Part shown: positions 1 through 64,000 of the stretch, piece by piece
How the letters are laid out: every line of letters starts with the position of its first letter
How positions within the stretch are numbered: position 1 is the stretch's first letter
Sequence record: OZ346164.1
DNA: 64,000 bases
Direction: 5' to 3' (one strand)
Origin: a phage
The notes under the pieces: model-generated
Seen by the model: only the letters and a program-made list of their open reading frames with translations
Told to the model about the DNA's origin: nothing
Database searches by the model: none
Program-made: the position numbers and the translations under genes

Positions 1-1224
1 CAGCAGAATATTCAATCTGATGGTGAAGCATTAAGAATCTACAGCAAGGCTCAGAATAATTCTTCTTACATTGTTGGTAAGAATACTGATAACACAAATA
101 AGTGGTTTATCGGTTGTGGTACTAATGGTTCTGGTACGGCATCATTCCATAACTACTTGACTGGTGCAAGAATTGATTTAGCTGACGAAATTCTTCTGTC
201 TAAATCTCTACAGATTACTGGACAGGTAAAACCTTCTGATTGGGGTAACTTGGATGCAAGGTACTTCACGCAGACAGCAGCTAACTCAAGATTCATGTTG
301 GCATCAAATACTGGTCAGTACACTGCTACAGACTGGAATGCTGTCCCTTGGGATGCTAAAACAGGGCTGTACAACATCATGAATGGTGGTGGTTCGCAGA
401 TGATTTTCCACATGTATCAAGCAGTTGGTTCATGTCGTTCTGCACAACTACGTTTTAACTACAAAAATGGTGGAATGTTTTACAGGTCGTCAAGGGATGG
501 TTTTGGTTTTGAAGCAGATTGGTCTAAGATTTATACAGAAGCACAGAAACCAACCCCTTCAGAGCTTGGTGCATACACTAAAGCTGAAACTGACCAGAAG
601 ATTGCACAGGCAGTAAGTGACTCTACAGACCTTAACAAAATCTATCCAGTGGGTATTGTGACGTGGTTTAACAGTAATGTTAACCCTAATACAGCACTGC
701 CTGGTCTAACTTGGACGTATCTGAACAATGGTGTTGGTAGAACTATCAGAATTGCAGCAGCAAACGGTTCAGATGTTGCTACAACTGGTGGTTCAGACTC
801 TGTGACGTTAGCTGTTGGGAACTTGCCTTCACACACTCACAGTTTTTCTGCGACTACCTCATCGTTTGACTACGGAACAAAAAACACTAACACGACTGGT
901 GCTCACACACACTCTGTAAGTGGCTCTACTTCATCTGCTGGTAACCACAACCATTCCATTTCGTGGATTGGTCAGAACTCTACACACTACTCTGGTGGTG
1001 GTGGTGGTAAAATCGGTACAGGTCCGGGTTACACTGATGCTGCTGGTGCGCACACCCACTCTGTAAGTGGTACTGCTGGTTCTGCTGGTAACCACGCTCA
1101 CAGTGTTGGTATTGGTGCTCACAGTCATACAGTTAGTGGTAACACTGGTGGTACAGGTTCTGGTTCCGCATTTAGTGTTACTAACCAGTTCTATAAGTTA
1201 ATGGCTTGGGTAAGAACTGCTTAA
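1..1224 (+). CDS. tail fiber protein, C-terminal part (5' end lies outside window)
   Basis: Reading frame open from nt 1; Gly/Ser/Thr-rich with repeated His boxes ([27 protein letters not shown]) as in T4-type distal tail fibers. Confidence 0.6.
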
Positions 1225-1303
1225 TCCCTTGTTGACTGATTGTTAAGATGGTGTTAATATTCTTTATGGGTATTCTCACCATCTTGGCTGATGAGGTGAT
1301 TAA

Positions 1304-1501
1304 ATGCCTACAATCCTAGCAATTCTTCTAAAAAATCTAGGTAGCTTCTTCTGGAAACTCATTTTATCCCTTCTAAGTGAATACATGATTGAGAAAGTGT
1401 TCTTTAAGCTTGCAAGATACCTTGCGAGTAAAACAGACACACCTATTGATGATGAGTTCGTAGATAACTTAGAAAAAGCTTTTAAGGGGGAGAATAAATG
1501 A
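1304..1501 (+). CDS. small hydrophobic protein
   Basis: 65 aa ORF with hydrophobic N-terminus, directly after tail fiber gene. Confidence 0.3.
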   Translation: MPTILAILLKNLGSFFWKLILSLLSEYMIEKVFFKLARYLASKTDTPIDDEFVDNLEKAFKGENK

Positions 1502-1869
1502 AGTGGCTAGAGGAAGCTTTTAAAAACAATATTGGTGCAATTGTTGTTGGTATTTTTAGTGTTATTGGGATGTATACCACTATGCAAGTTTCAAGTGGTA
1601 AGCAAGAAGTGTCTGTCACAACAAAGTTACAGCAGCTAGATAATTATTCCAAAAGTAACTATTCAGCTATTCGTGATTTACAGTCTGACATGAGACTGAT
1701 TCAGCTAGGGATGGAGAACCAGAAAGTTCAGTTAGAGAATGTTAAGGGTGAAAACGCAAAACTCACCAAAACTCTTGATAAATTCTCTGACAGTGTGAAC
1801 AATCTGGCTCAATCAGTATCAGCCCTCCAAGCTATTACTGAAAAGAACACAAAGAATACTGAAAAATAA
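1498..1869 (+). CDS. membrane-anchored coiled-coil protein
   Basis: One N-terminal TM segment then heptad-like helical region; followed by terminator. Confidence 0.35.
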   Translation: MKWLEEAFKNNIGAIVVGIFSVIGMYTTMQVSSGKQEVSVTTKLQQLDNYSKSNYSAIRDLQSDMRLIQLGMENQKVQLENVKGENAKLTKTLDKFSDSVNNLAQSVSALQAITEKNTKNTEK

Positions 1870-1876
1870 AGTTTAA

Positions 1877-1905
1877 GGCTCCTTTTTACGGGAGCCTTTT
1901 TTGTT
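1877..1905. terminator. bidirectional rho-independent terminator
   Basis: GGCTCC...GGAGCC hairpin followed by T-run, between convergent genes. Confidence 0.6.
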
Positions 1906-2805
1906 TTACTTACCTACTGACAAAGGTGCTTCAATCTTTCCTGCATGTTGGTAGTTGCTAATACCACCAATAAAATCACTTGCGGTAAGGTGTTTTAGGT
2001 CACTTAGTGTGTTAAGCTGCACACCAATCTCAAAAGTAGGTGCATGGAACTCTTTATTGTTCATCAGTTCATAAACCTGCTTCATATGGTTCTGATAAAT
2101 CTGAGTATCTCCAAAGACACCTATCAAGTATCGTGGAGTATACCCAGTCATCTTGCAAAGAACTTCCAGAATAAAGCCATAGGATGCAATGTTAAACGGA
2201 AGTCCTAAAAAGGTGTCTACAGAACGTTGATACCATTGTAAATCAACTTCACCCTCATTAGTAATGTAAATCTGAAACAGAACATGACAAGGTGCTAAAG
2301 CCATCGAGTTGGCTGCAATATCTGCTGCATTCCAAGCATTAACAAGCATGTAACGGTCTGTGATATCACCTTTCATCTTCGTTACTAAGGTCTCTAACTG
2401 GTCTACAACACAACCATTATGACCTTCAAAGTTTCTCCACTGAACCCCGTAGATTCTTCCACCTGCATCTTCTAACCAGTCTTGCTCAGAGGAATAGCTA
2501 GAGCTTAACCAGCGTTTAAAATCATCTGACCAGATAGTCCAACGTTCCCCATCATTTTCACCCCAAGTACGGTAACGGAGTTCACCAAGTTTATTCTCAC
2601 CGTTCAGGAACCATAAAGCTTCCCCAATAACTTGCCGTGTAAACACCTGTTTAGATGTTAAGAGTGGGAAACCAGTACGCATATCAAAACGAAATTTTGG
2701 TGGAGCAAAAGCAGAGATAACATCTCCAGTTCGTGTAGTACGCAGTTCACCAACTGATAAAACATGGTTCAGGATATTTTTGTAGCTTGTATCTGCTTGT
2801 GACAT
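1906..2805 (-). CDS. thyA: thymidylate synthase
   Basis: Active-site motif ALAPCHVLFQ and LGLPFNIASY conserved in ThyA family. Confidence 0.9.
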   Translation of the reverse strand: MSQADTSYKNILNHVLSVGELRTTRTGDVISAFAPPKFRFDMRTGFPLLTSKQVFTRQVIGEALWFLNGENKLGELRYRTWGENDGERWTIWSDDFKRWLSSSYSSEQDWLEDAGGRIYGVQWRNFEGHNGCVVDQLETLVTKMKGDITDRYMLVNAWNAADIAANSMALAPCHVLFQIYITNEGEVDLQWYQRSVDTFLGLPFNIASYGFILEVLCKMTGYTPRYLIGVFGDTQIYQNHMKQVYELMNNKEFHAPTFEIGVQLNTLSDLKHLTASDFIGGISNYQHAGKIEAPLSVGK

Positions 2806-2806
2806 A

Positions 2807-3352
2807 TTAAAAGTGCCCTTTTACTTGTGGAACATAAATTTCAAAGGTTGCTTTACCATCCTCTGATGGTTTTGACTGTACCTTTGTAAATACACGGTTA
2901 TCATACAGCTTCTCAAAGAAGTTTTCAAAAGGTAAATGCACAGTGGCCTCTTCAGTAACTTTATGGAAAACAGTATGGAACACCACACTAGCATATGGTA
3001 AAGCGTTGACAAGGATACCTGCACCACCAATTACAAAGATATCTTCATCAATAGAGCTATCAAGATACTTCAAAAATGCTCCAAATGACTCTTTACTGGC
3101 TTTAGCATACATTACATCATCTTTGCCAAAGTCTATGCCTAAGTATGGTACAGAATTTGTTAAGATGAGGTTTGCACGTTCTGGTAAAGGTTTACTACCC
3201 AGAGTCTTAAAAGTCTCATTACCCATGACTACTAAGTTATTTTTAGTGAGTCTCTTAAACTCTTGCATGTCCTGTTTATGTCGAGGCCACGGCATACCAG
3301 TCGGTGTACCAAATTCACCGTTTTCACCACTTGCAAATATTAGTTTAATCAT
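2807..3352 (-). CDS. folA: dihydrofolate reductase
   Basis: N-terminal MIKLIFA...GMPWP and VVMGNETFKTL motifs typical of DHFR; adjacent to thyA. Confidence 0.8.
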   Translation of the reverse strand: MIKLIFASGENGEFGTPTGMPWPRHKQDMQEFKRLTKNNLVVMGNETFKTLGSKPLPERANLILTNSVPYLGIDFGKDDVMYAKASKESFGAFLKYLDSSIDEDIFVIGGAGILVNALPYASVVFHTVFHKVTEEATVHLPFENFFEKLYDNRVFTKVQSKPSEDGKATFEIYVPQVKGHF

Positions 3353-3609
3353 TTTGTAAACCCTTTCTTAATGAACCAGTTGATGACACTCTTCACAAAT
3401 TTACTACGATGGTAGATAAAATGTGGAGAGGGTTGGTATGAACCATAAGCCCAGAAAGCGATAATTTCATTACACCCTGTGCATCGGGTACTTTCTTCAG
3501 CAATATGACCGTTGACTATTTCATTTACCTCACCTTGTAAGTCTGTACACCCACAATGTGGACAACGGATAGGTGTTCCATCAGACTCATAGCAGTGTTC
3601 AATTTTCAT
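3349..3609 (-). CDS. zinc-ribbon protein
   Basis: CPHCGC ... CTGCNE paired Cys motifs. Confidence 0.4.
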   Translation of the reverse strand: MKIEHCYESDGTPIRCPHCGCTDLQGEVNEIVNGHIAEESTRCTGCNEIIAFWAYGSYQPSPHFIYHRSKFVKSVINWFIKKGFTK

Positions 3610-4125
3610 CTATTTAACCTCAAAAACTGGCTCAAGAACCAATATAAAGTCTACACAGTCATCTTCTTCATCCAGAACACCATCAAAGTTCTTAGGAACG
3701 AAGTCGAAGAGGCTCATAACAAAACAGTCAGAAGTGACCCTGATAGTTCCTCCCATGTTCTCTACAGTTAACACTGTACGACTTTCTTTTACCTCCCTCA
3801 GAAGATTACCCACAAAGTCATCCAAGAAGTGCTTCATCAGTGACTTAAAACCTTTAGGGTAATCTGTACCAGAGTATGTTTCAATCTGGGGAACAAGCTT
3901 AACATTTATACTAGTCTTTGTTAAGAATGTATTAGAGAACATACTATCAGGTAACTTACAAACAGTCTTTCCAGTACCTTCATGTTCAATCTCAACAAAA
4001 CCAGCTTCATCGCCACATGTAACTATTTTAAAAGATGCTTCATTCTCATACTGTGAAGCCATAAACTTTTTAAGCATCACTTTAAGGAAGTCTGCATGAG
4101 CATCTTGTAAGAAGATATCAATCAT
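3610..4125 (-). CDS. hypothetical protein
   Basis: 171 aa ORF in minus-strand operon, no recognised motif. Confidence 0.4.
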   Translation of the reverse strand: MIDIFLQDAHADFLKVMLKKFMASQYENEASFKIVTCGDEAGFVEIEHEGTGKTVCKLPDSMFSNTFLTKTSINVKLVPQIETYSGTDYPKGFKSLMKHFLDDFVGNLLREVKESRTVLTVENMGGTIRVTSDCFVMSLFDFVPKNFDGVLDEEDDCVDFILVLEPVFEVK

Positions 4126-4138
4126 AGTTAATCACCTA

Positions 4139-4498
4139 TTATGGGAACAAGCACTTAATGTCATCGTTTTTGAAAACAAAACTTGTGTAGTTATGACCAT
4201 CAACATCCAGCCAAACAGCCTGAACATCTACACCATCAAGATTCTGGTAAAGTTCTTTGATGAAGTGGTCTTTCACAATCTGACTGCTAGTTGTTTCCAG
4301 CTTAATGTTCGAGATTGCTGAACCTACAGCCATATAGCCCATGACACGTTTCTTCTCAGTATGCTTAATCTTACCATCTTTGTAAGCCATAATGAGATTG
4401 GAAAGAATCTTTACACCATAATACTTTTCAAGGTGAGTAGGTACACCATAAAAGCCTAATGCGAAGTTTTCAGAGTGGATAATGTTTTCACGTTTCAT
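4139..4498 (-). CDS. hypothetical protein
   Basis: 119 aa ORF, tight spacing with neighbours. Confidence 0.4.
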   Translation of the reverse strand: MKRENIIHSENFALGFYGVPTHLEKYYGVKILSNLIMAYKDGKIKHTEKKRVMGYMAVGSAISNIKLETTSSQIVKDHFIKELYQNLDGVDVQAVWLDVDGHNYTSFVFKNDDIKCLFP

Positions 4499-4499
4499 A

Positions 4500-4829
4500 T
4501 TAATCTGCCAGCCTTAAATTAAAATTAACACCAAATTTTTCGCATACTTCCAACATATACTCAAGCGAGACATTACCAGTGAGGTGGACTATGTTGGATA
4601 CACGAGCTTGAGAGATACCACAAATTTTAGCAACTTGCTCTTGAGAAAGACCTCTGGATTTAATCTCTCTCTTAAAACGATGTGCAACGAAATCTCTCAT
4701 TTCGTCTACATCCATTGGACAAATATAACTCTCCATTTCAGCCTCTCTGTCAGCCTCCCAATCATCTTGTGGAGCATAAGGGTCAAAAACCTCATTCATC
4801 TTTCTTCTTCCGTTTGCGTGAAGTGTCAA
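4500..4829 (-). CDS. helix-turn-helix DNA-binding protein
   Basis: QEQVAKICGISQARVSNIV resembles XRE-type HTH. Confidence 0.5.
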   Translation of the reverse strand: MTLHANGRRKMNEVFDPYAPQDDWEADREAEMESYICPMDVDEMRDFVAHRFKREIKSRGLSQEQVAKICGISQARVSNIVHLTGNVSLEYMLEVCEKFGVNFNLRLAD

Positions 4830-5004
4830 TCAATGAATCTATGTTTGTAGCCCTAACCTTTTCACGTTCATCATTAAGATAATCGTCAAGAGCCTTTTCA
4901 ATCTGTGAATCATCTTGACAGATAACTGTAAAGACTGTAAAGCCATCTGTATCGTCAATTATCTTGCCATAACCACTTCTGGGATGTAACTTTTTAAGAG
5001 CCAT
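4792..5004 (-). CDS. hypothetical small protein
   Basis: 70 aa ORF overlapping upstream gene end; start uncertain. Confidence 0.25.
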   Translation of the reverse strand: MALKKLHPRSGYGKIIDDTDGFTVFTVICQDDSQIEKALDDYLNDEREKVRATNIDSLIDTSRKRKKKDE

Positions 5005-5005
5005 A

Positions 5006-5389
5006 TCAAATACCTGTGCAGCTTCTGTTTTCTAAGAAATACTCAACACCATACATAGCTTTTTGCATCAAATCCTCTTTAAACTGGATACGATGATTTA
5101 GCATAGCCTGTACATCAATATTATCAGGGTGCTTCTCTTTAATGTTTGCAGATTGCAAGAAATACTCTGCAAGAACACGATACTGATAGTCAGTTACTTT
5201 ATCAGTCATCTCTGTTAAAGACTCTTCAGAGATTGGTTTAAGTAACTCACCATTAGCCAGAGCAACACCTTTAACAATCTGACAAGTATCTTCTGGAACA
5301 CCTGATAAGTCCACATTTGGGAGTTCTGTTGCATTGACTGGTAAATTCATTGCCATAACCATTGCAGCAGCTAATAAAATCTTTTTCAT
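5006..5389 (-). CDS. secreted protein
   Basis: N-terminal signal peptide MKKILLAAAMVMAMNLPVNA. Confidence 0.45.
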   Translation of the reverse strand: MKKILLAAAMVMAMNLPVNATELPNVDLSGVPEDTCQIVKGVALANGELLKPISEESLTEMTDKVTDYQYRVLAEYFLQSANIKEKHPDNIDVQAMLNHRIQFKEDLMQKAMYGVEYFLENRSCTGI

Positions 5390-5822
5390 AATGACCTCAA
5401 AGTTATATTAAATTTTGTATTACATTGAGTATAAAAATAAGCTATAATACCTGACTTGTCAACAGATTTTATAGCTTATTTGGCAGATTTTTTATAAGGC
5501 TACTGCCATCCTTCCATACCAGACCACACCATGCCAAACCAGACTTCACATCACCTTACCGTGCAATACATTACTTAAAAACCCTCTTAAAAGGGTCTTA
5601 AGTGATGCTGGTGAGTACCCGTTGGTTTATGCTGCTCAGTATACTCACCAAATTTTCTATGTCAACAACTTTTTATATAAAAGTCCTGATAGCTATATGT
5701 GTTACAAAACAGAAGATTGTGAACAAGACACCCATTGCAAAGGATGTGTTCAAAAGCTTACTTGTGATGTAAGACAACACAAAGATAACTAATGCAAATA
5801 GTATGATTATGCTTAGCATAGT

Positions 5823-6926
5823 TTACTCATAATCCCTAATAACTAGCCCGACAGGGAACTGTAAAGAACCCTTACGAGTCATCTTCTGGAACTGAACCGT
5901 TAGAGGCTTCCCGATAAACTCTTCAGGATGCTCAGCAAGATACTGTTTCTTCTCATGAGTAGTCTTCCATGAGACATCTACAAAGACGTTAGGAAGAGTC
6001 TCTACAACGAACTTACCATGACCACGTTTATCAGTCTTTACACCAGTAACTTTAAACTCTTCAGTGTGCATCTTCTTGTGCTTAATCAAGAAGTATGAAC
6101 GGTGACCACACTCATAGAAAGATTCTTCAGAGATTGAACGGTACATTGCACCTTCAAACTTAGCTTCAACCCACTTATCATGAGCTTCATCAAATTCTTC
6201 CCAAGAATTTACACGACGAGACTTAACAGGAACAACTTTACAGCCATCTCTAAAGTCATTCAATGGTGAAGTCTCAATAATATCTCTACGCTCAGGCCAC
6301 GTCTTAGTGCTGTCACAGATATCGTACCAGTAAAACTTGAGTAAATGTCGGTCAGGATTGTCTTCATTTTTAATCATGGAGACAATATCTTCTAAGTCCC
6401 ACCCATGAGCATAAATCTCACCATCAAATTCATCAACATCTTTATGGAGCCTCAACATTGCCATAATGTCAGGTATTAGCTCAGTAGGAATTTTATAAAT
6501 AGTGTTCTCACGAGAATATGCTGTAAATACACTGCCAATACTCAAGTGTCTTGAAATTCTACAACGGACACCATCAAGTTTTGGTTGAGCATCAGCAGGG
6601 AACTTCAGATACTTTGCATGGCTAACCTTTGCAGCATCATGAGCAAGCTGTACACCTACCTTCTCAGTATTCTGTGCAGACTCTTTTGTGTAAGCATAAC
6701 CTTTGCGGTCTACTTGCTTTTTATACTTAGCAGCAACTTCAAAGAGAGCTTGCTGTTCAGCATTACGCTCATTCTTTTTACCGATGTTCTTAGGCTCTGC
6801 TGTGTACTCTTCAAACATCATCTTGCCATTTTCTTTACCATAGGTTGTAATAACTTTGTTACCTATAGCACCGCATGACCAGATGTTGAAGGAACCGTCT
6901 TTATTTTGTTTGTATAGTGTTGTCAT
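5823..6926 (-). CDS. ATP-dependent DNA ligase
   Basis: Adenylation motif I KLDGVRC and overall size of T7-type ligases. Confidence 0.8.
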   Translation of the reverse strand: MTTLYKQNKDGSFNIWSCGAIGNKVITTYGKENGKMMFEEYTAEPKNIGKKNERNAEQQALFEVAAKYKKQVDRKGYAYTKESAQNTEKVGVQLAHDAAKVSHAKYLKFPADAQPKLDGVRCRISRHLSIGSVFTAYSRENTIYKIPTELIPDIMAMLRLHKDVDEFDGEIYAHGWDLEDIVSMIKNEDNPDRHLLKFYWYDICDSTKTWPERRDIIETSPLNDFRDGCKVVPVKSRRVNSWEEFDEAHDKWVEAKFEGAMYRSISEESFYECGHRSYFLIKHKKMHTEEFKVTGVKTDKRGHGKFVVETLPNVFVDVSWKTTHEKKQYLAEHPEEFIGKPLTVQFQKMTRKGSLQFPVGLVIRDYE

Positions 6927-7228
6927 TTTCTCTTACCACCAATCTCTACGTCGATAACCTGAACATCACCAGCAACATCAAACTTATGAATGATGCTTTC
7001 CACAGTGTAAGTCCAACCATCAATGCGAACCAACTCACCTTCTCGTGGGACGATTGGATTACGTTGAGCTATGGTTGTAGTGGAGTGAACAACATCATAA
7101 CGATAGATATAGTTTACTAATACTTCCATCGTGAAAACCTCACTCAATAACCGTAGTATGTGATTGACCATTTTTGCCATAGCTATAAGATGTTGTTGTT
7201 TGAGAGTTTGGGCATCTGACAACAACAA
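6923..7228 (-). CDS. hypothetical protein (start uncertain)
   Basis: 101 aa ORF; 5' end overlaps lipoprotein gene so true start probably an internal Met. Confidence 0.3.
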   Translation of the reverse strand: MLLSDAQTLKQQHLIAMAKMVNHILRLLSEVFTMEVLVNYIYRYDVVHSTTTIAQRNPIVPREGELVRIDGWTYTVESIIHKFDVAGDVQVIDVEIGGKRK

Positions 7229-7397
7229 TATCTCTGCTTATAGCATCACCATTGAGTTTGTAGATTTTGCAGTCTTGCATCTCTGGAGGGAGGCTGTAAG
7301 AAGCATCTTTGTTTTCATAAGATGGGTTGCAGCCAGCCAGAAAAATTACTCCAAGTGCAACCATTGCTTTCACACAACTCTTAACCTTATTGTTCAC
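7140..7397 (-). CDS. lipoprotein
   Basis: Signal peptide with lipobox LAGC, small Cys-containing mature part. Confidence 0.5.
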   Translation of the reverse strand: MNNKVKSCVKAMVALGVIFLAGCNPSYENKDASYSLPPEMQDCKIYKLNGDAISRDIVVVRCPNSQTTTSYSYGKNGQSHTTVIE

Positions 7398-7529
7398 GAT
7401 AGTCTACCTCTCTGTATGTTTTTAAATAGTGAGTGATGAGTTCTGGTAATTCACTACGTTTAACGTTTGAACGAAGAAGTGTCCAGTCAAAACCCTTACC
7501 AACCCTTCCCCAGAGACTGTACATTTTCT

Positions 7530-7763
7530 TCATAGCAACTCCAGAATATCAATACGTTCGCCTTTGAGTACTCCAGTACGGTCTTTTGCAATCTTACCGT
7601 CAACGATAAGGATGTGTGTAGACCTTAAAGCGTCGTTGTTAAAGGTTTTTACGAACTTGCTAGGCATGACTACAATGGACATCTCCTGAATTAACTCTGG
7701 AGTGTAGCAGTTATCATGAAGTTGCTGAATAACGTCTGCAAGTGTCATTTTTGATGTCTCCAA
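7530..7763 (-). CDS. hypothetical protein
   Basis: 77 aa ORF. Confidence 0.3.
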   Translation of the reverse strand: METSKMTLADVIQQLHDNCYTPELIQEMSIVVMPSKFVKTFNNDALRSTHILIVDGKIAKDRTGVLKGERIDILELL

Positions 7764-7954
7764 TATTCAATATCTACAAGTTCTTGTGCAATGCTTTTCA
7801 GATTACCTTTCAAGAAAACCTTCTCAGAACCTGAAAGAGATGAATTGTCAATTAACCTGTTCATTCTCTCAAACAACTTCTGCTTACGATTTTTGATAGT
7901 CTCCTTTGAAGCACCTTTCATCATCGCTGCATGGGTTCTTCCACGATGGCTCAT
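7745..7954 (-). CDS. hypothetical basic protein
   Basis: 69 aa ORF, Lys/Arg-rich. Confidence 0.3.
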   Translation of the reverse strand: MSHRGRTHAAMMKGASKETIKNRKQKLFERMNRLIDNSSLSGSEKVFLKGNLKSIAQELVDIEYWRHQK

Positions 7955-8005
7955 AAGCCCTCCTATATAAGATATAGTATAAGGTACTCTTCCATGAGCA
8001 CCTTG

Positions 8006-8539
8006 TCAACTTAGTTTTGCAAACTCTCCGTGGAGTTTAATAGCAGCTTCACAGTAAGCTTTATGGGCTTCTTCAGGTGTGTCATGGTGACCTAAAAACA
8101 TCTTCTTACCTTTATAACTTATCTGTGCGACCCACTTACCAGACTTCTTCTTAAGACTTACACCCTTGTACCCAGATTTATTGGTGACCGGTTTACCTTT
8201 ATTCCAAGCACTTTGAAAATCATCTGCTTCCCTTAAGTTTACAATCCTGTTGTCAAGTGAGTCTCCGTTGATATGGTCAATGATACCTTTTGGCATCTTG
8301 CCATACACGTAAAGCCATGCGAGTCTGTGTGCTTTATGTGCTTTCTTGTCAAAATAGATACTAACCTGTTTATGACCACTTGAATCAGTCTGGATATTAC
8401 CTGCCACCTTTCCTGCATAATTACTGTTAAAAACACTAACAGCTCTTGATTTACCTTCTCTACGAAGCCAAGTAAAGACCCCTGTTTCGGGGTCATAGTG
8501 CAGCAGCTCCTTTAAACGTTTTTGTAAAATTAAATCCAT
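8006..8539 (-). CDS. HNH homing endonuclease with AP2 DNA-binding domain
   Basis: IDHINGDSLDNRIVNLR HNH_3-like motif and SGYKGVS...WVAQI AP2-like motif; paralog of 18378..18893 (shared YDPETGVFTW). Confidence 0.75.
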   Translation of the reverse strand: MDLILQKRLKELLHYDPETGVFTWLRREGKSRAVSVFNSNYAGKVAGNIQTDSSGHKQVSIYFDKKAHKAHRLAWLYVYGKMPKGIIDHINGDSLDNRIVNLREADDFQSAWNKGKPVTNKSGYKGVSLKKKSGKWVAQISYKGKKMFLGHHDTPEEAHKAYCEAAIKLHGEFAKLS

Positions 8540-8542
8540 TAA

Positions 8543-9097
8543 TCAATGTACCTCATACCAGCTCTTACCAACCTTTGCTGTACCAGTTACAAGTGTTTCT
8601 TTCCTCAAACCTAAGTTTTTTGAAGCTTGTCCATACATCCAGTCAGCAATTGCTTTCATATCATGTGTCATACCCTCTGGACATTCCCAACTATTTTCAT
8701 CGTGATATGCCAGAAGTAACCTTGCTCCGATAGCTGGTTTTCGAGCATTCAGTTTTGTCAGGCCATCTTCACAGGCTTTTCTTGCTGCTAGGTTGATGGC
8801 CTCATTCTGAATCTGTGCTTCCGAACTCATCAGGAGGTAGTTCAGTAGTTTATGTGGAGATTTGCACCATATCCATGCTCCAGCGACCCTGATATAACCA
8901 CCTTTAGCAATTGAAGAATTCTTCCCAAAAACCTCTTCCAGAGCCTTTTTAGACGCCTTAAAATCGGCTTCTAAGCTATCAAGTAACTTCTTAATCTTTG
9001 GCAGACGCATATAGTAAGTTTGTTTAGTCAATGCACCTTCTTCCGTAGATGATGCCTTGATAGTTTTTGCAAACTTCTCGTCTCCAGCCCCGAACAA
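8543..9097 (-). CDS. DNA polymerase (family A), exon 2
   Basis: Begins LFGAGDEKF (second half of motif B) and contains LLAYHDENSWE (motif C HDE). Confidence 0.7.
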   Translation of the reverse strand: MFGAGDEKFAKTIKASSTEEGALTKQTYYMRLPKIKKLLDSLEADFKASKKALEEVFGKNSSIAKGGYIRVAGAWIWCKSPHKLLNYLLMSSEAQIQNEAINLAARKACEDGLTKLNARKPAIGARLLLAYHDENSWECPEGMTHDMKAIADWMYGQASKNLGLRKETLVTGTAKVGKSWYEVH

Positions 9098-9326
9098 TAC
9101 ATCTGGTCAATACACTCGCAAGGTGTACCAGTTCTCTTATGAACTTCTCCGCATTTCTACGGAGTGTCGGACTATATCACGTAGCAGTGGTGCTACCGTT
9201 GCACTTGGGATGGTCATTAGCTTACCACCCTACTCTACTCAGTTCATACGTTAAGTATGCTTTTCGATAGTCTCTGAACGTTCCTCTTAAGAGGCTTCGC
9301 TGCTGATTACCATATCTTTACAGACT
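9098..9326 (-). other. group I-like intron in DNA polymerase gene
   Basis: Minus strand carries GTTCAGAGACTA (R-like) and GATATAGTCCG (S-like) core elements; splits motif B; no ORF. Confidence 0.6.
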
Positions 9327-11539
9327 TAGGCTTCCAGCAATTCACAACGTTTTACATGCGCCACTGACGCATAAATGCCATTTTTGGCTTTCTTACGACC
9401 TTTTGTAATCTCGTGGAGAAGTTCCTCATCCTGTGTCTCCCTACAACGAACAATGTCTTCTTCCTTGTTCAGACCAAAGTAAATACTATTCAGTGTATGT
9501 GCATCAGTACCTGTGTAGACTTCATAGAGGTCATTCTCAGCATCATAACGCAGATACTTGTCAGTTTCTGGGTTAAGATACTTGTCAAGATGCTTGCAGT
9601 AGTATCTACCATCATCTTGCTTAGTGAACTCAACTGACTCTTTACCCTCAGTTACCGCTTTAGTGAAGTCTTCATCACCCATAAAGTTACAAAGAAGAAC
9701 TAGCTGGGCTGAGTTTTGGTCTACAGAGACAACGTTAGTACCTTCTTCACAAATCCACACCTCCCTCATAGGTGCTCCATAGACAGCAGCACCAGACGGT
9801 ACGTTTACAATACCATATTGTGTCATACGTCCAGTTGAAGTACCAAACACCATTGCACCAGCACTAAGGCGACCATCAGGACGAATCTGGTTCAACCAAC
9901 CTTTTTCATCATCTTTTGAGTTCTCAATAGTTCTACGTCGGTGCATCAAAGTATAGTACTTAGCAATCTTCTGTCCAAGCTCACCTTCAATCGTATCATA
10001 AGATGATTCAGTAAGTTTTGGTGAAGTACGGATTAAGCAAGGCTCAAGCAAATCTGTGTATTTCTTCACAGACCAGTTATGCTCAATGTACTGGACACCT
10101 TCATGCTCAACATAGCTCAAACCACACCGCTCAACCATTTCCTGCCACTTAGGATGCTTTGTAATCATCTTTTTATTGTCTTTGAAACGACAAACTTTGA
10201 TAGGGCGACCATCTGAGTCTTTCTTGTAATTCCAGTCATCTGGAATCCAACCAACTGATTTCAAGTAGTCTTTAACAACTGCTACCTGAGTCATACGAGA
10301 AACTTCAAACTCAATTGGTGTATATGGTGCATCAATCAAACCTGTGTAGCGACTTGACTCAAGTTCAAAGTGGTTAACAACGTGGCTGTTATAGTACTTC
10401 ACAGTTTTGACTGTTTTTACTGGCTTCCAGTCTTTGCATTTCTTACCAATCTTTGCGTTCAACTCATTGCAAATTGCACGAGCATCCTTCATTGCTACAA
10501 AACCTTCCTTGTACTCTTCACCAGTTACAGAGTTGGTTGGTGTATAGCAATTCCTTTTTTCAATGTTAAAAATCTTTGTAGTTGGCTTACCAAATGGTTT
10601 GATTTCGTATGTCTGCATCTCACCATTACGTACCTGCTGACGATACTTTGTCTTAGGGTACTTGGTAATTCTTTTCAGTCCATCTGCATGACCAAATGTT
10701 TCAACATACTCATTCCAAGCTTTTGCAAACTCTTCTCCAGTGACTTTACCTTTGGTCTTAATAGTTGGAGGAAGATGTGGTTCAACCTCTGAAGCAAGCT
10801 CATTAGTCAACTTGTCAAGTTCCTTTACATGGAACTCCATAAGCTCTTTATCAGCTTTCCAACCATTAATAGCTTGTTGACTCATCCAGAAAGATGTTTC
10901 TTTAGCTCGCATGTAGGTTTCATAAGTGTCTATGCCACACTTCTTAAGCTTGAGATACTCATTATCAAGTGCCCGTTTAGTTTTGGCGTTAATACGGATA
11001 TCTTCTACAACACGAGTGAAGATTTCTGCATTCCACACACCCCAATGTTCAATCTCTGGTTTACGAACACCAACACGAGCACCCCATGCAGCCAAGCCAT
11101 GAGCACCTTTATAACCCTTTGGAGTTGGTCTATCCATCCACTGAACACGAGACTGGATAAGAGAATCCTGAAAGAAATTACTCCACGGCTTACACTTTGG
11201 ATTATCAAAGTTCCATAAATCCGGTGCAATGTGATTGAAAACCCACCAGTCATAACCTAGACCATTATGAATGCAAAGACGTTTTGCCTTTAACGCAAAC
11301 TCAACACCTTCACGTAAGCCACCCTTAATGTACTTGGTATACTTGTGACCGAGGATAGGCTCATCTGTAAAGACCCATACAGGCGGCTCTTTATCGTCAG
11401 ATTTATAGTCTGCGAAAGCCATTACGTGCACTTTAGTGAACTCAAGGAGTAAACCATCAGTTTCTGTATCACCAACTAAATGTAAGTTTTTAAAATCTAC
11501 GTTTTCCATTTTTACTCCCTCTAAAATCATTAACCTCAT
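9326..11539 (-). CDS. DNA polymerase (family A), exon 1 incl. 3'-5' exonuclease
   Basis: Exo I motif DTETDGL, motif A-like VSVDQNSAQLVLL, ends RKKAKNGIYA (first half of motif B); annotated stop probably lies in intron. Confidence 0.8.
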   Translation of the reverse strand: MRLMILEGVKMENVDFKNLHLVGDTETDGLLLEFTKVHVMAFADYKSDDKEPPVWVFTDEPILGHKYTKYIKGGLREGVEFALKAKRLCIHNGLGYDWWVFNHIAPDLWNFDNPKCKPWSNFFQDSLIQSRVQWMDRPTPKGYKGAHGLAAWGARVGVRKPEIEHWGVWNAEIFTRVVEDIRINAKTKRALDNEYLKLKKCGIDTYETYMRAKETSFWMSQQAINGWKADKELMEFHVKELDKLTNELASEVEPHLPPTIKTKGKVTGEEFAKAWNEYVETFGHADGLKRITKYPKTKYRQQVRNGEMQTYEIKPFGKPTTKIFNIEKRNCYTPTNSVTGEEYKEGFVAMKDARAICNELNAKIGKKCKDWKPVKTVKTVKYYNSHVVNHFELESSRYTGLIDAPYTPIEFEVSRMTQVAVVKDYLKSVGWIPDDWNYKKDSDGRPIKVCRFKDNKKMITKHPKWQEMVERCGLSYVEHEGVQYIEHNWSVKKYTDLLEPCLIRTSPKLTESSYDTIEGELGQKIAKYYTLMHRRRTIENSKDDEKGWLNQIRPDGRLSAGAMVFGTSTGRMTQYGIVNVPSGAAVYGAPMREVWICEEGTNVVSVDQNSAQLVLLCNFMGDEDFTKAVTEGKESVEFTKQDDGRYYCKHLDKYLNPETDKYLRYDAENDLYEVYTGTDAHTLNSIYFGLNKEEDIVRCRETQDEELLHEITKGRKKAKNGIYASVAHVKRCELLEA

Positions 11540-11569
11540 ACATTACTGCAAAAAATTATAAAAAGCAAG

Positions 11570-11598
11570 TTGACAATGCACTTGACAAGGTGTTAATC
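11570..11598 (+). promoter_or_regulatory. tandem TTGACA element (TTGACAATGCACTTGACAAGGTG)
   Basis: Two -35-like hexamers 6 bp apart; near-identical element at 56449. Confidence 0.4.
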
Positions 11599-11706
11599 TT
11601 TGCGAAGTGGGTTTTTACTTAAAAGGTTACTTAACAGTTTAACTATACAGATACTTTAAAACTCTTAAAAGATTATTTAATAGCTTTTAAAAAGCTTTAA
11701 AATATA

Positions 11707-11723
11707 ACGTATAGAATACGTTA
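11707..11723. promoter_or_regulatory. palindromic operator-like site
   Basis: Perfect 7-3-7 palindrome AACGTAT-AGA-ATACGTT in divergent intergenic region. Confidence 0.35.
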
Positions 11724-11766
11724 AGATAAAAGATTAAAACTTAATAGTTACTTAAAAGAGGCTTAC

Positions 11767-12189
11767 ATGCAGAAAATGTTTGTTCACCCAGACATAGCTG
11801 ACTTTGTTAGAGCTTTGCAGAAGTTGGAAGAACTTGACATTGCTGCTCAACGGGAATATGCTCACCATCACAGGAGAATGGTTGATATACAACATGAAAT
11901 AGAGTTGTCTGAAAACTATGAAGATGACTTAAAATGCTCTGTATTTGAGCATATGAAAGATGTTGCTACAGCTAGACGTAAAGCTAAAGACACAGTTGCT
12001 TTACTAGATTCTCTTAAAAAGAGGTTGCAAAGTGGTACAGACCTGTGTAATCTAGCGTCACTGATTAACGATGTTGAAACTTCTTGGGATAGGCACTATT
12101 ATCCACGTTCTGAAAAGACACTTGACTTTTCTTCATCAGAAAACTTAAAATGTTCTAGAAAGAAACTTAACCAACTGAGAGAGAAATAA
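11767..12189 (+). CDS. hypothetical protein
   Basis: 140 aa ORF, first gene after divergent promoter region. Confidence 0.4.
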   Translation: MQKMFVHPDIADFVRALQKLEELDIAAQREYAHHHRRMVDIQHEIELSENYEDDLKCSVFEHMKDVATARRKAKDTVALLDSLKKRLQSGTDLCNLASLINDVETSWDRHYYPRSEKTLDFSSSENLKCSRKKLNQLREK

Positions 12190-12190
12190 T

Positions 12191-12991
12191 ATGAATATCG
12201 ATGTAGAAAAGATGCTTGAAGAGAAAGGTATTGATGAAGCATTTTTAATCAATGCCGTAGAAAGCATGGCTATGATTCTTCGTGGCAACAACTACACAGA
12301 AAAGTTTATGCCTGCAAGCTATAACTTGCCTGAAGACAAGTCTGATAACGGTGCTTTTGCAGAACAGGTTAATATGATGTTGACAGACACTACACTTGCT
12401 CTGGCATCTATTGCGGTTGGTGTTGATGCACTTGCTGAGTTCATTTTTTATGAAATGCAAAAGAATGACTATATCAGGATGTCAGACGAAGATAAGGAAC
12501 TGTTGCTGACTAAGGACACTGATTTCATTATTGATACGCTTATCTCATCAACGAGTGCTGTTATGGCTGTTCTTGAGAAGCGTATGGAAGAGAAACTTTC
12601 ACGATATGAAAAACTTGATTGGGGCGTAGAAGAATTAAACCCACGAATCAAAGAGATTATCCAGCAAACTAAAGAGTCTTTGGAAGAAGCTGTTGAAAAT
12701 GACTCTGTAGCTGACATTGAACCACTTCAGGTGAAAGTTGCACTGATGATTCCAGCTATATCTACGATGATGAATATCGTTGCACTAATCCAACTGTCAC
12801 AGATGATGGGTGTGAGTATTGAGTTCATTGAGGAAATGACTGGTGGCGTTAGTATGCAAGCAATCAATGATGTTTTGGTGAACATTGGTGCTTCAATCAT
12901 TGAAGAGAAACTACGCATTAACTTCGGTGATGATTTTGTGAAGCAAATCTCAGCTATGGCTGAAAAAGAGTCTGCTGAGCAACTGCACTAA
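12191..12991 (+). CDS. hypothetical acidic protein
   Basis: 266 aa ORF, Glu/Asp-rich. Confidence 0.4.
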   Translation: MNIDVEKMLEEKGIDEAFLINAVESMAMILRGNNYTEKFMPASYNLPEDKSDNGAFAEQVNMMLTDTTLALASIAVGVDALAEFIFYEMQKNDYIRMSDEDKELLLTKDTDFIIDTLISSTSAVMAVLEKRMEEKLSRYEKLDWGVEELNPRIKEIIQQTKESLEEAVENDSVADIEPLQVKVALMIPAISTMMNIVALIQLSQMMGVSIEFIEEMTGGVSMQAINDVLVNIGASIIEEKLRINFGDDFVKQISAMAEKESAEQLH

Positions 12992-13052
12992 GTCTTTATA
13001 AATCTTACAAGCCTCCTTAGTTGGGGGCTTTTTAGTAATTAAGGGAGATAAA

Positions 13053-13796
13053 ATGAGTAATATTATCGCATTTACTGGAAAGGCACGTTCTGGAAAAGAC
13101 ACCTCATGTTCTATTGTGAAGAACATCTTAGAGGATGAGTATGGCTACAATGTTGCTGTAATGGCCTTTGCAGACAACCTTAAACTATCTGCATCAAAGA
13201 TATTTGACTTGACTTGGAATGACCTGTACGGTGAAACTAAAGAGACTCCGCAGGTATTTGACTTATCATATCATGAACTGATGTTTAAAGTTACGGAAGC
13301 TATGGAGTTCACCTTCAGGGATGAACGTTACCATATGGACTTCAAGCTTATGTCAGAGTTAACCGGACGATTAATCATGGAGCTTAAGAAGGTTGCTAAA
13401 CCGACTCTATTGACACGTCTGGGGTTTAGTAAAAAGTATAAATTCTCATCAAGACAAATTCAACAGATTTGGGGTACTGAAGTTGTCCGTAAAGTAATGG
13501 GCGACAAGTTCTGGTCTAAAGACCTTGAAAAAAGAATGGTTAGATTCCATGAAATGTGCTCACTTAGAAACCAATATGGTTTTGTCTTAATCAGTGATTT
13601 AAGATTTGACTCTGAAGCTGAATGGCTGAGTAGATTTGCACACCAAACTATTGAAGTAAAAAGAGACAATGTGGACAAAGTTTCATCACATGTTTCAGAA
13701 AATGGGATTTCTACAAAATATGAGCGTGACATTATTCATAATAATGGTACTCTTGCAGACCTTGAGAACAAGCTAAGAGCCATCATTAAAGTTTAA
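13053..13796 (+). CDS. deoxynucleoside monophosphate kinase
   Basis: N-terminal P-loop IAFTGKARSGKDT matches T4 gp1-type dNMP kinase start. Confidence 0.6.
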   Translation: MSNIIAFTGKARSGKDTSCSIVKNILEDEYGYNVAVMAFADNLKLSASKIFDLTWNDLYGETKETPQVFDLSYHELMFKVTEAMEFTFRDERYHMDFKLMSELTGRLIMELKKVAKPTLLTRLGFSKKYKFSSRQIQQIWGTEVVRKVMGDKFWSKDLEKRMVRFHEMCSLRNQYGFVLISDLRFDSEAEWLSRFAHQTIEVKRDNVDKVSSHVSENGISTKYERDIIHNNGTLADLENKLRAIIKV

Positions 13797-13804
13797 AAGA
13801 GAGA

Positions 13805-14005
13805 ATGAAGATGAGAGTAAAAGACAATTTTAAAGTTATTGACCACCGTTTAGTGGAACTCTCATCTCTTTCCAATGAGGTAATGATTGAACGTCTTAAG
13901 AGAGTTGAATCACGAAGGAAAGAGATTGCAGATGAAATTCATGAACTGGACAAGATTGAAAATGGATTGAAGGCAGAACTACAACGAAGAGGTGCTAATG
14001 TCTAA
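13805..14005 (+). CDS. hypothetical small protein
   Basis: 66 aa helical ORF. Confidence 0.3.
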   Translation: MKMRVKDNFKVIDHRLVELSSLSNEVMIERLKRVESRRKEIADEIHELDKIENGLKAELQRRGANV

Positions 14006-15983
14006 AGGTCGTAAATTGAAAGAGGCTGGTCAGTTTGTTGGTCATTGCGCATGTCCACGTTGTGGTTCATCAGATGCTGGTTCAATCTATCATCATGACG
14101 ATGATTCTTATTCAATGACTTGCTTTAGTTGTAACAAAGGTTTCCCAGAGTGGGATTTTGATAAAGGACAAATCGTGAGCACTTATTCTACTGGTTCAGA
14201 CAATAAAAACCGTACTTTCCGTGGAATGGATTTAGACGATGTAAAAGAAAACCTTGAAGCAATGGACTTAAAGGATAGGAAGATTCCTGCAAAAGTCCTT
14301 GAACGCTTAGGTATCAAGGTTGACATTGACAGTGACGGTGAAATTGATGCGCACTTCTATCCAACTTACAAACGTAATGAAGATGGTAAGCTAGAACATG
14401 TTGGCTACCGTGTTCGTCACCGTTACCCAGAAGACCATCCAAAAGAGCACCTACGTGGTAAGCTAAAAGACTTTTCTGGTGGTGTTGGAGACATTAAAGG
14501 TGAACTAGCAATGTTCGGTTCATGGATTGCTCCAGAAGGTGGTAACCGTCTATTCATCTGGGAAGGTGAGATGGAATGTGCGACAGCAATCTATATGACT
14601 TCTCTTGCGATTAAGGACAAGTCTCGTCGTAAGAATTACTGTCACGTATCTGTTCCATCAGGTGCAAACATTAAGTCTATCAAAGACAACTATCAGTACA
14701 TCACATCATTTGATGAGATTTACTTGTGCTTTGATAACGATGAAGCAGGTGCTAAAGCTACCAAAGAGGCTGCTGGTATCCTACCTATTGAGAAGGTTCG
14801 CTTATTCCAGTATCCAGAAGGCGTAAAAGACCTTAACGAGTGGTGGACAAAGTTCTATAAAGAGAAAGATACAGTTCTGGAAGGATTTAAGCAGCGTATC
14901 TACAATGCACCTCGTTACTGTCCTGCTGGTATCAAGAACTTTGCAGATGGTTTTGAGGCAATGAAGAATCGTGGTCAGATTCCATTGATTCCTTTCCCAG
15001 AATCTTTCGGAGATTTGAACAGGCTGACTTATGGTGGTTATGGTCTAGGTGAGATTACAACTATTGCAGCCCCATCTTCAGTAGGTAAGTCAGCTTACAC
15101 TCGTGAGATGATTTACTCAGCTTGGAAAGAAACTGATTATAATATCGGTGTAATTCCTGTAGAAGATACCTATGAAGAGTTGATGGAGATGCTCTGTGCA
15201 ATCCACTTAAGCAAGCAGATTTCTGAGATTCCTTATGATGAACGAGATTGGGATGAATTAAAGGGAGCACACGCCGAGCTTTCAAAAGGTCGTCGCATCA
15301 ATATCGTTGACCATCAAGGGGCAATTGACCAAGATAACCTGCTGGAGTTTGTTGACTATCTTGTTAATAGCTTAGACTGTAAGATTATCATTCTTGACCC
15401 TATTACGTTGGCTCTGTCACGTTCAGATACGGATGAAGAGGAAGTTTTATCTGAGCTATTGCGTCGTTGCAAACGCTACCAGTATGCACAGGTAAACGTC
15501 TGTCACGTTCGTAAGAGTGCAGGTGGTCAGAAAGCTAACTCTGAAGGTGGAGATATCTCTGAAGAGGACATTAAAGGTTCTGGTGCGTATTTCCAGATTT
15601 CCATGAACAACATTCTGTTAATGCGTAACAAGGTTGACCCAGACCCTGTTAAGAAAAACTTGACAAAAATTAAGTTAACTAAGTGTCGTCGTCATGGCAA
15701 GTCAACAGGTATTGCTGGTCATACTTGGTACAATCCAGACACAGGACGTCTTATCAAAGCTTCTGGATGTGGTGTTGACATTGATGGTGCAGCAGAAAAT
15801 ATTCGTCAACAGTTTGGTATTGGTGAAGCCGAAGACCATTATGACGACTCTTTGCCTCATTATGAGGATGAAGTGTTTGACCGTGAGACTGGTGAAGTCT
15901 ATACTGAAGAACAGCGTCAAAGCTCAACGATTCCACCTGTATTAAGTGAGGATGCAGATGACTGCCCGTTTGAAACTGAGTGA
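13992..15983 (+). CDS. DNA primase-helicase (T7 gp4-like)
   Basis: N-terminal Cys4 zinc motif CPRCG...CFSCN, central TOPRIM-like region, Walker A APSSVGKS. Confidence 0.85.
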   Translation: MLMSKGRKLKEAGQFVGHCACPRCGSSDAGSIYHHDDDSYSMTCFSCNKGFPEWDFDKGQIVSTYSTGSDNKNRTFRGMDLDDVKENLEAMDLKDRKIPAKVLERLGIKVDIDSDGEIDAHFYPTYKRNEDGKLEHVGYRVRHRYPEDHPKEHLRGKLKDFSGGVGDIKGELAMFGSWIAPEGGNRLFIWEGEMECATAIYMTSLAIKDKSRRKNYCHVSVPSGANIKSIKDNYQYITSFDEIYLCFDNDEAGAKATKEAAGILPIEKVRLFQYPEGVKDLNEWWTKFYKEKDTVLEGFKQRIYNAPRYCPAGIKNFADGFEAMKNRGQIPLIPFPESFGDLNRLTYGGYGLGEITTIAAPSSVGKSAYTREMIYSAWKETDYNIGVIPVEDTYEELMEMLCAIHLSKQISEIPYDERDWDELKGAHAELSKGRRINIVDHQGAIDQDNLLEFVDYLVNSLDCKIIILDPITLALSRSDTDEEEVLSELLRRCKRYQYAQVNVCHVRKSAGGQKANSEGGDISEEDIKGSGAYFQISMNNILLMRNKVDPDPVKKNLTKIKLTKCRRHGKSTGIAGHTWYNPDTGRLIKASGCGVDIDGAAENIRQQFGIGEAEDHYDDSLPHYEDEVFDRETGEVYTEEQRQSSTIPPVLSEDADDCPFETE

Positions 15984-16392
15984 TAGTTATAAAAGAGAGG
16001 GATTCATACCCTTCTTTCAAGAAAAAAGTTTAAATGAATTTCAGGAAGAGTGTTTGACAAAGATTGATAGGTTCTATAGAATGCTCTACATGAAATGTGA
16101 TGGAGGTGTTGAGGTAGAAGAAAAGTTCCATCATAGTATTATCACAGTCACTATTACTATACCTGAACATAATATTGGTTGGCTGTTTATAATGAAAGAA
16201 AATGTGTTTGAATATCAAGTATATCGGAGAATATCATGAAACACTCTAAAGCATTTGAAAAAGTTTTTGGGGATTCCTTAAAAGCCACTGCTGGAAAACC
16301 AGCAAAATACTATGAAGAGAAGCGTGTAAGAACTGGAAAAACTGCACGTAAAGCAGCTTCTAAAGATAAGCACAACTTCCAGTAATTAGTAT

Positions 16393-16421
16393 TTGACAAT
16401 AGAGTATCAACAAATTAGAAT
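16393..16421 (+). promoter_or_regulatory. sigma70-like promoter
   Basis: TTGACA, 17 bp spacer, TAGAAT. Confidence 0.5.
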
Positions 16422-16457
16422 TGGTACTCTTCATAAATTGAGATAGAGGTTTAAATA

Positions 16458-17315
16458 ATGTCTAAAGTTGTTAAAATGAAAGCTCCGGTAGAGAAGTACA
16501 ACGGTACTGAACGTCAAACTCTGCGTTACCTGCTGAAAGATGTCTGGTTTTATTACCTGAACACTTCACCACGTCCGGGAAAAGGTAAGTCTATTGATAA
16601 GAAATTCCCAGGAAAAGATTGTAACTACAGCGTATCAATTCTGGCAGAAGACGGTAACAAACTGTTTAAAGAGTTTACTAAGTCTAAGAAAAATCCAGAA
16701 GGCTGGGATAAAGTTACTACTGAAGCAGTTGATGCAGATGACTTCGAAGAGAAGTTTGGTTGTAAACCACCTTTTGAAGCAGACACTTACTACATCTTGA
16801 AAGTAAGTCGTGCAGCAGCTTATAAAGATGGTGCTGTATGGACAGCTAAACAGTCATTCCCTGTAATGCTGATTGAAGAAGTAAATGGTAAGCGTGTAGC
16901 TGTTAAGCAGCCGATGAAGAAAATCAAAGCTCAAGCATCTGATAAACATGAAGATGACAAGAACTATGATGTAATTCATCCAGATATTGCAGTTGGCAAC
17001 GGTTCTTTTGGTAGTGTGATTCTTTCTACTCACTTCTACACTTTTGAGAACAATGTTCTGACAAAACCTATTCAGGAACAGTTTATCATTGACACTCTTG
17101 TACCTTACACTGGTGGTAACGGTGCTAATGGTGAGCCTGAACTGGATGAAGATGAACTGGCTATGCTTGGTCTTGATGGTGTTGAAGATAACGGTGAAAT
17201 CACTGAAGAAGACGCAACAGACCATAAACCTTCGAATGCTTCTGATGATGGTGATGATGAAGATTTACCAGACCCAGATGACGAAGAAGATGAAGACTTC
17301 GATACAGAAGACTAA
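16458..17315 (+). CDS. single-stranded DNA-binding protein (putative)
   Basis: Position in replication module and strongly acidic C-terminal tail DDEEDEDFDTED as in T7 gp2.5-type SSB. Confidence 0.45.
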   Translation: MSKVVKMKAPVEKYNGTERQTLRYLLKDVWFYYLNTSPRPGKGKSIDKKFPGKDCNYSVSILAEDGNKLFKEFTKSKKNPEGWDKVTTEAVDADDFEEKFGCKPPFEADTYYILKVSRAAAYKDGAVWTAKQSFPVMLIEEVNGKRVAVKQPMKKIKAQASDKHEDDKNYDVIHPDIAVGNGSFGSVILSTHFYTFENNVLTKPIQEQFIIDTLVPYTGGNGANGEPELDEDELAMLGLDGVEDNGEITEEDATDHKPSNASDDGDDEDLPDPDDEEDEDFDTED

Positions 17316-17377
17316 TCTCTAAAAGTTACTTTAAAGCCCTGTACTTAGTATGGGGCTTTTTCATATGGAGAGCCATA

Positions 17378-18424
17378 ATGGAGAAGTACACATTAACAAA
17401 ACTTCCCGATTCAGTTACACATGTTTTTATTGACTCTGACAGTATTGCCTATAAAGGTGCTTGTGTAGTTGAGAAAGCAAAGTATAAATATGTCAATAAA
17501 CTCACAGCAGAAGAATCTGAACCATTTGATAATGCGAAAGATGCTGCAAGATGGTTAGCAGACCAGAGAATCCTTGTGGAAGAACTTGGCCTGACATTTG
17601 ATGAAGATGAATGGGAAAGACAGACTTGGAAAGAAGCTAAGAGTGAAAAAGAAGCTATCATGGCTACTCAACAGGTTCTTCAGGAATGGCTTAAGGTTGT
17701 TGGTAAAGAGAGAATTTGGGTAGGTTATCTAACAGAGAAAGGTGTGCATAAGCATAAAGACATTAAAGGTCTTGAGCACCAATATCAAGGTAACCGTAAA
17801 GATGCTGTCACACCAACACACTTAGTTGCTTGTCGTGAGTATCTTCTGTCAAGACCAGAGTTCAAACTAATTCTTGATGGATTTGAAGCCGATTCTATCG
17901 TTATTGCTAAAGCTGAAAAGATGGGTAAAAAGGCTGCCTTGATGAGTATTGATAAAGACCTTCGTCAAGCTGAAGGGACTTACTGCATTGATATGACCTA
18001 TGAAAAGTCACCTTTGATTTTCATTGCTGACAACAACGTAGGTGAAATTTGGGATTGCCCAATAAAATCGACACCAAAAGCTAAGAAGACAGTTGGGGTA
18101 GGTTTTAAATTTCTTTGTTACCAAGCTGTGGCTGGTGATAATGCTGATAATTATTTTGGTTTAAAGGGCGTTGGTAAGGCTACTGTAATGAAAGCACTTG
18201 AAGGTAAAACCACCTACAAAGAGTGTCTTGATGCAATTTATGAGCTTTATGCTAAGAAAGAGTCATACACTTATGTCTCGTGGGATGGTCAAACAATTAC
18301 CAGAACACCTTTAGAGTTAATGCAGCAACACTTTTTCTTAGCTTATCAGGAAAGAAACAAGAAAGACGATTTTACTTTTGATAAGTATGGGTGGACACCA
18401 AATGTTAACTCAACAAACTCTTAA
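17378..18424 (+). CDS. 5'-3' exonuclease / flap endonuclease
   Basis: N-terminal HVFIDSDSIAYKGA resembles FEN/T5 D15 nuclease catalytic region. Confidence 0.55.
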   Translation: MEKYTLTKLPDSVTHVFIDSDSIAYKGACVVEKAKYKYVNKLTAEESEPFDNAKDAARWLADQRILVEELGLTFDEDEWERQTWKEAKSEKEAIMATQQVLQEWLKVVGKERIWVGYLTEKGVHKHKDIKGLEHQYQGNRKDAVTPTHLVACREYLLSRPEFKLILDGFEADSIVIAKAEKMGKKAALMSIDKDLRQAEGTYCIDMTYEKSPLIFIADNNVGEIWDCPIKSTPKAKKTVGVGFKFLCYQAVAGDNADNYFGLKGVGKATVMKALEGKTTYKECLDAIYELYAKKESYTYVSWDGQTITRTPLELMQQHFFLAYQERNKKDDFTFDKYGWTPNVNSTNS

Positions 18425-18893
18425 AGAGTACCTACATTATGACCCCGAAACAGGGGTCTTTACTTGGATTAAGAAATCTGCTAGACACACAAAAATTGGC
18501 TCTGTTGCAGGTACAAACTTAAGAGGGTATACCAGAATTTATTTGTTTGGTAAGGGCTATTATGCACATACCCTAGCCGTTCTGTATATGGATGGATACC
18601 TACCTGAGTGTGTTGACCATAAAAATCATGTAACACTAGACAATCGCTGGGTAAATCTTAGGGCATGTACGTTATCAGAGAACCAATGTAATAGGTTGCT
18701 CAATAAGAACAATAAATCAGGTGTTAAAGGTGTGTACTACAAAAAACAGTATGGTAAGTGGTCTACACAGATAACTTTTAAGAAGAGGGTTTACTTCTTC
18801 GGCAACTATGACACTATTGATGAAGCAGCAGAGGTTGTAAATAGGGAACGTCAACGTTTACACAAAGAGTTTGCTAATAAAGGTGATGAATGA
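18378..18893 (+). CDS. HNH homing endonuclease with AP2 domain
   Basis: VDHKNHVTLDNRWVNLR and SGVKGVYY...KWSTQI motifs; overlaps 3' end of exonuclease gene. Confidence 0.75.
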   Translation: MISMGGHQMLTQQTLKEYLHYDPETGVFTWIKKSARHTKIGSVAGTNLRGYTRIYLFGKGYYAHTLAVLYMDGYLPECVDHKNHVTLDNRWVNLRACTLSENQCNRLLNKNNKSGVKGVYYKKQYGKWSTQITFKKRVYFFGNYDTIDEAAEVVNRERQRLHKEFANKGDE

Positions 18894-19390
18894 GAAAAAT
18901 AAAAGGTTTTGGCAATTGCCCTGAATATGGACATTGGGTTTCACTATGTGGTGAAGTTGACCCAGCAAAGCACTTTGGTTTTGTCTACCTAGTGTACTGC
19001 AAAAAGACTGGACAGTACTATTTGGGTAAAAAACAGCTTAACAGTGTGACCAAAAGAAAAGTTGCTGGGAAGACTCGGAAGAAGATAGTCACTAAGGAAA
19101 GTGATTGGATGACTTATGAGACTTCTTCTGAGTATATTAAAAAAGATATTGAAAGCTTTGGAAAAGAATTTTTTGACTTTTACATTATTCAGACCTACTA
19201 CACAAAAGGTGGCCTAGTCTATGGTGAAGCAAACCTTCAACATAAATTCGATGTAATGACAAAAAGGATTGACTCGAAGCTCAGACTCTTCTACAATGCC
19301 AATATTGCAGCAATTAAGTTTATTACTAAAGAAACTTATGAAGATGCTGAAAAAAGAATCCATAAGGTAATGAAAGCAAACTGTGCTTGA
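18890..19390 (+). CDS. GIY-YIG endonuclease-like protein
   Basis: GFVYLVYCKKTGQYYLGKK matches GIY...YIG motif spacing. Confidence 0.5.
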   Translation: MRKIKGFGNCPEYGHWVSLCGEVDPAKHFGFVYLVYCKKTGQYYLGKKQLNSVTKRKVAGKTRKKIVTKESDWMTYETSSEYIKKDIESFGKEFFDFYIIQTYYTKGGLVYGEANLQHKFDVMTKRIDSKLRLFYNANIAAIKFITKETYEDAEKRIHKVMKANCA

Positions 19391-19396
19391 TAACTA

Positions 19397-19642
19397 TTGA
19401 GAGAGAATAAAATGTTTAACAAAAGTAAAGCTGTGAGTCATGTAGCAAAGGTTGACAGCAAGATTGAAGAACTTGAGCGCATTCTTGCAAATGCCAGAGA
19501 GTCAATAATTAAAGAAGTTGAAGCTGTTGAATCTCAAATGCAACACCTAATGCTTAAACGTCAAGAGTTACGTGAGCATCTGGAATATATTGAAACACGA
19601 GAGCTAAAGGTTAACAGATTTTTAAGGAGTCCAAATGTTTAA
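19397..19642 (+). CDS. hypothetical small protein
   Basis: 81 aa ORF. Confidence 0.3.
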   Translation: MRENKMFNKSKAVSHVAKVDSKIEELERILANARESIIKEVEAVESQMQHLMLKRQELREHLEYIETRELKVNRFLRSPNV

Positions 19643-20390
19643 CTCAAGAGAAGCAGTAAAAAACTGGAATCTTCGTTGTGGAAACACTCAAAAGCAACCT
19701 TACAGTGATGAGTATTGGGAATCTTTAAAATCCCAGTCTCTGTGTATGCTTGAAGAAGCAAAAGAGCTTGTAAAAGCAATTGAAGAGAAAGACCCCATTG
19801 AGACACTGGATGCTCAGGCAGATTTGCAATATGTTCTTGATGGTCTGATTTATCTGTCACAACATGACCATAACGGTGCTATGAAAGCTGTTTGCCATAA
19901 TAATGACCTGAAATACACAGATAACTATGAAGAAGCTTTAAAACGTCTTGCAGATATTGAAAAGCGTACTGGTCAAGAGTGTATTATCAGAATGTCAGTA
20001 GTTGATGGTAAAGAGTGGTATGCAATTGTTCGTGCAGCAGATGGGAAGATTATGAAGCAATCAAATCTCCCTAAAGTACAGCTTGGTGAATACATTGTAG
20101 AACTTGAAAGCCAAGAACTTTTTGTGGTAGTATCTGAGACATGCGTTATCTGCAAAGGTATTGTATGTAGCTTAAAGGATTTGGGTGTAGATGGTTTTGT
20201 AGAAGTTAATCCAATTACCTCTAAAGCAGATAAAGATTTCTGTAAAGAGAATGGACTATGGATTGCAGATATTGTCTACTATGATGGTGAGCAGTTCCAT
20301 GTAACCTCATACCCGAAACTGAATTATGATGCTAATAACCTGAAGTGCTGGTTAAAAGGGGTTGGTTATAATGGATTCACAGAACATTAA
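19635..20390 (+). CDS. hypothetical protein
   Basis: 251 aa ORF. Confidence 0.4.
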   Translation: MFNSREAVKNWNLRCGNTQKQPYSDEYWESLKSQSLCMLEEAKELVKAIEEKDPIETLDAQADLQYVLDGLIYLSQHDHNGAMKAVCHNNDLKYTDNYEEALKRLADIEKRTGQECIIRMSVVDGKEWYAIVRAADGKIMKQSNLPKVQLGEYIVELESQELFVVVSETCVICKGIVCSLKDLGVDGFVEVNPITSKADKDFCKENGLWIADIVYYDGEQFHVTSYPKLNYDANNLKCWLKGVGYNGFTEH

Positions 20391-20694
20391 TAAAGAGGGT
20401 GTGGCTCAGAAGAGCCACTTCTCAAACTACAATATTTCTATGACGGTGTTTATGAATGACCCGTTACTAGAAAAATATGGTGAGACTCCAGATACACTTC
20501 TGGACAATGAACAAGTTTTAAAAGCAGTCCTGTACAAATATGGGATTGATATTGAGAAAGAGTATTCTTTTGAAATCTGCCAACACAGAAATACTTTTGG
20601 GAAAGTTGTAATGGCTCCACTCTTCATGGGTGTAGAAAGGACTGACTATGGTTGGTTATATCTAAAAAGAAACTTGGAGAAATACCGTGTCTAA
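20362..20694 (+). CDS. hypothetical protein
   Basis: 110 aa ORF. Confidence 0.3.
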   Translation: MVIMDSQNINKEGVAQKSHFSNYNISMTVFMNDPLLEKYGETPDTLLDNEQVLKAVLYKYGIDIEKEYSFEICQHRNTFGKVVMAPLFMGVERTDYGWLYLKRNLEKYRV

Positions 20695-21022
20695 AACAAA
20701 AAAGCTATCTTATGATGACATTATCTCAGGTGCTAAGTTAGGTGTTGACAGTATCGGACAAGATATCAAGCACGGAGACACAGTCATGTACTGTGATGAC
20801 CGAAGAGGAAGAAGTGCAATCTTGTTTGGAAGGATTGTTTGCAAGATGCGAGGTAATTACGTTGTTGCAGACATGGATGTGAACGTTACACAAAAACTTG
20901 AAACAATTATGGATGATAATACACCATCATGGTTCCTAAATTGTATGCACACCTCGTCAGTCACAAAAGTAAGTGATAAGTTTTACGATATGTGGCAGAA
21001 TGAGCAAATTTTCAAGATTTAA
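20687..21022 (+). CDS. hypothetical protein
   Basis: 111 aa ORF followed by terminator. Confidence 0.35.
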   Translation: MSKTKKLSYDDIISGAKLGVDSIGQDIKHGDTVMYCDDRRGRSAILFGRIVCKMRGNYVVADMDVNVTQKLETIMDDNTPSWFLNCMHTSSVTKVSDKFYDMWQNEQIFKI

Positions 21023-21025
21023 ACT

Positions 21026-21052
21026 ATGGAGCCTCTTCGGAGGCTCTTTTCA
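21026..21052 (+). terminator. rho-independent terminator
   Basis: GGAGCCTCTTCGGAGGCTC hairpin plus T-run. Confidence 0.6.
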
Positions 21053-21068
21053 TCTGTAGGATTCAAAA

Positions 21069-23303
21069 ATGATTAAGACAATTAAAAAATCAAACGGTAC
21101 AGTAGTAAGCTTTGACCCAGAAAGACTGAATAAGTGGGCATCATGGGCAGATAAACGTGGGATTATCTGGTCAGAAGTCACTATGGAAGCCATGAAACGT
21201 GTCTATGAGGGTTGCACTACAAAAGAGATGCACCAAGCCATGATTGATGTTTGTGTTGATAAACAAACTCAAGAGTACTCAGATATGGCTGGACGACTGC
21301 TTTTGGGTATTATCTACAAAGAAGCCTTTGGAGGCTTTACTAAGGTTCCTACGCTGGTTACCTTCGTTAAAAATATGGAGAGAGCAGGACTTTGGGAGAA
21401 GATGGACTATTCACAGGAAGAGCTTGAATATCTGCAAGGTTACATCGTACACTCAAAAGATATCTCTTACGGCTATGCAGTCTTGAAACAGTTCAGAGAC
21501 AAGTATGGTATCCGTGATATTAAAACTGGAAGACTTTTTGAGTCACCACAATTTATGTTTATGGGTATGGCTATGAAAGCCTTTGAGAAGCAACCAAAGC
21601 ACCGTAGACTGCAAGATGTTATCAAGCTGTACACTTACCTATCCGACCTGAAGATTAACGCTCCTACGCCTTATTTAAATGGTTTAAGAGCAACTAAATC
21701 AGGTTATGCGTCATGCTGTTTGATTAAGGCAAATGATACTGCTGAGTCTCTCGGTATTGCTGCAAAGGTTGCTTATGATATGACCACAAAGCAAGCTGGT
21801 ATTGGTATGCTGATGGAGACACGTACTATTGGTGATGGTATCCGTCAAAACACTATTGAGCACATGGGTAAACTACCTTATTACAAGCTTGTACGTTCAT
21901 CTGTAGAGGCAAACAAACAGAAGAGCCGTGGTGGTTCAGCTAATAACTTCTACACCGCTCTAGACCCGCAGATTGAAGACTTACTGCGTTTGAAGCACCC
22001 TACAACGGTTCCTTCTAAACGTATTAATGAGATGGACTACTCATTCGGCACAAACGATTATTTCTGGCAGTGTGTTCAGTATGATACAGATTGGTTGCTA
22101 TTCTCGTACAAAGATGCACCAAAACTCTATGACATGTTCTACACAGCATCTGCTGATGAGTTTGCTATGGCAGTTGGTCACGCAGTACACTCAGGAGTTA
22201 AGCACAGACGAGTTAAGGCTCGTGAAATTGCTAAGCTGTTTATTCAACAGCGTTATGCTACAGGACGTGTGTATCCATTCTTCACTAACAATGCAAACAC
22301 ACATACACCATTTAAAGAGCCTTTGAAGATGTCAAATCTTTGTATGGAAATTGTGTTGCCAGTGTATGGTTTTGAGAAAGAGACAGACCTTTACAGAGAC
22401 GATGCTGTGAAAGAGGATGGTGAGGTGGCTCTTTGCTTCCTAGCTAGTTTGGTTGCAGGGAGAATTTCAGAAGATGAATACGCTGACGTTGCTTATTATG
22501 CTCTTGCAATGGTTGACTCCGTTATTGACCTTATGGATTATCCGTATCCGTCGATGCGTAACCATGTTCAGAAGCGTCGTTCTGTTGGGATTGGCCTTAC
22601 AAATGTGGCTCATTACCTTGCGAAGAACTACGTGAACTACTCTTCACGAGCAGGTAAAACGAAACTTCATGAACTTGCAGAGATGCACTCTTACTATCTG
22701 CATGAAGCTTCTCTGAGACTTGCTAAAGAGCGTGGTGTTCCAGAGTACATGAAGTTCACTAAGTATCCTGAAGGCTGGGTTCCTCCAAAGACAGCTAACA
22801 AGAAGATTGATGAAAAGCATGATGCAAAACTACGATATGATTGGGATGACTTAGCACAACGTATCAAAGAAAATGGTGGAATCCGAAACTCTGTATTAGA
22901 AGCTTACATGCCTAATGAGAGTTCTTCACTAGCAACTAATACGACAAACGGCTTGTACCCAATTCGTGACTTTATTTTAACTAAAAAGTCTGCAACTGGT
23001 AACGTACTGTTTATTGTTCCAGATTATGAAGAGTTGAAGTATGTCTATGAAATTGCTTGGAATATTGACACCTTTGATATGATTGATTGTTATGCAATTG
23101 TTCAAAAGTTCACTGGTCAAGCTATCTCTTCAGACTTCTATGTTGACTATGCAAAGTCTAAGAAGGTATCATTGGCTCAAGCTCTGAAGTACATGATTTA
23201 TGCCAACTCGGTAGGTATGAAAACAATGTACTACCTTAACAGTCGCATTGGTGTAGGTAAATCTGCACTGCAAGATGCTTATTGCGAGGGTTGTGGTGTT
23301 TAG
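21069..23303 (+). CDS. nrdA: ribonucleotide reductase class Ia alpha subunit
   Basis: 744 aa, N-terminal ATP-cone-like region, C-terminal CEGC redox tail. Confidence 0.85.
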   Translation: MIKTIKKSNGTVVSFDPERLNKWASWADKRGIIWSEVTMEAMKRVYEGCTTKEMHQAMIDVCVDKQTQEYSDMAGRLLLGIIYKEAFGGFTKVPTLVTFVKNMERAGLWEKMDYSQEELEYLQGYIVHSKDISYGYAVLKQFRDKYGIRDIKTGRLFESPQFMFMGMAMKAFEKQPKHRRLQDVIKLYTYLSDLKINAPTPYLNGLRATKSGYASCCLIKANDTAESLGIAAKVAYDMTTKQAGIGMLMETRTIGDGIRQNTIEHMGKLPYYKLVRSSVEANKQKSRGGSANNFYTALDPQIEDLLRLKHPTTVPSKRINEMDYSFGTNDYFWQCVQYDTDWLLFSYKDAPKLYDMFYTASADEFAMAVGHAVHSGVKHRRVKAREIAKLFIQQRYATGRVYPFFTNNANTHTPFKEPLKMSNLCMEIVLPVYGFEKETDLYRDDAVKEDGEVALCFLASLVAGRISEDEYADVAYYALAMVDSVIDLMDYPYPSMRNHVQKRRSVGIGLTNVAHYLAKNYVNYSSRAGKTKLHELAEMHSYYLHEASLRLAKERGVPEYMKFTKYPEGWVPPKTANKKIDEKHDAKLRYDWDDLAQRIKENGGIRNSVLEAYMPNESSSLATNTTNGLYPIRDFILTKKSATGNVLFIVPDYEELKYVYEIAWNIDTFDMIDCYAIVQKFTGQAISSDFYVDYAKSKKVSLAQALKYMIYANSVGMKTMYYLNSRIGVGKSALQDAYCEGCGV

Positions 23304-23358
23304 TTTTAACAACTATGAGGGTCGTAAAAGACCCTCTAAAAATAACTTTGGAGAGACC

Positions 23359-23616
23359 ATGAAAGATTTAATAGAAAAACATGAGCGACCTATATACTTG
23401 CTCCACAAGCCTCGGAAAACGATGTACTATGTGAGTAGCACAGACATGATGATAAAACAAAATGATGACTCATGGGTTGCTGGTATCTCTTACATCTCTA
23501 CAGCAGATGGTAAAATCTATGCAAGACCTTATGAGATGTTTAACAAAGAAAATTGGGAAGTTTTAGACAGAAAACAAGCCTTAGAAATGATAAAGAAAGG
23601 AGAAATCACACTATGA
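23359..23616 (+). CDS. hypothetical small protein
   Basis: Internal Met with GGAGA upstream; lies between nrdA and nrdB. Confidence 0.3.
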   Translation: MKDLIEKHERPIYLLHKPRKTMYYVSSTDMMIKQNDDSWVAGISYISTADGKIYARPYEMFNKENWEVLDRKQALEMIKKGEITL

Positions 23617-24686
23617 TTAACCAGCACCCAATCTTTTTAGGTGGTGAGAGAAAAACTTTTGACTCACTTAATAAACACTACCCAAAAATCTTTGAGCTTT
23701 ATAAGCAACAAAAAGCACAAGACTGGTCAGAAGATGAGTTCCCTTTTGAACAATCACGTCTTGATTTTGAGAGTGTCCCAGCATCAATGTCAGGTGTAAT
23801 GCTTGAGATTCTTAAGTGGCAGTGGGAAGCAGATACCCAAGTTGCTAAGAGCTTGGCATTTGCCTTTGCACCATTTATCTCTGATGACATCTATGCAACT
23901 GCAATTATGAAGCAGTCTGAGATTGAAAACCTACATGCTCTTACTTACTCAGAGATTGTAAGGCAATGTATTAAAAACCCTGAAACAATCTTAGATGAGA
24001 TTAACCAGAATGTTGCTGTGCAAGACCGATTAAAAACTGTGAATCGTGTTCTTGAAGAATTACTGGATGAAGGTATAAACTATCGTCTGAATTATGTTCG
24101 TGATTCACTTCTGGACAAAGACCCTTTACACTTCCATAAAGTGATTCTGAAAGGGCTGTTTGCAGTGACTGCACTTGAAGGTATATCTTTTATGGCATCA
24201 TTTGCATGTACTTTTGCACTTGATGCTCAAGATAAATTTCAGGGTATTGCTCAAGCTGTCCAGAAAATTATGCTTGATGAAATCCTTCACACTAAAATTG
24301 ATATTGAAGTTTTAAAAGAAACTTTAAGAGATGATGAGTGGCAGAAAGCTTTTCAACAGATTCTTCCAGAGATTAAAGTAATCTTAGATGAAGTAGTTGA
24401 AAGTGAAGAGAAATGGTCGTATTATATCTTCTCCGAAGGACGTGCTGTAGTTGGCTTAAATACAAAGCTTCTTCATGAGTGGGTTTACTATAATGCTGCC
24501 CCACTGTATGATATGTTTGGCATTCCCAGAGATTTTGTAGCTCCTAAAGAACCACCTTTGAAGTACATGATTAAGAAGATGGAAATTGATAAAGAGCAGA
24601 ATGCTAATCAGGAGCAACAGAACGGTGCGTACCTATTGAATACTGTTGTAGATGATTTGAATAGTGGATTTTTAGAGGTTCCTTAA
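23613..24686 (+). CDS. nrdB: ribonucleotide reductase class Ia beta subunit
   Basis: Size and position after nrdA; start chosen at Met preceded by AAGGAG. Confidence 0.8.
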   Translation: MINQHPIFLGGERKTFDSLNKHYPKIFELYKQQKAQDWSEDEFPFEQSRLDFESVPASMSGVMLEILKWQWEADTQVAKSLAFAFAPFISDDIYATAIMKQSEIENLHALTYSEIVRQCIKNPETILDEINQNVAVQDRLKTVNRVLEELLDEGINYRLNYVRDSLLDKDPLHFHKVILKGLFAVTALEGISFMASFACTFALDAQDKFQGIAQAVQKIMLDEILHTKIDIEVLKETLRDDEWQKAFQQILPEIKVILDEVVESEEKWSYYIFSEGRAVVGLNTKLLHEWVYYNAAPLYDMFGIPRDFVAPKEPPLKYMIKKMEIDKEQNANQEQQNGAYLLNTVVDDLNSGFLEVP

Positions 24687-24928
24687 TGACTTATGTAATT
24701 TACTCCAAAACTGGATGCCCTCAGTGTGAGACTGCAAAGAATTTTGCAAAAGCTCGTGGTATTGACCATGTTGTGAGAATGTTAGGGCAGGATTATGAAC
24801 TGTCAGACCTGATGGATATTGCACAGATGCCAGTCCGTCAGATGCCATTCATCATGAAAACCGATGGACAAAACCTAAAACCTGTTGGGACGCTACAGAA
24901 TTTTATGGCAGAGGTGAATAATGCTTAA
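24686..24928 (+). CDS. glutaredoxin-like protein
   Basis: 80 aa with CPQC redox motif, adjacent to nrd genes. Confidence 0.6.
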   Translation: MTYVIYSKTGCPQCETAKNFAKARGIDHVVRMLGQDYELSDLMDIAQMPVRQMPFIMKTDGQNLKPVGTLQNFMAEVNNA

Positions 24929-25127
24929 ACGCATTTGGGAAGGTTTGGTTGTTGATGCACCAGCTATTGTGATTGGTATGCTTATTGTTAACCTATTTAC
25001 TGACTTTGAACAAGGTTCATTGTTTGGAGCCATGTTACTATGGGTTATCTTCGAAATATTAGAGATACAGCTAGGCATCACTGAAAAACTAAGAGAAATC
25101 TTTGCGAAGTTTTCTAAAAAGATTTAA
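24921..25127 (+). CDS. small membrane protein
   Basis: 68 aa, two hydrophobic segments. Confidence 0.3.
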   Translation: MLKRIWEGLVVDAPAIVIGMLIVNLFTDFEQGSLFGAMLLWVIFEILEIQLGITEKLREIFAKFSKKI

Positions 25128-25131
25128 AATG

Positions 25132-25158
25132 AAAGGGTCTCTTCGGAGACCTTTTTAG
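25132..25158 (+). terminator. rho-independent terminator
   Basis: AGGGTCTCTTCGGAGACCT hairpin plus T-run. Confidence 0.6.
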
Positions 25159-25175
25159 CATGTAAAGGGGCAATA

Positions 25176-26375
25176 ATGAACAAAGTACAGATTATTAAAA
25201 AGAATGGCTCACTTGAAGAACCTGATATCAAAAAAGTTTTAGCAGCAGTCACAAAGTCAGCTAACAGAGTTGGTTATAAAGAGCTTCCACCAGATGTTAC
25301 TCAAGCTCTTGAGTCAGCATTTATGAGGATTCTGGTAAAGTCCACTAAGCAGAATAATTTGCTAATTTCGGTAAATGATATTCACAGTATTGTTGAGGGT
25401 GCTTTGGCAGAAGTCAATCACGAGATTTATGAGTCTTACTCAACATATAGAAATTACCGTAAAGAGGTTGCTCAAAATTGGGATGAACTCTACCAGAAGA
25501 CCAAAGATACACTCTTCTTAGGCGACCGAGAAAACGCTAATTTTGACAGCAGTTTAATTTCTACAAAAGGCTCAATTATTCGTGGTTACCTGACTAAAGA
25601 AATCTTTAAACAGTACCATTTAACACCAGAGGAACTTGAAGCCATTGAAAAAGGATTTATCTATATCCATGATTTAAGAGACCTAATTTTTGGTGGTATC
25701 AACTGTTGCCTGTTTGACATTGGTAAAGTCCTGAAAGGTGGCTTTGAAATGTCTGGCATTGAATATTGTGAACCGAAGTCTGTGCTGTCAGCCTTACAGG
25801 TTATTGGTGATGTAGTTCTTTCAGCAACTGCACAGCAATTTGGTGGCTTTACTTTAGCAGAGATTGATAAGGTACTTGTACCGTATGCTAAGAAGTCTCT
25901 ACGTTACCATGCTGAAAAAGCAACAGCTTATGGTATTCCTAAAGAACATTACCACAACTATGTCATGGAGCAGCTACAGATTGAATTAACTCAAGGTTTT
26001 CAGTCTCTTGAAATGAAGCTCAATACTGTGCCTTGTAGCCGTGGTGATTTTGCATTCACAACTTTGACATTCGGGTTACTTGACTCAGATATGTCTAATG
26101 AAGATAACCGACTGCAATACATGATTGCGAGCACTCTCCTAGATGTTCGTATGAATGGACAAGGTAAGAGCAAGAAACCTGTTGTATTCCCTAAACTGGT
26201 TTATATTTATGACCAGAAGAGACACAATGAGAATATCTGTCAAGGCCACCTGTACAGTAAAGCTATTGAGTGTTGCTCTAAAGCTATGTATCCAGATTTC
26301 TTAAGTGTATCTGGACATGGTGCTGTAGCAGAGGCTTTTGAGCGTTCTGGCAAGGTAATTTCCCCGATGGGTTAA
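25176..26375 (+). CDS. nrdD: anaerobic ribonucleotide reductase, exon 1
   Basis: ATP-cone N-terminus; reading frame interrupted, resumes at 26678. Confidence 0.75.
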   Translation: MNKVQIIKKNGSLEEPDIKKVLAAVTKSANRVGYKELPPDVTQALESAFMRILVKSTKQNNLLISVNDIHSIVEGALAEVNHEIYESYSTYRNYRKEVAQNWDELYQKTKDTLFLGDRENANFDSSLISTKGSIIRGYLTKEIFKQYHLTPEELEAIEKGFIYIHDLRDLIFGGINCCLFDIGKVLKGGFEMSGIEYCEPKSVLSALQVIGDVVLSATAQQFGGFTLAEIDKVLVPYAKKSLRYHAEKATAYGIPKEHYHNYVMEQLQIELTQGFQSLEMKLNTVPCSRGDFAFTTLTFGLLDSDMSNEDNRLQYMIASTLLDVRMNGQGKSKKPVVFPKLVYIYDQKRHNENICQGHLYSKAIECCSKAMYPDFLSVSGHGAVAEAFERSGKVISPMG

Positions 26376-26677
26376 CAAGCTCTATAGCTCATCTAAAACG
26401 TGCCTAAACAGGGAAACTCTACAGATGTAGACAATCCTGTGCTAAATGATGTACGATGTAAGAAACTATACAACATAGGAGTCTTACATGCCAAATAACT
26501 TCGAATATGAGTTTGAATACATCTAAATGCCGAACGACTAACCGTGATGAATGTAGCGGTGTAGGGTCAAGCGACTCGAAATGGTACGCTACTTAGAAAT
26601 AAGTAGAAGATATAGTCTGGACTTACTGGCGACAGTAAGCAGCTTGAATAAAGCGGGGTAAGCTTAGCGAACTTACT
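26376..26677 (+). other. group I-like intron in nrdD
   Basis: About 300 nt without ORF, contains CAGGGAA/ATCCTGT (P4-like) and GACTAACC/AGATATAGTCT (P7 R/S-like) elements. Confidence 0.6.
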
Positions 26678-27636
26678 TGAACAACAAGTGTAGAGCATTT
26701 TTATCACCATACCATAACGAACATGGTGAAGAGTTTTATGTAGGTCGTGCTAACATTGGTGCTGTATCTTTGAACTTACCAATGATTTATCAGTACACCA
26801 AAGAGAATGGCTTAGATTTCTGGAAAGAGCTTGATAAGTACCTAGAAATGATTCGCAGCTTCCACAAGAAACGTTACGAAATGATTGCTAATATGCCAGC
26901 AAGTTCTAACCCTCTTGCATTCACACAGGGTGGTCTGTACAAAGGGAATAAGAAACCTACTGACAAGGTTGGCTGGGATATCGTGAAGTCCTTCACAGCT
27001 TCTTTTGGGGTTACTGCGCTTGATGAGCTATCTGTTCTTGCTGAAGGTAAACGACTCCATGAAGTTGGAAGCTGTAGTTTTGCATATGATGTTCTGGCAT
27101 ACATTAACATGAAAACTGAAGAGTTTAAGAACGAAGATGGCTTCTTGTATGCGGTATATGGCACTCCAGCAGAATCACTTTGTGGAACTCAGTTAAAACA
27201 GTTCAGAGATATGTTTGGCGTTATTAAAGGTGTCTCTGACAAGGAATACTTTACAAACAGTTTCCATATGAATGTTGCAGCAGACATCTCACCATTTGAG
27301 AAGCAGGACTTAGAAGAGCCATTCTTCCATATCTGTAGAGGTGGTAGAATCCAGTATGTAAGGGTAGCTAACCCAGAAAACTTAACAGCACTTAAAAGTT
27401 GTATTACAAGAGGGATGTTGAAAGGTTTCTATCAGGGGCTTAACTTTGACTTAGCAATCTGTGAACATTGTGGTAACAGACCAAAGGCTGATGTTGAAGA
27501 ATGTGAGGTTTGCCATTCACATGATATCTCTGTGATTAACAGGGTGTGCGGGTACTTGTCATTCACAAAAATTAAAGGTCAGTCTCGAATGAATGACGCT
27601 AAGATGGCAGAAATTAAGGATAGGGTTTCTATGTAA
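26678..27636 (+). CDS. nrdD: anaerobic ribonucleotide reductase, exon 2
   Basis: C-terminal glycyl-radical motif RVCGYLSF and Cys4 zinc site CEHCG...CEVCH. Confidence 0.8.
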
Positions 27637-27647
27637 AACTTGACAAG

Positions 27648-28034
27648 GTGGTGTGGGTCTTGATAGGCTTACATCACCTTTTTATTTGGAGTTACATTAT
27701 GGACTTGTGGCTTTATGTAGCAGTTTGTGGGATTGTATGTCTGATAATCTTATTTATTCTTGGAATAATGCGATTTAGAGACATCATACAGTCAGATTTT
27801 TTGCCTGAGTTTACCATGATAGTTGGAGTTATTACACTTTGTGTCTTGGCTGTGTTCTATTCATACAAAACTGTGATATGGATGGAGGCAAACAATTGTG
27901 TAAAAACTCATCAGCATCGTGAGGTTACTCATTCTGTGAGTGTACTTAGTGGTAGCACCACTATACTTGTCCCACAAACTTCTGTAGAGTATCTTTACAC
28001 ATGTGATAATGGTAAAACTATATGGTGGAATTAA
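27648..28034 (+). CDS. membrane protein
   Basis: 128 aa, several TM segments. Confidence 0.35.
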   Translation: MVWVLIGLHHLFIWSYIMDLWLYVAVCGIVCLIILFILGIMRFRDIIQSDFLPEFTMIVGVITLCVLAVFYSYKTVIWMEANNCVKTHQHREVTHSVSVLSGSTTILVPQTSVEYLYTCDNGKTIWWN

Positions 28035-28237
28035 CAATGACAACACTCTTAAAAGTATTGATACCCATACTACATATAGCAGTCTTCTTTTTTGGTGTTA
28101 GTGTTATGGTATGGGGATTTTCAGACCCACAATGGAGTTTCTCATATCATGGTCAGATGGATTTATGGTCATGCTTCAAACCATTTTTAGGGTTAGCTAT
28201 AGCATTCAGTGCATTACCAACTAAGGTGAAATTATGA
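28022..28237 (+). CDS. small membrane protein
   Basis: 71 aa, two TM segments. Confidence 0.3.
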   Translation: MVELTMTTLLKVLIPILHIAVFFFGVSVMVWGFSDPQWSFSYHGQMDLWSCFKPFLGLAIAFSALPTKVKL

Positions 28238-28629
28238 TTAAGTTGAACCAAAAACAGTTAGAGTGGCTTAAAGATTACGCCTCAGAGTGTGGCTCTTGCG
28301 AAAAGAATCACGTAAAATACTCAACATTCCATACAACCTTCACATTGTATATTGGCGACAACGTTCTAAGTGATTCCGTAGAAGATGGTGTACCGTTGCC
28401 TAATGAATTGCTTGACAAATTAGCTGTAGTCACTGGAACTTGGTCTGAAGAAGACGGTCATGAATTATCTGACAATGTTGTCTTCTACAGTCTTGAAAAT
28501 ATTATGAATCCAGAGTACATTATGCTAATGACTTGTGCACAAGATTGTGTGCCATTGCAAAACTTCATTAAAGAGCACTGTGAAGAATTTATTACTAAAC
28601 AGGTTCCCTGTCAGGTAGTGTTTGAATGA
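28234..28629 (+). CDS. hypothetical protein
   Basis: 131 aa ORF. Confidence 0.35.
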   Translation: MIKLNQKQLEWLKDYASECGSCEKNHVKYSTFHTTFTLYIGDNVLSDSVEDGVPLPNELLDKLAVVTGTWSEEDGHELSDNVVFYSLENIMNPEYIMLMTCAQDCVPLQNFIKEHCEEFITKQVPCQVVFE

Positions 28630-28688
28630 GTAAAACAATTCGAAGAAAAGGTTTAAAGAGCGATTAAATAAATTGGTGAGGTAACTAG

Positions 28689-29174
28689 ATGAATTACATG
28701 GAGATTAGACCATTCGATACATCTAATGGTGAAGGGGTTCGTGTAAGCCTCTTCGTAGCTGGTTGTAAGCATCACTGTGAAGGCTGCTTTAACAGGGAGT
28801 CTTGGAAGTTTAATGCTGGTAAAGTATTTACTTATGCAAACTTCTACGGCATCATTAAGTTAATGGATGATGATGCTGTCAGTGGGCTGTCAATACTTGG
28901 TGGAGAACCTCTGGATGATAGAAATATTCAAGAGGTTACCAACATATGCAAACGTATTAAAACCGTTTACCCAGAAAAATCTATCTGGCTCTGGACAGGT
29001 TTTCAGTTACACGAAAAAATTCACCTAGATGTGATGAAATATGTTGACGTGGTGATTGATGGTAAGTATGATTCATCTAAACCAACAGTTAAACCATATC
29101 GTGGTTCTGATAACCAAAACCTCTGGAGAAAAGAGTATGGATGGCAAGGCGATTGTCAATGGCGAGCAGAGTGA
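28689..29174 (+). CDS. nrdG: anaerobic ribonucleotide reductase activating protein
   Basis: Radical-SAM-like Cys cluster CKHHCEGC near N-terminus; follows nrdD. Confidence 0.7.
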   Translation: MNYMEIRPFDTSNGEGVRVSLFVAGCKHHCEGCFNRESWKFNAGKVFTYANFYGIIKLMDDDAVSGLSILGGEPLDDRNIQEVTNICKRIKTVYPEKSIWLWTGFQLHEKIHLDVMKYVDVVIDGKYDSSKPTVKPYRGSDNQNLWRKEYGWQGDCQWRAE

Positions 29175-29412
29175 TTATTCTGGCAAATGGACTTACGACA
29201 TCAACAAGTTAGATGCTTGGATGATTTATACGAGAGAAAAATTTGGTGCAAGTTCATTATGTGCTCTTGCAACGATGGTGAAGAACGTTACCTTTGACAT
29301 TCATGACTCAGATAAGTTTGGAGACTTCTACAGGATTCAAAACATCAGAGAAGGCATGACTCCAATTGGTATCACTGAAGAAGAACTTCATAAGTTCTGT
29401 ATTAAACTTTAA
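29137..29412 (+). CDS. hypothetical protein
   Basis: Start moved to internal Met with GGAG upstream to avoid nrdG overlap. Confidence 0.3.
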   Translation: MDGKAIVNGEQSDYSGKWTYDINKLDAWMIYTREKFGASSLCALATMVKNVTFDIHDSDKFGDFYRIQNIREGMTPIGITEEELHKFCIKL

Positions 29413-29693
29413 TGAGAGAGACTAAAATGGGAATTTTAGGTAATATGAAAGCTGGCTTCTTGAAGGCACTGGCAAAAGCAGCAGCAATCATTTCTATGAC
29501 TGGAAAGCAGGTTGGTGTAGATGCTTCAGCAGTTGCACAAGTTCTTACAAGCCAAATTGAACAGCAACCTTACATCTACGTAGGCCGTGGCAAAGGTGGT
29601 AAAAAACAAGCACATCGACCAACTGGTGCAGCAGCAATTAAACGTGCAGCTAAAAAAGCTCGTAACCGTAAACGTAATAAGAAGGCTAAATAA
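29412..29693 (+). CDS. hypothetical basic protein
   Basis: 93 aa, highly basic C-terminus. Confidence 0.35.
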   Translation: MRETKMGILGNMKAGFLKALAKAAAIISMTGKQVGVDASAVAQVLTSQIEQQPYIYVGRGKGGKKQAHRPTGAAAIKRAAKKARNRKRNKKAK

Positions 29694-29695
29694 TC

Positions 29696-30016
29696 ATGAG
29701 CAAAGTTTATAACACTCGCAAATTACAGATTTTCGTACTGTGCCAGTTTATGGCTAAAGAATACAACTTCTACTATTGCGGCACAGGTTTTATTAGCGAC
29801 GATGATGGTTCATACCTACCATTCAAAGAAGCTGTAAAACTCTTTAATGAAGAGAAAAGCTCTAAGAAAGATATTGAAAAGGTTAAGCTAACTTACAGTA
29901 AGAAAGATAAGAAGATTATCTGCCTAGATAACTTTGTAAAAGTTACTGGAGAAGCAAAAGAGTTTATGGATGAGAGTGAGATTTCATTCACAAGCATCTT
30001 GAAAGTAGCTCAGTAA
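29696..30016 (+). CDS. hypothetical protein
   Basis: 106 aa ORF followed by terminator. Confidence 0.35.
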   Translation: MSKVYNTRKLQIFVLCQFMAKEYNFYYCGTGFISDDDGSYLPFKEAVKLFNEEKSSKKDIEKVKLTYSKKDKKIICLDNFVKVTGEAKEFMDESEISFTSILKVAQ

Positions 30017-30027
30017 ACAGATACTAT

Positions 30028-30057
30028 AAGGGAACTGTAAAGGTTCCCTTTTTATTT
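30028..30057 (+). terminator. rho-independent terminator
   Basis: GGGAAC...GTTCCC hairpin plus T-run. Confidence 0.6.
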
Positions 30058-30180
30058 TGGAGATGATATGTATCTGTCAAACCTAAAACGTTCTGCTGCA
30101 ATGTCAGTGTTAAGACTTAGCTTTGAGGAACGTCAAGAGTTCATTGACTCCACCAATACGACCCCTCAAACTCCAATCAC

Positions 30181-30453
30181 ATGATTCTCTGGAATCGTGA
30201 AAGTACTCGTGAAAGAGTACTATTCCGTTATTACCCACACTACACTATAGATAACCTGTATGAATGTTTTGTTGTGAAGAACACCATTGCAGTGCTCAAT
30301 AAGCTTTGTAGATACACAGGTAGTCAATCCTTCACATTAGGCCACCACAAACCTGTTACAAAAGGTGGTGAACATCACTGTGCAAACTGGTTTATTCAGA
30401 CTAAAGCTGATAACCAGAAGCAAGGAGATAACCTTTTAAGTGCCCTAAGATGA
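30181..30453 (+). CDS. small HNH endonuclease
   Basis: GHHKPVTKGGEHHCANW...NQKQ matches HH..GG..N..N HNH pattern. Confidence 0.5.
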   Translation: MILWNRESTRERVLFRYYPHYTIDNLYECFVVKNTIAVLNKLCRYTGSQSFTLGHHKPVTKGGEHHCANWFIQTKADNQKQGDNLLSALR

Positions 30454-30573
30454 CCTATGAAGAGCAAGAGAGATATATCAAAAATAATATGCCAGATGTG
30501 CTTGACAACAACTATACAGATTTGGCAATATCTCTCCTGTTGAAGTTCGAGACAGTTTATAGGGCAACTTATA

Positions 30574-30852
30574 ATGGCTAAAGAAAAGTGGGAGATTTTA
30601 CCATTAGTCAGTGAAGGAGGTAATGGTTGTGAAATGTACATGATACGTGGTCATGTTCCAGAGCCAATTGCACTTGAGATGGTAAACAACTTTACAGATG
30701 GTTCTTACAAAGACTTAGGCGAACCAACTGTCAAGCAACAATGGGTTAAACCTGTACCAGACAGCACAGGTAACTGTAGTGTACTTTATCACGTTGTAGA
30801 CCCTGCAAAATGCAAATCTGCAATGGCAGTAACAAACGTAACTTTTGATTGA
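30574..30852 (+). CDS. hypothetical protein
   Basis: 92 aa ORF. Confidence 0.3.
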   Translation: MAKEKWEILPLVSEGGNGCEMYMIRGHVPEPIALEMVNNFTDGSYKDLGEPTVKQQWVKPVPDSTGNCSVLYHVVDPAKCKSAMAVTNVTFD

Positions 30853-31745
30853 GAGAGAAAACTATGAAAACTGTTATTGAAGCCGTCATCACCGCTCAAG
30901 AGAAATTCTTCCACACAGAAAAATTTAATATCATTCAATTCCCATCTGGAGAAATTGGTGGAAACTTCTCTGAAGATTTTGTTAAGTTTACTGAGCGTAA
31001 TGCCGGTAAGATTGATAATGTTATAATTACTGTACAGGGATATGACAAAGATACACTGTTTGCATTAGCTTTGGCTAAGGATGCCGTTGACAGTCTTGTT
31101 CCCCAGAAATCAGCGATGAAAACCGTTGTTTTCGGGTTCTTACCAAATGCTCGATATGACCGCCACATGTTCAAAGGTGATGCAGCAGCACTGAAAGTCT
31201 TTGCCAACCTAGTTAATGCAATGGGTTTTGATGCAGTATGTGCTCTTGACCCTCATAGTAATGTTGCAGAAAACTTATTTAAGTGCTTTCAAAGCATGAA
31301 GCAAAAAGATGTGGCAGTACACTTTGCAAGTGACCCACGCATTGATTTCTTGGTAGCCCCAGATGCAGGTGCAGCTAAGAAGACTGAAGATACCGCTAAA
31401 GAGGTGGATAAACCGTATATCACAATGTCTAAGGTGCGCAATCTTAAGACTGGAGAAATCACTGGTATGCGAATCCTAGACGATGTTGATTTGACCGATA
31501 AAACTGTCATGATTCTTGATGATATCTGTGATGGTGGTCGAACCTTCGTAGAGGCAGCTAAACACCTACGTGAAGCAGGTGCAAAACGTGTGGAACTCTA
31601 TGTAACTCATGGTATTTTCTCTAAAGGTGTTGAAAACTTACTTGACAACGGTATTGACCATATCTACACTACAAACACCTTAGGTGAAGCTAAAGACCGT
31701 GGCTTAACACATTACGCCCAAGTTACTGTAGCAACCATTGATTGA
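30849..31745 (+). CDS. ribose-phosphate pyrophosphokinase-like protein (candidate ADP-ribose pyrophosphate synthetase)
   Basis: PRTase motif ILDDICDGGRT and ALDPHS region typical of Prs family. Confidence 0.7.
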   Translation: MREKTMKTVIEAVITAQEKFFHTEKFNIIQFPSGEIGGNFSEDFVKFTERNAGKIDNVIITVQGYDKDTLFALALAKDAVDSLVPQKSAMKTVVFGFLPNARYDRHMFKGDAAALKVFANLVNAMGFDAVCALDPHSNVAENLFKCFQSMKQKDVAVHFASDPRIDFLVAPDAGAAKKTEDTAKEVDKPYITMSKVRNLKTGEITGMRILDDVDLTDKTVMILDDICDGGRTFVEAAKHLREAGAKRVELYVTHGIFSKGVENLLDNGIDHIYTTNTLGEAKDRGLTHYAQVTVATID

Positions 31746-31792
31746 AACTTTATATGGGCTTGAAAGCCCCACTTTGAGAGAGAGATTAAAAG

Positions 31793-33574
31793 ATGACTAA
31801 ATCACTTTACGCAGTACCAGCAGGTCTTAATGCAGATGCTTACAAGGCATCACATATATATCAGTATCCAGATGCTACGCAATATCTTATGTTGAACCTG
31901 ACACCACGTAGTGATAAATGGTTTAACAGCCCTTTGGCAATTGACGGTGTAGTGGCTTTTGGTATTCAACGTTTCGTTAAAGATTACTTGATAGACCACT
32001 GGAACGCCACTTTCTTTGAACGTGATAAAAAAGAAGCCATTGATGAAATCTTAGAAGTCATGAATGGTGTTCTGGGTAAAGATGCTATCGGTCGAGAGCA
32101 CTGGGAAGCACTTCACGACTTAGGTTATCTACCAGTTGAAGTATACGCTGTAGAAGAAGGTACAGTTGTCCCTATGCGCGTCCCAATGATTGTCTTCCAG
32201 AACACTGTTTCAGGCTTCCATTGGGTAGCGGGGTATCTGGAAGATGCTTTCTCTGCTGAGATTTGGAAGGCTTGTACCATTGCAACTATTGCATTGCACT
32301 ACAAACGTATCTGTAAGAAGTGGGCTGACCTTACTTGTGACAACGACTTGCATTTGCCTTATCAGTGCCATGACTTTGCTATGCGTGGTATGTCCGGCTT
32401 TACTGATGACGCATTTAACGCTGTAGGCCACTTAACCAGCTTTAAAGGAACTGATAGCTTCCCTGCTGTGTATACGGCTAAACGAATCTATGGACAGTCC
32501 TACCCAATCTCTGATATTGGTAGCTCTGTACCAGCCACTGAGCACTCTGTAATGTGTGCAAACATTGCTTGGGAAGGTGGTAATGAGTTGATTGAAGAAG
32601 AAAGACGCTTTAAAGGTGAGTTACAAACCTTCCGTCGTTTCTTAACAGAAACTTACCCAACTGGTATTGCAAGTGTTGTTTCAGACACTTATAACTTCTG
32701 GAGAACTGTGTCAGAAATTTTACCAGCACTTCGTAAAGAAATTATGGAACGTGATGGCAAACTGGTAATTCGTCCTGACTCTGGAGACCCTGTACATATT
32801 GTCACAGGTTATAAAGCAATCCACTTAGAATGTGCTAAAAAGGCTTATTACGAGCACCTAAGCAAGCTGGAAGCCAGTGACACAATGTTGAATGCTGTTC
32901 TGAACATGAAGCTTGAAAATATCAACTATGGTATTGCTGGATGGCTACTGTCAGAAGGCTACGAAATGGTTGTTGACAGAGAAGACTTTGAAGTTGCTGA
33001 TACAGTGATGTTGAAAAATGCTTATATGGTTGGTTCTGCAAACGTTGTAACACGTCCTGTAGCTGAGATTGATGGAGCTATTAAGACACTGTACAACATC
33101 TTCGGAGGGACTATTAACTCTAAAGGGTTTAAGGTACTGGATGAGCACATCGGCCTTATCTATGGTGACTCTATCACGCTGGAACGTGCAAACGAAATCC
33201 TGAAGCGTCTGTATGAAATGGGTTTTGCAAGCTCTAACGTAGTGTTTGGTGTAGGCTCTTACACTTACCAGTACATGACTCGTGACACCTTTGCATTTGC
33301 TGTCAAAGCAACTCTTGCAAGCATTGGTGGTAAAGAGATTATGCTTGCAAAAGACCCTAAAACAGATAGTGGTGTTAAGAAATCTGCCTTTGGTGGTGTA
33401 GCACCTATGTGGGATGGTGATAAGCTGAAAGCTGTAGATGGCTATGGATTCCAGAGTTTTGCAGATGTACTTGACCACCAAGCTTGTGCTTTACGTTTAG
33501 TCTTTAGCGACTCTGAGCAGTTCGGTTATACAACTCTTGGAGATATTCGAAATAATATTGACAAGCAGCTTTAA
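31793..33574 (+). CDS. nicotinamide phosphoribosyltransferase-like protein
   Basis: N-terminal NADAYKASHIYQYP resembles NAMPT/NadV signature. Confidence 0.7.
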   Translation: MTKSLYAVPAGLNADAYKASHIYQYPDATQYLMLNLTPRSDKWFNSPLAIDGVVAFGIQRFVKDYLIDHWNATFFERDKKEAIDEILEVMNGVLGKDAIGREHWEALHDLGYLPVEVYAVEEGTVVPMRVPMIVFQNTVSGFHWVAGYLEDAFSAEIWKACTIATIALHYKRICKKWADLTCDNDLHLPYQCHDFAMRGMSGFTDDAFNAVGHLTSFKGTDSFPAVYTAKRIYGQSYPISDIGSSVPATEHSVMCANIAWEGGNELIEEERRFKGELQTFRRFLTETYPTGIASVVSDTYNFWRTVSEILPALRKEIMERDGKLVIRPDSGDPVHIVTGYKAIHLECAKKAYYEHLSKLEASDTMLNAVLNMKLENINYGIAGWLLSEGYEMVVDREDFEVADTVMLKNAYMVGSANVVTRPVAEIDGAIKTLYNIFGGTINSKGFKVLDEHIGLIYGDSITLERANEILKRLYEMGFASSNVVFGVGSYTYQYMTRDTFAFAVKATLASIGGKEIMLAKDPKTDSGVKKSAFGGVAPMWDGDKLKAVDGYGFQSFADVLDHQACALRLVFSDSEQFGYTTLGDIRNNIDKQL

Positions 33575-33587
33575 AAGTATATGATAA

Positions 33588-33612
33588 GAGGCTCCTACGG
33601 GAGCCTTTTTAA
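33588..33612 (+). terminator. rho-independent terminator
   Basis: GGCTCCTACGGGAGCC hairpin plus T-run. Confidence 0.6.
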
Positions 33613-33627
33613 TTTCTGGAGAAGACT

Positions 33628-33963
33628 ATGAAAATCAAAGAAATGAACATCAACATTGTCTTAGAAGAACGTTGGGAGAACATCAAGAAGCCTGAAGATG
33701 GTAAAAAGTTCCTTAACAAAATTTTAGTAGCAGCTAAAGAAGAACTGACTGGCAAGATTGCAGCAGCAATCACAATAAAAATCTGTGTAAAAGGTCTTCC
33801 ACAACATCACCAATTTGCACTTGACGAGTTTAAAGAAAGCTTCTACAATCCAAACAAACAGATGCTTGAAAGTAACTTTGCAGTGTCTACAAGTATCGTC
33901 CATGACAGAAGCTTTATCCTTTACAAGAATATGAGAGGTGAGTCATGCAAGCATATTGGATAG
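33628..33963 (+). CDS. hypothetical protein
   Basis: 111 aa ORF. Confidence 0.35.
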   Translation: MKIKEMNINIVLEERWENIKKPEDGKKFLNKILVAAKEELTGKIAAAITIKICVKGLPQHHQFALDEFKESFYNPNKQMLESNFAVSTSIVHDRSFILYKNMRGESCKHIG

Positions 33964-34121
33964 AAATTTTACTGTCACTTGGTAGTGTAGCAGTATTTGT
34001 TTACCTTCTTTGCAAGTACTATGCAGAGCACAAGAAGTGTGATTACTGCAACGGGGAAGGGTACACAAGAGCAGGCTGTTGCCCTATGTGTGGTGGTTCT
34101 GGTAAAATGTTTAATAAGTAA
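33945..34121 (+). CDS. small membrane-anchored zinc-finger protein (not in ORF track)
   Basis: 58 aa: hydrophobic N-terminus then two CxxCxGxG repeats (CDYCNGEG, CPMCGGSG). Confidence 0.3.
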   Translation: MQAYWIEILLSLGSVAVFVYLLCKYYAEHKKCDYCNGEGYTRAGCCPMCGGSGKMFNK

Positions 34122-34149
34122 TTTAACAGTAAACTAAGAGGAAAGTATT

Positions 34150-36516
34150 ATGCGCATGGTAAATGACCACGCAGAAGTGATTAAGAGTTCAACTTCTTTA
34201 GAGACGTCTCAAGCACAGATTACAATGACACCTGAGATGTTCAGCCTTTTGAGTTCTGGTGTATACACCTTTAAAGAAAGGGCAGTGATTCGCGAACTGT
34301 CATGTAACGCAGTAGATGCTCAGAAAGAAGCTGGAAAAGAGAACATCCCATTCCATGTGCATTTACCTACTCGTTTTGAGCCTTACTTCGAAGTTCGTGA
34401 TTTTGGAACTGGATTGACTCATGATAAAGTTATGAGTTTGTACCTAAACTATGGAGCTTCTACGAAGAATGACTCTAATGACTACATTGGTGCAATGGGT
34501 ATCGGCTCAAAGTCACCATTTGCAATTGCTCAGTCATTCACAGTATCTAGCTATGTTGACGGTGTTGTTAATAAATACTCTGTTTATCTTGAGAATGGTA
34601 TCCCTCAAGTAACTAAGCTGACAACTAACCCAACAAAAGAACCTAATGGTTTGGCTGTACGTGTGGCAGTTGCTGACCACCGTATCTCAAAGTTCTTTGA
34701 AGAAGCTGGAAATGTGTACTCATACTTCACTGTAAAACCAGAAAGTAATATTGAGTACGACGATGTATTAGCAGATATGAACGTCATTGCCCGTGAAGAA
34801 GGTGTTTATGATGCCATGATTCATAAGCAAAGCTGGCGTTCTAGTGGTAACAGGACAGAGTTTAATGTGGTGATGGGTAATATTGCCTATCCAGTGAACA
34901 TGGAAGCATTACTTGGTGATGATTTCTTCAAAGTCTTGCCAGAGTTTTTCCGTAGGAGCGTAGACCTTGTAAACATCTACATGCCTATTGGTTCAGTTGC
35001 TATAGCAGCTTCTCGTGAAGCATTGCAGATGAATGATACGACAAAAAATGTTATCATCGAGGCTACCAAAAAGATAACTGAAGCAATTACAAAGGATGTT
35101 ATCAAGAAAGTTAATAGTCAACCTACACTTATGGATGCTGCACAGGCTTATGCTGAGTTACGTTTGAACTCACGAGAGATGTTTAATGCTGTGTGTCCAA
35201 AGCTAGAGTGGGGAGGCGTTAAGCTTGATTCTCTGGAAGAAGAATTACTAAACATTCGTCGTGGAATTATCTACGCAGAAGACGGCTCAGTCATTTATGA
35301 ACGTGACGGCAAAGGTAATATTAAGGTTGATAGGAATGGGAACAATATCCCTAAAGTAGATTATCTTTATGACCCAGTTGCTTATGTCAAGTTCAACTCT
35401 TTAGAGAGTAAGATTCGTGCAACATCACTTTCCTACACTCAAGAGGCAAGTATGTTCAATATCTTTGGCGCAATGCGTAAAAGCCAAATTGAACAGTTTT
35501 TGTTTGTTATAAATGACCGTCGAAATAAAAACGGTACTGAGAAGACTGTAGGACGCAACCAAATCTTGCGTGGTGCATGTCGAGACTATGCCAGTGAATC
35601 AAGTCTGTTTCACAGATACAATGGTATTGTCTTTGTATTCTCTACAGAGAAAGAGCTAGACGACTTAATCAATCTGCACAAACTTGATAAAAGCTTGTTA
35701 AAGATTGTGAAGATGTCTGATAAGGAACATCATTATCAGCGTAAAGAAGCTGTAAGAGGCGTTGTAAAACTTTGGAAAGCTGTTCCAGCAGAAGGTGTAG
35801 CTTCCTATAAAGAGGTTTCAGAGGACTTTGATACAATTGAAGAACCTCAGCTTTACATTAAGGCAGTCGGTGACACAGTTGATGGTGAATGTTTTTGCTC
35901 ATCTCCAGAAGATGTAGCTAAGTCAGTTGCTAATGTTACAGGTAAGACAGTCTATGTTTTCCGAAAAGCAAATTGGAAAAAGATACCAGAAGACTGGATT
36001 GAAGTAGATGAGAAACTCTTGAACGACAGCTTAACTGATGTTCATTGGATTAATCATAACAGGTATATGACACGTATCTATATGAATGGTGTCCTCGACC
36101 TTACAAGCAGTTGGATTATTGCCAGAAACTTTACGTTCAATAACAGGAAGATTTCTCGTGGCTATTGTTATTCACGGGATACAAACAAAACTATCTTCTT
36201 AGAAGGTAATGAAGATGCTGTAGAGGCAATGTTTGGTAAAATCCAATACGTTGCTGCGCCTTTTGCATACACTTACACTATTAGTGTGTTGCAAGATTTA
36301 AAAAGCTGTCTTGATAATGATACAAAGCTGTACAAGAAAATTAAGAAAGCTGGTGACCGTATGGTCATCAAGGTGACAAACTACCTTTCAAAAAGAAAAC
36401 AAGAAAACTTCTTGCTTTCTCATTTAGATTGGAATAAAGTGTCACCCATCGAAGTGAGTAAGTTCTTAGGCTTTGATGTGAAGTGTGTTCCAGAAGGGAC
36501 TACAATTTACGATTAA
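34150..36516 (+). CDS. rIIA: rIIA-like protein
   Basis: 788 aa; N-terminal ATPase-like region (NAVDA, DFGTGL, GIGSK motifs); followed by rIIB-sized gene. Confidence 0.7.
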   Translation: MRMVNDHAEVIKSSTSLETSQAQITMTPEMFSLLSSGVYTFKERAVIRELSCNAVDAQKEAGKENIPFHVHLPTRFEPYFEVRDFGTGLTHDKVMSLYLNYGASTKNDSNDYIGAMGIGSKSPFAIAQSFTVSSYVDGVVNKYSVYLENGIPQVTKLTTNPTKEPNGLAVRVAVADHRISKFFEEAGNVYSYFTVKPESNIEYDDVLADMNVIAREEGVYDAMIHKQSWRSSGNRTEFNVVMGNIAYPVNMEALLGDDFFKVLPEFFRRSVDLVNIYMPIGSVAIAASREALQMNDTTKNVIIEATKKITEAITKDVIKKVNSQPTLMDAAQAYAELRLNSREMFNAVCPKLEWGGVKLDSLEEELLNIRRGIIYAEDGSVIYERDGKGNIKVDRNGNNIPKVDYLYDPVAYVKFNSLESKIRATSLSYTQEASMFNIFGAMRKSQIEQFLFVINDRRNKNGTEKTVGRNQILRGACRDYASESSLFHRYNGIVFVFSTEKELDDLINLHKLDKSLLKIVKMSDKEHHYQRKEAVRGVVKLWKAVPAEGVASYKEVSEDFDTIEEPQLYIKAVGDTVDGECFCSSPEDVAKSVANVTGKTVYVFRKANWKKIPEDWIEVDEKLLNDSLTDVHWINHNRYMTRIYMNGVLDLTSSWIIARNFTFNNRKISRGYCYSRDTNKTIFLEGNEDAVEAMFGKIQYVAAPFAYTYTISVLQDLKSCLDNDTKLYKKIKKAGDRMVIKVTNYLSKRKQENFLLSHLDWNKVSPIEVSKFLGFDVKCVPEGTTIYD

Positions 36517-36521
36517 AGTGT

Positions 36522-36551
36522 TTGACAAGGGGCTTCAAAGCCCCTTAGAAT
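36522..36551 (+). promoter_or_regulatory. sigma70-like promoter with hairpin in spacer
   Basis: TTGACA, 18 bp spacer forming AGGGGCTTCAAAGCCCCT hairpin, TAGAAT. Confidence 0.45.
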
Positions 36552-36595
36552 AGCCTTACAAAATGATTTATTAACTAACAAGAGAGAGTAATAAG

Positions 36596-37705
36596 ATGAC
36601 TACTAAAACTAAAGCACAGATTGACGCAGAAATTTACGAACTGGTTAAAGAAGGTAAGCTGACTAAAACAGCTATTGCACAGAAGTTCAATACTTCAACC
36701 CGTTCAGTTGGTCGTGCTGTAGAGCGTCATGAAGCAACCTTAAAAGGTAAGAAGAAGGTGACTTCTACACCAGCTAAGAAGACCCTAAAGCAAGTTGCTA
36801 AGTCAGTTAAAAAGAAAGCTGGCAAACCAGTTGAAAAGGCCGTTAAAGATGCTGTACAGAAAGCCCCAGTAAATAAACTGCATGAAGCTATGCAGAAAGA
36901 TGACAAGATTGAGTACATGATTACTGGTGACTCTGTAATTATGACTTACGGTTCAGAATCTGAAATTGTTGAGTCTACTCATCCGAACTATCAAGAAATT
37001 GTAGTCCATGTTGTGAAAGGTGAGTTCAAGAAAGCATTTGAACTAATGAACATTCGTAAGTCTATCGAAAACTTCACTCAGGGTGCTATCACAATCAAAG
37101 GCGATAAGCTCTTCTACGGTGCTGTTGAGATGCGTTCTACTCTGGTTGACCGTATTCTTCACATGATGAAGACTGGAGATAAGGGTTTTGAACGCCTTGT
37201 GATGTTCTTCGAAAAACTGATGGAAAACCCATCTAAAGATTCTGTAGAACAACTTTGGGGATTCGTATCTCACCTTGATGTTGAAATTGATGAAGAAGGC
37301 TACATCATTGGTTGGAAGAAAGTCTCTACTCATGAAGGCAAGCTGGTTGACTCCCACACCTACAGAGTACCTAATGATTTGGGTAACATTGTAGAAATGC
37401 CACGTTGGATGGTTGATAATAACCGTAACGTGACTTGCTCTCAGGGTCTTCACGTTGGTGCTTGGGATTATGTTCGTTGCTTCTCAGGTGATACAATCCT
37501 GAAGGTTCGTGTCCATCCACGAGATGTTGTATCTGTTCCAACTGATTACAACGATATGAAGATGCGTTCGTCTCGTTATGAAGTTGCAGCAATCGTTGAT
37601 AATCAACGTAAAGTGCTGAAAGAATGGGATGGCAAGACTGAAGCTTTGCATGTCATCGTTGGCACTGCTGGTGAACTAATCTCCCAACGTAAACGTGAAA
37701 TCTAA
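36596..37705 (+). CDS. rIIB: rIIB-like protein
   Basis: 369 aa immediately downstream of rIIA-like gene; assignment by synteny. Confidence 0.55.
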   Translation: MTTKTKAQIDAEIYELVKEGKLTKTAIAQKFNTSTRSVGRAVERHEATLKGKKKVTSTPAKKTLKQVAKSVKKKAGKPVEKAVKDAVQKAPVNKLHEAMQKDDKIEYMITGDSVIMTYGSESEIVESTHPNYQEIVVHVVKGEFKKAFELMNIRKSIENFTQGAITIKGDKLFYGAVEMRSTLVDRILHMMKTGDKGFERLVMFFEKLMENPSKDSVEQLWGFVSHLDVEIDEEGYIIGWKKVSTHEGKLVDSHTYRVPNDLGNIVEMPRWMVDNNRNVTCSQGLHVGAWDYVRCFSGDTILKVRVHPRDVVSVPTDYNDMKMRSSRYEVAAIVDNQRKVLKEWDGKTEALHVIVGTAGELISQRKREI

Positions 37706-37719
37706 TAAGTAATTTCTTA

Positions 37720-37748
37720 AAAGGCTGCTTCGGCGGCCTTTTTTATTT
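37720..37748 (+). terminator. rho-independent terminator
   Basis: GC-rich hairpin AAGGCTGCTTCGGCGGCCTT plus T-run. Confidence 0.55.
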
Positions 37749-37805
37749 GTATTTTGTGCAGAGTGCTGTATAATTGTTGTCACGATAAACTAAACAGGAG
37801 AACCA

Positions 37806-38354
37806 ATGAAGAAATTGATTCTAGGTTTGTGCTTAATGTTTACAGCACACTTATCTTATGCAGTTGACTGCCCAGAGCTATCAATTAGCCAAAAAGTAAA
37901 CATGTTAAAAGCTTACCAGTATGGTGAGAATAACATGGGTAAAGGTTGGGGTATCACTCTAGCTGCTATAGCCTTACAAGAGTCAGAGTTAGGTCTGAAG
38001 GTAGAGAATAAAAAGACACATGACTATGGTATTTTCCAGAATCACTTGAAGACTGTTGTAAAGCGTAACAAAATCAGTCCTAATGTGGCTAAAAAGAAAC
38101 TCTTAAAAGATTTTGATTATGCTGCGAAGGAAACGCACAAAGAACTTGAGTTTTGGACAAAGGTGCATGGTCAGCCAAAGTCAAAGAAGGCTTTACAAAA
38201 AGTTTTAGCATCTTATAATGCTGGGTATTCGTACAGAATCCCTAAAGCTAAGAAATATTCTCAAGATGTCTATAACAATATGAAAGTAATTGCTCAATGT
38301 GAATTTGCAACAAACATTTCTAAGGTAAACCATGAAAAAATTAAGAAAGTCTGA
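37806..38354 (+). CDS. secreted protein, possible lytic transglycosylase
   Basis: Signal peptide; LQESELG...DYGIFQ resembles SLT catalytic region. Confidence 0.35.
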   Translation: MKKLILGLCLMFTAHLSYAVDCPELSISQKVNMLKAYQYGENNMGKGWGITLAAIALQESELGLKVENKKTHDYGIFQNHLKTVVKRNKISPNVAKKKLLKDFDYAAKETHKELEFWTKVHGQPKSKKALQKVLASYNAGYSYRIPKAKKYSQDVYNNMKVIAQCEFATNISKVNHEKIKKV

Positions 38355-39027
38355 TGAAGTACTGTGTCATGCTTATGACTTACATCCTCATGAGTTGGGT
38401 CTTGATTCCTGTGTATGGACTCCAGAACAGTGTAGAGACTTTGAAGACACCGCAAGAGAAGTTGTATGTTCACTTGAAGAGTTCCACACATCAGAACCAA
38501 TTGTGAACGTTGTGGACAAAGAGACTGGGCAATCCATAGGTGTAAAACGTGATAGCTTAGTCATAGTCAACAAAGACCTTGTAGAGAAAGGTAATCTTAT
38601 CTTAGCAGATATTGATGGAGTTCTTACAAATTTTAATCACGAAGATTGTTCAACGGAATTGACTGATGGTTCATTTTCACAGTACACTAATCTTCTTGAT
38701 TCTGTAAGAGCAAAACCAACGTATGTTTTCAATATCATTGATGCAATTGCTAATCATGCTGCCGTTGGACTCTTGACAGCGAGAGGCGAATCTCAGAGAA
38801 TACCCACTGAGATGTTTTTAAGGCATAACACAGAGCATAACTACATGCTTTTTATGCGTGGTTTTGGTACTAACTCTATAAGTGCAGAAAGTTTGAAAGT
38901 GAGGATGATTCAGTCTTGCATTCTGCCTTACTTTAATATAGTATGTTTTATAGAAGATACAGAGAAGAATGTGCAGAAGGTGAACAGAATCCTTCCACAC
39001 ATCAAAACCATGTTAGTTAAACATTGA
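38332..39027 (+). CDS. hypothetical protein
   Basis: 231 aa ORF. Confidence 0.35.
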   Translation: MKKLRKSDEVLCHAYDLHPHELGLDSCVWTPEQCRDFEDTAREVVCSLEEFHTSEPIVNVVDKETGQSIGVKRDSLVIVNKDLVEKGNLILADIDGVLTNFNHEDCSTELTDGSFSQYTNLLDSVRAKPTYVFNIIDAIANHAAVGLLTARGESQRIPTEMFLRHNTEHNYMLFMRGFGTNSISAESLKVRMIQSCILPYFNIVCFIEDTEKNVQKVNRILPHIKTMLVKH

Positions 39028-39037
39028 GAGAAAACTT

Positions 39038-39502
39038 ATGAACAATATCATTACGGTAGCACTGGACGTTACGGCAAACAAATCTGAAGTAGTTCGTAAC
39101 ATTATCAAGAGCAACTTTGAGGGTAAAATCTTCCGTGCTGTCAATGTAAAAGCAGACGGCAACATCCGAGAGTATCGTGCTCTTTTGAATGTTAAGAAAC
39201 ACGTAAAAGGTTCTGGTTCAACGACAGCACACAAAGAAAACCTGATGACCATCTATGATATGGGGATGGCTTCAGAATTAGGTGCTGAAGGTATCGTTAA
39301 AGAAGGTGCTCCGTATCGCTCTTTCAATCTGGAAACTGCTCTCATGCTTTCCTTTACAAGTGGTTCTAAAACAACTACTTATCTCTTTACTGATGCTGCA
39401 ACGGTATCTGCTATCAAGGATAGCACTGTCAAAGCTGGGGTAGCTGCTGCTGCAAAAGCTTCTTCGATGGCTGCAAATGTCCTTGCTAAAGTCCTCGGTT
39501 AA
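39038..39502 (+). CDS. hypothetical protein
   Basis: 154 aa ORF followed by terminator. Confidence 0.4.
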   Translation: MNNIITVALDVTANKSEVVRNIIKSNFEGKIFRAVNVKADGNIREYRALLNVKKHVKGSGSTTAHKENLMTIYDMGMASELGAEGIVKEGAPYRSFNLETALMLSFTSGSKTTTYLFTDAATVSAIKDSTVKAGVAAAAKASSMAANVLAKVLG

Positions 39503-39513
39503 GGTTAAGATAC

Positions 39514-39537
39514 AGGCTCCTTCGGGAGCCTTTTTCA
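39514..39537 (+). terminator. rho-independent terminator
   Basis: GGCTCCTTCGGGAGCC hairpin plus T-run. Confidence 0.6.
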
Positions 39538-39554
39538 TTTCAGGAGATTGTTAA

Positions 39555-39902
39555 ATGACATTTAAAGAGTTCTGTCAAGCTACTTTCATAATTGTTTTCT
39601 TAGTTGGGGCAGGTGTCTGGGGAGGATACTCTTACAGAGACTACCAAGTTGCTGAAGCTGAGTTAAGCAATGAGAAACTAATAAGTGTTGCTAAAGATGC
39701 TTATCAGGAAGGTTTAGCCACACTCAGCACCAATTACAAAAATGATTTGAAAGATGTGCTTGCTAAGAATAAGCATACAAAAGAGGTACTAACATATGAA
39801 AAAACTAAGCCAGAGTTTTATAATGTTTGTGTTACTGATAATTATGTCAGGGTGTTCAACCAACAAAGTGAACAGTACATTCAAAAACTCCCAAGTAAGT
39901 GA
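39555..39902 (+). CDS. inner-membrane spanin (Rz-like)
   Basis: N-terminal TM anchor then helical periplasmic domain; lipoprotein gene overlaps its 3' end in another frame. Confidence 0.5.
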   Translation: MTFKEFCQATFIIVFLVGAGVWGGYSYRDYQVAEAELSNEKLISVAKDAYQEGLATLSTNYKNDLKDVLAKNKHTKEVLTYEKTKPEFYNVCVTDNYVRVFNQQSEQYIQKLPSK

Positions 39903-40065
39903 GAGTGACAAGTACACTCAAGATGAGTCAAGATTCACTGTCAAAGGTAATACCGGTAGTGATGTGGCAGCAGCCCTTGAGTTTTACCGTGATGGATTCT
40001 ACCAGTGTACAATCAAAGCTAATAACCTTATTGATATGATTTTATTAGGAAACAAACAGCAATGA
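39796..40065 (+). CDS. outer-membrane lipoprotein spanin (Rz1-like)
   Basis: Lipobox IMSGC signal; ORF starts inside preceding gene in a different frame. Confidence 0.5.
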   Translation: MKKLSQSFIMFVLLIIMSGCSTNKVNSTFKNSQVSESDKYTQDESRFTVKGNTGSDVAAALEFYRDGFYQCTIKANNLIDMILLGNKQQ

Positions 40066-40331
40066 CAGAGAATGAAGATACTTTTTACGTAGAAGGTTAC
40101 TTACTGTTACCACGACCAAAAGAAACTTATATGCGGGTTGATTTCTCACCAACCATTATGGATAACGTGATGTGTCATATCTTTATGCAAGGTGTCACAG
40201 CACAGCTTAAGCACGTTGATAAAGAGTGCAAAATAAAGGTTGACACTCATCCAGAAATCAAAGAGAATCACTACACATGGTTCTTACCAGACTCTAAAGA
40301 AATCTTAGCAGTTCTTAAAACGAGGAAGTAA
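40062..40331 (+). CDS. hypothetical protein
   Basis: 89 aa ORF. Confidence 0.3.
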   Translation: MTENEDTFYVEGYLLLPRPKETYMRVDFSPTIMDNVMCHIFMQGVTAQLKHVDKECKIKVDTHPEIKENHYTWFLPDSKEILAVLKTRK

Positions 40332-40333
40332 CT

Positions 40334-40660
40334 ATGCAGATTAATGGAAGAGATTTTGTAGCCGTTTACTACGAGAAAGATAAAGAGGTTGGTGTAGCAC
40401 AAGTAACTTACGGCAATGGTAAGTGGCTATATGGAACAATCGCAGTAGTAGGAACAAGAAGTGATACAAAAACTTTTAAAGATTGTGTTGACCTTCTTGA
40501 AGAATCCATCCACAATCATTGGTGTCTGATATGGATGACTGACAATGAAGTGATGGAACGTTTCAAAAAGATTGATATCAACATAGACAGCATTGAGCAT
40601 GTTGACTTGTATGAACTGACTGAGAAGGTAAATTATGAAAGTAATTCTAGCCAGAGATAA
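40334..40660 (+). CDS. hypothetical protein
   Basis: 108 aa ORF. Confidence 0.3.
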   Translation: MQINGRDFVAVYYEKDKEVGVAQVTYGNGKWLYGTIAVVGTRSDTKTFKDCVDLLEESIHNHWCLIWMTDNEVMERFKKIDINIDSIEHVDLYELTEKVNYESNSSQR

Positions 40661-40862
40661 AAAGACACGGAAAATTATCCGGTCAGCAGTATTTATTGGA
40701 AGAAATGAAGTGATTCCTTTTACAGCAAATGATGTGATAGTCTACAGGAAAAAATTAGCATTCAGTTATTGCTTACGTGGCTTTATCTCCCAGCCATTAG
40801 AAGATTTTAAAAATCGTTGTGGTAAAGGCATCATCATTCAAGAGGCAATTATTCATGGCTGA
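40635..40862 (+). CDS. hypothetical protein
   Basis: 75 aa ORF. Confidence 0.3.
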   Translation: MKVILARDKKTRKIIRSAVFIGRNEVIPFTANDVIVYRKKLAFSYCLRGFISQPLEDFKNRCGKGIIIQEAIIHG

Positions 40863-41055
40863 CTTCTGTAAAGATTGTTCTATCGAAATGTTCGGACGTG
40901 ATACAGGTGACTTAAAAGGTCTTATCACTGAAGATGACTTTAAAGCTGGTTATGCAATGCCAGTAATCTGTGAAGGTTGTGGGTGCATCTGGGTAGACCA
41001 CGAAGGGCAGCGTGTAAAACCTTCAGAAGATAAAGAATCTTGGGAGAGATGTTAA
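40819..41055 (+). CDS. Cys-rich small protein
   Basis: CKDC ... CEGCGC motifs. Confidence 0.3.
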   Translation: MVKASSFKRQLFMADFCKDCSIEMFGRDTGDLKGLITEDDFKAGYAMPVICEGCGCIWVDHEGQRVKPSEDKESWERC

Positions 41056-41841
41056 ATGGGTATTGTAAAAATCATCAATGGCGATATCTTTGCCGCATTT
41101 GATAAAGGTAAGTTTGACATTATTGGTCACGGTTGCAACTGTATGAATTTAATGGGTGCAGGTATCGCTGACAAGATTTCTAAACTTTACCCAAAAGCAT
41201 ATGAGACAGATACAGAAGTCTATCTATATGCAGGTGGCATAGGTCACAAACCCTGTGAAAATTTACTGGGTAATTTCTCTGTAGCACGTTTAAAACAAGG
41301 TCGTATAGCTAACCTTTACACTCAGCTTAAGACTGGTAAAGATGCCCGATACAGTGCTTTAGAGTCATCTTTGAAGCAACTTAACAGATACTGTGAAGTT
41401 AATCAGTTGAAGAAAGTTGGTTTACCTATGATTGGTGCAGGTATCGGTGGACTTGACCCTCAAGCCGTCACAGTTATCATCAATCAGGTGATGAAGAGCG
41501 TAGATGTTTATCTATATGTCTATGAAGGAGAGATGTACCATAAGTTACTCTCAGGTTGGAAGAACTACTGTGAACCAGAATACTTTGCAGGTGTAGCAGT
41601 GTTCACAGATAACGCAGTTACCCTCTTCAGACGAAGAAAAGGTAAGATACATCAAAGTAACCCTCCGGTTGAAAAGATGTCTCTAAGTAACGCTCTAGTT
41701 ACCCACCTGTCAAAGAGCAATCACAGAATTGCTGTAACATTTGGTAGTGATGCAGAAGCTTATATCTATGCAAGAACTGATGAGGATATTGAGGCAATCT
41801 TCTCTTCACCAGAAGTTACCTTCTTAGACGCAAAGAACTAA
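41056..41841 (+). CDS. macro-domain-like protein
   Basis: N-terminal INGDIF...GHGCNCMNLMGAGIA resembles macro (ADP-ribose binding) fold signature. Confidence 0.4.
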   Translation: MGIVKIINGDIFAAFDKGKFDIIGHGCNCMNLMGAGIADKISKLYPKAYETDTEVYLYAGGIGHKPCENLLGNFSVARLKQGRIANLYTQLKTGKDARYSALESSLKQLNRYCEVNQLKKVGLPMIGAGIGGLDPQAVTVIINQVMKSVDVYLYVYEGEMYHKLLSGWKNYCEPEYFAGVAVFTDNAVTLFRRRKGKIHQSNPPVEKMSLSNALVTHLSKSNHRIAVTFGSDAEAYIYARTDEDIEAIFSSPEVTFLDAKN

Positions 41842-41910
41842 GAAACTCTGTAGGATATTCACAATAGACTAAGCCTTTCTTATCTGGTAAATTTTTCAGG
41901 TAAGGAGGGC

Positions 41911-42093
41911 TTTTTCATTTCAGATTTGTGCAGGTAGAGTTCTGTAGAGAAATCTATAGAGAAAATTTTGAACTCCAAAGAGAAAATTCATTCTCAAACT
42001 GTGCAGGTAATCTCCAAAGAGCTTTTTCATTTTCAAAACGTGCAGACCCCGCTCAGGTCGGGCAAGAAAAATCATTTTAGAATTGTGCAGGTA
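41911..42093 (+). repeat. four direct repeats TTTTCATTTT-N-TGTGCAGGTA
   Basis: Copies at about 41911, 41983, 42022 and 42066, each ending in (T)GTGCAG(GTA). Confidence 0.6.
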
Positions 42094-42107
42094 GGTTTTT
42101 ATAGACA

Positions 42108-42150
42108 GCCAGCCCAACCCCTCTCCCCCTCTTACTCCCCCTCTCCCCAA
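42108..42150. repeat. C-rich tract (G-rich on minus strand)
   Basis: CCAGCCCAACCCCTCTCCCCCTCTTACTCCCCCTCTCCCC; five or more G-runs on complement. Confidence 0.6.
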
Positions 42151-42269
42151 AAGTCAAGAGAAAAATTTGTAGCGGATTGAAAAATAATTCTTGATTTGCG
42201 TTCTGTTTTGTGGTAGTCGTGCGCACCCGTTTCATTACAGTTTTGCCAAAAATATTTTTAAAATTTTTA

Positions 42270-42364
42270 TTGACTCTTTGAACGTGGTTATCTAATATTT
42301 GCATCAACGGAGAGGGAATAACCTTCCCCACTAAATAACTAACCTTAAACTAGGAGACTCTAAA
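42270..42364 (+). promoter_or_regulatory. type-A cassette: promoter + hairpin leader + RBS
   Basis: TTGACT-17-TAATAT then GAGAGGGAATAACCTTCCCC hairpin, ACTAAAT, TAAACTAGGAGA, ATG. Confidence 0.55.
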
Positions 42365-42745
42365 ATGGCATATCGTGCACCTAAATTCATCAATAAAGAC
42401 AACTTTCGCAACGCACTGGAGAAGGCACTTGATGAGAATTTCAAAGGTAACGTTATCGTTGTTCACTCGTTCAATTTCAAGTATGATATCAACGGGAACA
42501 AAATCAACCACTACACTGCAACCATGCTAGATGGTACACTATCAAGTGAAAAAGCCGTACTGAATGCACTAGCAGGACGCGGAAAAGTATTAGTAAGATG
42601 TGATAAGAGACGTTATCAAGGCGGCGCATATGGTTACGACGATGCTATTTATCATCTTGAAAATATGGGCTATCAAGTAGAAAAAGCTGGGGTATCACAA
42701 ATCATCGGTAGTGATGGCTACGTGACAATCTTCAAAATTAAATAA
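42365..42745 (+). CDS. small early-type protein
   Basis: 126 aa, behind type-A cassette. Confidence 0.5.
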   Translation: MAYRAPKFINKDNFRNALEKALDENFKGNVIVVHSFNFKYDINGNKINHYTATMLDGTLSSEKAVLNALAGRGKVLVRCDKRRYQGGAYGYDDAIYHLENMGYQVEKAGVSQIIGSDGYVTIFKIK

Positions 42746-42833
42746 AAAGTACTTTACAAGGGGCTTATAGTTCGATAAAGTAAGCCCCAGATAAAGAGCT
42801 TTACCACTAAATCCTAAATTGGAGAACTTAAAA
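42746..42833 (+). repeat. type-B cassette: GC hairpin + conserved leader + RBS
   Basis: AAAGTACTTTACAAGGGGCTTATAGTTCGATAAAGTAAGCCCCAGATAAAGAGCTTTACCACTAAATCC...GGAGA. Confidence 0.55.
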
Positions 42834-43124
42834 ATGGCTACTATCAAAAACGTTGTAATTCCTGCAAAAACTCGTGATGACGCTCGCATTATGGCTAAAA
42901 AGTTAGGCGGGAAAGTGGTTGACAACGGAAAACAATCTGCTGTAAGATGGGGCGTGAAGACTGATAGACAGTTGAAGTTAAAAAATTCACCAATAAACCT
43001 TTTTACATGTGTAAACACTATCGGGAAGACAAATGTATACACGAAAAAGGCATATATTAGACGCGTAGCCTTAACATCCCCCATTCGTACAATGAGAGGT
43101 TATGCAAAACTGAAAATTAACTGA
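42834..43124 (+). CDS. small early-type protein
   Basis: Start placed at conserved ATG after cassette RBS rather than track start 42819. Confidence 0.5.
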   Translation: MATIKNVVIPAKTRDDARIMAKKLGGKVVDNGKQSAVRWGVKTDRQLKLKNSPINLFTCVNTIGKTNVYTKKAYIRRVALTSPIRTMRGYAKLKIN

Positions 43125-43212
43125 TAAAGTACTTTACAGGGGGCTTAAAAGTTGGTATCTTAAGCCCCAGATAAAGAGCTTTACCACTAAATCCTAAACT
43201 GGAGATTCAAAA
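43125..43212 (+). repeat. type-B cassette
   Basis: Near-identical copy of 42746..42833. Confidence 0.55.
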
Positions 43213-43725
43213 ATGAAAACTGTAGACGCTACCTTTGAAGTTGTAAAAGAAAAATTCACCATTATCTATGAAGCGGTAAATTGCTACGAAGCAAGCCATA
43301 ACCTTGATAATTGGAAGTTTACAGATGACCATCAAGGCGGCGTGACTGTTAAAAATCCTAACTATCAGCATAATGCATTTAAATATGCAATCCCTTTGCA
43401 TTACAGCCTTAAACAGCTTTCAAGTGACTATGCAAAACAAGGCCGGGAAAATCCATCGAAAGAGGCTTACACCAGCTTACAGAAAGAACTAGAAAGAGAT
43501 TTAGAGGCTTCAGAATACAACCTTGCCGCGAAAGTTGTGGATGCAAACGGTAACACGGTTTTAGAAAGTTTTTATCTTGGTTATGCTTTCGATTGGTGCT
43601 ATCGTGACGGCGATGATTTAGAGGATAGACTAAAAGAAGAGGTGAACAATTCAGACGCAGAAACTGAAGTATTAGAACGTTTGGAATCGTTGAAAGACTC
43701 AGTGATGAATATCTTTAAGAACTAA
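43213..43725 (+). CDS. small early-type protein
   Basis: 170 aa behind type-B cassette. Confidence 0.5.
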   Translation: MKTVDATFEVVKEKFTIIYEAVNCYEASHNLDNWKFTDDHQGGVTVKNPNYQHNAFKYAIPLHYSLKQLSSDYAKQGRENPSKEAYTSLQKELERDLEASEYNLAAKVVDANGNTVLESFYLGYAFDWCYRDGDDLEDRLKEEVNNSDAETEVLERLESLKDSVMNIFKN

Positions 43726-43817
43726 ATAGCTTTCTTTACACGGGGTTATCAAGCTGGTAGGATAGCCCCAGATAAAGAGATTTATCAAATAAAGCCCTTA
43801 AACTAGGAGATTCTAAA
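43726..43817 (+). repeat. type-B cassette (variant)
   Basis: GGGGTTATCAAGCTGGTAGGATAGCCCC hairpin then conserved leader. Confidence 0.5.
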
Positions 43818-44114
43818 ATGAAATTATCAAATCAAGTGCGTGAAAATCTGAGCAAATTACTCAACAAAATTGATTTCATTGAAACATCAAGGAATAGTCA
43901 TGATGTTATGGAATGGTTACACGGCAAAATAAAAGGCCGTCGTGTAGTGATTTGCTTATGGAATAGTTGCAGGGAATATAAAAAACCTGTATTGCAAGTT
44001 AATATTTATGATGATACTTTTAAAAGTCCTGTAAAGTCTAAAAGCGATTTATTAGAATCCTATGAGATAACTGTAAATGGCAAAGTATCACGTAAAGAGG
44101 AAACACCATGTTAA
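43818..44114 (+). CDS. small early-type protein
   Basis: 98 aa. Confidence 0.45.
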   Translation: MKLSNQVRENLSKLLNKIDFIETSRNSHDVMEWLHGKIKGRRVVICLWNSCREYKKPVLQVNIYDDTFKSPVKSKSDLLESYEITVNGKVSRKEETPC

Positions 44115-44440
44115 TGACTGGTATCACTGCAATCATTGCCATTTTCGCGCTATATAAGGCATATAAAGCCTATAATCTAGCAAATAAGGCAATCACACAG
44201 CAGGTCAGCAATAACCTTGTAGAGAGCTTTCTAGGGCGTCTCAGTGATGAGCAAATAAAGCGGCTAGAGATGAGCTTCAGATACAAAGCGAAAACCTATC
44301 AGATAAGTGACATCTTCAAAGATGATTTTCAGTTAATCGATGATTATAATTCACTAATAAATGCTTTAAATATCAGTGACTTAAAAGACTACTACGCTGT
44401 AATTGTTCAAGAATTGAGCAAACGAAAACAAAACTGTTGA
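44108..44440 (+). CDS. small membrane protein
   Basis: 110 aa, N-terminal TM helix; overlaps previous gene end. Confidence 0.4.
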   Translation: MLMTGITAIIAIFALYKAYKAYNLANKAITQQVSNNLVESFLGRLSDEQIKRLEMSFRYKAKTYQISDIFKDDFQLIDDYNSLINALNISDLKDYYAVIVQELSKRKQNC

Positions 44441-44530
44441 CACTGGTTTTTAGATAGATTAAATTACACATCAACGGGGAGGGAATGACCTTCCCCACTA
44501 AATAAAGTCCTTAAACTAGGAGATTCTAAA
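44436..44530 (+). promoter_or_regulatory. type-A cassette
   Basis: TTGACA-17-TAAATT then GGGGAGGGAATGACCTTCCCC hairpin leader and AGGAG. Confidence 0.55.
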
Positions 44531-44803
44531 ATGTATACTACTAACAACGGTCGCACTTTAAATGTCACACTACGTCACTATGTAGATGGTGTCATGCACT
44601 TTGAAGACTTACAAGCTGAGCAACATATCTTAGATTGGCAAGTAGCAGGACTCCAAAAAACTGCTACGGGATACGGTAAAAAGATTCCAACCAGTTGGAA
44701 AGTACACTACGAAGGACGTTTGCGCAGAATTTATCAGGATGTGCAAAGCAATAGCGCATCGAGTTACATTATAGTAAAAGGCAAAAAACTGCATTTAATG
44801 TAA
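44531..44803 (+). CDS. small early-type protein
   Basis: 90 aa. Confidence 0.45.
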   Translation: MYTTNNGRTLNVTLRHYVDGVMHFEDLQAEQHILDWQVAGLQKTATGYGKKIPTSWKVHYEGRLRRIYQDVQSNSASSYIIVKGKKLHLM

Positions 44804-44889
44804 AGTACTTTACATGGGGCTTGGAAGTTGATATCTTAAGCCCCAGATAAAGAGCTTTACCACTCAATCCTAAATTGGAGAACTTAAAA
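44804..44889 (+). repeat. type-B cassette
   Basis: GGGGCTTGGAAGTTGATATCTTAAGCCCC hairpin then conserved leader. Confidence 0.55.
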
Positions 44890-45294
44890 ATGGCTATTAA
44901 TAACCGTGAATTATCAATGTTAAAAGCACGTTTGACCGTTAATCGAATCAACATTATGACATCATCAGCGCCTGATGAGACATTGCACAACATTATCGGA
45001 AAGATTCAAAGCGTTATTTTAGACGTTGAAAACGTAAAAAGTTCATTGGCTGACGTTGCAGCAGGTATCACGCTAGACGGTGCGCAATATGAAATGTCCG
45101 ACATGTTAGGCAAATCAAAGGTAATGAATAAAGAGCTTGATTTAAAGATGTTCCGATTTGCTGTTAAAGTATGGCTATCCGTCGAGTATGACGCTAATTT
45201 TGCAATCGCTGATTTCTTTGCCACTTGGTTACAACGTAATTTGACAAATCACGATTTTCGTGATGTCTGTGATGCAATTTATGCAGAACTCTAA
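44890..45294 (+). CDS. small early-type protein
   Basis: Start at conserved ATG (MAINNREL) rather than track start 44875. Confidence 0.5.
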   Translation: MAINNRELSMLKARLTVNRINIMTSSAPDETLHNIIGKIQSVILDVENVKSSLADVAAGITLDGAQYEMSDMLGKSKVMNKELDLKMFRFAVKVWLSVEYDANFAIADFFATWLQRNLTNHDFRDVCDAIYAEL

Positions 45295-45303
45295 AAAATT
45301 TTG

Positions 45304-45395
45304 TTGACACTGGTTTTTAGATAGATTAAATTACACATCAACGGGGAGGGAATGACCTTCCCCACTAAATAAAGTCCTAAACTGGAGATTCTAAA
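45304..45395 (+). promoter_or_regulatory. type-A cassette
   Basis: Identical to 44436..44530 over about 85 nt. Confidence 0.55.
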
Positions 45396-45599
45396 ATGGC
45401 TATTATTAACGGTTTAACCATTGAAACTACACACATCAAAGATATCAAAGTTGGCGATATAGTCCTTTCCCACGGCGTAGAAAAAACTGTCACTGCAAAG
45501 GATATCAAAGAGGATTCTTTCATGGGTAGGACTCTTTTCGGTGATTCTTATTGCTTAGGTTACCTTGCAGTTTTAAAAGTTGTCAAAAATAACAAATAA
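45396..45599 (+). CDS. small early-type protein
   Basis: 67 aa. Confidence 0.45.
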   Translation: MAIINGLTIETTHIKDIKVGDIVLSHGVEKTVTAKDIKEDSFMGRTLFGDSYCLGYLAVLKVVKNNK

Positions 45600-45683
45600 A
45601 GTACTTTACATGGGGCTTATAGTTCGATAAAGTAAGCCCCAGATAAAGAGCTTTACACAATCCTTAAACTAGGAGATTAAAAA
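45600..45683 (+). repeat. type-B cassette
   Basis: GGGGCTTATAGTTCGATAAAGTAAGCCCC hairpin. Confidence 0.55.
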
Positions 45684-45932
45684 ATGATGAATTATTTCAA
45701 TATCCCTGATACCTGCCGACTGTTGACACGAGAAGAAAACTTGGGTAAACCTTTTCTTTACCACATGCCAGATAACACACCAAAAACTTATAGTTACAAT
45801 GTCAACCGTTTTACCGCATACGCTGCAAAGAACGGTTATAAGTTGGTCACTCAAAAAGTAATGCTGGTTACAATCGCTGACGAGGTTCCTACGGTTGCAG
45901 TTAAACTAATTTTCTCAAAGAAAGTTAAATAA
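45684..45932 (+). CDS. small early-type protein
   Basis: 82 aa. Confidence 0.45.
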   Translation: MMNYFNIPDTCRLLTREENLGKPFLYHMPDNTPKTYSYNVNRFTAYAAKNGYKLVTQKVMLVTIADEVPTVAVKLIFSKKVK

Positions 45933-46016
45933 AGTACTTTACAAGGGGCTTATAGTTCGATAAAGTAAGCCCCAGATAAAGAGCTTTACACAATCCTTAA
46001 ACTAGGAGATTCAAAA
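45933..46016 (+). repeat. type-B cassette
   Basis: Identical hairpin and leader to 45600..45683. Confidence 0.55.
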
Positions 46017-46559
46017 ATGAAATGCTATCACGGAACTACTCAAGAAAATTTCCTCAACCTGATTAATAACGGTGATAAACCATCAGGCGCATGGAATTGT
46101 TCGGATATGGACGGCAATTTTTACGTGTATCCAGAAAATAAAATCTATGGCGACGATGAGGAAGAAATAGCATCAGAGGGCATTCAGCAAGCTCTAGGCA
46201 ATGCCACTATCACCGCAGCTTTTCAGATGAAGACTCAAAATATTGTTATCTTAGAACTCGATATTCCAGAGGATGAGCTAAATGATGATTATTCTTGTGA
46301 TAATATGTCGAGTGTAGCAAGTTTTACAGAGTACTTTGATGTAAATTGGATTAAAAAGGTCTATACAACAGAGTTTAACGCTATGTATTCACCTTTTTGT
46401 CTTCCTTCATTGGATAACCCAAATTTAAACTATCTTGATGAGCCTCTGGAGCTTCTTGCTAAAAGTGTCCAACAGTCGGACAGTATTCAGGTTTTTTGTG
46501 ACATCATGGACACACTAACGGGAAACATCGCAGAAGAGGATTTAAAGAGCTTTTTCTAA
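46017..46559 (+). CDS. small early-type protein
   Basis: 180 aa acidic protein. Confidence 0.45.
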   Translation: MKCYHGTTQENFLNLINNGDKPSGAWNCSDMDGNFYVYPENKIYGDDEEEIASEGIQQALGNATITAAFQMKTQNIVILELDIPEDELNDDYSCDNMSSVASFTEYFDVNWIKKVYTTEFNAMYSPFCLPSLDNPNLNYLDEPLELLAKSVQQSDSIQVFCDIMDTLTGNIAEEDLKSFF

Positions 46560-46591
46560 AAACCTATGCAATCGCCTTATAAACACTGATT

Positions 46592-46612
46592 AGCCCCTCA
46601 CAGGGGCTTTTA
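46592..46612 (+). terminator. terminator-like hairpin
   Basis: AGCCCCTCACAGGGGCT followed by TTT. Confidence 0.4.
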
Positions 46613-46625
46613 AGAGGCTTAAATC

Positions 46626-46859
46626 ATGCTTACAACCGTTTATCTTATCCTTTCTATTTGTAATGGTCATTCATGTGATTTTAAAGGGCTTGATGAGTTT
46701 ACAGGAAGTAAAGAAAATGCTGTTCAGGTCTGTCAGATAGCAAGGCAAGACTACCCCGCCAGTGATGACATACAATGTTACTTTAAGACAGAAGATGAAG
46801 ATGGTATCTATTTCGATAGTGTAGACGGTCAATATGAAATAATTATAGAAAAAGACTAG
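46626..46859 (+). CDS. small Cys-containing protein
   Basis: 77 aa. Confidence 0.4.
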   Translation: MLTTVYLILSICNGHSCDFKGLDEFTGSKENAVQVCQIARQDYPASDDIQCYFKTEDEDGIYFDSVDGQYEIIIEKD

Positions 46860-46948
46860 ACAAGCCTGATAAAAATCTGTAAATTACTAATCAACGGGGA
46901 GGGAATGACCTTCCCCACTAAACAAAATCCTAAACTGGAGATTCAAAA
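46857..46948 (+). promoter_or_regulatory. type-A cassette
   Basis: TAGACA-17-TAAATT then GGGGAGGGAATGACCTTCCCC hairpin leader. Confidence 0.5.
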
Positions 46949-47290
46949 ATGGCTTATGTAACCGTAATTACCGATAAAGCTGGCGCATCTTGGTCAACTC
47001 AGGTTAGTGATAAGATGTCGCCTATGCAGTGCCTAAAATACTTTGAACAGTGGAACAAAGGCGAGGACACAAGCCCCTTTCACGTAATGCAGATTATTCA
47101 TGTAGACAATGAAGGGAAGAAAACAACCCTGAATAGTGAGTACTACGCAAGCCGTTTTGAAACGAGAAGTAAAGCAATGAAGCTCTTACGTGAGGCCGGA
47201 TATGGTCACATTGCCGCGATAATCTGGGATGACCTTCTAAAAAGTCAACGTATCAGCTATGTAAAGCCTGAAAAAATATTCATCAGTTAA
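46949..47290 (+). CDS. small early-type protein
   Basis: 113 aa. Confidence 0.45.
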   Translation: MAYVTVITDKAGASWSTQVSDKMSPMQCLKYFEQWNKGEDTSPFHVMQIIHVDNEGKKTTLNSEYYASRFETRSKAMKLLREAGYGHIAAIIWDDLLKSQRISYVKPEKIFIS

Positions 47291-47419
47291 TCAATAACTT
47301 ACAAAAAACTTTTAAAAAAGTGTTGACAATACCCCTTGACATTGGTAACTTTGTTCGAGGGGGTTTATCTAAAAGGGATTCACTTAAAAGATTCTTTATA
47401 GATAAGCTTAAAAAATTGC

Positions 47420-47509
47420 TTGCAATCAGCTATCAAAACAAGTAAATTACTAATCAACGGGAGGGATGACCTCCCCACTAAATAAAATCCTTAAACTAGG
47501 AGAGTCAAA
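47420..47509 (+). promoter_or_regulatory. type-A cassette
   Basis: TTGCAA-17-TAAATT then GGGAGGGATGACCTCCCC hairpin leader. Confidence 0.5.
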
Positions 47510-48040
47510 ATGAACAAGTTTAAAGCTATCAACTTCATTCGTTCAAATGCTGTAATGTCAAAACCTGTAAAAGACACATACGAATTTCGCTGCAATGGGG
47601 TACACTTTGCAACCATCACTAAGTCAGAAAACGGGGCTTATTACGTACATCGTCGTAATGTTGCAACCGTTGTAGTCTCTCACTTTATGCAAGCTGTAGC
47701 GGAGTTATTACCGTTATTCTTAGAGATTTATCTAGGTGAGTGTAAAAACGTTCGTAACCACGTTAAAAACCTTTTAAACGGTTATAAAATGGCTTATGAA
47801 CGTTCTATCAAGTCCTTGAACAAGTTCTATAAAGCCCCTGTAAATACTGTTTCAATGGCTTACAGTGTAAGCGGTGAGTTGGTTAGCCTCTTCGAAGTAG
47901 AAGAAATTGAACTATATGACTCACGTCCTAGCGGTTACTCTAAGACACTGGGAGAAGGATTATCTTTCAATATCAAGAACTTAGAAAAAACTTTAAAAGA
48001 TATTGAAAAAGATATTGACGAAACAATAAAAAGTCTGTAA
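47510..48040 (+). CDS. small early-type protein
   Basis: 176 aa. Confidence 0.45.
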   Translation: MNKFKAINFIRSNAVMSKPVKDTYEFRCNGVHFATITKSENGAYYVHRRNVATVVVSHFMQAVAELLPLFLEIYLGECKNVRNHVKNLLNGYKMAYERSIKSLNKFYKAPVNTVSMAYSVSGELVSLFEVEEIELYDSRPSGYSKTLGEGLSFNIKNLEKTLKDIEKDIDETIKSL

Positions 48041-48108
48041 ATTACTAATCAACGGGGAGGGAATGACCTTCCCCACTAAATAAAACCCTTAAACTAGGAG
48101 ATTCAAAA
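48014..48108 (+). promoter_or_regulatory. type-A cassette
   Basis: TTGACG-17-TAAATT (inside end of previous gene) then hairpin leader. Confidence 0.5.
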
Positions 48109-48357
48109 ATGGCAACTATCCGCGCTACTGTTAACGAGTTCGGTTTTTCCTCTCTGGATGTTAAATTTGACATTGTAGGCACTGATAACGCCTTTGAAAT
48201 GGTGAAAGGTCTTATCAGTCAGACCATCAAAGGCTATAATCCTTCTAATGAGTTCTGGGAGGAAACAAAACAGGAAGTTCTTAAAGAGGGTTATTCTTTT
48301 CACTATTGGGGTGAAAAAATTGTCTCCCTGTACTACGACAAAGAAGGCACTAACTAA
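48109..48357 (+). CDS. small early-type protein
   Basis: 82 aa, last gene of array. Confidence 0.45.
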   Translation: MATIRATVNEFGFSSLDVKFDIVGTDNAFEMVKGLISQTIKGYNPSNEFWEETKQEVLKEGYSFHYWGEKIVSLYYDKEGTN

Positions 48358-48395
48358 TCCACGCAGCGGGGCTAAATAGCCCCAGATACCTTTAC

Positions 48396-48423
48396 AGCCC
48401 CTTTCCCATAGGGGCTTTTTTAC
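48396..48423 (+). terminator. rho-independent terminator
   Basis: AGCCCCTTTCCCATAGGGGCT hairpin plus T-run; ends small-gene array. Confidence 0.6.
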
Positions 48424-48425
48424 GT

Positions 48426-49398
48426 CTATCCAATCCTCATACAACCCCTTTCCCTTTCCTTTCCAGAATCTTATCAGACCTTAAAAAGCAATAACTTTAC
48501 AGCCTTTTACTAAGTCAATTAATTGGCCTTATTAATAAGCCCTTAAACATAAGCCAATAACCCCAGAAAGGGGGCAACCCATTTAAACGCCATATAAAGC
48601 CCTATAACGGCCTTTTTAACCTAACTTAAGGGATTGCATTACCTCACCCTTAAAAGCCCTTTATAAAGCTTCACAGAGCCTTAAAAGAATCTTATAAGGG
48701 TGTGTTAAGACTTTTGAAGATTTGTTAAGAGCTTGAGAGAGTTGTTAAGAAATTGTTAAGGATATTTTAAAATTTTGCAAAGTACTTGTAAGGGAGCTGT
48801 TAAGGGCTACCAAGCAGATATACATCTTCTACAGATATTTTTCAGTTCCTTCAAAGACCCTAAAAAATGACTTGATAGTCCTATTTTATAAAAATTTTAA
48901 GATTCTGAATAATTACCTAGACAGTCTTTTAAAAATACAGGTAATAACAGGCTTATAAGATACCTTGTTAGTACCGTGTTAGACCTTGTGAGATAAGGTC
49001 TGTAAAGATATTCCTGTTAAGTTTGTTAAAACAGTCTATATAGAGGCTTAGTAATACCTAGTGAACACCTATAGAGGGTATCATAGCTAACCTAGAGATT
49101 AAGAGGTGTATAGGAGCTTCTAAGAGGGTATAGAGAGATGGTTAAGGTGATTGTATAGGTTGTTAAGAAGGCTTGTTAGAGGGCTTGTTAGAAGGGTTAT
49201 ACAGAGGGCTATTAAGACCACTAGATAGTTACTAAGATACTATATAGTACTATATAACTATATAGAGAGTAAGATTAAGAGGGTTGTTAAGAAGGATAGA
49301 TATTTTGTTCACATATGCTGGTGACCCAGAGGTTGGGACAACCGATGGAATTTTATAAAAATTAAAAAGCCCCCAATTAAGGAGGCTCTTAAGATATT
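48426..49398. repeat. about 1 kb non-coding region with dense short direct repeats
   Basis: No ORF of 60 aa or more on either strand; many copies of CCTTAAAAG-like, TGTTAAGA-like and TATAGAG-like units. Confidence 0.7.
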
Positions 49399-50004
49399 TT
49401 AAATCAGACTTTCTAAAACTGTTTTTAGTGATGACTTGGTTGTCTGATAAAAATGAGTGAATCCGTTGTTGTTATCGAATATCTGCATCATAACAGCATC
49501 TCCCTTGATTGGGTACACTCGGATATCATAGTGAAACCCATTAAAGACAGCAGAACCATTACAGAATACACTAAAATCACTTGCTGAGATATACTCTTCA
49601 TGACCTGTGATTTTTATACAGACACCTTTACTCGGTCTCTTAGGGTTGATATCTTCCATAATAGACATACTCTGTCCACCAAGAGATACCATAGTGACCA
49701 CTTTACGGTTCTTCTGTCTGAAGTACATTTTAACCTTCTGCAAGGTGTCTTCATAGAACGGATAAGACTTCTCTACAAAGATTCCTTCAAGTGGCTCTTT
49801 ACCGTTTACAATACCTCTGGTATGGCGTACTGAGAAGATAAGTTGCTCTAGCAGGTCAAGGCTTTCTTCGGATAGTGCTTCCCGAATATCGCTCCAGTCA
49901 AGTACTAGGTAGTTACCTTCAACTTCTTTTAAGTTATCTTTTTCCATAGCTATCACACCATTATCGTAAAACTTGGTAGGCTGGTACTGCAAACTTGTTG
50001 CCAT
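49399..50004 (-). CDS. hypothetical protein
   Basis: 201 aa ORF. Confidence 0.4.
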   Translation of the reverse strand: MATSLQYQPTKFYDNGVIAMEKDNLKEVEGNYLVLDWSDIREALSEESLDLLEQLIFSVRHTRGIVNGKEPLEGIFVEKSYPFYEDTLQKVKMYFRQKNRKVVTMVSLGGQSMSIMEDINPKRPSKGVCIKITGHEEYISASDFSVFCNGSAVFNGFHYDIRVYPIKGDAVMMQIFDNNNGFTHFYQTTKSSLKTVLESLI

Positions 50005-50425
50005 TGTTCTTAATAAGGTCTTCTTCTGTTACTAAGAATGTAATCCCACATAAGTGCGTATAGTGGCTATCATACTCAAATATTTTAAGTAAGTATTTAC
50101 CATCATGATAAACAGATTCTACTACACCTTTTGCAACAATCTTTCCAGTCTTGAAATCTTTAAGAGGGTATGTATTACCGACTCTAGGGACTGTTTTCAT
50201 CTCAGGCTCTTTTAGCTTATCACCAGCTTCTACATCACCTAGCAAGTGAGAACTTTCAAAAGCTACATATTGCATATAAGCCTCTGAGCATTCCCAGATA
50301 AAACAATGTACAAGAGCCTTAGCAGCATGTCTTGAACAATTCAACTTATCACAAATCTCTTTGTACATTTCATCTTTAGTTGAGTTGTCAAGCATTGCTT
50401 TTTGAACGACTTCTTTAATTTTCAT
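49961..50425 (-). CDS. hypothetical protein
   Basis: 154 aa ORF. Confidence 0.4.
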   Translation of the reverse strand: MKIKEVVQKAMLDNSTKDEMYKEICDKLNCSRHAAKALVHCFIWECSEAYMQYVAFESSHLLGDVEAGDKLKEPEMKTVPRVGNTYPLKDFKTGKIVAKGVVESVYHDGKYLLKIFEYDSHYTHLCGITFLVTEEDLIKNNGNKFAVPAYQVLR

Positions 50426-50477
50426 TTCGCTACCTTCTAAGTTTCTACAAAGGGGCTATCAAGTAACCCCTAAGTTA

Positions 50478-50702
50478 TTACTCAGACTTTTCAGTCTTCT
50501 TGTCGGATTTCTTACTAGTCTTCTTCTCAGCTTTCTGTTCAGGCTCCTTCTCAGAAGTTGCCTTAATAACCATATCAAGAAGCTCTGATAAGTCACTCTT
50601 CAGCAAAGTAACAGGCTGCTCGTTGTAGAAGTTTTTGTCAAGATAAACTTTGAACTCTTCTATAGAAGGAAATCCAAAAATTGGTACAGGTGTCTTAATC
50701 AT
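50478..50702 (-). CDS. hypothetical small protein
   Basis: 74 aa, Lys-rich C-terminus. Confidence 0.3.
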   Translation of the reverse strand: MIKTPVPIFGFPSIEEFKVYLDKNFYNEQPVTLLKSDLSELLDMVIKATSEKEPEQKAEKKTSKKSDKKTEKSE

Positions 50703-50778
50703 TGTTTAGTCTCTCCATAGGCATCTTTTAAGATTGCCTTGTTAATCATTTCAGCGATTGCAAAACGAACACATACAG

Positions 50779-51312
50779 CTATAATTGTAGGTTGCATTCT
50801 TTACTTACCTCTTCAAGTTTAACTTCAGAGTCCTTAAGTCGTTTCTTATGAACTCTGAATCTTAGTAGTGAGATTATGATACCAGCTAAAGGAACAGCAT
50901 ACAAGTACCAAACATCATATACCTTTGCAGTAATCTGTGTAATAGTCAAGTCTTGAGCTATGTAGCTGATTGCTGATACGGCTAGTAATGTTGCTAAGAA
51001 GAAAACCAGTATCATGGCAATATTCAGACAACCTCTGGCATGGTATTCATGCTTAATGCACTTATTCTTCTCTTCAACAACACTGTTGTAGTCATTTGTA
51101 AAGTCTCTGTAGAAAGCTTTCAAGTATTCTTGAGTGTAGCCTTCAAAGCAACCTGTACCGTACCAGTAATCACCACCAAAATGTGCTATGATACCGGTAT
51201 CTCCATTTGGTTTTGTTACTCTTAGGGAGACATGATGACCAGTCTTCTGGTAATCTATTTTGTATCTTTCTTCGTAAATCATTTCCCAACCCCTCTCAAT
51301 CGTTTGTTCCAT
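50779..51312 (-). CDS. membrane protein
   Basis: 177 aa with two C-terminal TM segments. Confidence 0.4.
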   Translation of the reverse strand: MEQTIERGWEMIYEERYKIDYQKTGHHVSLRVTKPNGDTGIIAHFGGDYWYGTGCFEGYTQEYLKAFYRDFTNDYNSVVEEKNKCIKHEYHARGCLNIAMILVFFLATLLAVSAISYIAQDLTITQITAKVYDVWYLYAVPLAGIIISLLRFRVHKKRLKDSEVKLEEVSKECNLQL

Positions 51313-51497
51313 TCAAGGTCAACAAATCTTTGCAGAACTTTCCCTCTAGGTGTTACGCCTTTTAAATCTGCATCATAGCAATGGTAAAAATCGCCTTCAG
51401 CGTACTTACCATAGCATTTTCTGATATTCTGGCTTCTGCGATACTGTTCTAACAGGGAAAGTTTGTAGTAATCTTCAACTGTAGTTAACTTTTTCAT
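51279..51497 (-). CDS. hypothetical small protein
   Basis: 72 aa. Confidence 0.3.
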   Translation of the reverse strand: MKKLTTVEDYYKLSLLEQYRRSQNIRKCYGKYAEGDFYHCYDADLKGVTPRGKVLQRFVDLEWNKRLRGVGK

Positions 51498-51580
51498 TCT
51501 TTTACCATGTCTCTTCTCTAGAAACTAAAAAGGGAACTACCTCTCGATAGCTCCCATCATAATCAGTTTTGTATACTCGG

Positions 51581-52162
51581 TCAAGAGTATTTTTTAGGCA
51601 GTAATGCACTGCGCTTGTTACTCTCTTCACTCAATAGTGCAATGAAATCATCACTTTTACCTTTCCACGGGCTGAATGAAGGGATGTGTTCACGGATAGC
51701 ATCAATCACTGTTTTAAGTGCTGTGTTCTTCATCCACCAATCAGAATCTGCTGATGCTACCACGTAGTATCCACCATCATCAGTTAAAATTGGCTCTGAA
51801 ATACATGGTGAAATCAAAGTGGTGATGATTGAACCATTGTTCATGTAATATGTGCGCTTAATAACCTTTTCAAGAAGCTTGTGAAGGTCACCAAACAGTG
51901 TTACAAGTTCTTTGTGGTCGATGTCTTTTTCTAGGCTTGCTCGGTACTTCAATAGTGCAGCATCAACCTCTCTGTCATTAAACTTGAAGTACTGGACTTC
52001 ATCAACAAGGCAGACACTAATGTTATTAACATTCATAGTCAACTTGCAAACTTTTGCAGGGGAATTGATACTCGGTTGAAAAAGTGCAACACACCCTTCA
52101 ATGTTTCCAAAATGTTGGACTAATGTTACTTGTGGAATGATATCCTGTTGCTCTTCGGACAT
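51581..52162 (-). CDS. hypothetical protein
   Basis: 193 aa ORF. Confidence 0.4.
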   Translation of the reverse strand: MSEEQQDIIPQVTLVQHFGNIEGCVALFQPSINSPAKVCKLTMNVNNISVCLVDEVQYFKFNDREVDAALLKYRASLEKDIDHKELVTLFGDLHKLLEKVIKRTYYMNNGSIITTLISPCISEPILTDDGGYYVVASADSDWWMKNTALKTVIDAIREHIPSFSPWKGKSDDFIALLSEESNKRSALLPKKYS

Positions 52163-52506
52163 TACAGTTTCCTCATTAAATACTTTTTAAGTTGTGTGTT
52201 AGGTTTCTCAAAAACTTCTATAGAAGATATCTTGACAGCTTCACCACGCATACCTGTATGTTTGAATATGTAATACTCTAACATCCCTATGTACTTTGCT
52301 GGTAAGTCATATTTGACATACACCGTCACAGAATCTTCAAACTCAACAACCTTTGTACCATCTTTGTAGTTGAACTCTTTAGGATGGTTGTAGTTGTCTA
52401 TATCGTACATTAAAAAGAGTCTTTTACGTTGTAAGTCAAGCTTATTTGTTAAAGACTCTTTGATATCTGAGAAGTTTTTGTACACTGTGACATGGAGCTT
52501 ACTCAT
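52162..52506 (-). CDS. hypothetical protein
   Basis: 114 aa ORF. Confidence 0.35.
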   Translation of the reverse strand: MSKLHVTVYKNFSDIKESLTNKLDLQRKRLFLMYDIDNYNHPKEFNYKDGTKVVEFEDSVTVYVKYDLPAKYIGMLEYYIFKHTGMRGEAVKISSIEVFEKPNTQLKKYLMRKL

Positions 52507-52792
52507 CGTTAAACTCTCTGACGAAGAAATAGTTGACTTTATTATTACCTACCATAAGGTCAAAGCAGGTATTTTCAAAAGGCTTGTTGTAGGCATCGTA
52601 TGCAGTGTACGTATCAGCTACTTGTTTAGTGTTGAGCTTTTTACTTGATGGGTTTAAGAGGCCACCATACAGCTTCTTGATAGCCTCTTCTACAACAGAC
52701 CAGATGATTTCGTCAGTAATTTCTTCGTACAGGTCAAGTTCACGCTCTAGTGAGAAGTCACAAATAGGGAAAACAACCTGTACTTTACTCAT
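52499..52792 (-). CDS. hypothetical protein
   Basis: 97 aa ORF. Confidence 0.35.
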   Translation of the reverse strand: MSKVQVVFPICDFSLERELDLYEEITDEIIWSVVEEAIKKLYGGLLNPSSKKLNTKQVADTYTAYDAYNKPFENTCFDLMVGNNKVNYFFVREFNDE

Positions 52793-53181
52793 TAACGAAT
52801 AACCTGTGAGACTTGAATTGCTTCAGTTACAGACAAATCACCAACTTTCTCTTCTTTGATAAAAGTGAAGGTGAGTTCAACAGGCTCTTGCTCTTCTTGC
52901 TCAACTGGAATACCGTTAAGCTCATCACGGATTGATTGAGTTGTCCAATCTTCCCCACCATCTGGATAATGGATTGCATAAAGTGGGAACTCCATGTCAT
53001 ACCAACCAAATACAGGGCAGCCATCTGCATCATCTCGCATCCTACGTAGTGTGCTACCTGAGCCTGTAAAACGAAGGCTGATATTACCATTACACTCAAA
53101 AATTACTGCATCAGCAAGACCAGCGTCTTCACGGCCATCATGGCCAAAAGTGTCAACTTTTACTTGAATCTCTTTATTCAT
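52792..53181 (-). CDS. hypothetical protein
   Basis: 129 aa ORF. Confidence 0.35.
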   Translation of the reverse strand: MNKEIQVKVDTFGHDGREDAGLADAVIFECNGNISLRFTGSGSTLRRMRDDADGCPVFGWYDMEFPLYAIHYPDGGEDWTTQSIRDELNGIPVEQEEQEPVELTFTFIKEEKVGDLSVTEAIQVSQVIR

Positions 53182-53572
53182 AGAAACCTCTCTCTGCTTG
53201 TTCGATTTTTGCTCTTAAAGCTTCGCAATGTTGTAAATGATAGTTAGCTTCTTGTTCATGTGTTGCTAACTGCCTTTCCAGAACAGTTTTATAATAACTT
53301 GCAAGTTGCTCTTTTGTCAATGGGTGCTCTGAAATAATATCAAGTCCACTTTCACCGAGAGGGTTGAATTGTCCATGTTCGTTGACATTGTAAGTCTCAA
53401 ACTTGAACAGGCCATTGTTCACAGACTCAATAGGTGACAGTTCAACAAGCTCTACAGTAAACCGTGTATATACCTTGTCACCTCTTGAAACCACATTGTT
53501 CCCGACAATGCGTACAAGCGAGCCATTACGAGTGTACTTAAAAGTCCCAAAGTCACTAGCCCAAAGTTTCAT
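53174..53572 (-). CDS. hypothetical protein
   Basis: 132 aa ORF. Confidence 0.35.
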   Translation of the reverse strand: MKLWASDFGTFKYTRNGSLVRIVGNNVVSRGDKVYTRFTVELVELSPIESVNNGLFKFETYNVNEHGQFNPLGESGLDIISEHPLTKEQLASYYKTVLERQLATHEQEANYHLQHCEALRAKIEQAERGFYE

Positions 53573-53587
53573 AGTTTTCTCCTTAGA

Positions 53588-53613
53588 AAATAAAAAAGGC
53601 TCCCGAAGGAGCC
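53588..53613 (-). terminator. rho-independent terminator (minus strand)
   Basis: GGCTCCTTCGGGAGCC hairpin followed by T-run on minus strand, after lysozyme gene. Confidence 0.55.
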
Positions 53614-53623
53614 TATGAAGATA

Positions 53624-54088
53624 TTACTTTGGGTATACACTGTCAAGATAAATGTCAGCTTCCATTCTACGTCTGTTTTTCAGTCCGTTTGAAGTGACCT
53701 TCTTACCTTTGACTGTAACCTTGTTCCACCACTGCATAGCTTCTGCACAACCCACCTTATTACCAGCATTGTGGCGCTTGATAAATGTGGAATCCTGCAT
53801 AGCTGTGATACCAATGTTGTATGTTTCACTTACAAGTGCGTCAAACTCATTCTGAGAAGTTGGAACATTGACGGCTTTGTTCACTGCTGCAACAAACTTT
53901 TCAACATCTGCGAGAAGATACTGTTCAGCTTGTTCAGCGGTAATCTTCATACCCATCTTAACAGGTTTTCCGTCAATACGGATTGTCCCATACCCGATTG
54001 TTGGGATTCCGGCAGAATCTTCGTAAGCCTCTAACTTCAGACCTTCAAAGAACTTAATAGCTTCTAAACCTTTTCTTGAGAGTTGCAT
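53624..54088 (-). CDS. endolysin, T4-type lysozyme
   Basis: EGLKLEAYEDSAGIPTIGYG carries Glu/Asp/Thr catalytic arrangement of T4 lysozyme family. Confidence 0.8.
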   Translation of the reverse strand: MQLSRKGLEAIKFFEGLKLEAYEDSAGIPTIGYGTIRIDGKPVKMGMKITAEQAEQYLLADVEKFVAAVNKAVNVPTSQNEFDALVSETYNIGITAMQDSTFIKRHNAGNKVGCAEAMQWWNKVTVKGKKVTSNGLKNRRRMEADIYLDSVYPK

Positions 54089-54972
54089 TATGCCTCCCCT
54101 GCTGGATTAACTGTAACTGTTGCTGCATTAGATGTTACAGAGCCACCTGCGCCAGTAACTACACAGGTGTAGCTTCCTGAATCAGCAGCGGTTGCTCCTT
54201 CTTTGGTGTAGGTTGCAGTAGTTGCATCGAGGATGTCTTCCTCATCTTTCTTCCACTGATAACCTGTTGCACCTGTTGCCACAACATTCAACGTTAAGGT
54301 CTCACCTTCATTGATTTCTTGATTGGTTGGCTGTTGAGTGATGACAGGAAGTGCATTCACAGTCACTGTTGCTGCATCTGAGGTAACACTTGTTCCACCC
54401 TCTCCAGATACAACACAAGTGTATGAACCAGCATCAGAAGGTGCTACTGACTGTTTTGTGTAAGTTGCAGAATTGGCACTAGGGATGTCCTCACCATCCT
54501 TCTTCCACTGATATCCAGTGGCGTTAGTTGCTAGAATGCTTAGAGTAAGTGTGCCACCCTCATTGACTGTTTGACCTGTCGGTTGCTGAGTAATTGCTGG
54601 TGGCTTAATAGCATCCTTCAACTTAGCATTCAACATTGAGAACGGCTTAACTCTTGCCAACCATTCACAGTAAATTGTGTCAACATCTTTACCATTGATG
54701 ATTGCATACTGCAAATCCATGAAGAAATCAGCAGTTCTCATCTGTGCACCAACACTGTAAAGCAATTCATCACTAAATGGAACTTTGTAGTCTGGTTTGT
54801 AGTCAAACTTCTCAACTTCTGCAATATCAGCTTCAGGCCAATATGAACTATAGGTAAGTGGTAAAATAGCCTCTTGATATGTTCTAAAATCATACCTCTT
54901 ACCAGCCTTTACATTTGCAATGAAACCCTTCACAAACTCTTTGAAGTCTGGGTAAGTCTTTGCTTTAATCAT
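54088..54972 (-). CDS. protein with two tandem Ig-like domains
   Basis: Two repeats of ITQQPT..EG.TLTL...ATGYQWKKD...SGSYTCVV..G; N-terminal domain paralogous to next gene. Confidence 0.5.
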   Translation of the reverse strand: MIKAKTYPDFKEFVKGFIANVKAGKRYDFRTYQEAILPLTYSSYWPEADIAEVEKFDYKPDYKVPFSDELLYSVGAQMRTADFFMDLQYAIINGKDVDTIYCEWLARVKPFSMLNAKLKDAIKPPAITQQPTGQTVNEGGTLTLSILATNATGYQWKKDGEDIPSANSATYTKQSVAPSDAGSYTCVVSGEGGTSVTSDAATVTVNALPVITQQPTNQEINEGETLTLNVVATGATGYQWKKDEEDILDATTATYTKEGATAADSGSYTCVVTGAGGSVTSNAATVTVNPAGEA

Positions 54973-55340
54973 TTCTTTTTAGCCTCTAAATGTGCGTTTA
55001 GTCTAAAATAACCTTTGTGATGCGGAGATACATCACCAACAACAATACCTTTAACCTTATAGCCTTTACCAATTACATACTGGATATCCATAAGGAATCT
55101 TCCAAGTCCAACAATATGGAACATTGGATATAATAGGTTCTCAGAATCTGGAATATTGATTTCAGGTTTGTAGGTGCATTGTTCGATTGTTGGTGTAATA
55201 TCTTCTTCAGGCCATTTGCTGAGTCTCCATGTCAAAGGTGTTGGGATAACATCATTAAGGTTGTACCTTTCACCATTTTGCACGGAATTGATATAGGATT
55301 GTAGGAAGCAATAAAAGTCTTTTGCACTCTTAGCTTTCAT
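54969..55340 (-). CDS. hypothetical protein (paralog of N-terminus of 54088..54972)
   Basis: Shared pattern KAK..Y.F...Y...V..G.RY...WPE.DI...YKP...LY...F.MD.QY.I..GK. Confidence 0.4.
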   Translation of the reverse strand: MKAKSAKDFYCFLQSYINSVQNGERYNLNDVIPTPLTWRLSKWPEEDITPTIEQCTYKPEINIPDSENLLYPMFHIVGLGRFLMDIQYVIGKGYKVKGIVVGDVSPHHKGYFRLNAHLEAKKK

Positions 55341-55387
55341 TAAATATCCTTATAAATAGTTAAAGGGGCATCAGCCCCTATTCACAC

Positions 55388-55978
55388 TTAAGCTTTGGTC
55401 TTAAGTAGGTTCTTAAGTTTTTTAAGATTCATACTCTCATCAAACTTAAAACCAAATCCATTGACATAATCAATGAACTCGGATTTCTTACTAAGTGACA
55501 ATGCGTAACTCATATCAAAGTTCTTACTTGTTTCTGCGTCTGGACTAGAGTTCACATCAAATGAAATTTCTGTAGGCTCTTGCTTACTTTTTCTCATATT
55601 ATCAACCAACAAACATGTATAGTTTGCTGGATAGAAGTTTACACTACCATCAACGTAGCTGTACTTATTATTATGGATAAGGTTGGAAAATACCTTAAGG
55701 AATGTTTCTGAGTCGTGGCAAACAAGTTTGAATTGGCTGCTCTCTCCAAGCGCAACTAATGAGTACGGACTTTCACTATCAAAGTCATAATTTAGATTCG
55801 ATGCCGTCACTGTTACACGCATCAAGTTATTAGCAATAGTCTTCTGTTTAAAAGAATTTTGAACATAGTGAAGACCTCTATCACACTGATTGACTAGCTC
55901 TTTAAGCAGGTCATTTGCATATGGTGAATTAATTGATACAGAGCCATCACTATTGTAATTAAAACTTACTGTTAACAT
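55388..55978 (-). CDS. hypothetical protein
   Basis: 196 aa ORF. Confidence 0.4.
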   Translation of the reverse strand: MLTVSFNYNSDGSVSINSPYANDLLKELVNQCDRGLHYVQNSFKQKTIANNLMRVTVTASNLNYDFDSESPYSLVALGESSQFKLVCHDSETFLKVFSNLIHNNKYSYVDGSVNFYPANYTCLLVDNMRKSKQEPTEISFDVNSSPDAETSKNFDMSYALSLSKKSEFIDYVNGFGFKFDESMNLKKLKNLLKTKA

Positions 55979-56205
55979 TTTTCAGTTCTCCTGCGATTTA
56001 TAATTTTGCTGCAATAGAGAAACGAAGTAAACTCACTGGAAGAAACTACTAAGTGTTGTTCACTAGATTGAGCCATTGCCCTGAAATACATTCCAGTCAA
56101 AGCATCATAGTGACTATTCTTTCCAATTGAGGTTATATAGCCATGACTCTTTGCAGTTTGATATAAATCTATAATATCTGCGATTTCTAATTGGGAACTA
56201 CACAT
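55972..56205 (-). CDS. hypothetical small protein
   Basis: 77 aa. Confidence 0.3.
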   Translation of the reverse strand: MCSSQLEIADIIDLYQTAKSHGYITSIGKNSHYDALTGMYFRAMAQSSEQHLVVSSSEFTSFLYCSKIINRRRTEKC

Positions 56206-56369
56206 AGATAATCCTCTTGTCTTCTGTAATTTTGAAAGAACAGGTACAGACCAATTTCAGAGGATGAATAGTAGAGTAACTCTACCCTTTTTGATTCCTT
56301 ACAGTGATTGGTATTTTTACCTTTCTTCGGGTTGTTTGATTTTCTCATTAAGTCTCCTTTGTAGAACAA
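56187..56369 (-). CDS. hypothetical small basic protein
   Basis: 60 aa, first gene of minus-strand operon. Confidence 0.25.
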   Translation of the reverse strand: MFYKGDLMRKSNNPKKGKNTNHCKESKRVELLYYSSSEIGLYLFFQNYRRQEDYLCVVPN

Positions 56370-56448
56370 GGCAGACCTACAGCTTTAAGTAAGATGGTAC
56401 AGTAATCCATACAACAAGTCAAGAACTATTGCAAGTTAAAAAAGTTGT

Positions 56449-56477
56449 TGACAAAGTACTTGACAAGGTGTAGGCTT
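56449..56477 (+). promoter_or_regulatory. tandem TTGACA element (TTGACAAAGTACTTGACAAGGTG)
   Basis: Near-identical to element at 11570; divergent intergenic region. Confidence 0.4.
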
Positions 56478-56597
56478 ATAAATACTTAGAAGATAACTTA
56501 AAAGGTTCCTCTAAAAAGGCTATTTAAACAGATATCTTTCTGGATATCTATCTTTTATCTTAAAAGCCTTTTAAGAGGTCTTATAAGAGGCATACCA

Positions 56598-56969
56598 ATG
56601 AAAAACAGAACAAACAAAGGCCAGTTTAAAAAAGGCCAGTCTGGAAACCCATCTGGAAGACCAAAAGGCTCTCGTAACAAAAGTTCACTCGTAAAAGCTC
56701 AACTGACCATTGATAATTCTGCTGAGTTCGCTGCAAAGCTGTTTGAGGCGATTGTTACAAGGGACGCGGCTAAGCTTGCAGAGTTCGGGTTAAACACAGA
56801 TGACGTAACCATCAAGAGTATGATTGAGGTCGGTAAAACTATCTTTACTCACTCAGCAGGTGAGATGAAAGCACTTGCAGCAGACACTAAGAAGACTCCT
56901 GATAATGGTGGTCAACAACAGACAGATAACAAACCAACGTTCTCTGCTGTAGCGACTCTCAAAAAATAA
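56598..56969 (+). CDS. hypothetical protein with basic N-terminus
   Basis: 123 aa; KGQSGNPSGRPKGSRNK motif. Confidence 0.4.
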   Translation: MKNRTNKGQFKKGQSGNPSGRPKGSRNKSSLVKAQLTIDNSAEFAAKLFEAIVTRDAAKLAEFGLNTDDVTIKSMIEVGKTIFTHSAGEMKALAADTKKTPDNGGQQQTDNKPTFSAVATLKK

Positions 56970-57050
56970 TCTTAAAAGATGTTGACAGACTCTACAAAGT
57001 TGCTCTAAAGTCTGTCACATCAAACAACAAATGAGAGAAGAGAGTAAAAT

Positions 57051-58466
57051 ATGAGCGAGTTATTTAAACATGCGCACCTTCATGCAGGTCGAACTGAAAA
57101 TGGTGCTGTAAACCATACTTCATCAATGTCTGCTCTGGTAGACTTCTACAAAGCCGCTGGCTCAAGCCGTAGCAATGTAGAAGTCTTACCAGACCTGTTC
57201 TACAAAGCTTTGCGTGAGGATGTTGATGTTGCAGTTCGTATTTTACTGCATATGCGAGATGTACGAGAGGGTATGGGTGAGCGTAAAGCCTTCCGAACTG
57301 TTTTACTTCAAGCAATTGAAGATAAGGTTTTAGAACCTACACAGGTTCTTCGCATTATGGATAAGATTGCAGAACTTGGTCGTTTTGATGACTTCAAAAT
57401 CTTCGTAGGTACTCGTTTTGAGACAGATGCCTTCAAACATTTAGAAGCAGCATTACTAGACCCTGCAACAGCAGGTTTGGCAGCTAAGTGGTTACCACGA
57501 GTCAAACCACGTCATAAGCAGTTTGTAAAACGTTTCTGCAAGTTTGCCAACTTGAGTGAGAAAGAGTACCGCACACTGTTGTCTGCACTATCTGATACAG
57601 TTGAGCAAAAAATCTCTGCTAATGAGTTTGGTAAGATTGACTACAGTAAGATTCCTTCACTTGCTGCTGCACGTTACCAAAAACTGTTTAACCGTAAAGA
57701 TGGAGAGCGTTACAAAGCTTACATCGAGTCCTTATCAAAAGGTGAGACTAAGATTAACGCTGGTGCTGTTTACCCATACGATGTGATTAAATCTGTCAAG
57801 TATGGTAATGCAGATGTTGCTAATGAGCAGTGGAAAGCACTACCAAACTGGATGGCAGAAGGTGAAAACATCTTGTGTATGTCTGATGTATCAAGTTCAA
57901 TGTCTTGGGTGAATTTTGGCTCCATTACTGCTCTGGATATTGGTGTATCACTTGCCTTGTATGTAGCAGAACGCAATACAGGTTGCTTTAAGAATGAGTT
58001 AATGGTTTATTCAACAAACCCTCACTTCATCGAACTGAGTGGTGATTTACGAAACCGTCATCGTCAGGTGATGCGACACGTTGAATATGGCTCAACTAAC
58101 TTACAAGCAGCTTTTGACCGCATTCTTGAAACAGGTAAAAGAAACAACTTGACTCAGAAAGATATGCCAAGTAAGCTTATCATCTTCTCCGATATGGAGT
58201 TCAATCAGGTTGATGGAGCTAACGGTCGTACAAACTTTGAAGCAATTCAGAGTAAGTACAAAAAAGCTGGATATGAGATGCCACAACTGGTATTCTGGTA
58301 CTTAGCAAACCGTAATGGTACTTGCGAAGTATCTGTTAAGGATAACGGTGTAGCAATGTTATCAGGGTTCTCTCCAGCCACTTTAAAAGCTCTGCTTGGT
58401 GGTGAGAAGTTTGACCCAATCAGTGTAATGCTCAAAGCAGTAATGATTGACCGTTATATCTGGTAA
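57051..58466 (+). CDS. von Willebrand factor A domain protein
   Basis: MIDAS-like DVSSSMS motif in C-terminal half; 471 aa. Confidence 0.5.
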   Translation: MSELFKHAHLHAGRTENGAVNHTSSMSALVDFYKAAGSSRSNVEVLPDLFYKALREDVDVAVRILLHMRDVREGMGERKAFRTVLLQAIEDKVLEPTQVLRIMDKIAELGRFDDFKIFVGTRFETDAFKHLEAALLDPATAGLAAKWLPRVKPRHKQFVKRFCKFANLSEKEYRTLLSALSDTVEQKISANEFGKIDYSKIPSLAAARYQKLFNRKDGERYKAYIESLSKGETKINAGAVYPYDVIKSVKYGNADVANEQWKALPNWMAEGENILCMSDVSSSMSWVNFGSITALDIGVSLALYVAERNTGCFKNELMVYSTNPHFIELSGDLRNRHRQVMRHVEYGSTNLQAAFDRILETGKRNNLTQKDMPSKLIIFSDMEFNQVDGANGRTNFEAIQSKYKKAGYEMPQLVFWYLANRNGTCEVSVKDNGVAMLSGFSPATLKALLGGEKFDPISVMLKAVMIDRYIW

Positions 58467-58484
58467 AAAGTTTTAAAAAGGGTA

Positions 58485-58513
58485 TTGACAATGTGTTTAA
58501 TACCCTTTAATAT
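58485..58513 (+). promoter_or_regulatory. sigma70-like promoter upstream of tRNA cluster
   Basis: TTGACA-17-TAATAT, flanked by AAGGGTATT/AATACCCTT inverted repeat. Confidence 0.5.
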
Positions 58514-58630
58514 GTTCTACATAGTAGCGAAATGAGAGCTTTTCTAAGATACTGAAAAATATTTTAAAAAAGTTCTTGACAATCACTAAAAAATAATGTT
58601 AAAGTGGTTACATAGAGTTTGAAAAGTTTA

Positions 58631-58708
58631 TCTCTGTTTAGCTCAGCTTGGTAGAGCGTTCCGTTTGGGGCGGTAAGGCCGGAGGTTCAAGTCCTCCAAC
58701 AGAGACCA
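58631..58708 (+). tRNA. tRNA-Pro (anticodon UGG)
   Basis: 7 bp acceptor, D stem GCTC/GAGC, loop TTTGGGG, T arm GGAGG-TTCAAGT-CCTCC. Confidence 0.75.
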
Positions 58709-58715
58709 AATTAAT

Positions 58716-58793
58716 GTTCCAGTAGACAAAATGGTATAGTCACCACTCTTTCAAAGTGGATATCTGAGGGTTCAAATCCCTTCTGGAACGCCA
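58716..58793 (+). tRNA. tRNA-Glu (anticodon UUC)
   Basis: Acceptor GTTCCAG/CTGGAAC, anticodon stem CCACT/AGTGG, loop CTTTCAA, encoded CCA. Confidence 0.75.
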
Positions 58794-58883
58794 GTTTTGA
58801 CAGAAGACCAATTACAGCAAACTTAATCTACTCATCTGAAAGTTAATCGGACAAAGAAGATATTTGGTCTGGTCATTAAGAAT

Positions 58884-58960
58884 TGCGGGTATAGAGAAAG
58901 GGCGTCTCACATGTCTCATTAGCATGGTATCGGCAGGTTCGACTCCTGCACCCGCCTCCA
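58884..58960 (+). tRNA. tRNA with anticodon CAU (Met or Ile2), 1-72 mismatch
   Basis: Loop CTCATTA, T arm GCAGG-TTCGACT-CCTGC, acceptor pairs 2-7 only. Confidence 0.6.
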
Positions 58961-59042
58961 AATTTACAGAAGACCGTTTACAGCAATATTTATTAAATTT
59001 TTAGCGGAAAAATTGAAAGATACGGTCTGGTAATACTAAATA

Positions 59043-59120
59043 TGGTTAGGAAGCACATAAGGTATGTGCGGTCGCCTGTTAAGCGAATGGCACAGGGTTC
59101 GAATCCCTGACTAACCGCAA
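59043..59120 (+). tRNA. tRNA-Asn (anticodon GUU)
   Basis: D stem GCAC/GTGC, loop CTGTTAA, T arm CAGGG-TTCGAAT-CCCTG. Confidence 0.7.
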
Positions 59121-59128
59121 AATTAAAT

Positions 59129-59216
59129 GTGTCGTTATCCCGTAGATGGTAGCGGTGGGGACTGTAAATCCCTTGTCATTGAGACTCGGTAGGTTCGACT
59201 CCTACACGGCACACCA
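59129..59216 (+). tRNA. tRNA-Tyr (anticodon GUA), long variable arm
   Basis: Acceptor GTGTCGT/ACGGCAC, loop CTGTAAA, about 15 nt variable arm, encoded CCA. Confidence 0.75.
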
Positions 59217-59221
59217 ATAAA

Positions 59222-59298
59222 GGCTATGTAGTTTAACTGGAGAAAATACTCCCCTGTCACGGGAGATGATGTGAGTTCAAGTCTCATCGTAGCCGCCA
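59222..59298 (+). tRNA. tRNA-Asp (anticodon GUC)
   Basis: Acceptor GGCTATG/CGTAGCC, stem CTCCC/GGGAG, loop CTGTCAC, encoded CCA. Confidence 0.75.
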
Positions 59299-59499
59299 AT
59301 TTTGAGAGGGCTATTTAGCCCCTCCCTTAAAGAGTTCTTACGAGTATTCTTTAAAGGAGCAGAAGACCAAATACAGCAAGAATGTATGATATTTTCAAGC
59401 CAATTCAATTTTGAAAAATTTAAAACTTGGTCTGGCTCAACAAATTTACAGAAGACCGTTTACAGCAAAACTTAAACAATCTATTTCTCGGTAAAGAAA

Positions 59500-59540
59500 A
59501 GGCGAAGGTTCGATTCCTTCACTCGGCAGAGGTCGAGTTG
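59500..59540 (+). ncRNA. tRNA-like T-arm plus acceptor minihelix (not a full tRNA)
   Basis: GAAGG-TTCGATT-CCTTC T-arm-like hairpin directly followed by ACTCGGC-AGAG-GTCGAGT hairpin and D-loop-like GTTGGTGTAATGGTAG. Confidence 0.4.
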
Positions 59541-59730
59541 GTGTAATGGTAGCACTTAAGATGATAAACAACGGTCTGGTAATTATCTTTGCAGTAGCTT
59601 ATGTGGCTAATTATGTCGTCCCATGAGTGCCGATGAATTTCCTTAGCATGATTCTAGATTAGCTTAATAGGAAATGACTCTACAGACCCTTTAGCAAGGT
59701 CTGCGTAGGTTACTGCAAAGATGATTTAAT

Positions 59731-59806
59731 GGAAGTGTAGCAGAATGGTGATGCGGCAGACTTTTAATCTGACAGGCGATGGGTTCGAATCCCTCCACTT
59801 CTACCA
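59731..59806 (+). tRNA. tRNA-Lys (anticodon UUU)
   Basis: Acceptor GGAAGTG/CACTTCT, loop CTTTTAA, TTCGAAT T-loop, encoded CCA. Confidence 0.65.
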
Positions 59807-59811
59807 AAAAT

Positions 59812-59888
59812 GGTTCAGTCGCAGATAAGGTAATGCAAGGGTTTCATAAGCCCTATGAATGTGGGTTCGATTCCCATCTGAACCTCCA
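59812..59888 (+). tRNA. tRNA-Met (anticodon CAU)
   Basis: Acceptor GGTTCAG/CTGAACC, stem AGGGT/GCCCT, loop TTCATAA, encoded CCA. Confidence 0.7.
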
Positions 59889-59890
59889 AT

Positions 59891-59966
59891 GCTGTGAAAG
59901 CACATATGGATGTGCATTCGGCTGATAACCGAAAGGCAGAAGGTTCGAATCCTTCTCACAGTACCA
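59891..59966 (+). tRNA. tRNA-Ile (anticodon GAU)
   Basis: Stem TTCGG/CCGAA, loop CTGATAA, T arm GAAGG-TTCGAAT-CCTTC, encoded CCA. Confidence 0.75.
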
Positions 59967-59982
59967 ATTTCAATAAAGTTGT

Positions 59983-60010
59983 TGACATTAAGATGTGACT
60001 ACTTTATAGT
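59983..60010 (+). promoter_or_regulatory. sigma70-like internal promoter in tRNA cluster
   Basis: TTGACA, 16-17 bp spacer, TATAGT. Confidence 0.5.
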
Positions 60011-60214
60011 AACCTTAGTTTTCGTTGCGTAGCGTCTATTTTGCAAATTTAAAATAAATGCAAACGACAATGTTTTTCTGGCAGTAGCTTGATAGGCTAA
60101 ACACCAGTGAGGTCTTCCAATCCCTCATCAAAGAATTTGGCGTACTCGCCCACGGTATGATTAATAAGGTGGGCATCTTTAAGGGCTTTCTAATAGAGTC
60201 TTTAAAGATAATTA

Positions 60215-60296
60215 CGGGGCGTATCTCAGCGGTCTTCTAAACCGCCGTTAACCGAGTAAGTGGAGTATGCGGGTTCGAGTCCTGCCGCCTCGACCA
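60215..60296 (+). tRNA. atypical tRNA-like gene, possible anticodon UCU (Arg)
   Basis: Good T arm and acceptor (CGGGGCG/CGCCTCG, CCA encoded) and GCGGT-CTTCTAA-ACCGC anticodon-like hairpin, but D-arm spacing non-canonical. Confidence 0.35.
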
Positions 60297-60439
60297 ATTT
60301 AGTTAGCAGATTACTTAGACGACCTAAGCGGGTCTTCCTGTAGGGAGGTGGTCTGTATCTCATGTTTTCCAGAACATGTAAATAATCTGAGAAGGGGCTT
60401 TACAGTGTTGAGATAATACGGTAAGCTTCGAATTATAGT

Positions 60440-60522
60440 ATGGGACGATGTTAAGACTCTAAGGCATGAGCAACGGCCTCCAAAACCGTTTCAAAGGGGT
60501 TCAACTCCTCCGTCCCATGCCA
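60440..60522 (+). tRNA. tRNA-Trp (anticodon CCA), enlarged D region
   Basis: Acceptor ATGGGAC/GTCCCAT, loop CTCCAAA, TTCAACT T-loop, CCA encoded; about 7 extra nt in D region. Confidence 0.5.
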
Positions 60523-60535
60523 AAGTCTTATTAGG

Positions 60536-60623
60536 GGTAGGTAGCGGCTAATGGCAGCCAAACAGTCTTGAAAACTGTTGCCACTGTAGAGATACGGTGA
60601 GGGTTCGACTCCTTTACTTACCG
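60536..60623 (+). tRNA. tRNA-Ser (anticodon UGA), long variable arm
   Basis: Acceptor GGTAGGT/ACTTACC, stem ACAGT/ACTGT, loop CTTGAAA, about 20 nt variable arm. Confidence 0.7.
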
Positions 60624-60881
60624 CCTAATAAGATTTTAAAGCCAAGCTTCATTCGGATGTCGCTTTGGTATCCCTCGTGTATTGTCGTACACACTGATAA
60701 AACACCTAGTAGGTGTCACGGAGAAGAGATAATATCAAGCTCTCCAAAGGTTCTAGTCACCGGATTAAACAAGACTATGCAAAGACCTTTTTAGGTCTTT
60801 TTAGAGGGCTTCTAAGGTTATTACAGCTTGTTGTGGAACCTTGTTGCTTAGGTTCTTAGAAGTTCTCTAAAAAGATTTAAT

Positions 60882-60958
60882 GCACCTATAGCCCAACTGG
60901 TAGAGGCAGCAGACTTAGAATCTGCTCAGTGTGAGTTCGAATCTCTCTAGGTGTACCA
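60882..60958 (+). tRNA. tRNA with Leu anticodon UAG but short variable arm
   Basis: Stem GCAGA/TCTGC, loop CTTAGAA, discriminator A, CCA encoded; only 5 nt variable loop. Confidence 0.55.
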
Positions 60959-60965
60959 AATTAAT

Positions 60966-61041
60966 GCAGGTGTAGCAAAATGGTTATGCGGCTGACCCTT
61001 AATCAGTAAGACGATGGGTTCAATTCCCTCCACCTGTACCA
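60966..61041 (+). tRNA. tRNA-Lys (anticodon CUU), tentative
   Basis: Acceptor GCAGGTG/CACCTGT, loop CCCTTAA (C at position 33), CCA encoded. Confidence 0.5.
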
Positions 61042-61047
61042 AACAAT

Positions 61048-61123
61048 GGGGTCATAGTTTATATGGTTAAAATTCGAGTTTTGCAAACTTGGGAACTGAG
61101 TTCAATTCTCAGTGACTCCACCA
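61048..61123 (+). tRNA. tRNA-Ala (anticodon UGC)
   Basis: Acceptor GGGGTCA/TGACTCC, loop TTTGCAA, T arm CTGAG-TTCAATT-CTCAG, CCA encoded. Confidence 0.7.
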
Positions 61124-61129
61124 ATTAGT

Positions 61130-61204
61130 GCATCCATAGTTTAAACGGGAAAATTACAGTCTTCCAAACTGAGGTTGAGGGTTCGATTCCCTCTGGATGC
61201 TCCA
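61130..61204 (+). tRNA. tRNA-Gly (anticodon UCC)
   Basis: Perfect acceptor GCATCCA/TGGATGC, loop CTTCCAA, T arm GAGGG-TTCGATT-CCCTC. Confidence 0.8.
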
Positions 61205-61211
61205 AATTAAT

Positions 61212-61287
61212 GCTCCTATCGTATAATTGGTTATTACGGTTGCCTTGTAAGCAACTTATCAGGGTTCGAGTCCTTGTGGGAGCACCA
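61212..61287 (+). tRNA. tRNA-Thr (anticodon UGU)
   Basis: Stem GTTGC/GCAAC, loop CTTGTAA, TTCGAGT T-loop, CCA encoded. Confidence 0.8.
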
Positions 61288-61290
61288 ATT

Positions 61291-61380
61291 CAGAGGTCAA
61301 GTGAAAGACCGCTTTGAGTCAACTGAAGACCGTAACAAATTCCACGAAGTTGAGTTAGCGGCACAACTTCAGACCTCTTT
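61291..61380 (+). ncRNA. long structured hairpin element between tRNAs
   Basis: CAGAGGTC ... GACCTCTT closing stem around about 75 nt containing GAAGACCG motifs; no T-loop. Confidence 0.35.
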
Positions 61381-61383
61381 CAT

Positions 61384-61458
61384 ACTCGCTTAGTTTATAT
61401 GGTAAAACATCACCCTTACAAGATGAAGAAAAAGGTTCAAGTCCTTTAGTGAGTACCA
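61384..61458 (+). tRNA. tRNA-Val (anticodon UAC)
   Basis: D stem GTTT/AAAC, loop CTTACAA, T arm AAAGG-TTCAAGT-CCTTT, CCA encoded. Confidence 0.7.
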
Positions 61459-61459
61459 T

Positions 61460-61537
61460 GTTCCAGTATCCCAATTGGCAGAGGATGCAAGCTCAAACCT
61501 TGTATTAGTGACGGTTCGAATCCGTCTTGGAACACCA
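61460..61537 (+). tRNA. tRNA with Leu anticodon CAA but short variable arm
   Basis: Stem GCAAG/CTTGT, loop CTCAAAC, T arm GACGG-TTCGAAT-CCGTC, discriminator A, CCA encoded. Confidence 0.55.
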
Positions 61538-61542
61538 ATTTT

Positions 61543-61618
61543 GCAGGATTAGTTCAAATGGATAGAGCAACAGTCTACGAAGCTGCTAATAGGGGTTCGA
61601 ATCCCTTATCCTGCGCCA
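61543..61618 (+). tRNA. tRNA-Arg (anticodon ACG)
   Basis: Perfect acceptor GCAGGAT/ATCCTGC, D stem GTTC/GAGC, loop CTACGAA, CCA encoded. Confidence 0.8.
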
Positions 61619-61637
61619 ATTTAAAGAGGCTATTTAG

Positions 61638-62195
61638 ATGAGATATTTGAAGTATGCTTCATGGATTTTCTTAGCTTTGTTAGAGCCATTTGCAGCAATC
61701 TTAGCAGTTATCTTAGCACCTTTTGTAGTTCCATTCTACAGTGAGAAGAAAGGGCACTTACCTTTCGGGTTCAGATGGATGGAGACATATGACAACCCAA
61801 TTGATGGTGATGAAGGTCACGTTAAAAGATGGGCTAATATTAGATGGATTGGTAAACTAGGTGTCTACATGCAAAGAGTCGGATGGCTCTGGAGAAACAA
61901 AGCTTATAACTTCTCTTACCATGTATTAGGAAGAGATGTAAGAGATGTTACTAAGTGGAAAGGTAATATCAACGTAAGTTCTGACCCCGAAGATAATCAG
62001 ACAGGTTATCTCCTAATGTGGAACAGTAATGCTTGGGGATTATTCGCTTTTATCCCATCAATTAAAATCTTTGGTAAACAATTTTACTGGAGAATTTATA
62101 TTGGATGGAAACTAAAAAGTGTTGTCCCAGAAGAAAGAGCATTCTCAAGGGAAAGAGTTATGTTGGCATTCTTTATTCATCCACTGAGAAAGTAA
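61638..62195 (+). CDS. membrane protein encoded inside tRNA cluster
   Basis: 185 aa, hydrophobic N-terminus, Trp-rich. Confidence 0.45.
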   Translation: MRYLKYASWIFLALLEPFAAILAVILAPFVVPFYSEKKGHLPFGFRWMETYDNPIDGDEGHVKRWANIRWIGKLGVYMQRVGWLWRNKAYNFSYHVLGRDVRDVTKWKGNINVSSDPEDNQTGYLLMWNSNAWGLFAFIPSIKIFGKQFYWRIYIGWKLKSVVPEERAFSRERVMLAFFIHPLRK

Positions 62196-62203
62196 AGATT
62201 TAA

Positions 62204-62279
62204 AGGGGATTAGTTTACAAGGTTAAAACCTCGGTCTTTGAAATCGAAGAAGTTGGTTCAATTCCAACATCCCCCGCCA
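62204..62279 (+). tRNA. tRNA-Gln (anticodon UUG)
   Basis: D stem GTTT/AAAC, stem TCGGT/ATCGA, loop CTTTGAA, T arm GTTGG-TTCAATT-CCAAC. Confidence 0.7.
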
Positions 62280-62281
62280 AT

Positions 62282-62360
62282 GCTCCATTACTCCAATTGG
62301 CAGAGAGGCCAGACTTAAAATCTGTGTTATGTATCGGTTCGAATCCGATATGGAGTACCA
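62282..62360 (+). tRNA. tRNA with Leu anticodon UAA but short variable arm
   Basis: Loop CTTAAAA, T arm ATCGG-TTCGAAT-CCGAT, discriminator A, CCA encoded. Confidence 0.5.
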
Positions 62361-62365
62361 AATTT

Positions 62366-62441
62366 AGCGGTATAGCATAACTGGCAATGCAGCAGCCTCT
62401 GAAGCTGTCCTATTAAGGTTCAAATCCTTATGCCGCTGCCA
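62366..62441 (+). tRNA. tRNA-Gln (anticodon CUG)
   Basis: D stem GCAT/ATGC, stem GCAGC/GCTGT, loop CTCTGAA, T arm TAAGG-TTCAAAT-CCTTA. Confidence 0.65.
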
Positions 62442-62472
62442 CTTCTAAGGATTCTTGCGAGAGTCCTTAAAT

Positions 62473-62548
62473 GTGGCCTTATCATAAACGGTAATGACCC
62501 ATGCTGTGAACATGGTCTATACGGGTTCAAATCCCGTAGGTCACCCCA
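62473..62548 (+). tRNA. tRNA-His (anticodon GUG)
   Basis: D stem TCAT/ATGA, stem CCATG/CATGG, loop CTGTGAA, T arm ACGGG-TTCAAAT-CCCGT. Confidence 0.8.
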
Positions 62549-62553
62549 ATTTA

Positions 62554-62630
62554 TAGTCCAAGTAGCTTATATGGTTAAAGCGCGTGTCTGAAAAACATGA
62601 GAAGAGAGTTCAAATCCCACTGGACTACCA
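62554..62630 (+). tRNA. tRNA-Phe (anticodon GAA)
   Basis: Acceptor TAGTCCA/TGGACTA, stem CGTGT/ACATG, loop CTGAAAA; T stem weak. Confidence 0.6.
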
Positions 62631-62646
62631 ATTTCAAAGGTGCTTA

Positions 62647-63381
62647 ATGAAAGAGATGACAGAACAAGGTAAGGAGATTTTTAATCTCTTAAAAACTGGT
62701 AAAGGGTTCTCTAACCCGCTTATTACTGGTGCAGCAGTTCTCGGTGGAACCGTAGCTGCCTCTACATCACTTGTAAGCTCTATTAGTTCTGTAACAGACC
62801 CTACAATGAAGGAGAAGCTTGTTGCTGCTGGACTTACAACAGTCCTTCTAAACAGCTTTACAACAAGCCTGACAAGCACTACAGCAACCACTAAGACCCT
62901 AACAGACTATGGTCAAAAGTCTATTGATGAGTTTTCATCACGTATGCAGGTAGCAAAGGGATACTCCAATGTTATGGGTGCAGCAGGAGAACAAGTTGGT
63001 TGTACACCATTCAGTGGTATTATGGGTGTTGCTACAGAATATGGTCAAAAAGCTATTGATACGATTAACAGTACACTAGAGAGTGTTAATGGTGTGTTAA
63101 GTGACTTACAAGATGCTATTGATAAGGGTCTTGATACTGTTTCTGATTTAGCTAATCAGGCTGTTAGTAAGATTAATGAAGGTATTTCAAAGATTACAGC
63201 TTATGCAGATGAAGTTGTGCAGATGATTGAAGAAGAAGCTGCCCTTATTGCAGAGTACCTTAAAACGAATATCAATGGGTTCTTAGCAGGTATCTTACCA
63301 GACTGGTTTGATGATGCTTGTAAAACTGGTGTAATCGACACTATTGCAACACCAGAAATGAAGAACGCATTGCAGAAATAA
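62647..63381 (+). CDS. hypothetical protein encoded inside tRNA cluster
   Basis: Start moved to Met after tRNA-Phe (track start 62584 overlaps the tRNA); Ser/Thr/Ala-rich helical protein. Confidence 0.45.
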   Translation: MKEMTEQGKEIFNLLKTGKGFSNPLITGAAVLGGTVAASTSLVSSISSVTDPTMKEKLVAAGLTTVLLNSFTTSLTSTTATTKTLTDYGQKSIDEFSSRMQVAKGYSNVMGAAGEQVGCTPFSGIMGVATEYGQKAIDTINSTLESVNGVLSDLQDAIDKGLDTVSDLANQAVSKINEGISKITAYADEVVQMIEEEAALIAEYLKTNINGFLAGILPDWFDDACKTGVIDTIATPEMKNALQK

Positions 63382-63382
63382 T

Positions 63383-63475
63383 GGAAGATTAACCCTAAAA
63401 GGTAAGGGAGCAGTTTGCTAAACTGCCAGTAGCTGAGAAATCGGTGTACCAGTTCAAGTCTGGTATCTTCCTCCA
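63383..63475 (+). tRNA. tRNA-Ser (anticodon GCU), long variable arm
   Basis: Perfect acceptor GGAAGAT/ATCTTCC, stem GCAGT/ACTGC, loop TTGCTAA, long extra arm. Confidence 0.75.
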
Positions 63476-63480
63476 ATTTT

Positions 63481-63555
63481 GAATCCGTGACAGAAATGGA
63501 TATGTGCCTGTCTGCAAAACAGGTTTATAAGGGTTCAAGTCCCTTCGGATTCTCC
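63481..63555 (+). tRNA. tRNA-Cys (anticodon GCA)
   Basis: Perfect acceptor GAATCCG/CGGATTC, stem CCTGT/ACAGG, loop CTGCAAA, CCA encoded. Confidence 0.8.
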
Positions 63556-63593
63556 AAGTTATTTTACTCTCTCTCAATTAAAATAATAATAAT

Positions 63594-63658
63594 GCCCTGC
63601 TATAAGTATTCTTCCTTTCGCTACCGAAGAGTATTTTTAGACAGGGCTTTTTTACAGA
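63594..63658 (+). terminator. rho-independent terminator closing tRNA cluster
   Basis: Long GCCCTG...CAGGGC hairpin followed by TTTTTT. Confidence 0.55.
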
Positions 63659-63778
63659 GTTATACTTTATAAGAAGGCTTATACAGTATGTCTCTGACGT
63701 ACATTGTGGTTTCTCCTTGACGGTCTCTGTGCCGTCTTTTTTAAGGAGAAACATGGTTAATTATTTGGAGAAAACATA

Positions 63779-63979
63779 ATGAGTGAGACCGTTTATAAAG
63801 AACTTTATGAAGCTAACAAAAAGCTAGAATTTATGCAGAACACTATCATGGCAATTGCAGATAGATTATCTGTAGCAACAGGTATTGATATCAAAGAAGC
63901 CTCTATGGATGCACTTCTTGATGCTGTTGATGCAAAGTTCGAAGTTAAGAAAGAAGAGACTGCTACAGACTCTGAATAA
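63779..63979 (+). CDS. hypothetical small acidic protein
   Basis: 66 aa ORF with AGGAGA-like RBS region upstream. Confidence 0.35.
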   Translation: MSETVYKELYEANKKLEFMQNTIMAIADRLSVATGIDIKEASMDALLDAVDAKFEVKKEETATDSE

Positions 63980-64000
63980 TTCTATTTGCGGAGGTGCTTA

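Follow-up and report, generated by a model that had tools for sequence, protein, structure and literature searches.

A single-locus array of four conserved direct repeats in Felix O1-like phages, a candidate set of protein-binding sites

The gap between the macro-domain gene and the early promoter

The window analyzed here, a stretch of 64,000 nucleotides, is the genome of a Felixounavirus (Felix O1-like) phage, in which a gap of 520 bp, bounded on one side by a macro-domain gene ('phosphatase') and on the other by a strong sigma-70 early promoter, holds an array of direct repeats. A terminator hairpin opens the gap and is followed in turn by four repeat units, a C-rich tract, a conserved 50-bp block and an AT-rich UP element with the promoter. 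The macro-domain gene (41056-41841, + strand; Pfam Macro, E=1e-7), annotated as a Tk.4-like 'phosphatase' (PHROG 335, E=5e-113), closes a long + strand operon and is the conserved left neighbor of the array, also in Erwinia phage phiEa21-4. The terminator scan placed a Rho-independent terminator at 41871-41915 (+ strand), consisting of a 17-pair hairpin and a T-run, and a terminator is likewise annotated in the records of wV8, KhF3 and ASO1A. The first repeat unit overlaps this terminator, whose 3' arm and T-run serve at the same time as the unit's left arm and W5 run, and in distant relatives changes to the terminator occur in its left arm, with the 3' arm, GGTAAGGAGGGC, remaining fixed.

On the far side of the repeats, the C-rich tract (42109-42149, + strand; 68% G+C, AT content 31.7%) leads into the conserved block AAAAGTCAAGAGAAAAATTTGTAGCGGATTGAAAAATAATTCTTGATT (42150-42200, + strand), whose arms TCAAGA and TCTTGA lie about 30 bp apart and whose identity is 0.92 in 23 relatives and 0.90 in six distant ones. 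A TTGACT on the minus strand of this block (42157 to 42152) is a possible leftward -35 element, although in the window this is a reading by eye only, and the promoter tool detected a leftward promoter, TTGACG-18-TATACT, in phiEa21-4 only. An AT-rich UP-like element (42247-42269, + strand; identity 0.92 among relatives) then precedes the sigma-70 promoter TTGACT-17-TAATAT (42270-42298, + strand), which was found by promoter scan, is annotated as a promoter in ASO1A and has equivalents in phiEa21-4, L013 and L024. This promoter drives the small-gene array, and the initial annotation was correct in placing the repeats at the entry to these genes. The first of them (42365-42745, + strand; 126 aa) belongs to PHROG 4495, to which no function is assigned, and it is swapped for others in some relatives, as evidenced by the alignment and also by ekra and ASO1A.

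Three open reading frames are called over the array, 41928-42080 and 41968-42180 on the + strand and 41920-42150 on the minus strand. In the comparison with relatives no conserved reading frame was found over the array: 12 of them differ from one another in frame, start and stop, and have indels whose lengths are not divisible by 3. Since the frames are not conserved and the spacings between units are mostly not multiples of 3 either, we regard the three ORFs as artefacts, as had been suspected from the sequence, and the repeats as a real, non-coding cis element. Database records carry up to five 'hypothetical proteins' over the array (UAB_Phi87), and it is also annotated as genes gp96 and gp97 in Bas63, as gp013 in wV8 and as four 'unknown' features in Felix O1. 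The hypothetical-protein annotations over the array should be removed from these records.

Four repeat units and their conservation among relatives

Each unit is made up of a left arm that is G-rich and variable, a run of five A or T, TCATTTTCAA, three variable bases and GTGCAGGT, with a 27-nt core of the form G-W5-TCATTTTCAA-N3-GTGCAGGT, and all four units share the same orientation. The four copies listed in the initial annotation are all present at the places given there. Its description as a repeat of 9-12 nt was too short, the actual unit being about 40 nt long, and the statement that the copies end in GTGCAGGTA is accurate for three of the four (which end in TGTGCAGGTA) and fails for the third, which ends in CGTGCAGAC. 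With matrices built from the units themselves, one for the full unit and one for the 27-nt core, unit 1 (41896-41937, core 41909-41935, GCTTTTTCATTTCAGATTTGTGCAGGT) scores 55.1 bits in full and 39.6 in the core, unit 2 (41969-42010, core 41982-42008, GAAAATTCATTCTCAAACTGTGCAGGT) 48.9 and 32.0 bits, unit 3 (42008-42049, core 42021-42047, GCTTTTTCATTTTCAAAACGTGCAGAC) 51.3 and 36.7 bits, and unit 4 (42053-42094, core 42066-42092, GAAAAATCATTTTAGAATTGTGCAGGT) 46.6 and 35.0 bits, all on the + strand. Their core identities, computed over 23 relatives, are 0.94, 0.93, 0.94 and 0.96, respectively. A partial unit, GAAATCTATAGAGAAAATT (41949-41967, + strand; family D6), sits within the long stretch of 73 nt that separates unit 1 from unit 2; it has no more than a left arm and an A-run and shares 84% identity with the left arm of unit 2. 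The spacings of 73, 39 and 45 nt in the window compare with 75-77, 39-41 and 45 nt in distant relatives and with 37, 37 and 39 nt in phiEa21-4.

The array is far beyond chance. With the full matrix the four units reach 46.6-55.1 bits, the rest of the 64 kb stays below 12 bits and shuffled sequences always remain below 8, and in the complete 87.1-kb genome of Bas63 only the four units exceed 10 bits with the core matrix. A genome-wide promoter motif is ruled out, because the units are confined to this one place in the genome, and the short motifs are likewise local to the region. The scan for sigma-70 promoters (-35 and -10 elements at 16-18 bp) returned none inside the array of the window, and unit 1 of L024 is the only one to pass. 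Among known sites, Chi is represented once in the 64 kb, away from the array, and GCAGGTGG in an alternative allele of the C-rich tract is merely Chi-like. IHF, Fis, CRP, sigma-54, EcoKI and dif sites, compared by eye only, gave no fit.

Four copies are found at the same place in Suspvirus- and Mooglevirus-like relatives and in phiEa21-4. In the latter, a phage of another genus with another host, the macro gene is followed by a terminator, four times GGnnnGnTTTTTCATTTTnnAnTTGTGCATAG, a C-rich stretch, an AT-rich stretch and TTGACT-17-TATATT, and its unit 3 is 78% identical to unit 4 of the window. The synteny is conserved as well, the array being found at the inner border of the terminal module of small genes, about 6-7 kb away from the terminal repeat. 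When six distant relatives are compared, identity amounts to 0.79 for the array, and to 0.70 and 0.63 for the flanking genes. Over the 23 relatives, the values by part are 0.93-0.96 for the unit cores, 0.63-0.85 for the spacers and 0.59 for the C-rich tract. Units are more alike between phages than within one: orthologous units are 0.74-0.98 identical, and those of a single phage only 0.57-0.69. L030 and L031, phages at a greater distance that have a related macro gene, lack the array. Degenerate-pattern scans of viral and genome contig collections were uninformative, with mostly single chance matches, and in the viral contigs multiple matches per contig arose only in Felix O1-like genomes. 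A search of 72,556 plasmids for a related array returned chance matches only, none was found in 5,426 E. coli genomes, and a published description of the array was not found in the literature searched.

Such similarity could be kept up by frequent exchange, if the array had no function of its own and were a homologous-recombination anchor at a gene-shuffling edge. The swapping of the downstream gene between relatives, the two alleles after unit 4 and the breaking of metagenome contigs at the array would agree with this. In phiEa21-4, however, where the gap is otherwise unalignable, the four cores are kept in number, order and orientation, and conservation is concentrated in the cores instead of being even, so that we regard a mere anchor as very unlikely. 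As to the contigs, three stop inside or just past the C-rich tract, one of them continuing into a Nextera adaptor, and a fourth switches to unrelated sequence at the equivalent of 42064. These breaks are better explained by two alleles that branch the assembly graph, or by poor sequencing of the tract.

The C-rich tract and possible roles in transcription

The initial annotation had credited the C-rich tract with G-quadruplex potential on the minus strand, and the G4 prediction agrees. The segment 42113-42141 (minus strand) is the only canonical motif in the 64-kb window, defined as four or more G3+ runs with loops of 1-7, with 0.07 expected in shuffles, and the G4Hunter score of the tract, -2.36, is the extreme of the window. 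The tract is one of two alleles, as about half of the relatives carry an unrelated one with G-runs on the + strand. G4Hunter scores range from -1.9 to -2.4 in lineages with the C allele and from +1.2 to +1.6 for the alternative allele, and the score is -1.6 in phiEa21-4. The tract, stressed in the initial annotation, is the least conserved part of the region and gives way to an unrelated allele in roughly every second relative, which makes it unlikely to be the essential feature. It would be an accessory, replaceable part and not the core of the element.

G-rich/C-rich tracts that act in priming or R-loop formation are known from the G-run of ColE1 RNA II and from mitochondrial CSBII. The tract resembles these in being a strand-asymmetric, G-quadruplex-capable G/C block beside a candidate origin and a promoter. 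It differs from them in having two unrelated alleles with G-runs on opposite strands, in being the least conserved part, and in having no promoter shown to transcribe the G-rich sense. RNA made from its + strand would be C-rich and G-poor, of the type that loads Rho, and the tract could be a Rho-loading or R-loop-prone stretch.

The latter property enters into a further explanation for the locus, by which a regulator bound to the units would insulate or tune both flanking transcription units, with Rho loading at the C-rich tract removing terminator read-through before the early promoter. The array does lie exactly between the terminator and the strong UP-element promoter in all relatives, and the composition of the + strand over the tract is suitable. 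The phage also encodes an HTH_3 regulator (4500-4826, minus strand), the homologue of which, Bas63 gene 35, scores as essential. The units are, however, located some 170-390 bp upstream of the promoter and thereby beyond the ordinary range of activation or repression, many other early promoters of the module do without such units, and XRE-type HTH proteins usually bind palindromes, unlike the asymmetric 27-nt sites found here. With the C-rich tract moreover missing from about half of the relatives, we consider this transcriptional role possible but somewhat unlikely.

The searches revealed no known RNA family and no structured RNA in the array: Rfam gave no match, the structure signal in the array does not depart from background (z-scores of -0.01 and +0.27), and there are no consensus base pairs across 20 units. 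These results also weigh on the possibility that the array is transcribed as a repetitive non-coding RNA, either as a mimic of a ToxI-type antitoxin, like the pseudo-ToxI of PhiTE, or as a sponge for an RNA-binding protein. Such a decoy would neutralize a host abortive-infection nuclease that laboratory strains lack, and the dispensability of the array in laboratory E. coli would fit. So would its confinement to one locus of the genome and the four tandem units in the same orientation at a period of 37-45 nt. Type III antitoxin families other than ToxI have longer repeat units. An array of this type would have tandem repeats of about 34-45 nt, and the periods observed are 39-45 nt (units 2-4 of the window) and 37-39 nt (phiEa21-4); the repeats of ToxI are 36 nt long in 5.5 copies and those of pseudo-ToxI 36-37 nt (PMC3475682). 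Every unit further carries AAAAUGA on the minus strand, which contains a site of the AA/AU type that ToxN cuts (PMC5086642), and in phiEa21-4 a good leftward promoter is aimed into the array.

Alignment speaks against homology to ToxI or pseudo-ToxI, as all z-scores of the local alignments are below 0 (-0.5 to -1.4, both strands). Counterparts are absent from the plasmids, chance matches aside, and from the E. coli genomes searched. Antitoxin arrays are in general taken to have near-identical repeats, whereas the units studied here are just 57-69% identical within one phage and orthologous units are kept individually. Near identity is indeed seen among the repeats of ToxI and pseudo-ToxI given in PMC3475682. 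The + strand terminator is positioned upstream of the array, not downstream, and no promoter predicted by the scan fires into the array of the window on either strand. On the minus strand the order of promoter and terminator would fit, but the promoter passes the scan in phiEa21-4 only, and the hairpin lacks a U-run when read on this strand. The likeness to ToxI arrays and to the pseudo-ToxI of PhiTE (PMC3475682) is restricted to a few tandem, non-coding repeats of about 36-45 nt, intergenic in a phage and dispensable when no matching defense is present; sequence similarity, high mutual identity and a downstream + strand terminator are missing. We judge an RNA decoy to be unlikely.

A candidate protein-binding array at the edge of the early module

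The units are a single-locus, non-coding, cis-acting element of the Ounavirinae, and the reading that we favor, if only tentatively, is that they may constitute four differentiated sites, alike in orientation, for a sequence-specific DNA-binding protein. Binding of a protein to the units is what we infer from their conservation one by one between phages in spite of their divergence within a phage, a pattern that by analogy suggests a graded array such as origin iterons or operator sets. The protein that recognizes them could be encoded by the phage or be a conserved enterobacterial one, and it would most likely serve to assemble a nucleoprotein complex where the terminal early module has its boundary. 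Among specific functions, a dispensable replication origin of the iteron type, making use of the adjacent AT-rich stretch and promoter, would be the leading candidate, with a boundary or regulatory complex nearly as likely. The terms 'origin-associated' and 'regulatory hub', with which the initial annotation had described the locus, are only hypotheses.

Iteron origins, such as lambda ori with its four O-protein sites and those of the plasmids P1, F, pSC101, R6K and RK2, have several direct repeats that all point the same way and are confined to one locus, and the array presents the same picture, with four units and a partial copy on the + strand at a site unique in the genome. As in iteron origins the repeats also adjoin an AT-richer stretch and a promoter, are conserved as a set and differ from copy to copy. 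The surroundings are origin-like in that the stretch 42150-42269 lies next to the strong promoter; with 69% AT compared to 60-61% in the flanks its excess is modest, and a strong AT bias is restricted to the 23-bp UP-like stretch. Classical iterons, however, are 17-22 bp long and occur in helical register about 22 bp apart, whereas the phage units measure 27-42 bp at distances of 37-45 bp. No helical-register spacing in multiples of about 11 or 22 bp was observed, and the distances of 37-45 and 73-77 bp vary by 2-4 bp between lineages.

A cognate initiator gene was not recognized either: the 29 distinct proteins scanned from the neighborhood and the replication module, a part of the proteome, included no member of an initiator family, and domain and PHROG searches with the products of neighboring genes yielded no recognizable DNA-binding partner for the units. 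The primase-helicase combines Toprim and DnaB_C domains and is T7 gp4-like, a type of enzyme that normally operates without iterons. The cumulative GC skew has its minimum at about 11.5 kb, beside the replication genes, and at 42 kb it shows no more than a change of slope, with no inflection of the origin type. Barcode insertions within 'gene 96' of Bas63, an annotation that covers units 1-4, gave positive fitness values of 0.24-0.98 in all tables examined, and an intact array is thus not essential in laboratory hosts. The tolerance would agree with an origin that is dispensable or with an accessory element, yet it is no evidence for either.

The contig ends noted above raise the question of a genome end, terminal-repeat boundary or packaging site at the array. 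This is ruled out, because the terminal repeat mapped experimentally in UAB_Phi87 is about 6.4 kb distant from it. This repeat, 608 bp in length, corresponds to about 15.15-15.76 kb of JN225449, and the window matches the last 110 nt of the repeat at 48703-48813. The distance to the terminus is, on the other hand, reminiscent of the injection-stop (iss) region of T5 (Davison, bioRxiv 10.1101/866236), likewise a set of non-coding repeats about 8% in from one genome end and at the edge of a module of early genes of the host-takeover type. By analogy, the array might mark a pause in genome transfer, at which a host or phage protein on the units would hold the DNA after entry of the terminal small-gene module of about 6.5 kb and its promoter until early proteins are made.

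The array is situated some 6.1-6.7 kb inward of the right terminal repeat, or at about 7.7% of the genome from the right end, a position that is the same in phiEa21-4, and the first-step transfer of T5 comprises 7.9% of the genome (10.1101/866236). As in T5, the non-coding repeat region is more conserved than the neighboring genes, and the module beyond it consists of small, fast-changing genes behind strong host-type promoters. Entry with the right end first is nevertheless deduced solely from the position of the terminase gene, two-step transfer is without support in Felix O1-like phages, and Bas63 tolerates insertions in the units. The T5 region, moreover, extends over more than 1 kb with inverted repeats, palindromes and eight paired DnaA boxes, within a terminal repeat of 10 kb (10.1101/866236), whereas the array covers about 200 bp, has direct repeats only and lies outside a terminal repeat of roughly 600 bp. 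The region holds no perfect DnaA box: Felix-type units match the box at 6/9 positions, and although those of phiEa21-4 read CTATGCACA on the minus strand, corresponding to 8/9, one-mismatch boxes occur there at chance density. A checkpoint of this kind appears highly improbable to us; if it were true, two-step genome transfer would be a feature of the Ounavirinae too, in a contractile-tailed phage and beyond the T5-like phages.

The typing of Salmonella, its biocontrol and phage therapy make wide use of Felix O1-like phages, and Bas63 is on its way to becoming a model. The genome has no other single-copy repeat element of this kind, and with its conservation across four genera the array, which we tentatively consider a set of protein-binding sites, is an obvious handle on the origin, the control of early transcription or the mode of DNA entry in these phages. 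Knowing its binder would show which non-coding DNA is to be preserved in engineered Felix O1-like phages.

The repeat unit, its locus and its conservation

Our check of the sequence bore out the four repeat copies of the initial annotation (cores at 41909-41935, 41982-42008, 42021-42047 and 42066-42092). The motif that it described is real, but the true unit is much longer, as evidenced by an alignment of 51 copies from 13 phages. The resulting consensus reads T-R-R-ACTCCAAAGRG, five A's or T's, TCATTTTCAA, three variable bases and GTGCAGGT; unit 3 ends in GTGCAGAC, not GTGCAGGTA. With the unit position matrix, units 1-4 score 46.6-55.1 bits, the rest of the 64 kb stays below 12 bits and shuffled sequence always below 8 bits. 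Run against the whole genome of phage Bas63 (complete, 87.1 kb), a matrix of the 27-nt core finds only the four units above 10 bits, scoring 35-40 bits. Start-to-start spacings are 73, 39 and 45, out of helical phase, and the long gap separating units 1 and 2 contains a partial fifth copy, the left arm only.

The array lies in a gap of about 520 bp between two + strand genes, one for a macro-domain protein usually annotated 'phosphatase' (41056-41841), the other the first in a run of small genes, with function unassigned (42365-42745). The gap opens with a terminator hairpin of 17 pairs with a T-run (41871-41915), whose 3' arm and T-run also serve unit 1 as its left arm and T-run. The units are followed by the C tract (42109-42149), a highly conserved 50-bp block (42150-42200), an AT-rich UP-like stretch, the promoter TTGACT-17-TAATAT (42270-42298) and a leader to the small-gene array. 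A stretch of 701 bases around the array matches 225 phage records, the best at 94-98% identity and almost all from Felixounavirus (Felix O1-like myoviruses of Escherichia, Salmonella and Shigella). Public records annotate the gap inconsistently: ASO1A, KhF3 and wV8 mark a terminator and a promoter, whereas up to five 'hypothetical proteins' are placed over it in others (UAB_Phi87, Bas63 gp96/gp97, wV8 gp013), and Felix O1 has four features labelled 'unknown'.

The gap is the fixed left border of a gene-shuffling region. From 42365 onward the gene after the promoter varies among close relatives (ekra, L002, and the loci L005, L014, L016 and L018), with at least three unrelated N-termini for the first small gene (MAYRAPKF..., MASRKIKV..., MLYSREL...) and, in ekra, an additional inserted gene of about 480 bp. 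At about 42000 the GC skew of the + strand falls from roughly +0.13 over 12-42 kb to roughly +0.03 over 42-48 kb and AT skew goes up, although the direction of transcription is unchanged; the terminal small-gene module thus differs in composition from the other parts of the + strand operon. Elsewhere the window holds a + strand cluster of 25 tRNA genes (58632-63556), typical of Felix O1-like phages, and, within the replication/nucleotide-metabolism region, two HNH endonuclease genes (18378-18893 and 8006-8539), one with an AP2 domain, that are probably homing endonucleases.

For comparison, 29 related loci were pulled from IMG/VR via the macro protein and the gap was aligned. In six distant relatives with macro proteins 64-70% identical, two of which we take to be SUSP2 and phiSUSP1 and the others putatively Suspvirus- or Mooglevirus-like, the array keeps a DNA identity of 0.79, higher than that of the macro gene (0.70) and of the downstream gene (0.63). 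Across 23 relatives identity reaches 0.93-0.96 in the unit cores and 0.92 in both the 42150-42200 block and the UP stretch, with 0.63-0.85 in the spacers and 0.59 in the C tract. Any two units of one phage share only 57-69% identity, orthologous units between phages 74-98% (78% for window unit 4 and unit 3 of Erwinia phage phiEa21-4). As orthologous units are thus more alike than those of one phage, the array is old and its units have been kept individually, not homogenised. It is a real, subfamily-wide cis element, hitherto unannotated; our literature search found no description of it.

The strongest single result comes from phiEa21-4 (genus Kolesnikvirus). The remainder of its gap is unalignable, yet the syntenic place has the same architecture: the macro (Tk.4) gene and a terminator, then GGnnnGnTTTTTCATTTTnnAnTTGTGCATAG in four copies spaced 37, 37 and 39 apart, followed by a C-rich and an AT-rich stretch and by the promoter TTGACT-17-TATATT. 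Back-to-back with this rightward early promoter, a good sigma-70-like promoter on the minus strand (TTGACG-18-TATACT, 10/12; L154:2240-2269) is aimed leftward into the array. The window homologue of its -35 is TTGACT (42157->42152), with a poor -10 (TAAGAG).

The C tract and the genome end

The C-rich tract of the initial annotation is real, and G4 prediction gave a single canonical G-quadruplex motif for the window, at 42113-42141, against 0.07 expected; its G4Hunter score is also the window's most extreme, and, at the level of sequence, G4 and i-motif potential is confirmed. The interval separating unit 4 from the conserved block (42095-42150) exists as two unrelated alleles, the C-rich tract or GGTGGGTGCAGGTGGGGATGTCGCCATTTCTCACAAGGCTACCACATCTG, the latter in about half of the relatives (L009, L011-L016, L018-L020, L022, L029 and Bas63, L156:24300-24375). 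This allele starts with GGTAGGTGGGTGCAGGTGGGG, so that its G-runs lie on the + strand; it supplies a fifth GTGCAGGT and has a Chi-like GCAGGTGG. Given the two-allele state and its low conservation, the C tract is an accessory part, and it could equally serve to load Rho onto read-through RNA.

Within or just past the tract, three metagenome contigs break off (L003 and L004 at 42138, L025 at about 42176), as does the GenBank record MT446388.1 (at about 42198). In L004 a Nextera adaptor (CTGTCTCTTATACACATC) follows directly, and a further contig, L007, turns into unrelated GC-rich, chimeric sequence after the equivalent of 42064, just before unit 4. This suggests that the C tract, or the branch point of the two alleles, breaks assemblies. 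The contig ends had raised the reading of a genome end, which we reject since the terminal repeat of UAB_Phi87, 608 bp long and mapped by experiment (PMC4837284), lies about 6.4 kb further on. That repeat lies within a SpeI fragment matching the published terminal fragments in size, and its last 110 nt align to 48703-48813 at 86% identity, the rest having diverged in the window. The surrounding ORF-free zone of about 1 kb (48360-49400) probably represents the terminal repeat/packaging region of the phage itself. It carries TGTTAAGA with a 20-bp period at 48703, 48723 and 48743, and further copies at 49161 and 49285.

Coding and RNA readings

The ORFs called over the array are artefacts, as initially proposed: the array is non-coding, with no open frame common to the 12 relatives compared, no ATG codons in the + strand frames and unit spacings mostly not multiples of three. 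Nor was structured RNA detected, as folding energies on either strand are no different from those of shuffles, RNAalifold on 20 units gave no pair and an Rfam search of the array no match. A promoter scan of the window placed no sigma-70 site within the array, and DnaA boxes and Chi were rejected as the identity of the units. Perfect DnaA boxes (TTWTNCACA) number 5 in the whole window, fewer than the 11.7 ± 4.0 in shuffles.

In its period and number of copies the array is reminiscent of ToxI-type antitoxin RNA arrays and of the pseudo-ToxI mimic of phage PhiTE (PMC3475682), and minus-strand transcription of the array is conceivable in phiEa21-4. However, alignment scores to the ToxI and pseudo-ToxI sequences from the supplement of that study fall under the shuffle mean on both strands, leaving no sequence similarity above shuffles, and searches of 72,556 plasmids and of 5,426 E. 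coli genomes turned up no related array. With the divergence among units and the terminator upstream on the + strand also against it, an antitoxin array or mimic thereof is improbable.

Putative function of the array

A protein-binding DNA array, though putative, fits these properties best, because the units occur at a single locus in one orientation, are long and asymmetric with a strongly constrained core, are conserved unit by unit with no RNA or coding signal, and are placed in a gap without a predicted promoter firing into it. The leading specific candidate would be an iteron-like origin, as an AT-richer stretch and a strong promoter adjoin the array. Our confidence in it is low, given that no initiator is recognisable among the 29 distinct proteins scanned from the neighbourhood and the replication module, that the primase-helicase is T7 gp4-like, that unit spacing lacks helical phasing, that the GC-skew minimum lies at 11.5 kb, adjoining the replication genes, and that insertions are tolerated in Bas63.

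These insertions come from PhageMaP, a barcode-insertion screen of Bas63 (bioRxiv 10.1101/2024.10.10.617714), of which the score tables are considered here. Its 'gene 96' (bas63_0096, 64142-64297) corresponds to window 41920-42075, reaching from within unit 1 to where unit 4 starts, and scores positive across these tables (0.24 to 0.98), resembling non-essential neighbouring genes; 'gene 97', which spans unit 4, the G-rich allele and the conserved block, is missing from them. The only clear DNA-binding regulator among the window proteins scanned is a 108-aa HTH_3 (Cro/C1-type) protein (4500-4826, minus strand), whose Bas63 homologue (gene 35) is essential by its score in the same tables. Judging from the positive 'gene 96' scores, the phage can do without an intact array in laboratory E. 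coli, which speaks against its being the only origin or a packaging signal. The scores are compatible with an origin that is dispensable, with an accessory element or with a redundant array of sites; T7 and T4 likewise tolerate deletion of their primary origins.

Nearly as likely as the iteron-like origin is a boundary or regulatory complex. By analogy with the injection-stop region of T5, the array could also, with low probability, be a DNA-entry checkpoint: in Felix-like and Erwinia phages alike its distance from the right end is 6-7 kb, about 7.7% of the genome, and it borders the fast-changing small-gene module on the inner side. The position is comparable, but the inverted repeats and DnaA boxes that define the T5 region are absent here. 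The array resembles known kinds of repeat array and falls outside the tested definition of each. While its function is putative, it is a well-defined and testable element in phages of practical importance.

Follow-up and report, generated by a model that had tools for sequence, protein, structure and literature searches.

The closest known system to the locus described here is that of the PeSL cassettes of T4-type phages, which form five subclasses according to the position of the stem-loop, including one with the stem-loop overlapping the −10 element and one with the stem-loop downstream of it (PMC2839356). We analyzed a window of 64,000 nucleotides (sequence record OZ346164.1) from a Felixounavirus (Felix O1-like myovirus), which shows 92–93% identity to Felixounavirus genomes. 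Between 42.27 and 48.42 kb it contains an array of 14 small plus-strand ORFans (g1 to g14), 12 of which are preceded by a cassette of type A or type B. Six copies of type A, six copies of type B, and a partial type B hairpin at the array end are present; in sequence, these cassettes are unrelated to the PeSL cassettes.

A preliminary description had interpreted the two repeated families as promoter/leader units ahead of unrelated small genes, and this reading held. Both families were found at the positions given below, in an abundance far beyond chance: within the 64-kb window, the type A core GGGGAGGGAATGACCTTCCCCACTAAA gave five matches with at most 3 mismatches and the type B core GCCCCAGATAAAGAGCTTTAC six, compared to 0 expected for either. 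The sixth type A copy (47459) carries two 1-nt deletions. All copies are located on the plus strand, a search of the whole window with both cores found no copy outside the array, and the same two families were recovered independently by a repeat search of the window. The claim that every small ORF has a cassette applies to 12 of the 14 genes but not to g5, which overlaps the end of g4, or to g11, which follows a terminator-like hairpin.

Type A represents a predicted sigma-70 promoter of the form TTGACA-17-TAAATT. In the copy before g1 (42270–42367), the −35 element TTGACT (42270–42275) and the −10 element TAATAT (42293–42298) are followed by a degenerate hairpin, GGAGAGGGAATAACCTTCCCC (42309–42329), GGAG (42353–42356), and the ATG at 42365; the 3′ part of this recombinant copy resembles the type B leader. 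The corresponding elements are TTGACA (44437–44442), TAAATT (44460–44465), hairpin 44476–44496, GGAG 44519–44522, and ATG 44531 before g6 (44437–44533); 45304–45309, 45327–45332, 45343–45363, 45384–45387, and 45396 before g8 (45304–45398); and TAGACA (46857–46862), 46880–46885, 46896–46916, 46937–46940, and 46949 before g12 (46857–46951). The indel variant before g13 (47420–47512) has TTGCAA (47420–47425), a −10 element at 47443–47448, the hairpin GGGAGG-GAUGA-CCUCCC (47459–47476), GGAG at 47499–47502, and the ATG at 47510. In the copy before g14 (48015–48111), TTGACG (48015–48020), the −10 element (48038–48043), the hairpin (48054–48074), and GGAG (48097–48100) precede the ATG at 48109. The stop codons of g5 and g11 fall within the −35 elements of the g6 and g12 cassettes, respectively.

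All transcription starts of both cassette types were predicted solely from the spacing to the −10 element; for type A they are expected near 42306, 44473, 45340, 46893, 47456, and 48051. Among 146 distinct type A copies, 138 have TTGACA, TTGCAA, TTGACG, TTGACT, TAGACA, or TTGATT as −35 element, separated by exactly 17 bp from TAAATT, TAAAGT, TAGTAT, or TAATAT. Relative to the predicted start, the hairpin begins at +4 in 130 and at +5 in 14 of the 146 copies. As the predicted start lies 3 nt upstream of the GC hairpin, the latter would form a 5′-terminal mRNA stem-loop. More than 50 different hairpin sequences belonging to at least five stem families all occur at this one position. Most copies contain a G·U pair, a combination that only the plus strand can accommodate. 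RNAalifold gave no signal for the type A leaders; MAFFT cannot align hairpins differing in length.

Type B had been described as a hairpin plus leader, by which its own promoter was overlooked: TTTACA, the −35 element, which is part of the lower stem, followed after 17 or 18 bp by TAnnnT, the −10 element, which lies inside the hairpin loop. TAnnnT at this distance was present in 126 of 127 distinct copies, with a spacing of 17 bp in 116 and 18 bp in 10 cases and with 13 different −10 hexamers. In 65 aligned distinct copies, CTTTACA is invariant, as are the T, A, and T of TAnnnT, the three middle bases being variable. The type B cassette is thus predicted to be a sigma-70-type promoter. A generic promoter scanner detected 6/6 type B and 5/6 type A copies of the window, and the overall number of promoter-like matches in this AT-rich DNA was not much in excess of shuffled sequences (27 versus 19.7 ± 4.7). 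Erwinia phage SunLIRen has additional families, in which either the −10 element is placed within the loop of a hairpin or a 5′ hairpin is present.

The type B copy before g2 (42746–42836) comprises a long hairpin (42746–42803), TTTACA (42753–42758), an upper GC stem-loop (42760–42788) with TAAAGT (42776–42781) in its loop, GGAG (42821–42824), and the ATG at 42834. Before g3 (43126–43215), the −35 element (43133–43138), upper stem-loop (43139–43168), −10 element TATCTT (43156–43161), and GGAG (43201–43204) precede the ATG at 43213. The same elements are found at 44809–44814, 44816–44844, 44832–44837 (TATCTT), 44877–44880, and 44890 before g7 (44802–44892); at 45605–45610, 45612–45640, 45628–45633 (TAAAGT), 45672–45675, and 45684 before g9 (45598–45686); and at 45938–45943, 45945–45973, 45961–45966 (TAAAGT), 46005–46008, and 46017 before g10 (45931–46019). 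AAAGTACTTTACA, previously assigned to all six copies, is present in five. The divergent allele before g4 (43728–43820) has TAGCTTTCTTTACA in its place, with the stem GGGGTTAT/ATAGCCCC; here the −35 element (43735–43740), the stem GGGGTTATC/GATAGCCCC (43742–43769), TAGGAT (43758–43763), and a compensatorily changed lower stem, UUUCUUUA/UAAAGAGA, are followed by GGAG (43806–43809) and the ATG at 43818. Predicted type B starts lie near 42789, 43169, 43770, 44845, 45641, and 45974.

The hairpin of type B extends beyond the 8 bp originally reported, because the flanks AAAGU..CUUUA and UAAAG..GCUUU pair as well, resulting in an interrupted stem of ~20 bp with folding energies of −23 to −28 kcal/mol and z-scores of −2.3 to −4.4. 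In this stem, 99.3% of the cells are paired, compared to at most 66% when the partner strand is slid. Compensatory GC↔UA changes were found at one lower-stem pair in 12 sequences and at one upper-stem pair in 4 Erwinia-phage sequences; in the correct register, changes occur at position 7 (UA↔AU, 28), position 8 (AU↔UA, 24), and position 3 (GC↔UA, 9). Pairing is at least 94% at positions 1–9 and drops to 18% at position 10, and the commonest one-sided changes yield wobble pairs (CG→UG, 57; AU→GU, 13). These cell counts overstate the support, as common descent and gene conversion link the copies to one another, and the independent covariation events are few, perhaps four to six. Taken together, the compensatory and wobble-only changes support this stem on the plus strand.

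As the −10 element lies in the loop, the type B hairpin is located upstream of the predicted start, outside the 5′ UTR of its own gene, and would be present only in read-through RNA from upstream. The proposed conserved 5′ UTR shared by unrelated genes is therefore fully correct for type A only, whereas in type B it is limited to the last ~45 nt (AGAUAAAGAGCUUUAC...GGAG).

The array proteins provided no functional lead. A Pfam search gave nothing above the cut-off, all PHROG matches are annotated as "unknown function," and for the six proteins searched (g1, g3, g7, g10, g12, and g13) no sequence relatives were found in the PDB, in agreement with the earlier statement that recognizable domains are absent. 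The genes are g1 (42365–42745, 126 amino acids [aa], phrog_4495), g2 (42834–43124, 96 aa, phrog_5089), g3 (43213–43725, 170 aa, phrog_4190), g4 (43818–44114, 98 aa), g5 (44108–44440, 110 aa), g6 (44531–44803, 90 aa, phrog_3436), g7 (44890–45294, 134 aa, phrog_4327), g8 (45396–45599, 67 aa, phrog_3623), g9 (45684–45932, 82 aa, phrog_9030), g10 (46017–46559, 180 aa), g11 (46626–46859, 77 aa, with its own weak ribosome site), g12 (46949–47290, 113 aa, phrog_4318), g13 (47510–48040, 176 aa, phrog_4725), and g14 (48109–48357, 82 aa, phrog_4559). The g13 stop codon lies inside the −10 element of the next cassette. A weak, sub-threshold BRCT match was seen for g2. The suggested shift of the two "MENLKM" TTG starts (42819 in g2, 44875 in g7) to the conserved ATG was supported, since the profiles span the ATG-started proteins end to end (phrog_5089, 1–85/85; phrog_4327, 1–134/134). 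The notion of a host-takeover or anti-defense locus is guesswork.

Canonical intrinsic terminators are found only at the array borders. The one at 41871–41912, which corresponds to Felix O1 "t13" (PMC3185647, Table 2), closes the upstream operon, and the one at 48396–48416, with a T6 tail, follows the partial type B hairpin (GGGGCTAAATAGCCCC+AGATA, 48368–48383), which was correctly noted before and lacks a promoter. The terminator-like hairpin between g10 and g11 (46592–46608) has a 4-T tail; no U-tract follows any cassette hairpin.

We propose that each module consists of a cassette and one small gene, occasionally two, and that the cassette combines a promoter for host sigma-70 with a single GC-rich RNA stem-loop, a leader rich in A and U, and a GGAG ribosome site 7–8 nt before the ATG, the two types differing in stem-loop placement relative to the promoter. 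General E. coli mRNA biology suggests a stabilizing or processing role for either hairpin. With its predicted position at the extreme mRNA 5′ end, such a role is reasonable for the type A hairpin, which most likely shields the mRNA from 5′-end-dependent decay and in read-through RNA would also serve as 3′ hairpin of the upstream cistron. The type B stem encloses the promoter, whose transcripts would start just downstream of it; its RNA form, made only by transcription from upstream, would terminate the preceding cistron at its 3′ side, most likely as a 3′-end, processing, or insulating structure.

Since the same 60–100 bp recur between genes, always in one orientation, the cassettes may also act as portable homology, in agreement with the PeSL model for T4-type phages. 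An alternative reading, that they are remnants of a mobile repeat inserted at random positions, is contradicted by all 12 relatives compared, in which the cassettes have a single orientation and lie directly upstream of start codons. A gene-order map of 13 phages showed that the modules x3-x1, g1, g2, x8, g8, g9, g10-g11, and x2 are present or absent, that the g2 module is duplicated in Michonne, and that the x3 module has moved. g8 is missing in Felix O1, Michonne, SUSP1, mistaenkt, and Sf13, and g9, which has near-identical type B cassettes on both sides, in Seyj1-1, Mushroom, and Felix O1; g4 and g5 always travel as a pair. Within the array, 27 of 30 junction ends fall in cassettes, which make up 21% of it, although this enrichment is partly trivial, because viable indels must end between genes and the intergenic space consists almost entirely of cassettes. 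Stronger evidence comes from the crossovers mapped at fine scale: they lie inside cassettes, at points that for one module differ between phages, and the g14 cassette is mosaic, combining parts of the two cassettes on either side of module x2 in KhF1, ULIM3, and ASO1A. HSP overlaps of 13–70 bp at the junctions indicate shared homology, and between close relatives a given gene can differ in its cassette allele or even in the cassette type (A or B for g1). This most direct comparative evidence points to the cassettes as recombination points for gene gain and loss, a role left out of account in the preliminary description; recombination or gene conversion between cassettes would delete, insert, duplicate, and move modules with expression staying intact. 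A modular array whose promoter-hairpin cassettes double as recombination points is, in our judgment, the probable overall explanation.

The assignment to an early region agrees with the Felix O1 reverse transcription-PCR data for ORFs 16, 20, 21, and 22, which peak at 5 min, but not for ORFs 17, 19, and 23, which peak at 25 min (PMC3185647); this mixed timing does not separate type A from type B. Overall, the array is likely to be a plastic, presumably early, gene region of this Felix O1-like phage, in which each expression module is self-contained.

A megablast search with positions 42200 to 48450 matched 256 phage records, all of them Felix O1-like myoviruses of the genus Felixounavirus, the best matches reaching 92 to 93% identity over 94 to 98% of the query. 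The map of Felix O1 agrees with the window, the array of 14 small plus-strand genes (g1 to g14) corresponding to Felix O1 ORFs 15 to 23, and genes of the size of rIIA and rIIB are also present. Twenty-five tRNA genes are clustered on the plus strand at 58632 to 63556. When the 125 nt upstream of each of the 14 genes were inspected for the two families of promoter, hairpin, and ribosome-site cassettes, type A was found before g1, g6, g8, g12, g13, and g14 and type B before g2, g3, g4, g7, g9, and g10. The two remaining genes have no cassette, g5 overlapping g4 and g11 coming after a terminator-like hairpin. The statement in the preliminary description that a cassette precedes every small ORF thus holds for 12 of the 14 genes but not for these two. 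Within the 64-kb window the type A core was matched five times at three mismatches or fewer and the type B core six times, with none expected in shuffled sequences in either case; the sixth type A copy differs by two 1-nt deletions. Neither core was found outside the array or on the minus strand across the 64 kb, and a repeat search of the window recovered the same two families. With six copies of each type and none expected by chance, the existence of both families, as originally proposed, was borne out. The array ends with a partial type B hairpin followed by a canonical terminator, and a scanner placed a canonical terminator just upstream of the array, at 41871 to 41912.

The earlier remark that the array proteins have no recognisable domains was confirmed: no Pfam domain was found in the 14 proteins, and each of them matches a PHROG of unknown function. 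Searches of Pfam, PHROGs, and PDB sequences gave no functional match for the array proteins, and none of the six proteins tried against the PDB (g1, g3, g7, g10, g12, and g13) had a sequence relative there. The proposal to move the start codons of g2 and g7 to an ATG was supported by PHROG profiles that span the ATG-started versions end to end. For g2 (42834 to 43124) a match to the BRCT domain stayed below threshold (E = 0.0044; 17.7 bits against a cut-off of 21.3), and homologues were found only in Felix O1-like phages, at 62% identity or more. The AlphaFold model of g2 was poor (mean pLDDT of 63), and a Foldseek comparison of this model with the PDB gave no match at an E value below 0.9; several of the top nonsignificant matches were chains of pre-60S ribosomes.

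The DNA next to the array and one of its spacers showed further features. Directly upstream, at 41056 to 41841, lies the gene of a macro-domain protein of 261 amino acids (Pfam Macro, E = 1e-7), which is called a phosphatase in many records and may have a bearing on host defence or counter-defence based on ADP-ribose. The noncoding stretch from the upstream terminator to the first cassette (41915 to 42150) contains three to four direct repeats of about 24 nt (TCATTTnnnAnnTGTGCAGGTA). The sequence TGTGCAGGTA occurs exactly three times in the window, always within this stretch, and a C-rich tract (CCCAACCCCTCTCCCCCTCTTACTCCCCCTCTCCCC) comes after the repeats; the stretch could be a regulatory or protein-binding array. 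The spacer between g12 and g13 (47291 to 47420) is strongly structured (z = -4.2) and is predicted to hold an extra promoter, TTGACA-17-TAACTT, with its -10 likewise inside a hairpin (CCCCUUGA...UCGAGGGG); another long hairpin comes after it. At this place the phages Michonne, Sf13, and mistaenkt carry a predicted membrane ORF of 46 amino acids (x6), and the window has only a GTG-started ORF of 41 amino acids (47320 to 47445); the spacer may represent a small RNA or a decayed small gene. Downstream of the array, at 48420 to 49400, plus- and minus-strand transcription converge on about 1 kb of noncoding DNA full of short repeats of the types CTTGTTAAG and CTTAACAA in both orientations. A noncoding segment of 593 bp with the same type of repeats, present in Felix O1, KhF1, ASO1A, and Mushroom, is absent from the window at 48703. 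Several GenBank records begin or end near 48420 to 49400, and this may be an origin or genome-end region.

All type A copies of the window have a -35-like hexamer (TTGACA, TTGACT, TTGACG, TTGCAA, or TAGACA) exactly 17 bp before TAAATT or TAATAT, followed by 7 nt ending in TC, then by AAC and a hairpin. Hexamers and 17-bp geometry were kept across 146 distinct type A cores, a set drawn from 47 IMG/VR stretches and 12 GenBank relatives in addition to the window. If the A that follows the TC is taken as nucleotide 1, the first predicted hairpin begins at nucleotide 4 in 130 of the 146 copies and at nucleotide 5 in 14; relative to the promoter, 130 copies have it starting 10 nt beyond the -10 and 3 nt beyond the predicted +1. 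The hairpin sequence itself was variable, with more than 50 versions and at least five stem families: GGGGAGGG..CCUUCCCC; GGGAGG..CCUCCC; GGGGAGG-GAAA-CUUCCCC; GGGC..GCCC or GGGGC..GCCCC; and GGGA..UCCC. The invariance of the position while the sequence changes points to a selected RNA structure, and a common G.U pair indicates that it acts on the plus strand. RNAalifold gave no consensus hairpin for 14 diverse type A leaders, since MAFFT could not align hairpins of unequal length, and type A structure was judged by per-sequence folding and positional statistics in its place.

Transcription usually begins 7 to 8 nt after the -10. We infer that a type A mRNA would begin with pppAAC and continue into the hairpin, that is, it would carry a 5′-terminal stem-loop. 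Hairpins at the 5′ terminus protect Escherichia coli mRNAs against 5′-end-dependent decay, and the type A GC hairpin, about 3 nt from the predicted 5′ end, resembles the stabilising stem-loops of the ompA leader and the T7 gene 10 leader. The latter, known from its use in pET vectors as the T7 phi10 leader, consists of a hairpin, an A/U-rich stretch, and a strong Shine-Dalgarno sequence with a spacer of 7 to 8 nt, and type A has the same layout of hairpin, A/U-rich stretch, and strong ribosome site. Unlike these leaders, type A has a promoter of the host-polymerase kind, shows no sequence similarity to them, and has a 5′ end that is predicted.

In all six type B copies of the window a spacer of 17 bp separates TTTACA from a downstream TAAAGT, TATCTT, or TAGGAT, and all six are listed by a generic promoter scanner. 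An alignment of 65 distinct type B copies from four genera showed CTTTACA to be invariant, as were the T, the A, and the last T of the -10, with three varying bases in the middle. Among 127 distinct copies 13 different -10 hexamers occurred; 126 of the copies have TAnnnT, at a spacing of 17 bp in 116 cases and of 18 bp in 10. At the sequence level, type B therefore has the appearance of a sigma-70-like promoter. The motif TGCTTTA in AAAGTGCTTTACA matches the MotA box of T4; this assignment was rejected, as the box would sit 19 bp from the -10 and not about 12, and the fit of TTTACA at 17 bp argues for an ordinary -35.

The type B -10 sits in the loop of a hairpin, and the predicted start is the A of AGAUAAAG, just past the 3′ arm, which places the hairpin outside the gene's own primary transcript. 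According to RNAfold, AAAGU pairs with GCUUU and CUUUA with UAAAG beneath the GC stem. The whole structure comprises about 19 to 20 bp in three helices, broken by a 1x1 mismatch and a 3x3 internal loop, with folding energies of -23 to -28 kcal/mol and z-scores of -2.3 to -4.4. Type B had been described initially as AAAGTACTTTACA, an 8-bp GC hairpin, and a leader; the promoter and the longer stem had been missed. In the 65-sequence alignment 99.3% of the cells pair, compared to at most 66% when the partners were slid, and double changes between GC and UA were seen at one lower-stem pair (12 sequences) and at one upper-stem pair (four copies from Erwinia phages). In the correct register, stem positions 1 to 9 pair in at least 94% of the 127 copies and position 10 in 18%, with switches between UA and AU at position 7 (28 copies), AU and UA at position 8 (24 copies), and GC and UA at position 3 (9 copies). 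The commonest one-sided changes yield wobble pairs (CG to UG, 57; AU to GU, 13). As these would be C.A mismatches on the other strand, an RNA structure of the plus strand appears to be selected and not a DNA palindrome read by a protein. The mid stem (CUUUA/UAAAG) never varies and thus provides no covariation evidence, which is expected, since one of its arms doubles as the -35. Because the 5′ arm lies upstream of the type B start, the RNA structure would form only in read-through from the upstream gene, whose stop codon is often located inside the lower stem.

Type B occurs in the genera Felixounavirus, Mooglevirus, and Suspvirus and, at 76 to 82% identity, in Kolesnikviruses of Erwinia; type A was detected in Felixounavirus, Mooglevirus, and Suspvirus. 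A scan of IMG/VR with degenerate patterns gave matches on contigs of 54 to 94 kb, nearly all of 73 to 94 kb, consistent with Felix O1-like genomes. Almost all records matched in BLAST searches with the cassettes were of the Ounavirinae type, from phages of Escherichia, Salmonella, Shigella, Citrobacter, and Erwinia; the others were a single Staphylococcus record, a single Campylobacter record, and two further ones, and no T4-type phage was among the matches listed. The record GU169904 ("Staphylococcus phage SA1", 147 kb) holds Felix O1-like type A and type B cassettes at 95 to 97% identity and is probably chimeric or mislabelled. The Kolesnikvirus SunLIRen has an equivalent array (L004, 7000 to 13800) with other cassette families and a different shared leader (AACAACCCTTAtAAAGGAATC). 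One family has the -10 TAAAAT in the loop of GAGGGG..CCCCUC, a second has a hairpin GGGGUUA..UAACCCC after TTGCAA, and in a third a terminator loop holds TTTACA and is followed by a 5′ hairpin. In SunLIRen two families have their -10 in a hairpin loop, and at one junction the loop of a canonical terminator carries the -35 of the next promoter.

Cassettes were mapped and genes clustered in the window and in 12 relatives (KhF1, ASO1A, ULIM3, PHB11, Seyj1-1, Mushroom, Felix O1, Michonne, Sf13, SUSP1, mistaenkt, and SunLIRen). The order of the backbone genes is conserved among the 13 phages and gene content differs, the variably present modules being x3-x1, g1, g2, x8, g8, g9, g10-g11, and x2, where x denotes modules known from the arrays of relatives. 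In the Citrobacter phage Michonne (L003, 4540 to 5060) the g2 module is present as a tandem duplicate with identical type B cassettes ending at 4631 and 5061, a fresh example of the duplication of a cassette-flanked module. The module x3 is located at the start of the array in KhF1, but in Michonne it follows g11. When the window was compared with seven Felixounaviruses by chained BLAST, 15 junctions were obtained within the array, and 27 of their 30 ends fell into cassettes, which cover 21% of the array; overlaps of 13 to 70 bp between the HSPs show that homology is shared where the segments join. The enrichment is in part trivial, as the space between genes is taken up by cassettes and a break within a gene would not be retained; the crossovers were therefore mapped base by base for x2, x3-x1, x8, g9, and g8-g11. 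In the case of x2, the window follows the left cassette through the hairpin and continues with the right one from CCCC/AAAACCC, and the switch lies at the -10 in Felix O1 and just before the Shine-Dalgarno sequence in Seyj1-1. The x3-x1 joint lies at ACTAAAT in the window and at the start codon in ULIM3, the x8 crossover of the window lies inside the cassette before the Shine-Dalgarno sequence, and that of g8-g11 in Felix O1 is inside the cassette as well, at ACTAAAC, immediately past the hairpin. On either side of g9 stands a 90-bp type B copy, and the two are almost identical. Among eight close relatives four loop alleles were found for g7 and five for g10, and g1 is preceded by type A in three phages and by type B in three others. 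Such a pattern of crossovers and alleles would be expected of repeated homologous exchange and gene conversion within cassettes.

The known system to which these units come closest in design is that of the PeSLs, the promoter-early stem-loop cassettes of T4-type phages (Arbiol et al. 2010, PMC2839356; Comeau et al. 2014, PMC4122927). PeSLs combine early promoters of the sigma-70 kind with a Shine-Dalgarno sequence and ATG and with GGGG..CCCC stem-loops, for which five placements with respect to the promoter are known, among them over the -10 and downstream of it; they occupy plastic ORFan regions and mediate indels and mini-circles, and their promoter activity, terminator activity, and mini-circles were shown by experiment (PMC2839356; PMC4122927). 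Five features that define PeSLs at the level of sequence are present in the array cassettes. These are short repeated intergenic units in a plastic region of small ORFans (12 units before 12 of 14 genes); a sigma-70-like promoter with an A/T-rich upstream part, recognised here from sequence alone; a stem-loop of the GGGG...CCCC type, located after the -10 in type A and around it in type B; a unit end formed by the Shine-Dalgarno sequence and the start codon of the next gene; and indel or replacement junctions between close relatives that fall into cassettes. On the other hand, the phages belong to the Ounavirinae lineage and are not T4-like, and there is no evident sequence homology, which makes the cassettes analogous to PeSLs and not homologous. 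Further differences from PeSLs are that only two dominant and highly uniform families are present, that the type B stem extends to about 20 bp, pairing the -35 with the initial transcribed region with support from covariation, and that the type A hairpin is predicted to lie inside the transcript, which argues against a terminator role.

Exactly one GC hairpin is present in every intergenic space, and no U-tract comes after any of them: type A hairpins are followed by ACUAAAU and type B hairpins by AGAUAAAG. The scanner found no canonical terminator at the cassettes, only at the borders of the array. The simplest common reading of the hairpins would be that of RNA-end structures: type A would form a 5′ cap-like hairpin on its own transcripts, and in read-through RNA both types could act as a 3′ hairpin or processing site of the upstream cistron. 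A specific form of such a processing structure, compatible with the preferred reading of the cassettes as expression modules and recombination points, would be an RNase III site like those between the T7 early genes. Read-through RNA would be cut in the internal loop of the long type B hairpin, so that the upstream mRNA retained a protective 3′ hairpin and the downstream mRNA received about the same 5′ end as promoter-started transcripts. The predicted type B structure would resemble T7 sites of the R1.1 type: it is irregular, with three helices interrupted by the mismatch and the internal loop, and is placed exactly between cistrons of a multigene early region, its fold is compatible in geometry with the two-helical-turn hairpin and internal loop of RNase III sites, and the predicted type B start falls on the 3′ side (AGA) of the internal loop. 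However, type B overlaps a promoter, its helices are shorter than those of the T7 sites and A/U-rich at the base, the invariant mid stem contributes no covariation, and no Rfam family was matched; an Rfam scan of 41 to 50 kb gave only a chance-level Phe_leader outside the array (E = 0.8). We therefore consider RNase III processing possible, if on balance unlikely. Somewhat more doubtful is the idea that the stem-loops are terminators or attenuators insulating each module, the role first proposed for the stem-loops of T4-type PeSLs. It can draw on a reporter-tested precedent, a PeSL stem-loop without an obvious U-tract that cut lacZ expression as strongly as rrnB T1 (PMC2839356), on the single GC hairpin in every intergenic space, and on several GenBank records in which the type A hairpin is labelled "rho-independent terminator" after a WebGeSTer prediction. 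Against it stand the missing U-tracts, the restriction of canonical terminators to the array borders, and the annotation of the KhF1 "terminators" on the wrong strand. Moreover, the type A hairpin lies about 3 nt past its own predicted start, inside its own transcript, where efficient termination would abort the gene's own mRNA. Another reading treats the inverted repeats as DNA operators. A dimeric phage or host repressor could bind palindromes overlapping the promoters (AAAGTACTTT, or GGGGCTTA...TAAGCCCC) and thereby switch off early transcription; a perfect 10-bp palindrome, AAAGTACTTT, overlaps the -35, and the GC arms on both sides of the -10 are in a typical operator place. Yet the arms change with pairing kept (GGGGCUUA/UAAGCCCC to GGGGUUAU/AUAGCCCC to GGUGUUUAU/AUAAGCACC), an AAAUU...GAUUU variant worsens each local palindrome and keeps the long-range pairing, and U.G pairs, which are C.A mismatches on the other strand, occur at stem position 5 in 45% of the copies and at position 1 of the lower stem in 87%. 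These observations argue for plus-strand RNA and not for a duplex read by a protein; operators seem very unlikely. The least probable reading of all, which we hold to be barely tenable, is that the cassettes are functionless selfish or passive repeats, for instance a miniature mobile element or what remains of tandem duplication. They are indeed repeated, their copy number varies among relatives, and one module is duplicated in tandem in Michonne. But they have a single orientation throughout, always end at a ribosome site and start codon, never occur inside genes or elsewhere in the 64-kb window, keep promoter hexamers and spacing invariant while adjoining bases vary, are confined in IMG/VR and GenBank to contigs of 54 to 94 kb (nearly all of 73 to 94 kb), consistent with Felix O1-like genomes, and lack terminal inverted repeats and target duplications. 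Operators and mobile repeats were both rejected on the grounds of orientation, position, and wobble pairs.

The preliminary description had favoured a common 5′ UTR as a shared posttranscriptional control or processing signal. In the form weighed here, the hairpin and ACUAAAU...GGAGA of both cassette types would be the target through which one regulator (such as a translational repressor, an RNA-binding protein, or a nuclease) switches the whole block together. The leader between hairpin and ATG is conserved far beyond the needs of a bare ribosome site: Felixouna-, Moogle-, and Suspviruses repeatedly have CCUUAAACUAGGAGA or CCUAAACUGGAGA there, and Erwinia phages have the related CCCUUAUAAAGGAAUC. 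GGAG is located 7 to 8 nt before the ATG in all 12 cassettes, and ribosome sites of the GGAG type were found for 10 of 12 scored array genes compared to 24 of 97 genes elsewhere in the window. Leader conservation, however, can also stem from common descent and gene conversion. The primary transcripts of the two families share no hairpin, since that of type B precedes the predicted start, and the fixed position and diverse sequence of the type A hairpin fit a generic structural role better than sequence-specific recognition. Neither a RegB-like nuclease nor another candidate regulator was found adjoining the array. We considered an enzyme in the style of T4 RegB that would cut GGAG within early ribosome sites, and dropped the idea as unsupported; the neighbouring gene called "endoribonuclease" in some records has no RegB or nuclease match in Pfam or PHROGs, and no RegB-like nuclease was found among the neighbouring genes at 37806 to 39502. 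The original interpretation thus stands for type A, but for type B it misplaced the hairpin and missed the promoter, and the role in recombination was missed altogether; we regard a single regulator of the block as about as doubtful as module-insulating terminators. A combination of these ideas appears less probable still. Type B would have a dual use, as DNA promoter and as RNA processing switch (e.g., an RNase III site) giving read-through RNA the promoter-type 5′ end, and the resulting uniform leader (ACUAAAU...GGAGA) would be the operator for a putative phage factor shutting the early block off together. If this were true, the cassettes would be more than promoter and hairpin, namely a compact "standard part" coupling insulation, expression level, and coordinated shut-off.

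In the genome paper of Felix O1, "direct repeats" were reported between genes 15/16, 19/20, 18/19, and 20/21 (Whichard et al. 2010, PMC3185647). These are the present cassettes, CTTTACATGGGGCTTAAAAG...CCACT (57 bp) corresponding to type B and TTGACACTGGTTTTTAGATAGATTAAATTACACATCAAC (39 bp) to type A. In the paper they appear simply as repeats, not as promoters, hairpins, or recombination sites, and the organisation of transcription is described as unknown (PMC3185647). In RT-PCR, ORFs 16, 20, 21, and 22 peaked at 5 min, and the peak of ORFs 17, 19, and 23 came at 25 min (PMC3185647); the block is thus broadly early, and the timing does not separate type A from type B. GenBank records annotate only consensus-like type A promoters, and the hairpin of type A is entered in them as a terminator, which KhF1 places on the wrong strand. 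Our literature search found no paper calling the repeats promoter-hairpin cassettes or PeSLs and no transcriptome or start-site mapping for Felix O1-like phages. The annotation is now corrected with respect to hairpin "terminators" directly after promoters or on the wrong strand, unannotated type B promoters, and two wrong start codons.

The PeSL-type design, in which repeated units of promoter and stem-loop serve both the expression and the shuffling of small accessory genes, is not restricted to T4-like phages: with unrelated sequence, it is found again in another subfamily of myoviruses. This suggests convergence on a solution that keeps a fast-changing region of accessory genes functional. 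The array cassettes are a tidy case of convergence with PeSLs, one unlikely to come as a great surprise to phage specialists. Typing and biocontrol of Salmonella and E. coli make wide use of Felix O1-like phages, and the analysis provides testable promoters and RNA structures that cover an entire block of early genes. For phage engineering, the cassettes mark points at which accessory genes can be swapped and represent compact parts for strong expression. The finding is thus useful for the biology of Felix O1 as well as for annotation and engineering.

What the first reader, a model, noticed from the sequence alone, without database searches (positions are those of the whole stretch)
48426..49398. 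About 1 kb ORF-free region packed with short direct repeats between convergent operons
In an otherwise tightly packed genome this segment has no ORF of 60 aa or more on either strand. It contains many imperfect direct copies of at least three short units: (A/G)CC(C)TTAAAAG in the first 300 bp, then interleaved (T)GTTAAGA (15 or more copies) and TATAGAG (about 10 copies), including a run CTATATAGTACTATATAACTATATAGAG. Iteron-like density of this kind is typical of replication origins, packaging or terminal-repeat junctions (T7-like genomes carry short-repeat arrays next to their terminal repeats), or protein-titrating arrays. It sits exactly where the plus-strand small-gene operon and the minus-strand operon converge.
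Basis: seen in the sequence. Interest (0 to 1): 0.7.

Follow-up and report, generated by a model that had tools for sequence, protein, structure and literature searches.

The report
Truncated genome-end region of a FelixO1-like phage
The repeat-rich gene-free stretch is the place where the ends of this Felix O1-like phage chromosome are cut and joined, a known feature of the group, but this copy oddly lacks about 600 bases, including most of the terminal repeat and one of its two cut sites.

Summary
In detail: 48358-49398 has no real ORF, is bracketed by two convergent terminators, and is packed with one-orientation short words (TGTTAAGA, TATAGAG, CTATATAG) far above shuffles.

The window is a Felixounavirus. 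This intergenic region is homologous (about 90%) to the one that holds the mapped 570-660 bp direct terminal repeat (DTR) in relatives: UAB_Phi87 (Bal31 plus sequencing drop-off), Pr103Blw and Ro111lw (PhageTerm), and several records that start exactly there.

- Two invariant boundary words carry the same TGTTAAGGG core in inverted orientation.
- Inside the DTR, TGTTAR words are phased at about 10.5 bp and are better conserved than their spacers.
- The whole non-coding block is as conserved across three genera as the flanking genes, or more so.

Best reading: this is the concatemer junction and packaging-recognition region, analogous to the T7 short-repeat arrays around its terminal repeat. 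An origin role is untested.

The unexpected part: the window lacks about 600 bp that essentially all relatives examined retain. Only the last 108 bp of the DTR and the right boundary word (cut at 48811|48812) survive. The left boundary word is absent from all 64 kb. A real deletion and an assembly or curation artefact cannot be told apart without reads.

The parts
48109..48357 (+). ORF23-like gene (82 aa), last gene of the plus-strand small-gene operon. In a linear virion it would be the last gene before the right end.
   Evidence: same position as the gene next to the right DTR in Pr103Blw. PHROG 4559, unknown function, no Pfam match. Felix O1 gp23 was detected in virions (PMC3185647).
48396..48423 (+). 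Intrinsic terminator of the plus-strand operon.
   Evidence: stem-loop AGCCCCTTTCCCATAGGGGCT followed by TTTTTT. Conserved in relatives.
48358..48703 (.). Left non-coding block (sub-terminal unique DNA of the right genome end). It carries CCTTAAAAG and TATAAAG-like words and is cut short by about 113-124 bp at its right side.
   Evidence: 97.2% identical to Logan contig L030 and 86% to allfine. Word counts.
48703..48704 (.). Deletion junction (GGGTGT|GTTAAGAC; the T at 48703 is ambiguous). About 596-600 bp present in relatives is missing here.
   Evidence: The junction 19/20-mers are absent from IMG/VR and JGI metagenome contigs.
48704..48811 (+). Remnant (last 108 bp) of the direct terminal repeat. 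It holds five forward TGTTAR words (48703, 48723, 48743, 48754, 48798) and the palindrome ATTTTAAAAT (48764-48773).
   Evidence: Aligns to the 3' end of the mapped DTRs of SPJ41, Pr103Blw and UAB_Phi87. Word positions.
48798..48817 (+). Right DTR boundary word TGTTAAGGGCTACC|AAGCAG. The predicted cut lies between 48811 and 48812.
   Evidence: Exact and unique in the window. Identical in 25 of the 26 relatives checked, including Moogle; SUSP1 has 1 mismatch. It coincides with the record ends of SPJ41 and Pr103Blw and with the sequenced end of UAB_Phi87, which stops 2 nt further.
48812..49398 (+). Right non-coding block (sub-terminal unique DNA of the left genome end). It has an AT-rich stretch (about 48872-48915), eight forward TGTTAR words, four TATAGAG words and CTATATAG palindromes (49036; 49240-49265).
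   Evidence: 99.5% identical to phage heid. 72-75% identical to Suspvirus and Mooglevirus.
49365..49390 (-). Intrinsic terminator of the minus-strand operon.
   Evidence: Annotated as a terminator at the same place in KhF2 and Moogle.
49399..50004 (-). ORF24-like gene (201 aa), last gene of the minus-strand operon. In a linear virion it would be the first gene after the left end.
   Evidence: PHROG 4330, unknown function. The identical protein occurs in phage heid and in two Logan contigs that all have the full-length intergenic region.

Best explanation
The region is the genome-end (concatemer-junction) region of a Felix O1-like myophage.

In relatives, replicated DNA carries one copy of a 570-660 bp segment between the two convergent operons. 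The packaging nuclease cuts at two fixed sites at its borders, and the segment is duplicated so that every virion chromosome starts and ends with it (a short direct terminal repeat).

Both cut sites carry the same core, TGTTAAGGG, pointing outward: left ...TGCTA|GCCCCCTTAACA..., right ...TGTTAAGGGCTACC|AAGCAG....

The many TGTTAR words inside the repeat sit on one face of the helix (about 10.5 bp phasing). I infer that they, together with the TATAGAG and CTATATAG words in the flanking blocks, form the platform where a still unidentified recognition protein binds, bends the DNA and positions the large terminase. That protein would do the job of a small terminase, which has not been found in this group.

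What is shown: the homology, the mapped ends in relatives, the invariance of the two words, the phasing and conservation of the words, and the absence of coding or known RNA. What is inferred: that the words are protein-binding sites used for end recognition.

In this window the structure is truncated. About 600 bp are missing, so only the right cut site and 108 bp of the repeat remain.
For: Identity of the window:
- It is a Felixounavirus. 256 phage records match 48300-49500, mostly at 80-95% identity.

Mapped ends in relatives:
- UAB_Phi87 has a 608-bp DTR, mapped by Bal31 digestion plus sequencing drop-off. Its published sequence starts AACATTTTCTTAACAA and ends GATGTTAAGGGCTACCAA.
- Pr103Blw has a 581-bp DTR by PhageTerm, annotated at both record ends with the ORF24-like and ORF23-like genes next to it.
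- Ro111lw has a 613-bp DTR.
- SPJ41 has a 613-bp repeat at both record ends.
- Six further records start exactly at one or the other boundary.
- An IMG/VR contig ends at the left boundary.

Boundary words:
- Both words are near-invariant in the full-length relatives checked, including Mooglevirus.

Constraint on the non-coding block:
- It is 72-78% identical to Suspvirus and Mooglevirus, against 55-76% for the flanking genes.
- No ORF of 40 aa or more is conserved.
- There is no convincing Rfam match.

The TGTTAR words:
- Columns inside the DTR are 0.974 conserved, against 0.870 for other DTR columns. Only 21 of 2000 circular shifts reach the whole-region TGTTAR-versus-other difference of 0.069.
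- Periodicity peaks at 10-10.5 bp in three genera. 0 of 2000 jittered controls reach it.

Analogy with T7:
- T7 shows the same kind of one-orientation heptamer arrays inside and on both sides of its terminal repeat.
- In T7, insertions near the repeat boundary are among the few essential positions at the genome ends.
Against: - No binding protein is known, and no experiment links the words to packaging.
- In the right-hand flanking block the TGTTAR words are not better conserved than their surroundings (0.869 versus 0.888).
- In the window itself too few words remain for the phasing to be significant (246 of 2000).
- The window lacks the left cut site. If the sequence is faithful, the phage must make its ends in some other way than the model says.
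- Physical ends were not measured for this phage.
Confidence: 0.62

Rival explanations
1. The missing 600 bp is an assembly, curation or data-handling artefact. The real phage has the full 1.6-1.7 kb region with a normal terminal repeat, and the only copy of the double-coverage block was cut out or lost at slightly wrong coordinates.
For: - Every full-length relative examined keeps the segment: 255 of 256 phage records, 21 of 21 loci with both anchors, and the three contigs encoding the identical ORF24-like protein.
- The gap (596-600 bp) is almost exactly one DTR length (591-592 bp in the same relatives) but shifted about 115-124 bp. This is what cutting by a coverage plot would give.
- The gap removes an invariant cut site.
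- The junction shows no homology, so ordinary repeat collapse cannot explain it, but a hand or pipeline cut-and-join could.
- DTRs are a known trouble spot in phage assemblies (PMC10438801).
Against: - No reads are available.
- The usual artefact is loss of the second copy, not of the only copy plus unique DNA.
- The flanks are otherwise clean and 97-99.5% identical to relatives.
Confidence: 0.55
2. The region is, or also contains, a replication origin. The phased short repeats would be initiator-binding iterons next to AT-rich DNA that melts.
For: - Dense one-orientation repeats with helical phasing.
- AT-rich stretches next to them, for example 48872-48915 and ATTTTAAAAT at 48764-48773.
- Strong conservation of non-coding DNA.
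- From my own reading of the sequences, not from a scan: a DnaA-box-like word TTATTCACA in relatives, TTGTTCACA in the window at 49306-49314.
- T7 has secondary origins (phiOL, phiOR) right next to its terminal repeat (annotation).
Against: - The units are 6-8 bp and degenerate, not the 17-22 bp of classical iterons.
- No initiator gene is adjacent; the flanking genes have no assignable function.
- The GC-skew change here simply follows the gene-strand switch.
- This role is not exclusive of the packaging role.
Confidence: 0.2
3. The arrays act on incoming or resident DNA in another way. They could be a buffer or decoy at the chromosome ends, an ejection pause signal like the non-coding repeat region of T5 (from memory), or a sink for a host or phage DNA-binding protein.
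For: - In the virion, both ends carry about 1.1-1.2 kb of non-coding DNA with genes pointing outward. The first DNA to enter therefore carries no gene.
- There are several word families, including palindromes (CTATATAG, TTACGTAA). This suggests more than one binding protein.
Against: - There is no evidence for stepwise ejection in this group.
- This idea does not explain why the same core word sits at both cut sites.
Confidence: 0.1
4. The repeats are functionless: slippage products or decayed remnants of the promoter/hairpin/RBS cassettes that precede the small genes upstream.
For: - CCTTAAAC occurs in the upstream gene cassettes and resembles the CCTTAAAAG words of the left block.
- Local 10-25 bp tandem duplications exist.
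Against: - The block is alignable end to end at 75-76% with two other genera and is at least as conserved as the neighbouring genes.
- Word positions and phasing are conserved.
Confidence: 0.03

Closest known systems
Short direct terminal repeat region of Felixounavirus genomes (UAB_Phi87, Pr103Blw, Ro111lw, Felix O1)
   Same: Same locus between the same two convergent genes. About 90% nucleotide identity. Identical right boundary word. The same word families.
   Different: The window lacks about 600 bp: 113-124 bp of unique DNA, about 483 of about 591 bp of the repeat, and the left boundary word. The papers report only the length and sequence of the repeat. The papers and passages I searched did not describe the boundary words, the phasing or the arrays.
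Bacteriophage T7 concatemer junction: terminal repeat flanked by short-repeat arrays (called SRL and SRR in the T7 sequence paper, from memory)
   Same: A short exact terminal repeat. One-orientation heptamers (CCTAAAG in T7) lie inside it and in arrays on both sides. The right-side T7 array even contains similar words (CCTAAAGAGGG, TCTTAGAGAGGG, CCTATAGAG). The function of the arrays is unresolved there too, and the repeat boundary is sensitive to insertions.
   Different: No detectable sequence homology was sought or shown. T7 spacing is about 13 bp and its repeat is 160 bp. T7 has a podovirus genome with promoters reading inward from the left end, whereas here genes point outward at both ends.
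Terminase recognition sites with phased binding repeats (lambda cosB R sites, SPP1 pacL/pacR), from general knowledge
   Same: Several short repeats on one helical face next to the nuclease cut site, thought to wrap around a small terminase oligomer.
   Different: No small terminase has been identified in Felix O1-like phages. Two cut sites 570-660 bp apart give exact repeats rather than cohesive or headful ends.
Iteron-type replication origins of plasmids and phages
   Same: Clustered direct repeats with helical phasing next to AT-rich DNA.
   Different: The units are much shorter and degenerate. There is no adjacent initiator gene. The location coincides with the mapped chromosome ends.

Membership tests
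Felixounavirus/Ounavirinae short-DTR genome-end region | Lies in the large non-coding gap between the convergent ORF23-like and ORF24-like genes, bracketed by their terminators | tested here: met
Felixounavirus/Ounavirinae short-DTR genome-end region | Right boundary word TGTTAAGGGCTACC|AAGCAG present | tested here: met
   Exact at 48798-48817 and unique in the window. Near-invariant in relatives.
Felixounavirus/Ounavirinae short-DTR genome-end region | Left boundary word TGCTA|GCCCCCTTAACA present | tested here: not met
   No match with up to 3 mismatches anywhere in the 64 kb. Present in all the full-length Felixounavirus loci checked and in Moogle; not found in SUSP1 at 2 mismatches or fewer.
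Felixounavirus/Ounavirinae short-DTR genome-end region | Complete repeat unit of about 570-660 bp between the two words | tested here: not met
   Only the last 108 bp (48704-48811) are present.
Felixounavirus/Ounavirinae short-DTR genome-end region | Virion DNA of this phage physically ends at these positions and carries the segment twice | not testable with these tools
   Needs reads or virion DNA.
T7-type concatemer junction with short-repeat arrays | One-orientation short words inside the terminal repeat and in arrays on both flanks | tested here: met
   T7. Felixounavirus junction and window. This is a resemblance in architecture only.
T7-type concatemer junction with short-repeat arrays | Common descent with the T7 packaging system (terminase or site homology) | not tested
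   The terminase was not analysed here. The literature places Felix O1-like TerL in its own DTR cluster.
Iteron-type replication origin | Three or more direct repeats of about 17-22 bp at regular spacing | tested here: inconclusive
   The repeats are 6-8 bp words at 10-11 bp or multiples of that. Some 20-25 bp tandem units exist.
Iteron-type replication origin | Adjacent initiator gene | tested here: not met
   The flanking genes have no Pfam match and fall in PHROGs of unknown function.
Iteron-type replication origin | Origin activity | not testable with these tools
   Needs an experiment.
Known structured RNA (Rfam) | Match to a covariance model at or near its gathering score | tested here: not met
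   The only match is Phe_leader at 25.6 bits against a gathering score of 55, and it lies over the terminator.

The most novel reading that the evidence does not exclude
The 600-bp gap is real and the phage is viable. It would then be a Felix O1-like phage that has lost the invariant left cut site and four fifths of its terminal repeat. In that case only the right-hand site (48798-48817) and its nearby TGTTAR words are needed. The repeat would be re-defined, for example from the TGTTAAGGGC-like reverse word AGCCCTTAAACA at 48538 to 48811, about 270 bp, or the ends would be made by a different route. This would be a natural deletion experiment on how exact terminal repeats are specified.
Probability: 0.2. 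Interest if true: 0.6.

Novelty: new member of a known kind. Interest (0 to 1): 0.38.

Why it matters
Felix O1-like phages are widely used for Salmonella and E. coli typing, biocontrol and therapy, and no small terminase or packaging site has been defined for them. This analysis yields a concrete, testable model of end recognition:
- two invariant boundary words with an inverted common core;
- helically phased copies of that core inside the repeat;
- conservation of the non-coding block above that of the neighbouring genes.

For this particular genome, the practical message is that the terminal region is incomplete. Either the sequence needs correcting before it is used as a reference, or the phage is an informative natural deletion mutant.

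Tried and rejected
- Rfam scan of 47500-50000 at E up to 1: only a sub-threshold hit over the terminator.
- Sigma-70 promoter scan: 6 sites against 5.0 expected, so nothing.
- Conserved small ORFs: none of 40 aa or more shared among 26 sequences.
- Searches for the deletion junction (a 19-mer in IMG/VR, a 20-mer in JGI metagenome contigs): no hit.
- Exact-protein look-up of the ORF23-like protein: not on record. The ORF24-like protein led only to full-length relatives, so the source of the window was not found.
- The missing segment is not elsewhere in the window.
- MAFFT placed the gap misleadingly in the 4-sequence alignment. BLAST and direct reading fixed the junction.
- AAGCTT (a HindIII site) starts exactly at the left breakpoint in relatives. 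The cut position does not fit and the right side has no site, so I dismissed this as coincidence.
- An 8-bp direct repeat, AAGAATCT, lies near both breakpoints but cannot produce the observed junction.
- The reverse word AGCCCTTAAACA at 48538 looked like a possible replacement for the left site. It is shared with full-length relatives L029 and L030, so it is not compensatory.
- The Kolesnikvirus record Fifi106 was fetched to extend the boundary-word comparison. The stored version is not rotated to its ends and starts in unannotated, apparently coding, sequence.
- The PhageMaP paper on Bas63 (a Felixounavirus) says nothing in its text about this region.
- Flanking proteins: no informative family.

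Full report
**1. The observation**

The stretch between the ORF23-like gene (48109-48357, +) and the ORF24-like gene (49399-50004, -) has no ORF above 33 aa apart from the tail of an antisense ORF. Each converging operon ends in an intrinsic terminator: 48396-48416 on the + strand and 49390-49365 on the - strand.

The short words are real and are not a composition effect. In 48426-49398, against 500 dinucleotide shuffles:
- TGTTAAGA with up to one mismatch occurs 13 times on the + strand and twice on the - strand (shuffle mean 1.2, max 5).
- GTTAAGA with up to one mismatch occurs 16 times (mean 4.1, max 10).
- TATAGAG occurs 4 times exactly and 13 times with one mismatch, some overlapping (mean 4.8, max 10).
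- CTATATAG with up to one mismatch occurs 6 times (mean 1.3, max 5).
- The CCTTAAAAG family of the first 300 bp is weak: 4 copies, which the best shuffle also reaches.

Exact TGTTAAGA copies cluster nowhere else in the window. The caveat is that '15 or more' and 'about 10' hold only for degenerate copies.

**2. What the window is**

The region matches 256 phage records, nearly all Felixounavirus (Felix O1-like myophages of Escherichia, Salmonella, Shigella and Citrobacter), mostly at 80-95% identity. No record is the source. The best match over 44000-54000 is KhF2 at 92.8%.

In Felix O1 the same gap lies between ORF23 and ORF24. The Felix O1 genome paper does not discuss it, beyond inferring 'short terminal repeats' from the genome size and finding gp23 in virions.

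**3. The region holds the chromosome ends in relatives**

- UAB_Phi87 ends were mapped by Bal31 digestion and sequencing drop-off. The result was a 608-bp direct terminal repeat. Its published sequence runs from AACATTTTCTTAACAA... to ...GATGTTAAGGGCTACCAA.
- PhageTerm gave 581 bp for Pr103Blw and 613 bp for Ro111lw.
- The Pr103Blw record annotates the repeat at 1-581 and 87841-88421, in the same orientation as the window. The ORF24-like gene lies 631 bp inside the left end and the ORF23-like gene 457 bp inside the right end.
- SPJ41 carries an identical 613-bp repeat at both record ends, and MET-P1-301 a 544-bp one.
- Six further records start exactly at one or the other boundary.
- An IMG/VR contig stops at the left boundary.

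In window orientation the boundaries read ...GTAAATGCTA|GCCCCCTTAACATTTTCTTAACAA... on the left and ...TGTTAAGGGCTACC|AAGCAGATATACATC... on the right.

These two words are practically invariant in the relatives checked (UAB_Phi87, the 21 loci with both anchors, Pr103Blw, Logan contig L030, SUSP1 and Moogle), including Mooglevirus. The distance between them is 567-658 bp. For UAB_Phi87 it is 614 bp. This equals the experimental 608 bp once the 8-nt and 2-nt offsets of the published sequence are allowed for.

Both words contain the same core in inverted orientation: TGTTAAGGG followed by 5 nt (right) or 3 nt (left) to the cut.

**4. Anatomy and constraint**

The reconstructed Pr103Blw junction is 457 bp of left block, 581 bp of repeat and 631 bp of right block. 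It has 26 forward and 3 reverse TGTTAR words:
- The three reverse copies sit at the very left edge of the repeat.
- 18 of the forward copies fill the repeat.
- The last forward copy in the repeat is part of the right boundary word.

Adjacent spacings are mostly 11, 20-22 and 31 bp. A periodicity scan peaks at 10-10.5 bp in Felixounavirus, Suspvirus and Mooglevirus, and none of 2000 jittered controls reaches the observed value.

In a 26-sequence alignment (the window was left out of the conservation scoring), the TGTTAR columns inside the repeat are 0.974 conserved against 0.870 for the remaining repeat columns. Only 21 of 2000 circular shifts reach the whole-region TGTTAR-versus-other difference of 0.069. 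In the right block there is no such difference.

The whole non-coding block aligns end to end at 75-76% with SUSP1 and Moogle. Per segment it is 72-78% identical, against 55-76% for the flanking genes. The ORF24-like protein itself is only about 50-55% identical between these genera.

No ORF of 40 aa or more is conserved, there is no convincing Rfam match and there is no promoter excess. So this is non-coding DNA under purifying selection, with words whose position, orientation and helical phase are kept.

**5. Mechanism proposed**

Shown:
- The locus is the concatemer junction of a short-DTR phage.
- The two cut positions are fixed and marked by inverted copies of one core word.
- Phased copies of the same word fill the repeat.

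Inferred:
- A DNA-binding protein recognises TGTTAAG(G). Candidates are the missing small-terminase equivalent or a domain of the packaging complex; only a large terminase has been identified in this group.
- It coats one face of the repeat, bends it, and places the nuclease at the outermost, outward-pointing copies.
- The segment between the cuts is then duplicated, as in other exact-DTR phages.

The TATAGAG and CTATATAG words of the flanks (forward in the right block, mostly reverse in the left block) may bind a second factor.

A role as a replication origin is compatible with the same anatomy but has no specific support. I put it at about 0.2, and it is not exclusive of the packaging role.

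**6. The unexpected part**

The window is about 600 bp shorter than its relatives:
- The anchor-to-anchor distance is 905 bp, against 1487-1692 bp in 21 of 21 relatives.
- 255 of 256 phage records contain the missing segment.
- The three contigs that encode the identical ORF24-like protein also contain it.

Against the closest relative, Logan contig L030 (97.2% identical on the left, 98.2% on the right), the gap is a clean 600-bp loss at GGGTGT|GTTAAGAC, window 48703|48704, with 1 nt of ambiguity and no homology. It removes:
- 113-124 bp of unique left-block DNA;
- the left boundary word;
- about 483 of about 591 bp of the repeat.

It leaves 108 bp (48704-48811) and the intact right word (48798-48817). 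The left word is not found anywhere in the 64 kb, and the missing segment is not elsewhere in the window. The junction is absent from IMG/VR and from JGI metagenome contigs.

The junction is also a mosaic boundary relative to phage heid: 99.5% identical on the right and 75.6% on the left.

The gap is almost exactly one repeat length but shifted about 120 bp. That looks more like someone or something cutting out the 'double-coverage block' at imprecise coordinates than like biology. Loss of an invariant cut site also argues against viability. I therefore favour an artefact (about 0.55) over a real deletion (about 0.2-0.35), but nothing here can decide it.

**7. Comparison with known systems**

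- Membership in the Felixounavirus genome-end region is met for location and for the right boundary word. It is not met for the left word or for a complete repeat.
- The architecture resembles the T7 concatemer junction. I checked this on the T7 sequence. There are eleven CCTAAAG words in one orientation in the first 480 nt, three of them inside the 160-bp repeat and the rest in an array just after it. Related words (CCTAAAGAGGG, TCTTAGAGAGGG, CCTATAGAG) sit just before the right-end repeat. This is a resemblance, not shown homology.
- A genome-wide insertion screen of T7 found the genome ends mostly tolerant, except near the repeat boundary. This fits the idea that the boundary is the critical element.
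- Iteron origins and known RNAs fail or are inconclusive on their defining features (see the membership table).

**8. Verdict**

- The feature is a known kind of thing, the terminal-repeat junction of a Felix O1-like phage, so it is not very surprising.
- The papers and passages I searched did not describe the inverted common core at both cut sites or the phased word array, and both are easy to test.
- The truncated state of this copy is unexplained and needs the reads.

Noticed in passing
window 42259-48108: The small plus-strand genes upstream are each preceded by a repeated cassette. It consists of a TTGACA-type promoter-like box, a GGGGAGGGAATGACCTTCCCC hairpin and a CCTTAAACTAGGAGATTC ribosome-binding stretch (5-9 copies, 62-95% alike). 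These correspond to the 57-bp and 39-bp direct repeats reported for Felix O1. The CCTTAAAC word resembles the CCTTAAAAG words of the left non-coding block.
   Followed up: partly
window 58632-63556: Cluster of 25 tRNA genes, all on the + strand, typical of Felix O1-like phages.
   Followed up: no
window 48037-50100: Mosaic boundary at the deletion junction. DNA to the right is 99.5% identical to phage heid, while DNA to the left is only 75.6% identical to heid but 94-97% identical to two Logan contigs (SRR23493905, SRR23493926).
   Followed up: partly
window 48490-48610: In this lineage (window, L029, L030), the reverse TATAGAG words (CTCTATA) that other Felixounaviruses such as Pr103Blw carry in the left block are all changed or lost (for example CTCTATAG to CTTTACAG). 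A reverse boundary-like word, AGCCCTTAAACA, appears at 48538.
   Followed up: partly
window 49306-49314: By my own reading of the sequences, TTGTTCACA is one mismatch from a DnaA-box consensus. Relatives have TTATTCACA, which fits TTATNCACA. It is a single site and could be chance.
   Followed up: no
L014 (IMG/VR contig 3300045988_004931), last 150 nt: The contig ends at the left DTR boundary with a stuttered duplication of the first 50-70 nt of the repeat. This is probably an assembler artefact at a physical end.
   Followed up: partly
Pr103Blw junction 420-457 (L034 about 1400-1441); the corresponding DNA is missing from the window: Two copies of the palindrome TTACGTAA lie just outside the left cut site in relatives. 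The palindrome ATTTTAAAAT lies about 40 bp inside the right cut site (window 48764-48773). These are possible dimer-binding sites.
   Followed up: no
L035 (SUSP1) 4032-5725 and L036 (Moogle) 4029-5771: The 1.7-kb non-coding block is kept in size, position and word content in two other Ounavirinae genera. SUSP1 lacks a recognisable left boundary word at 2 mismatches or fewer.
   Followed up: partly
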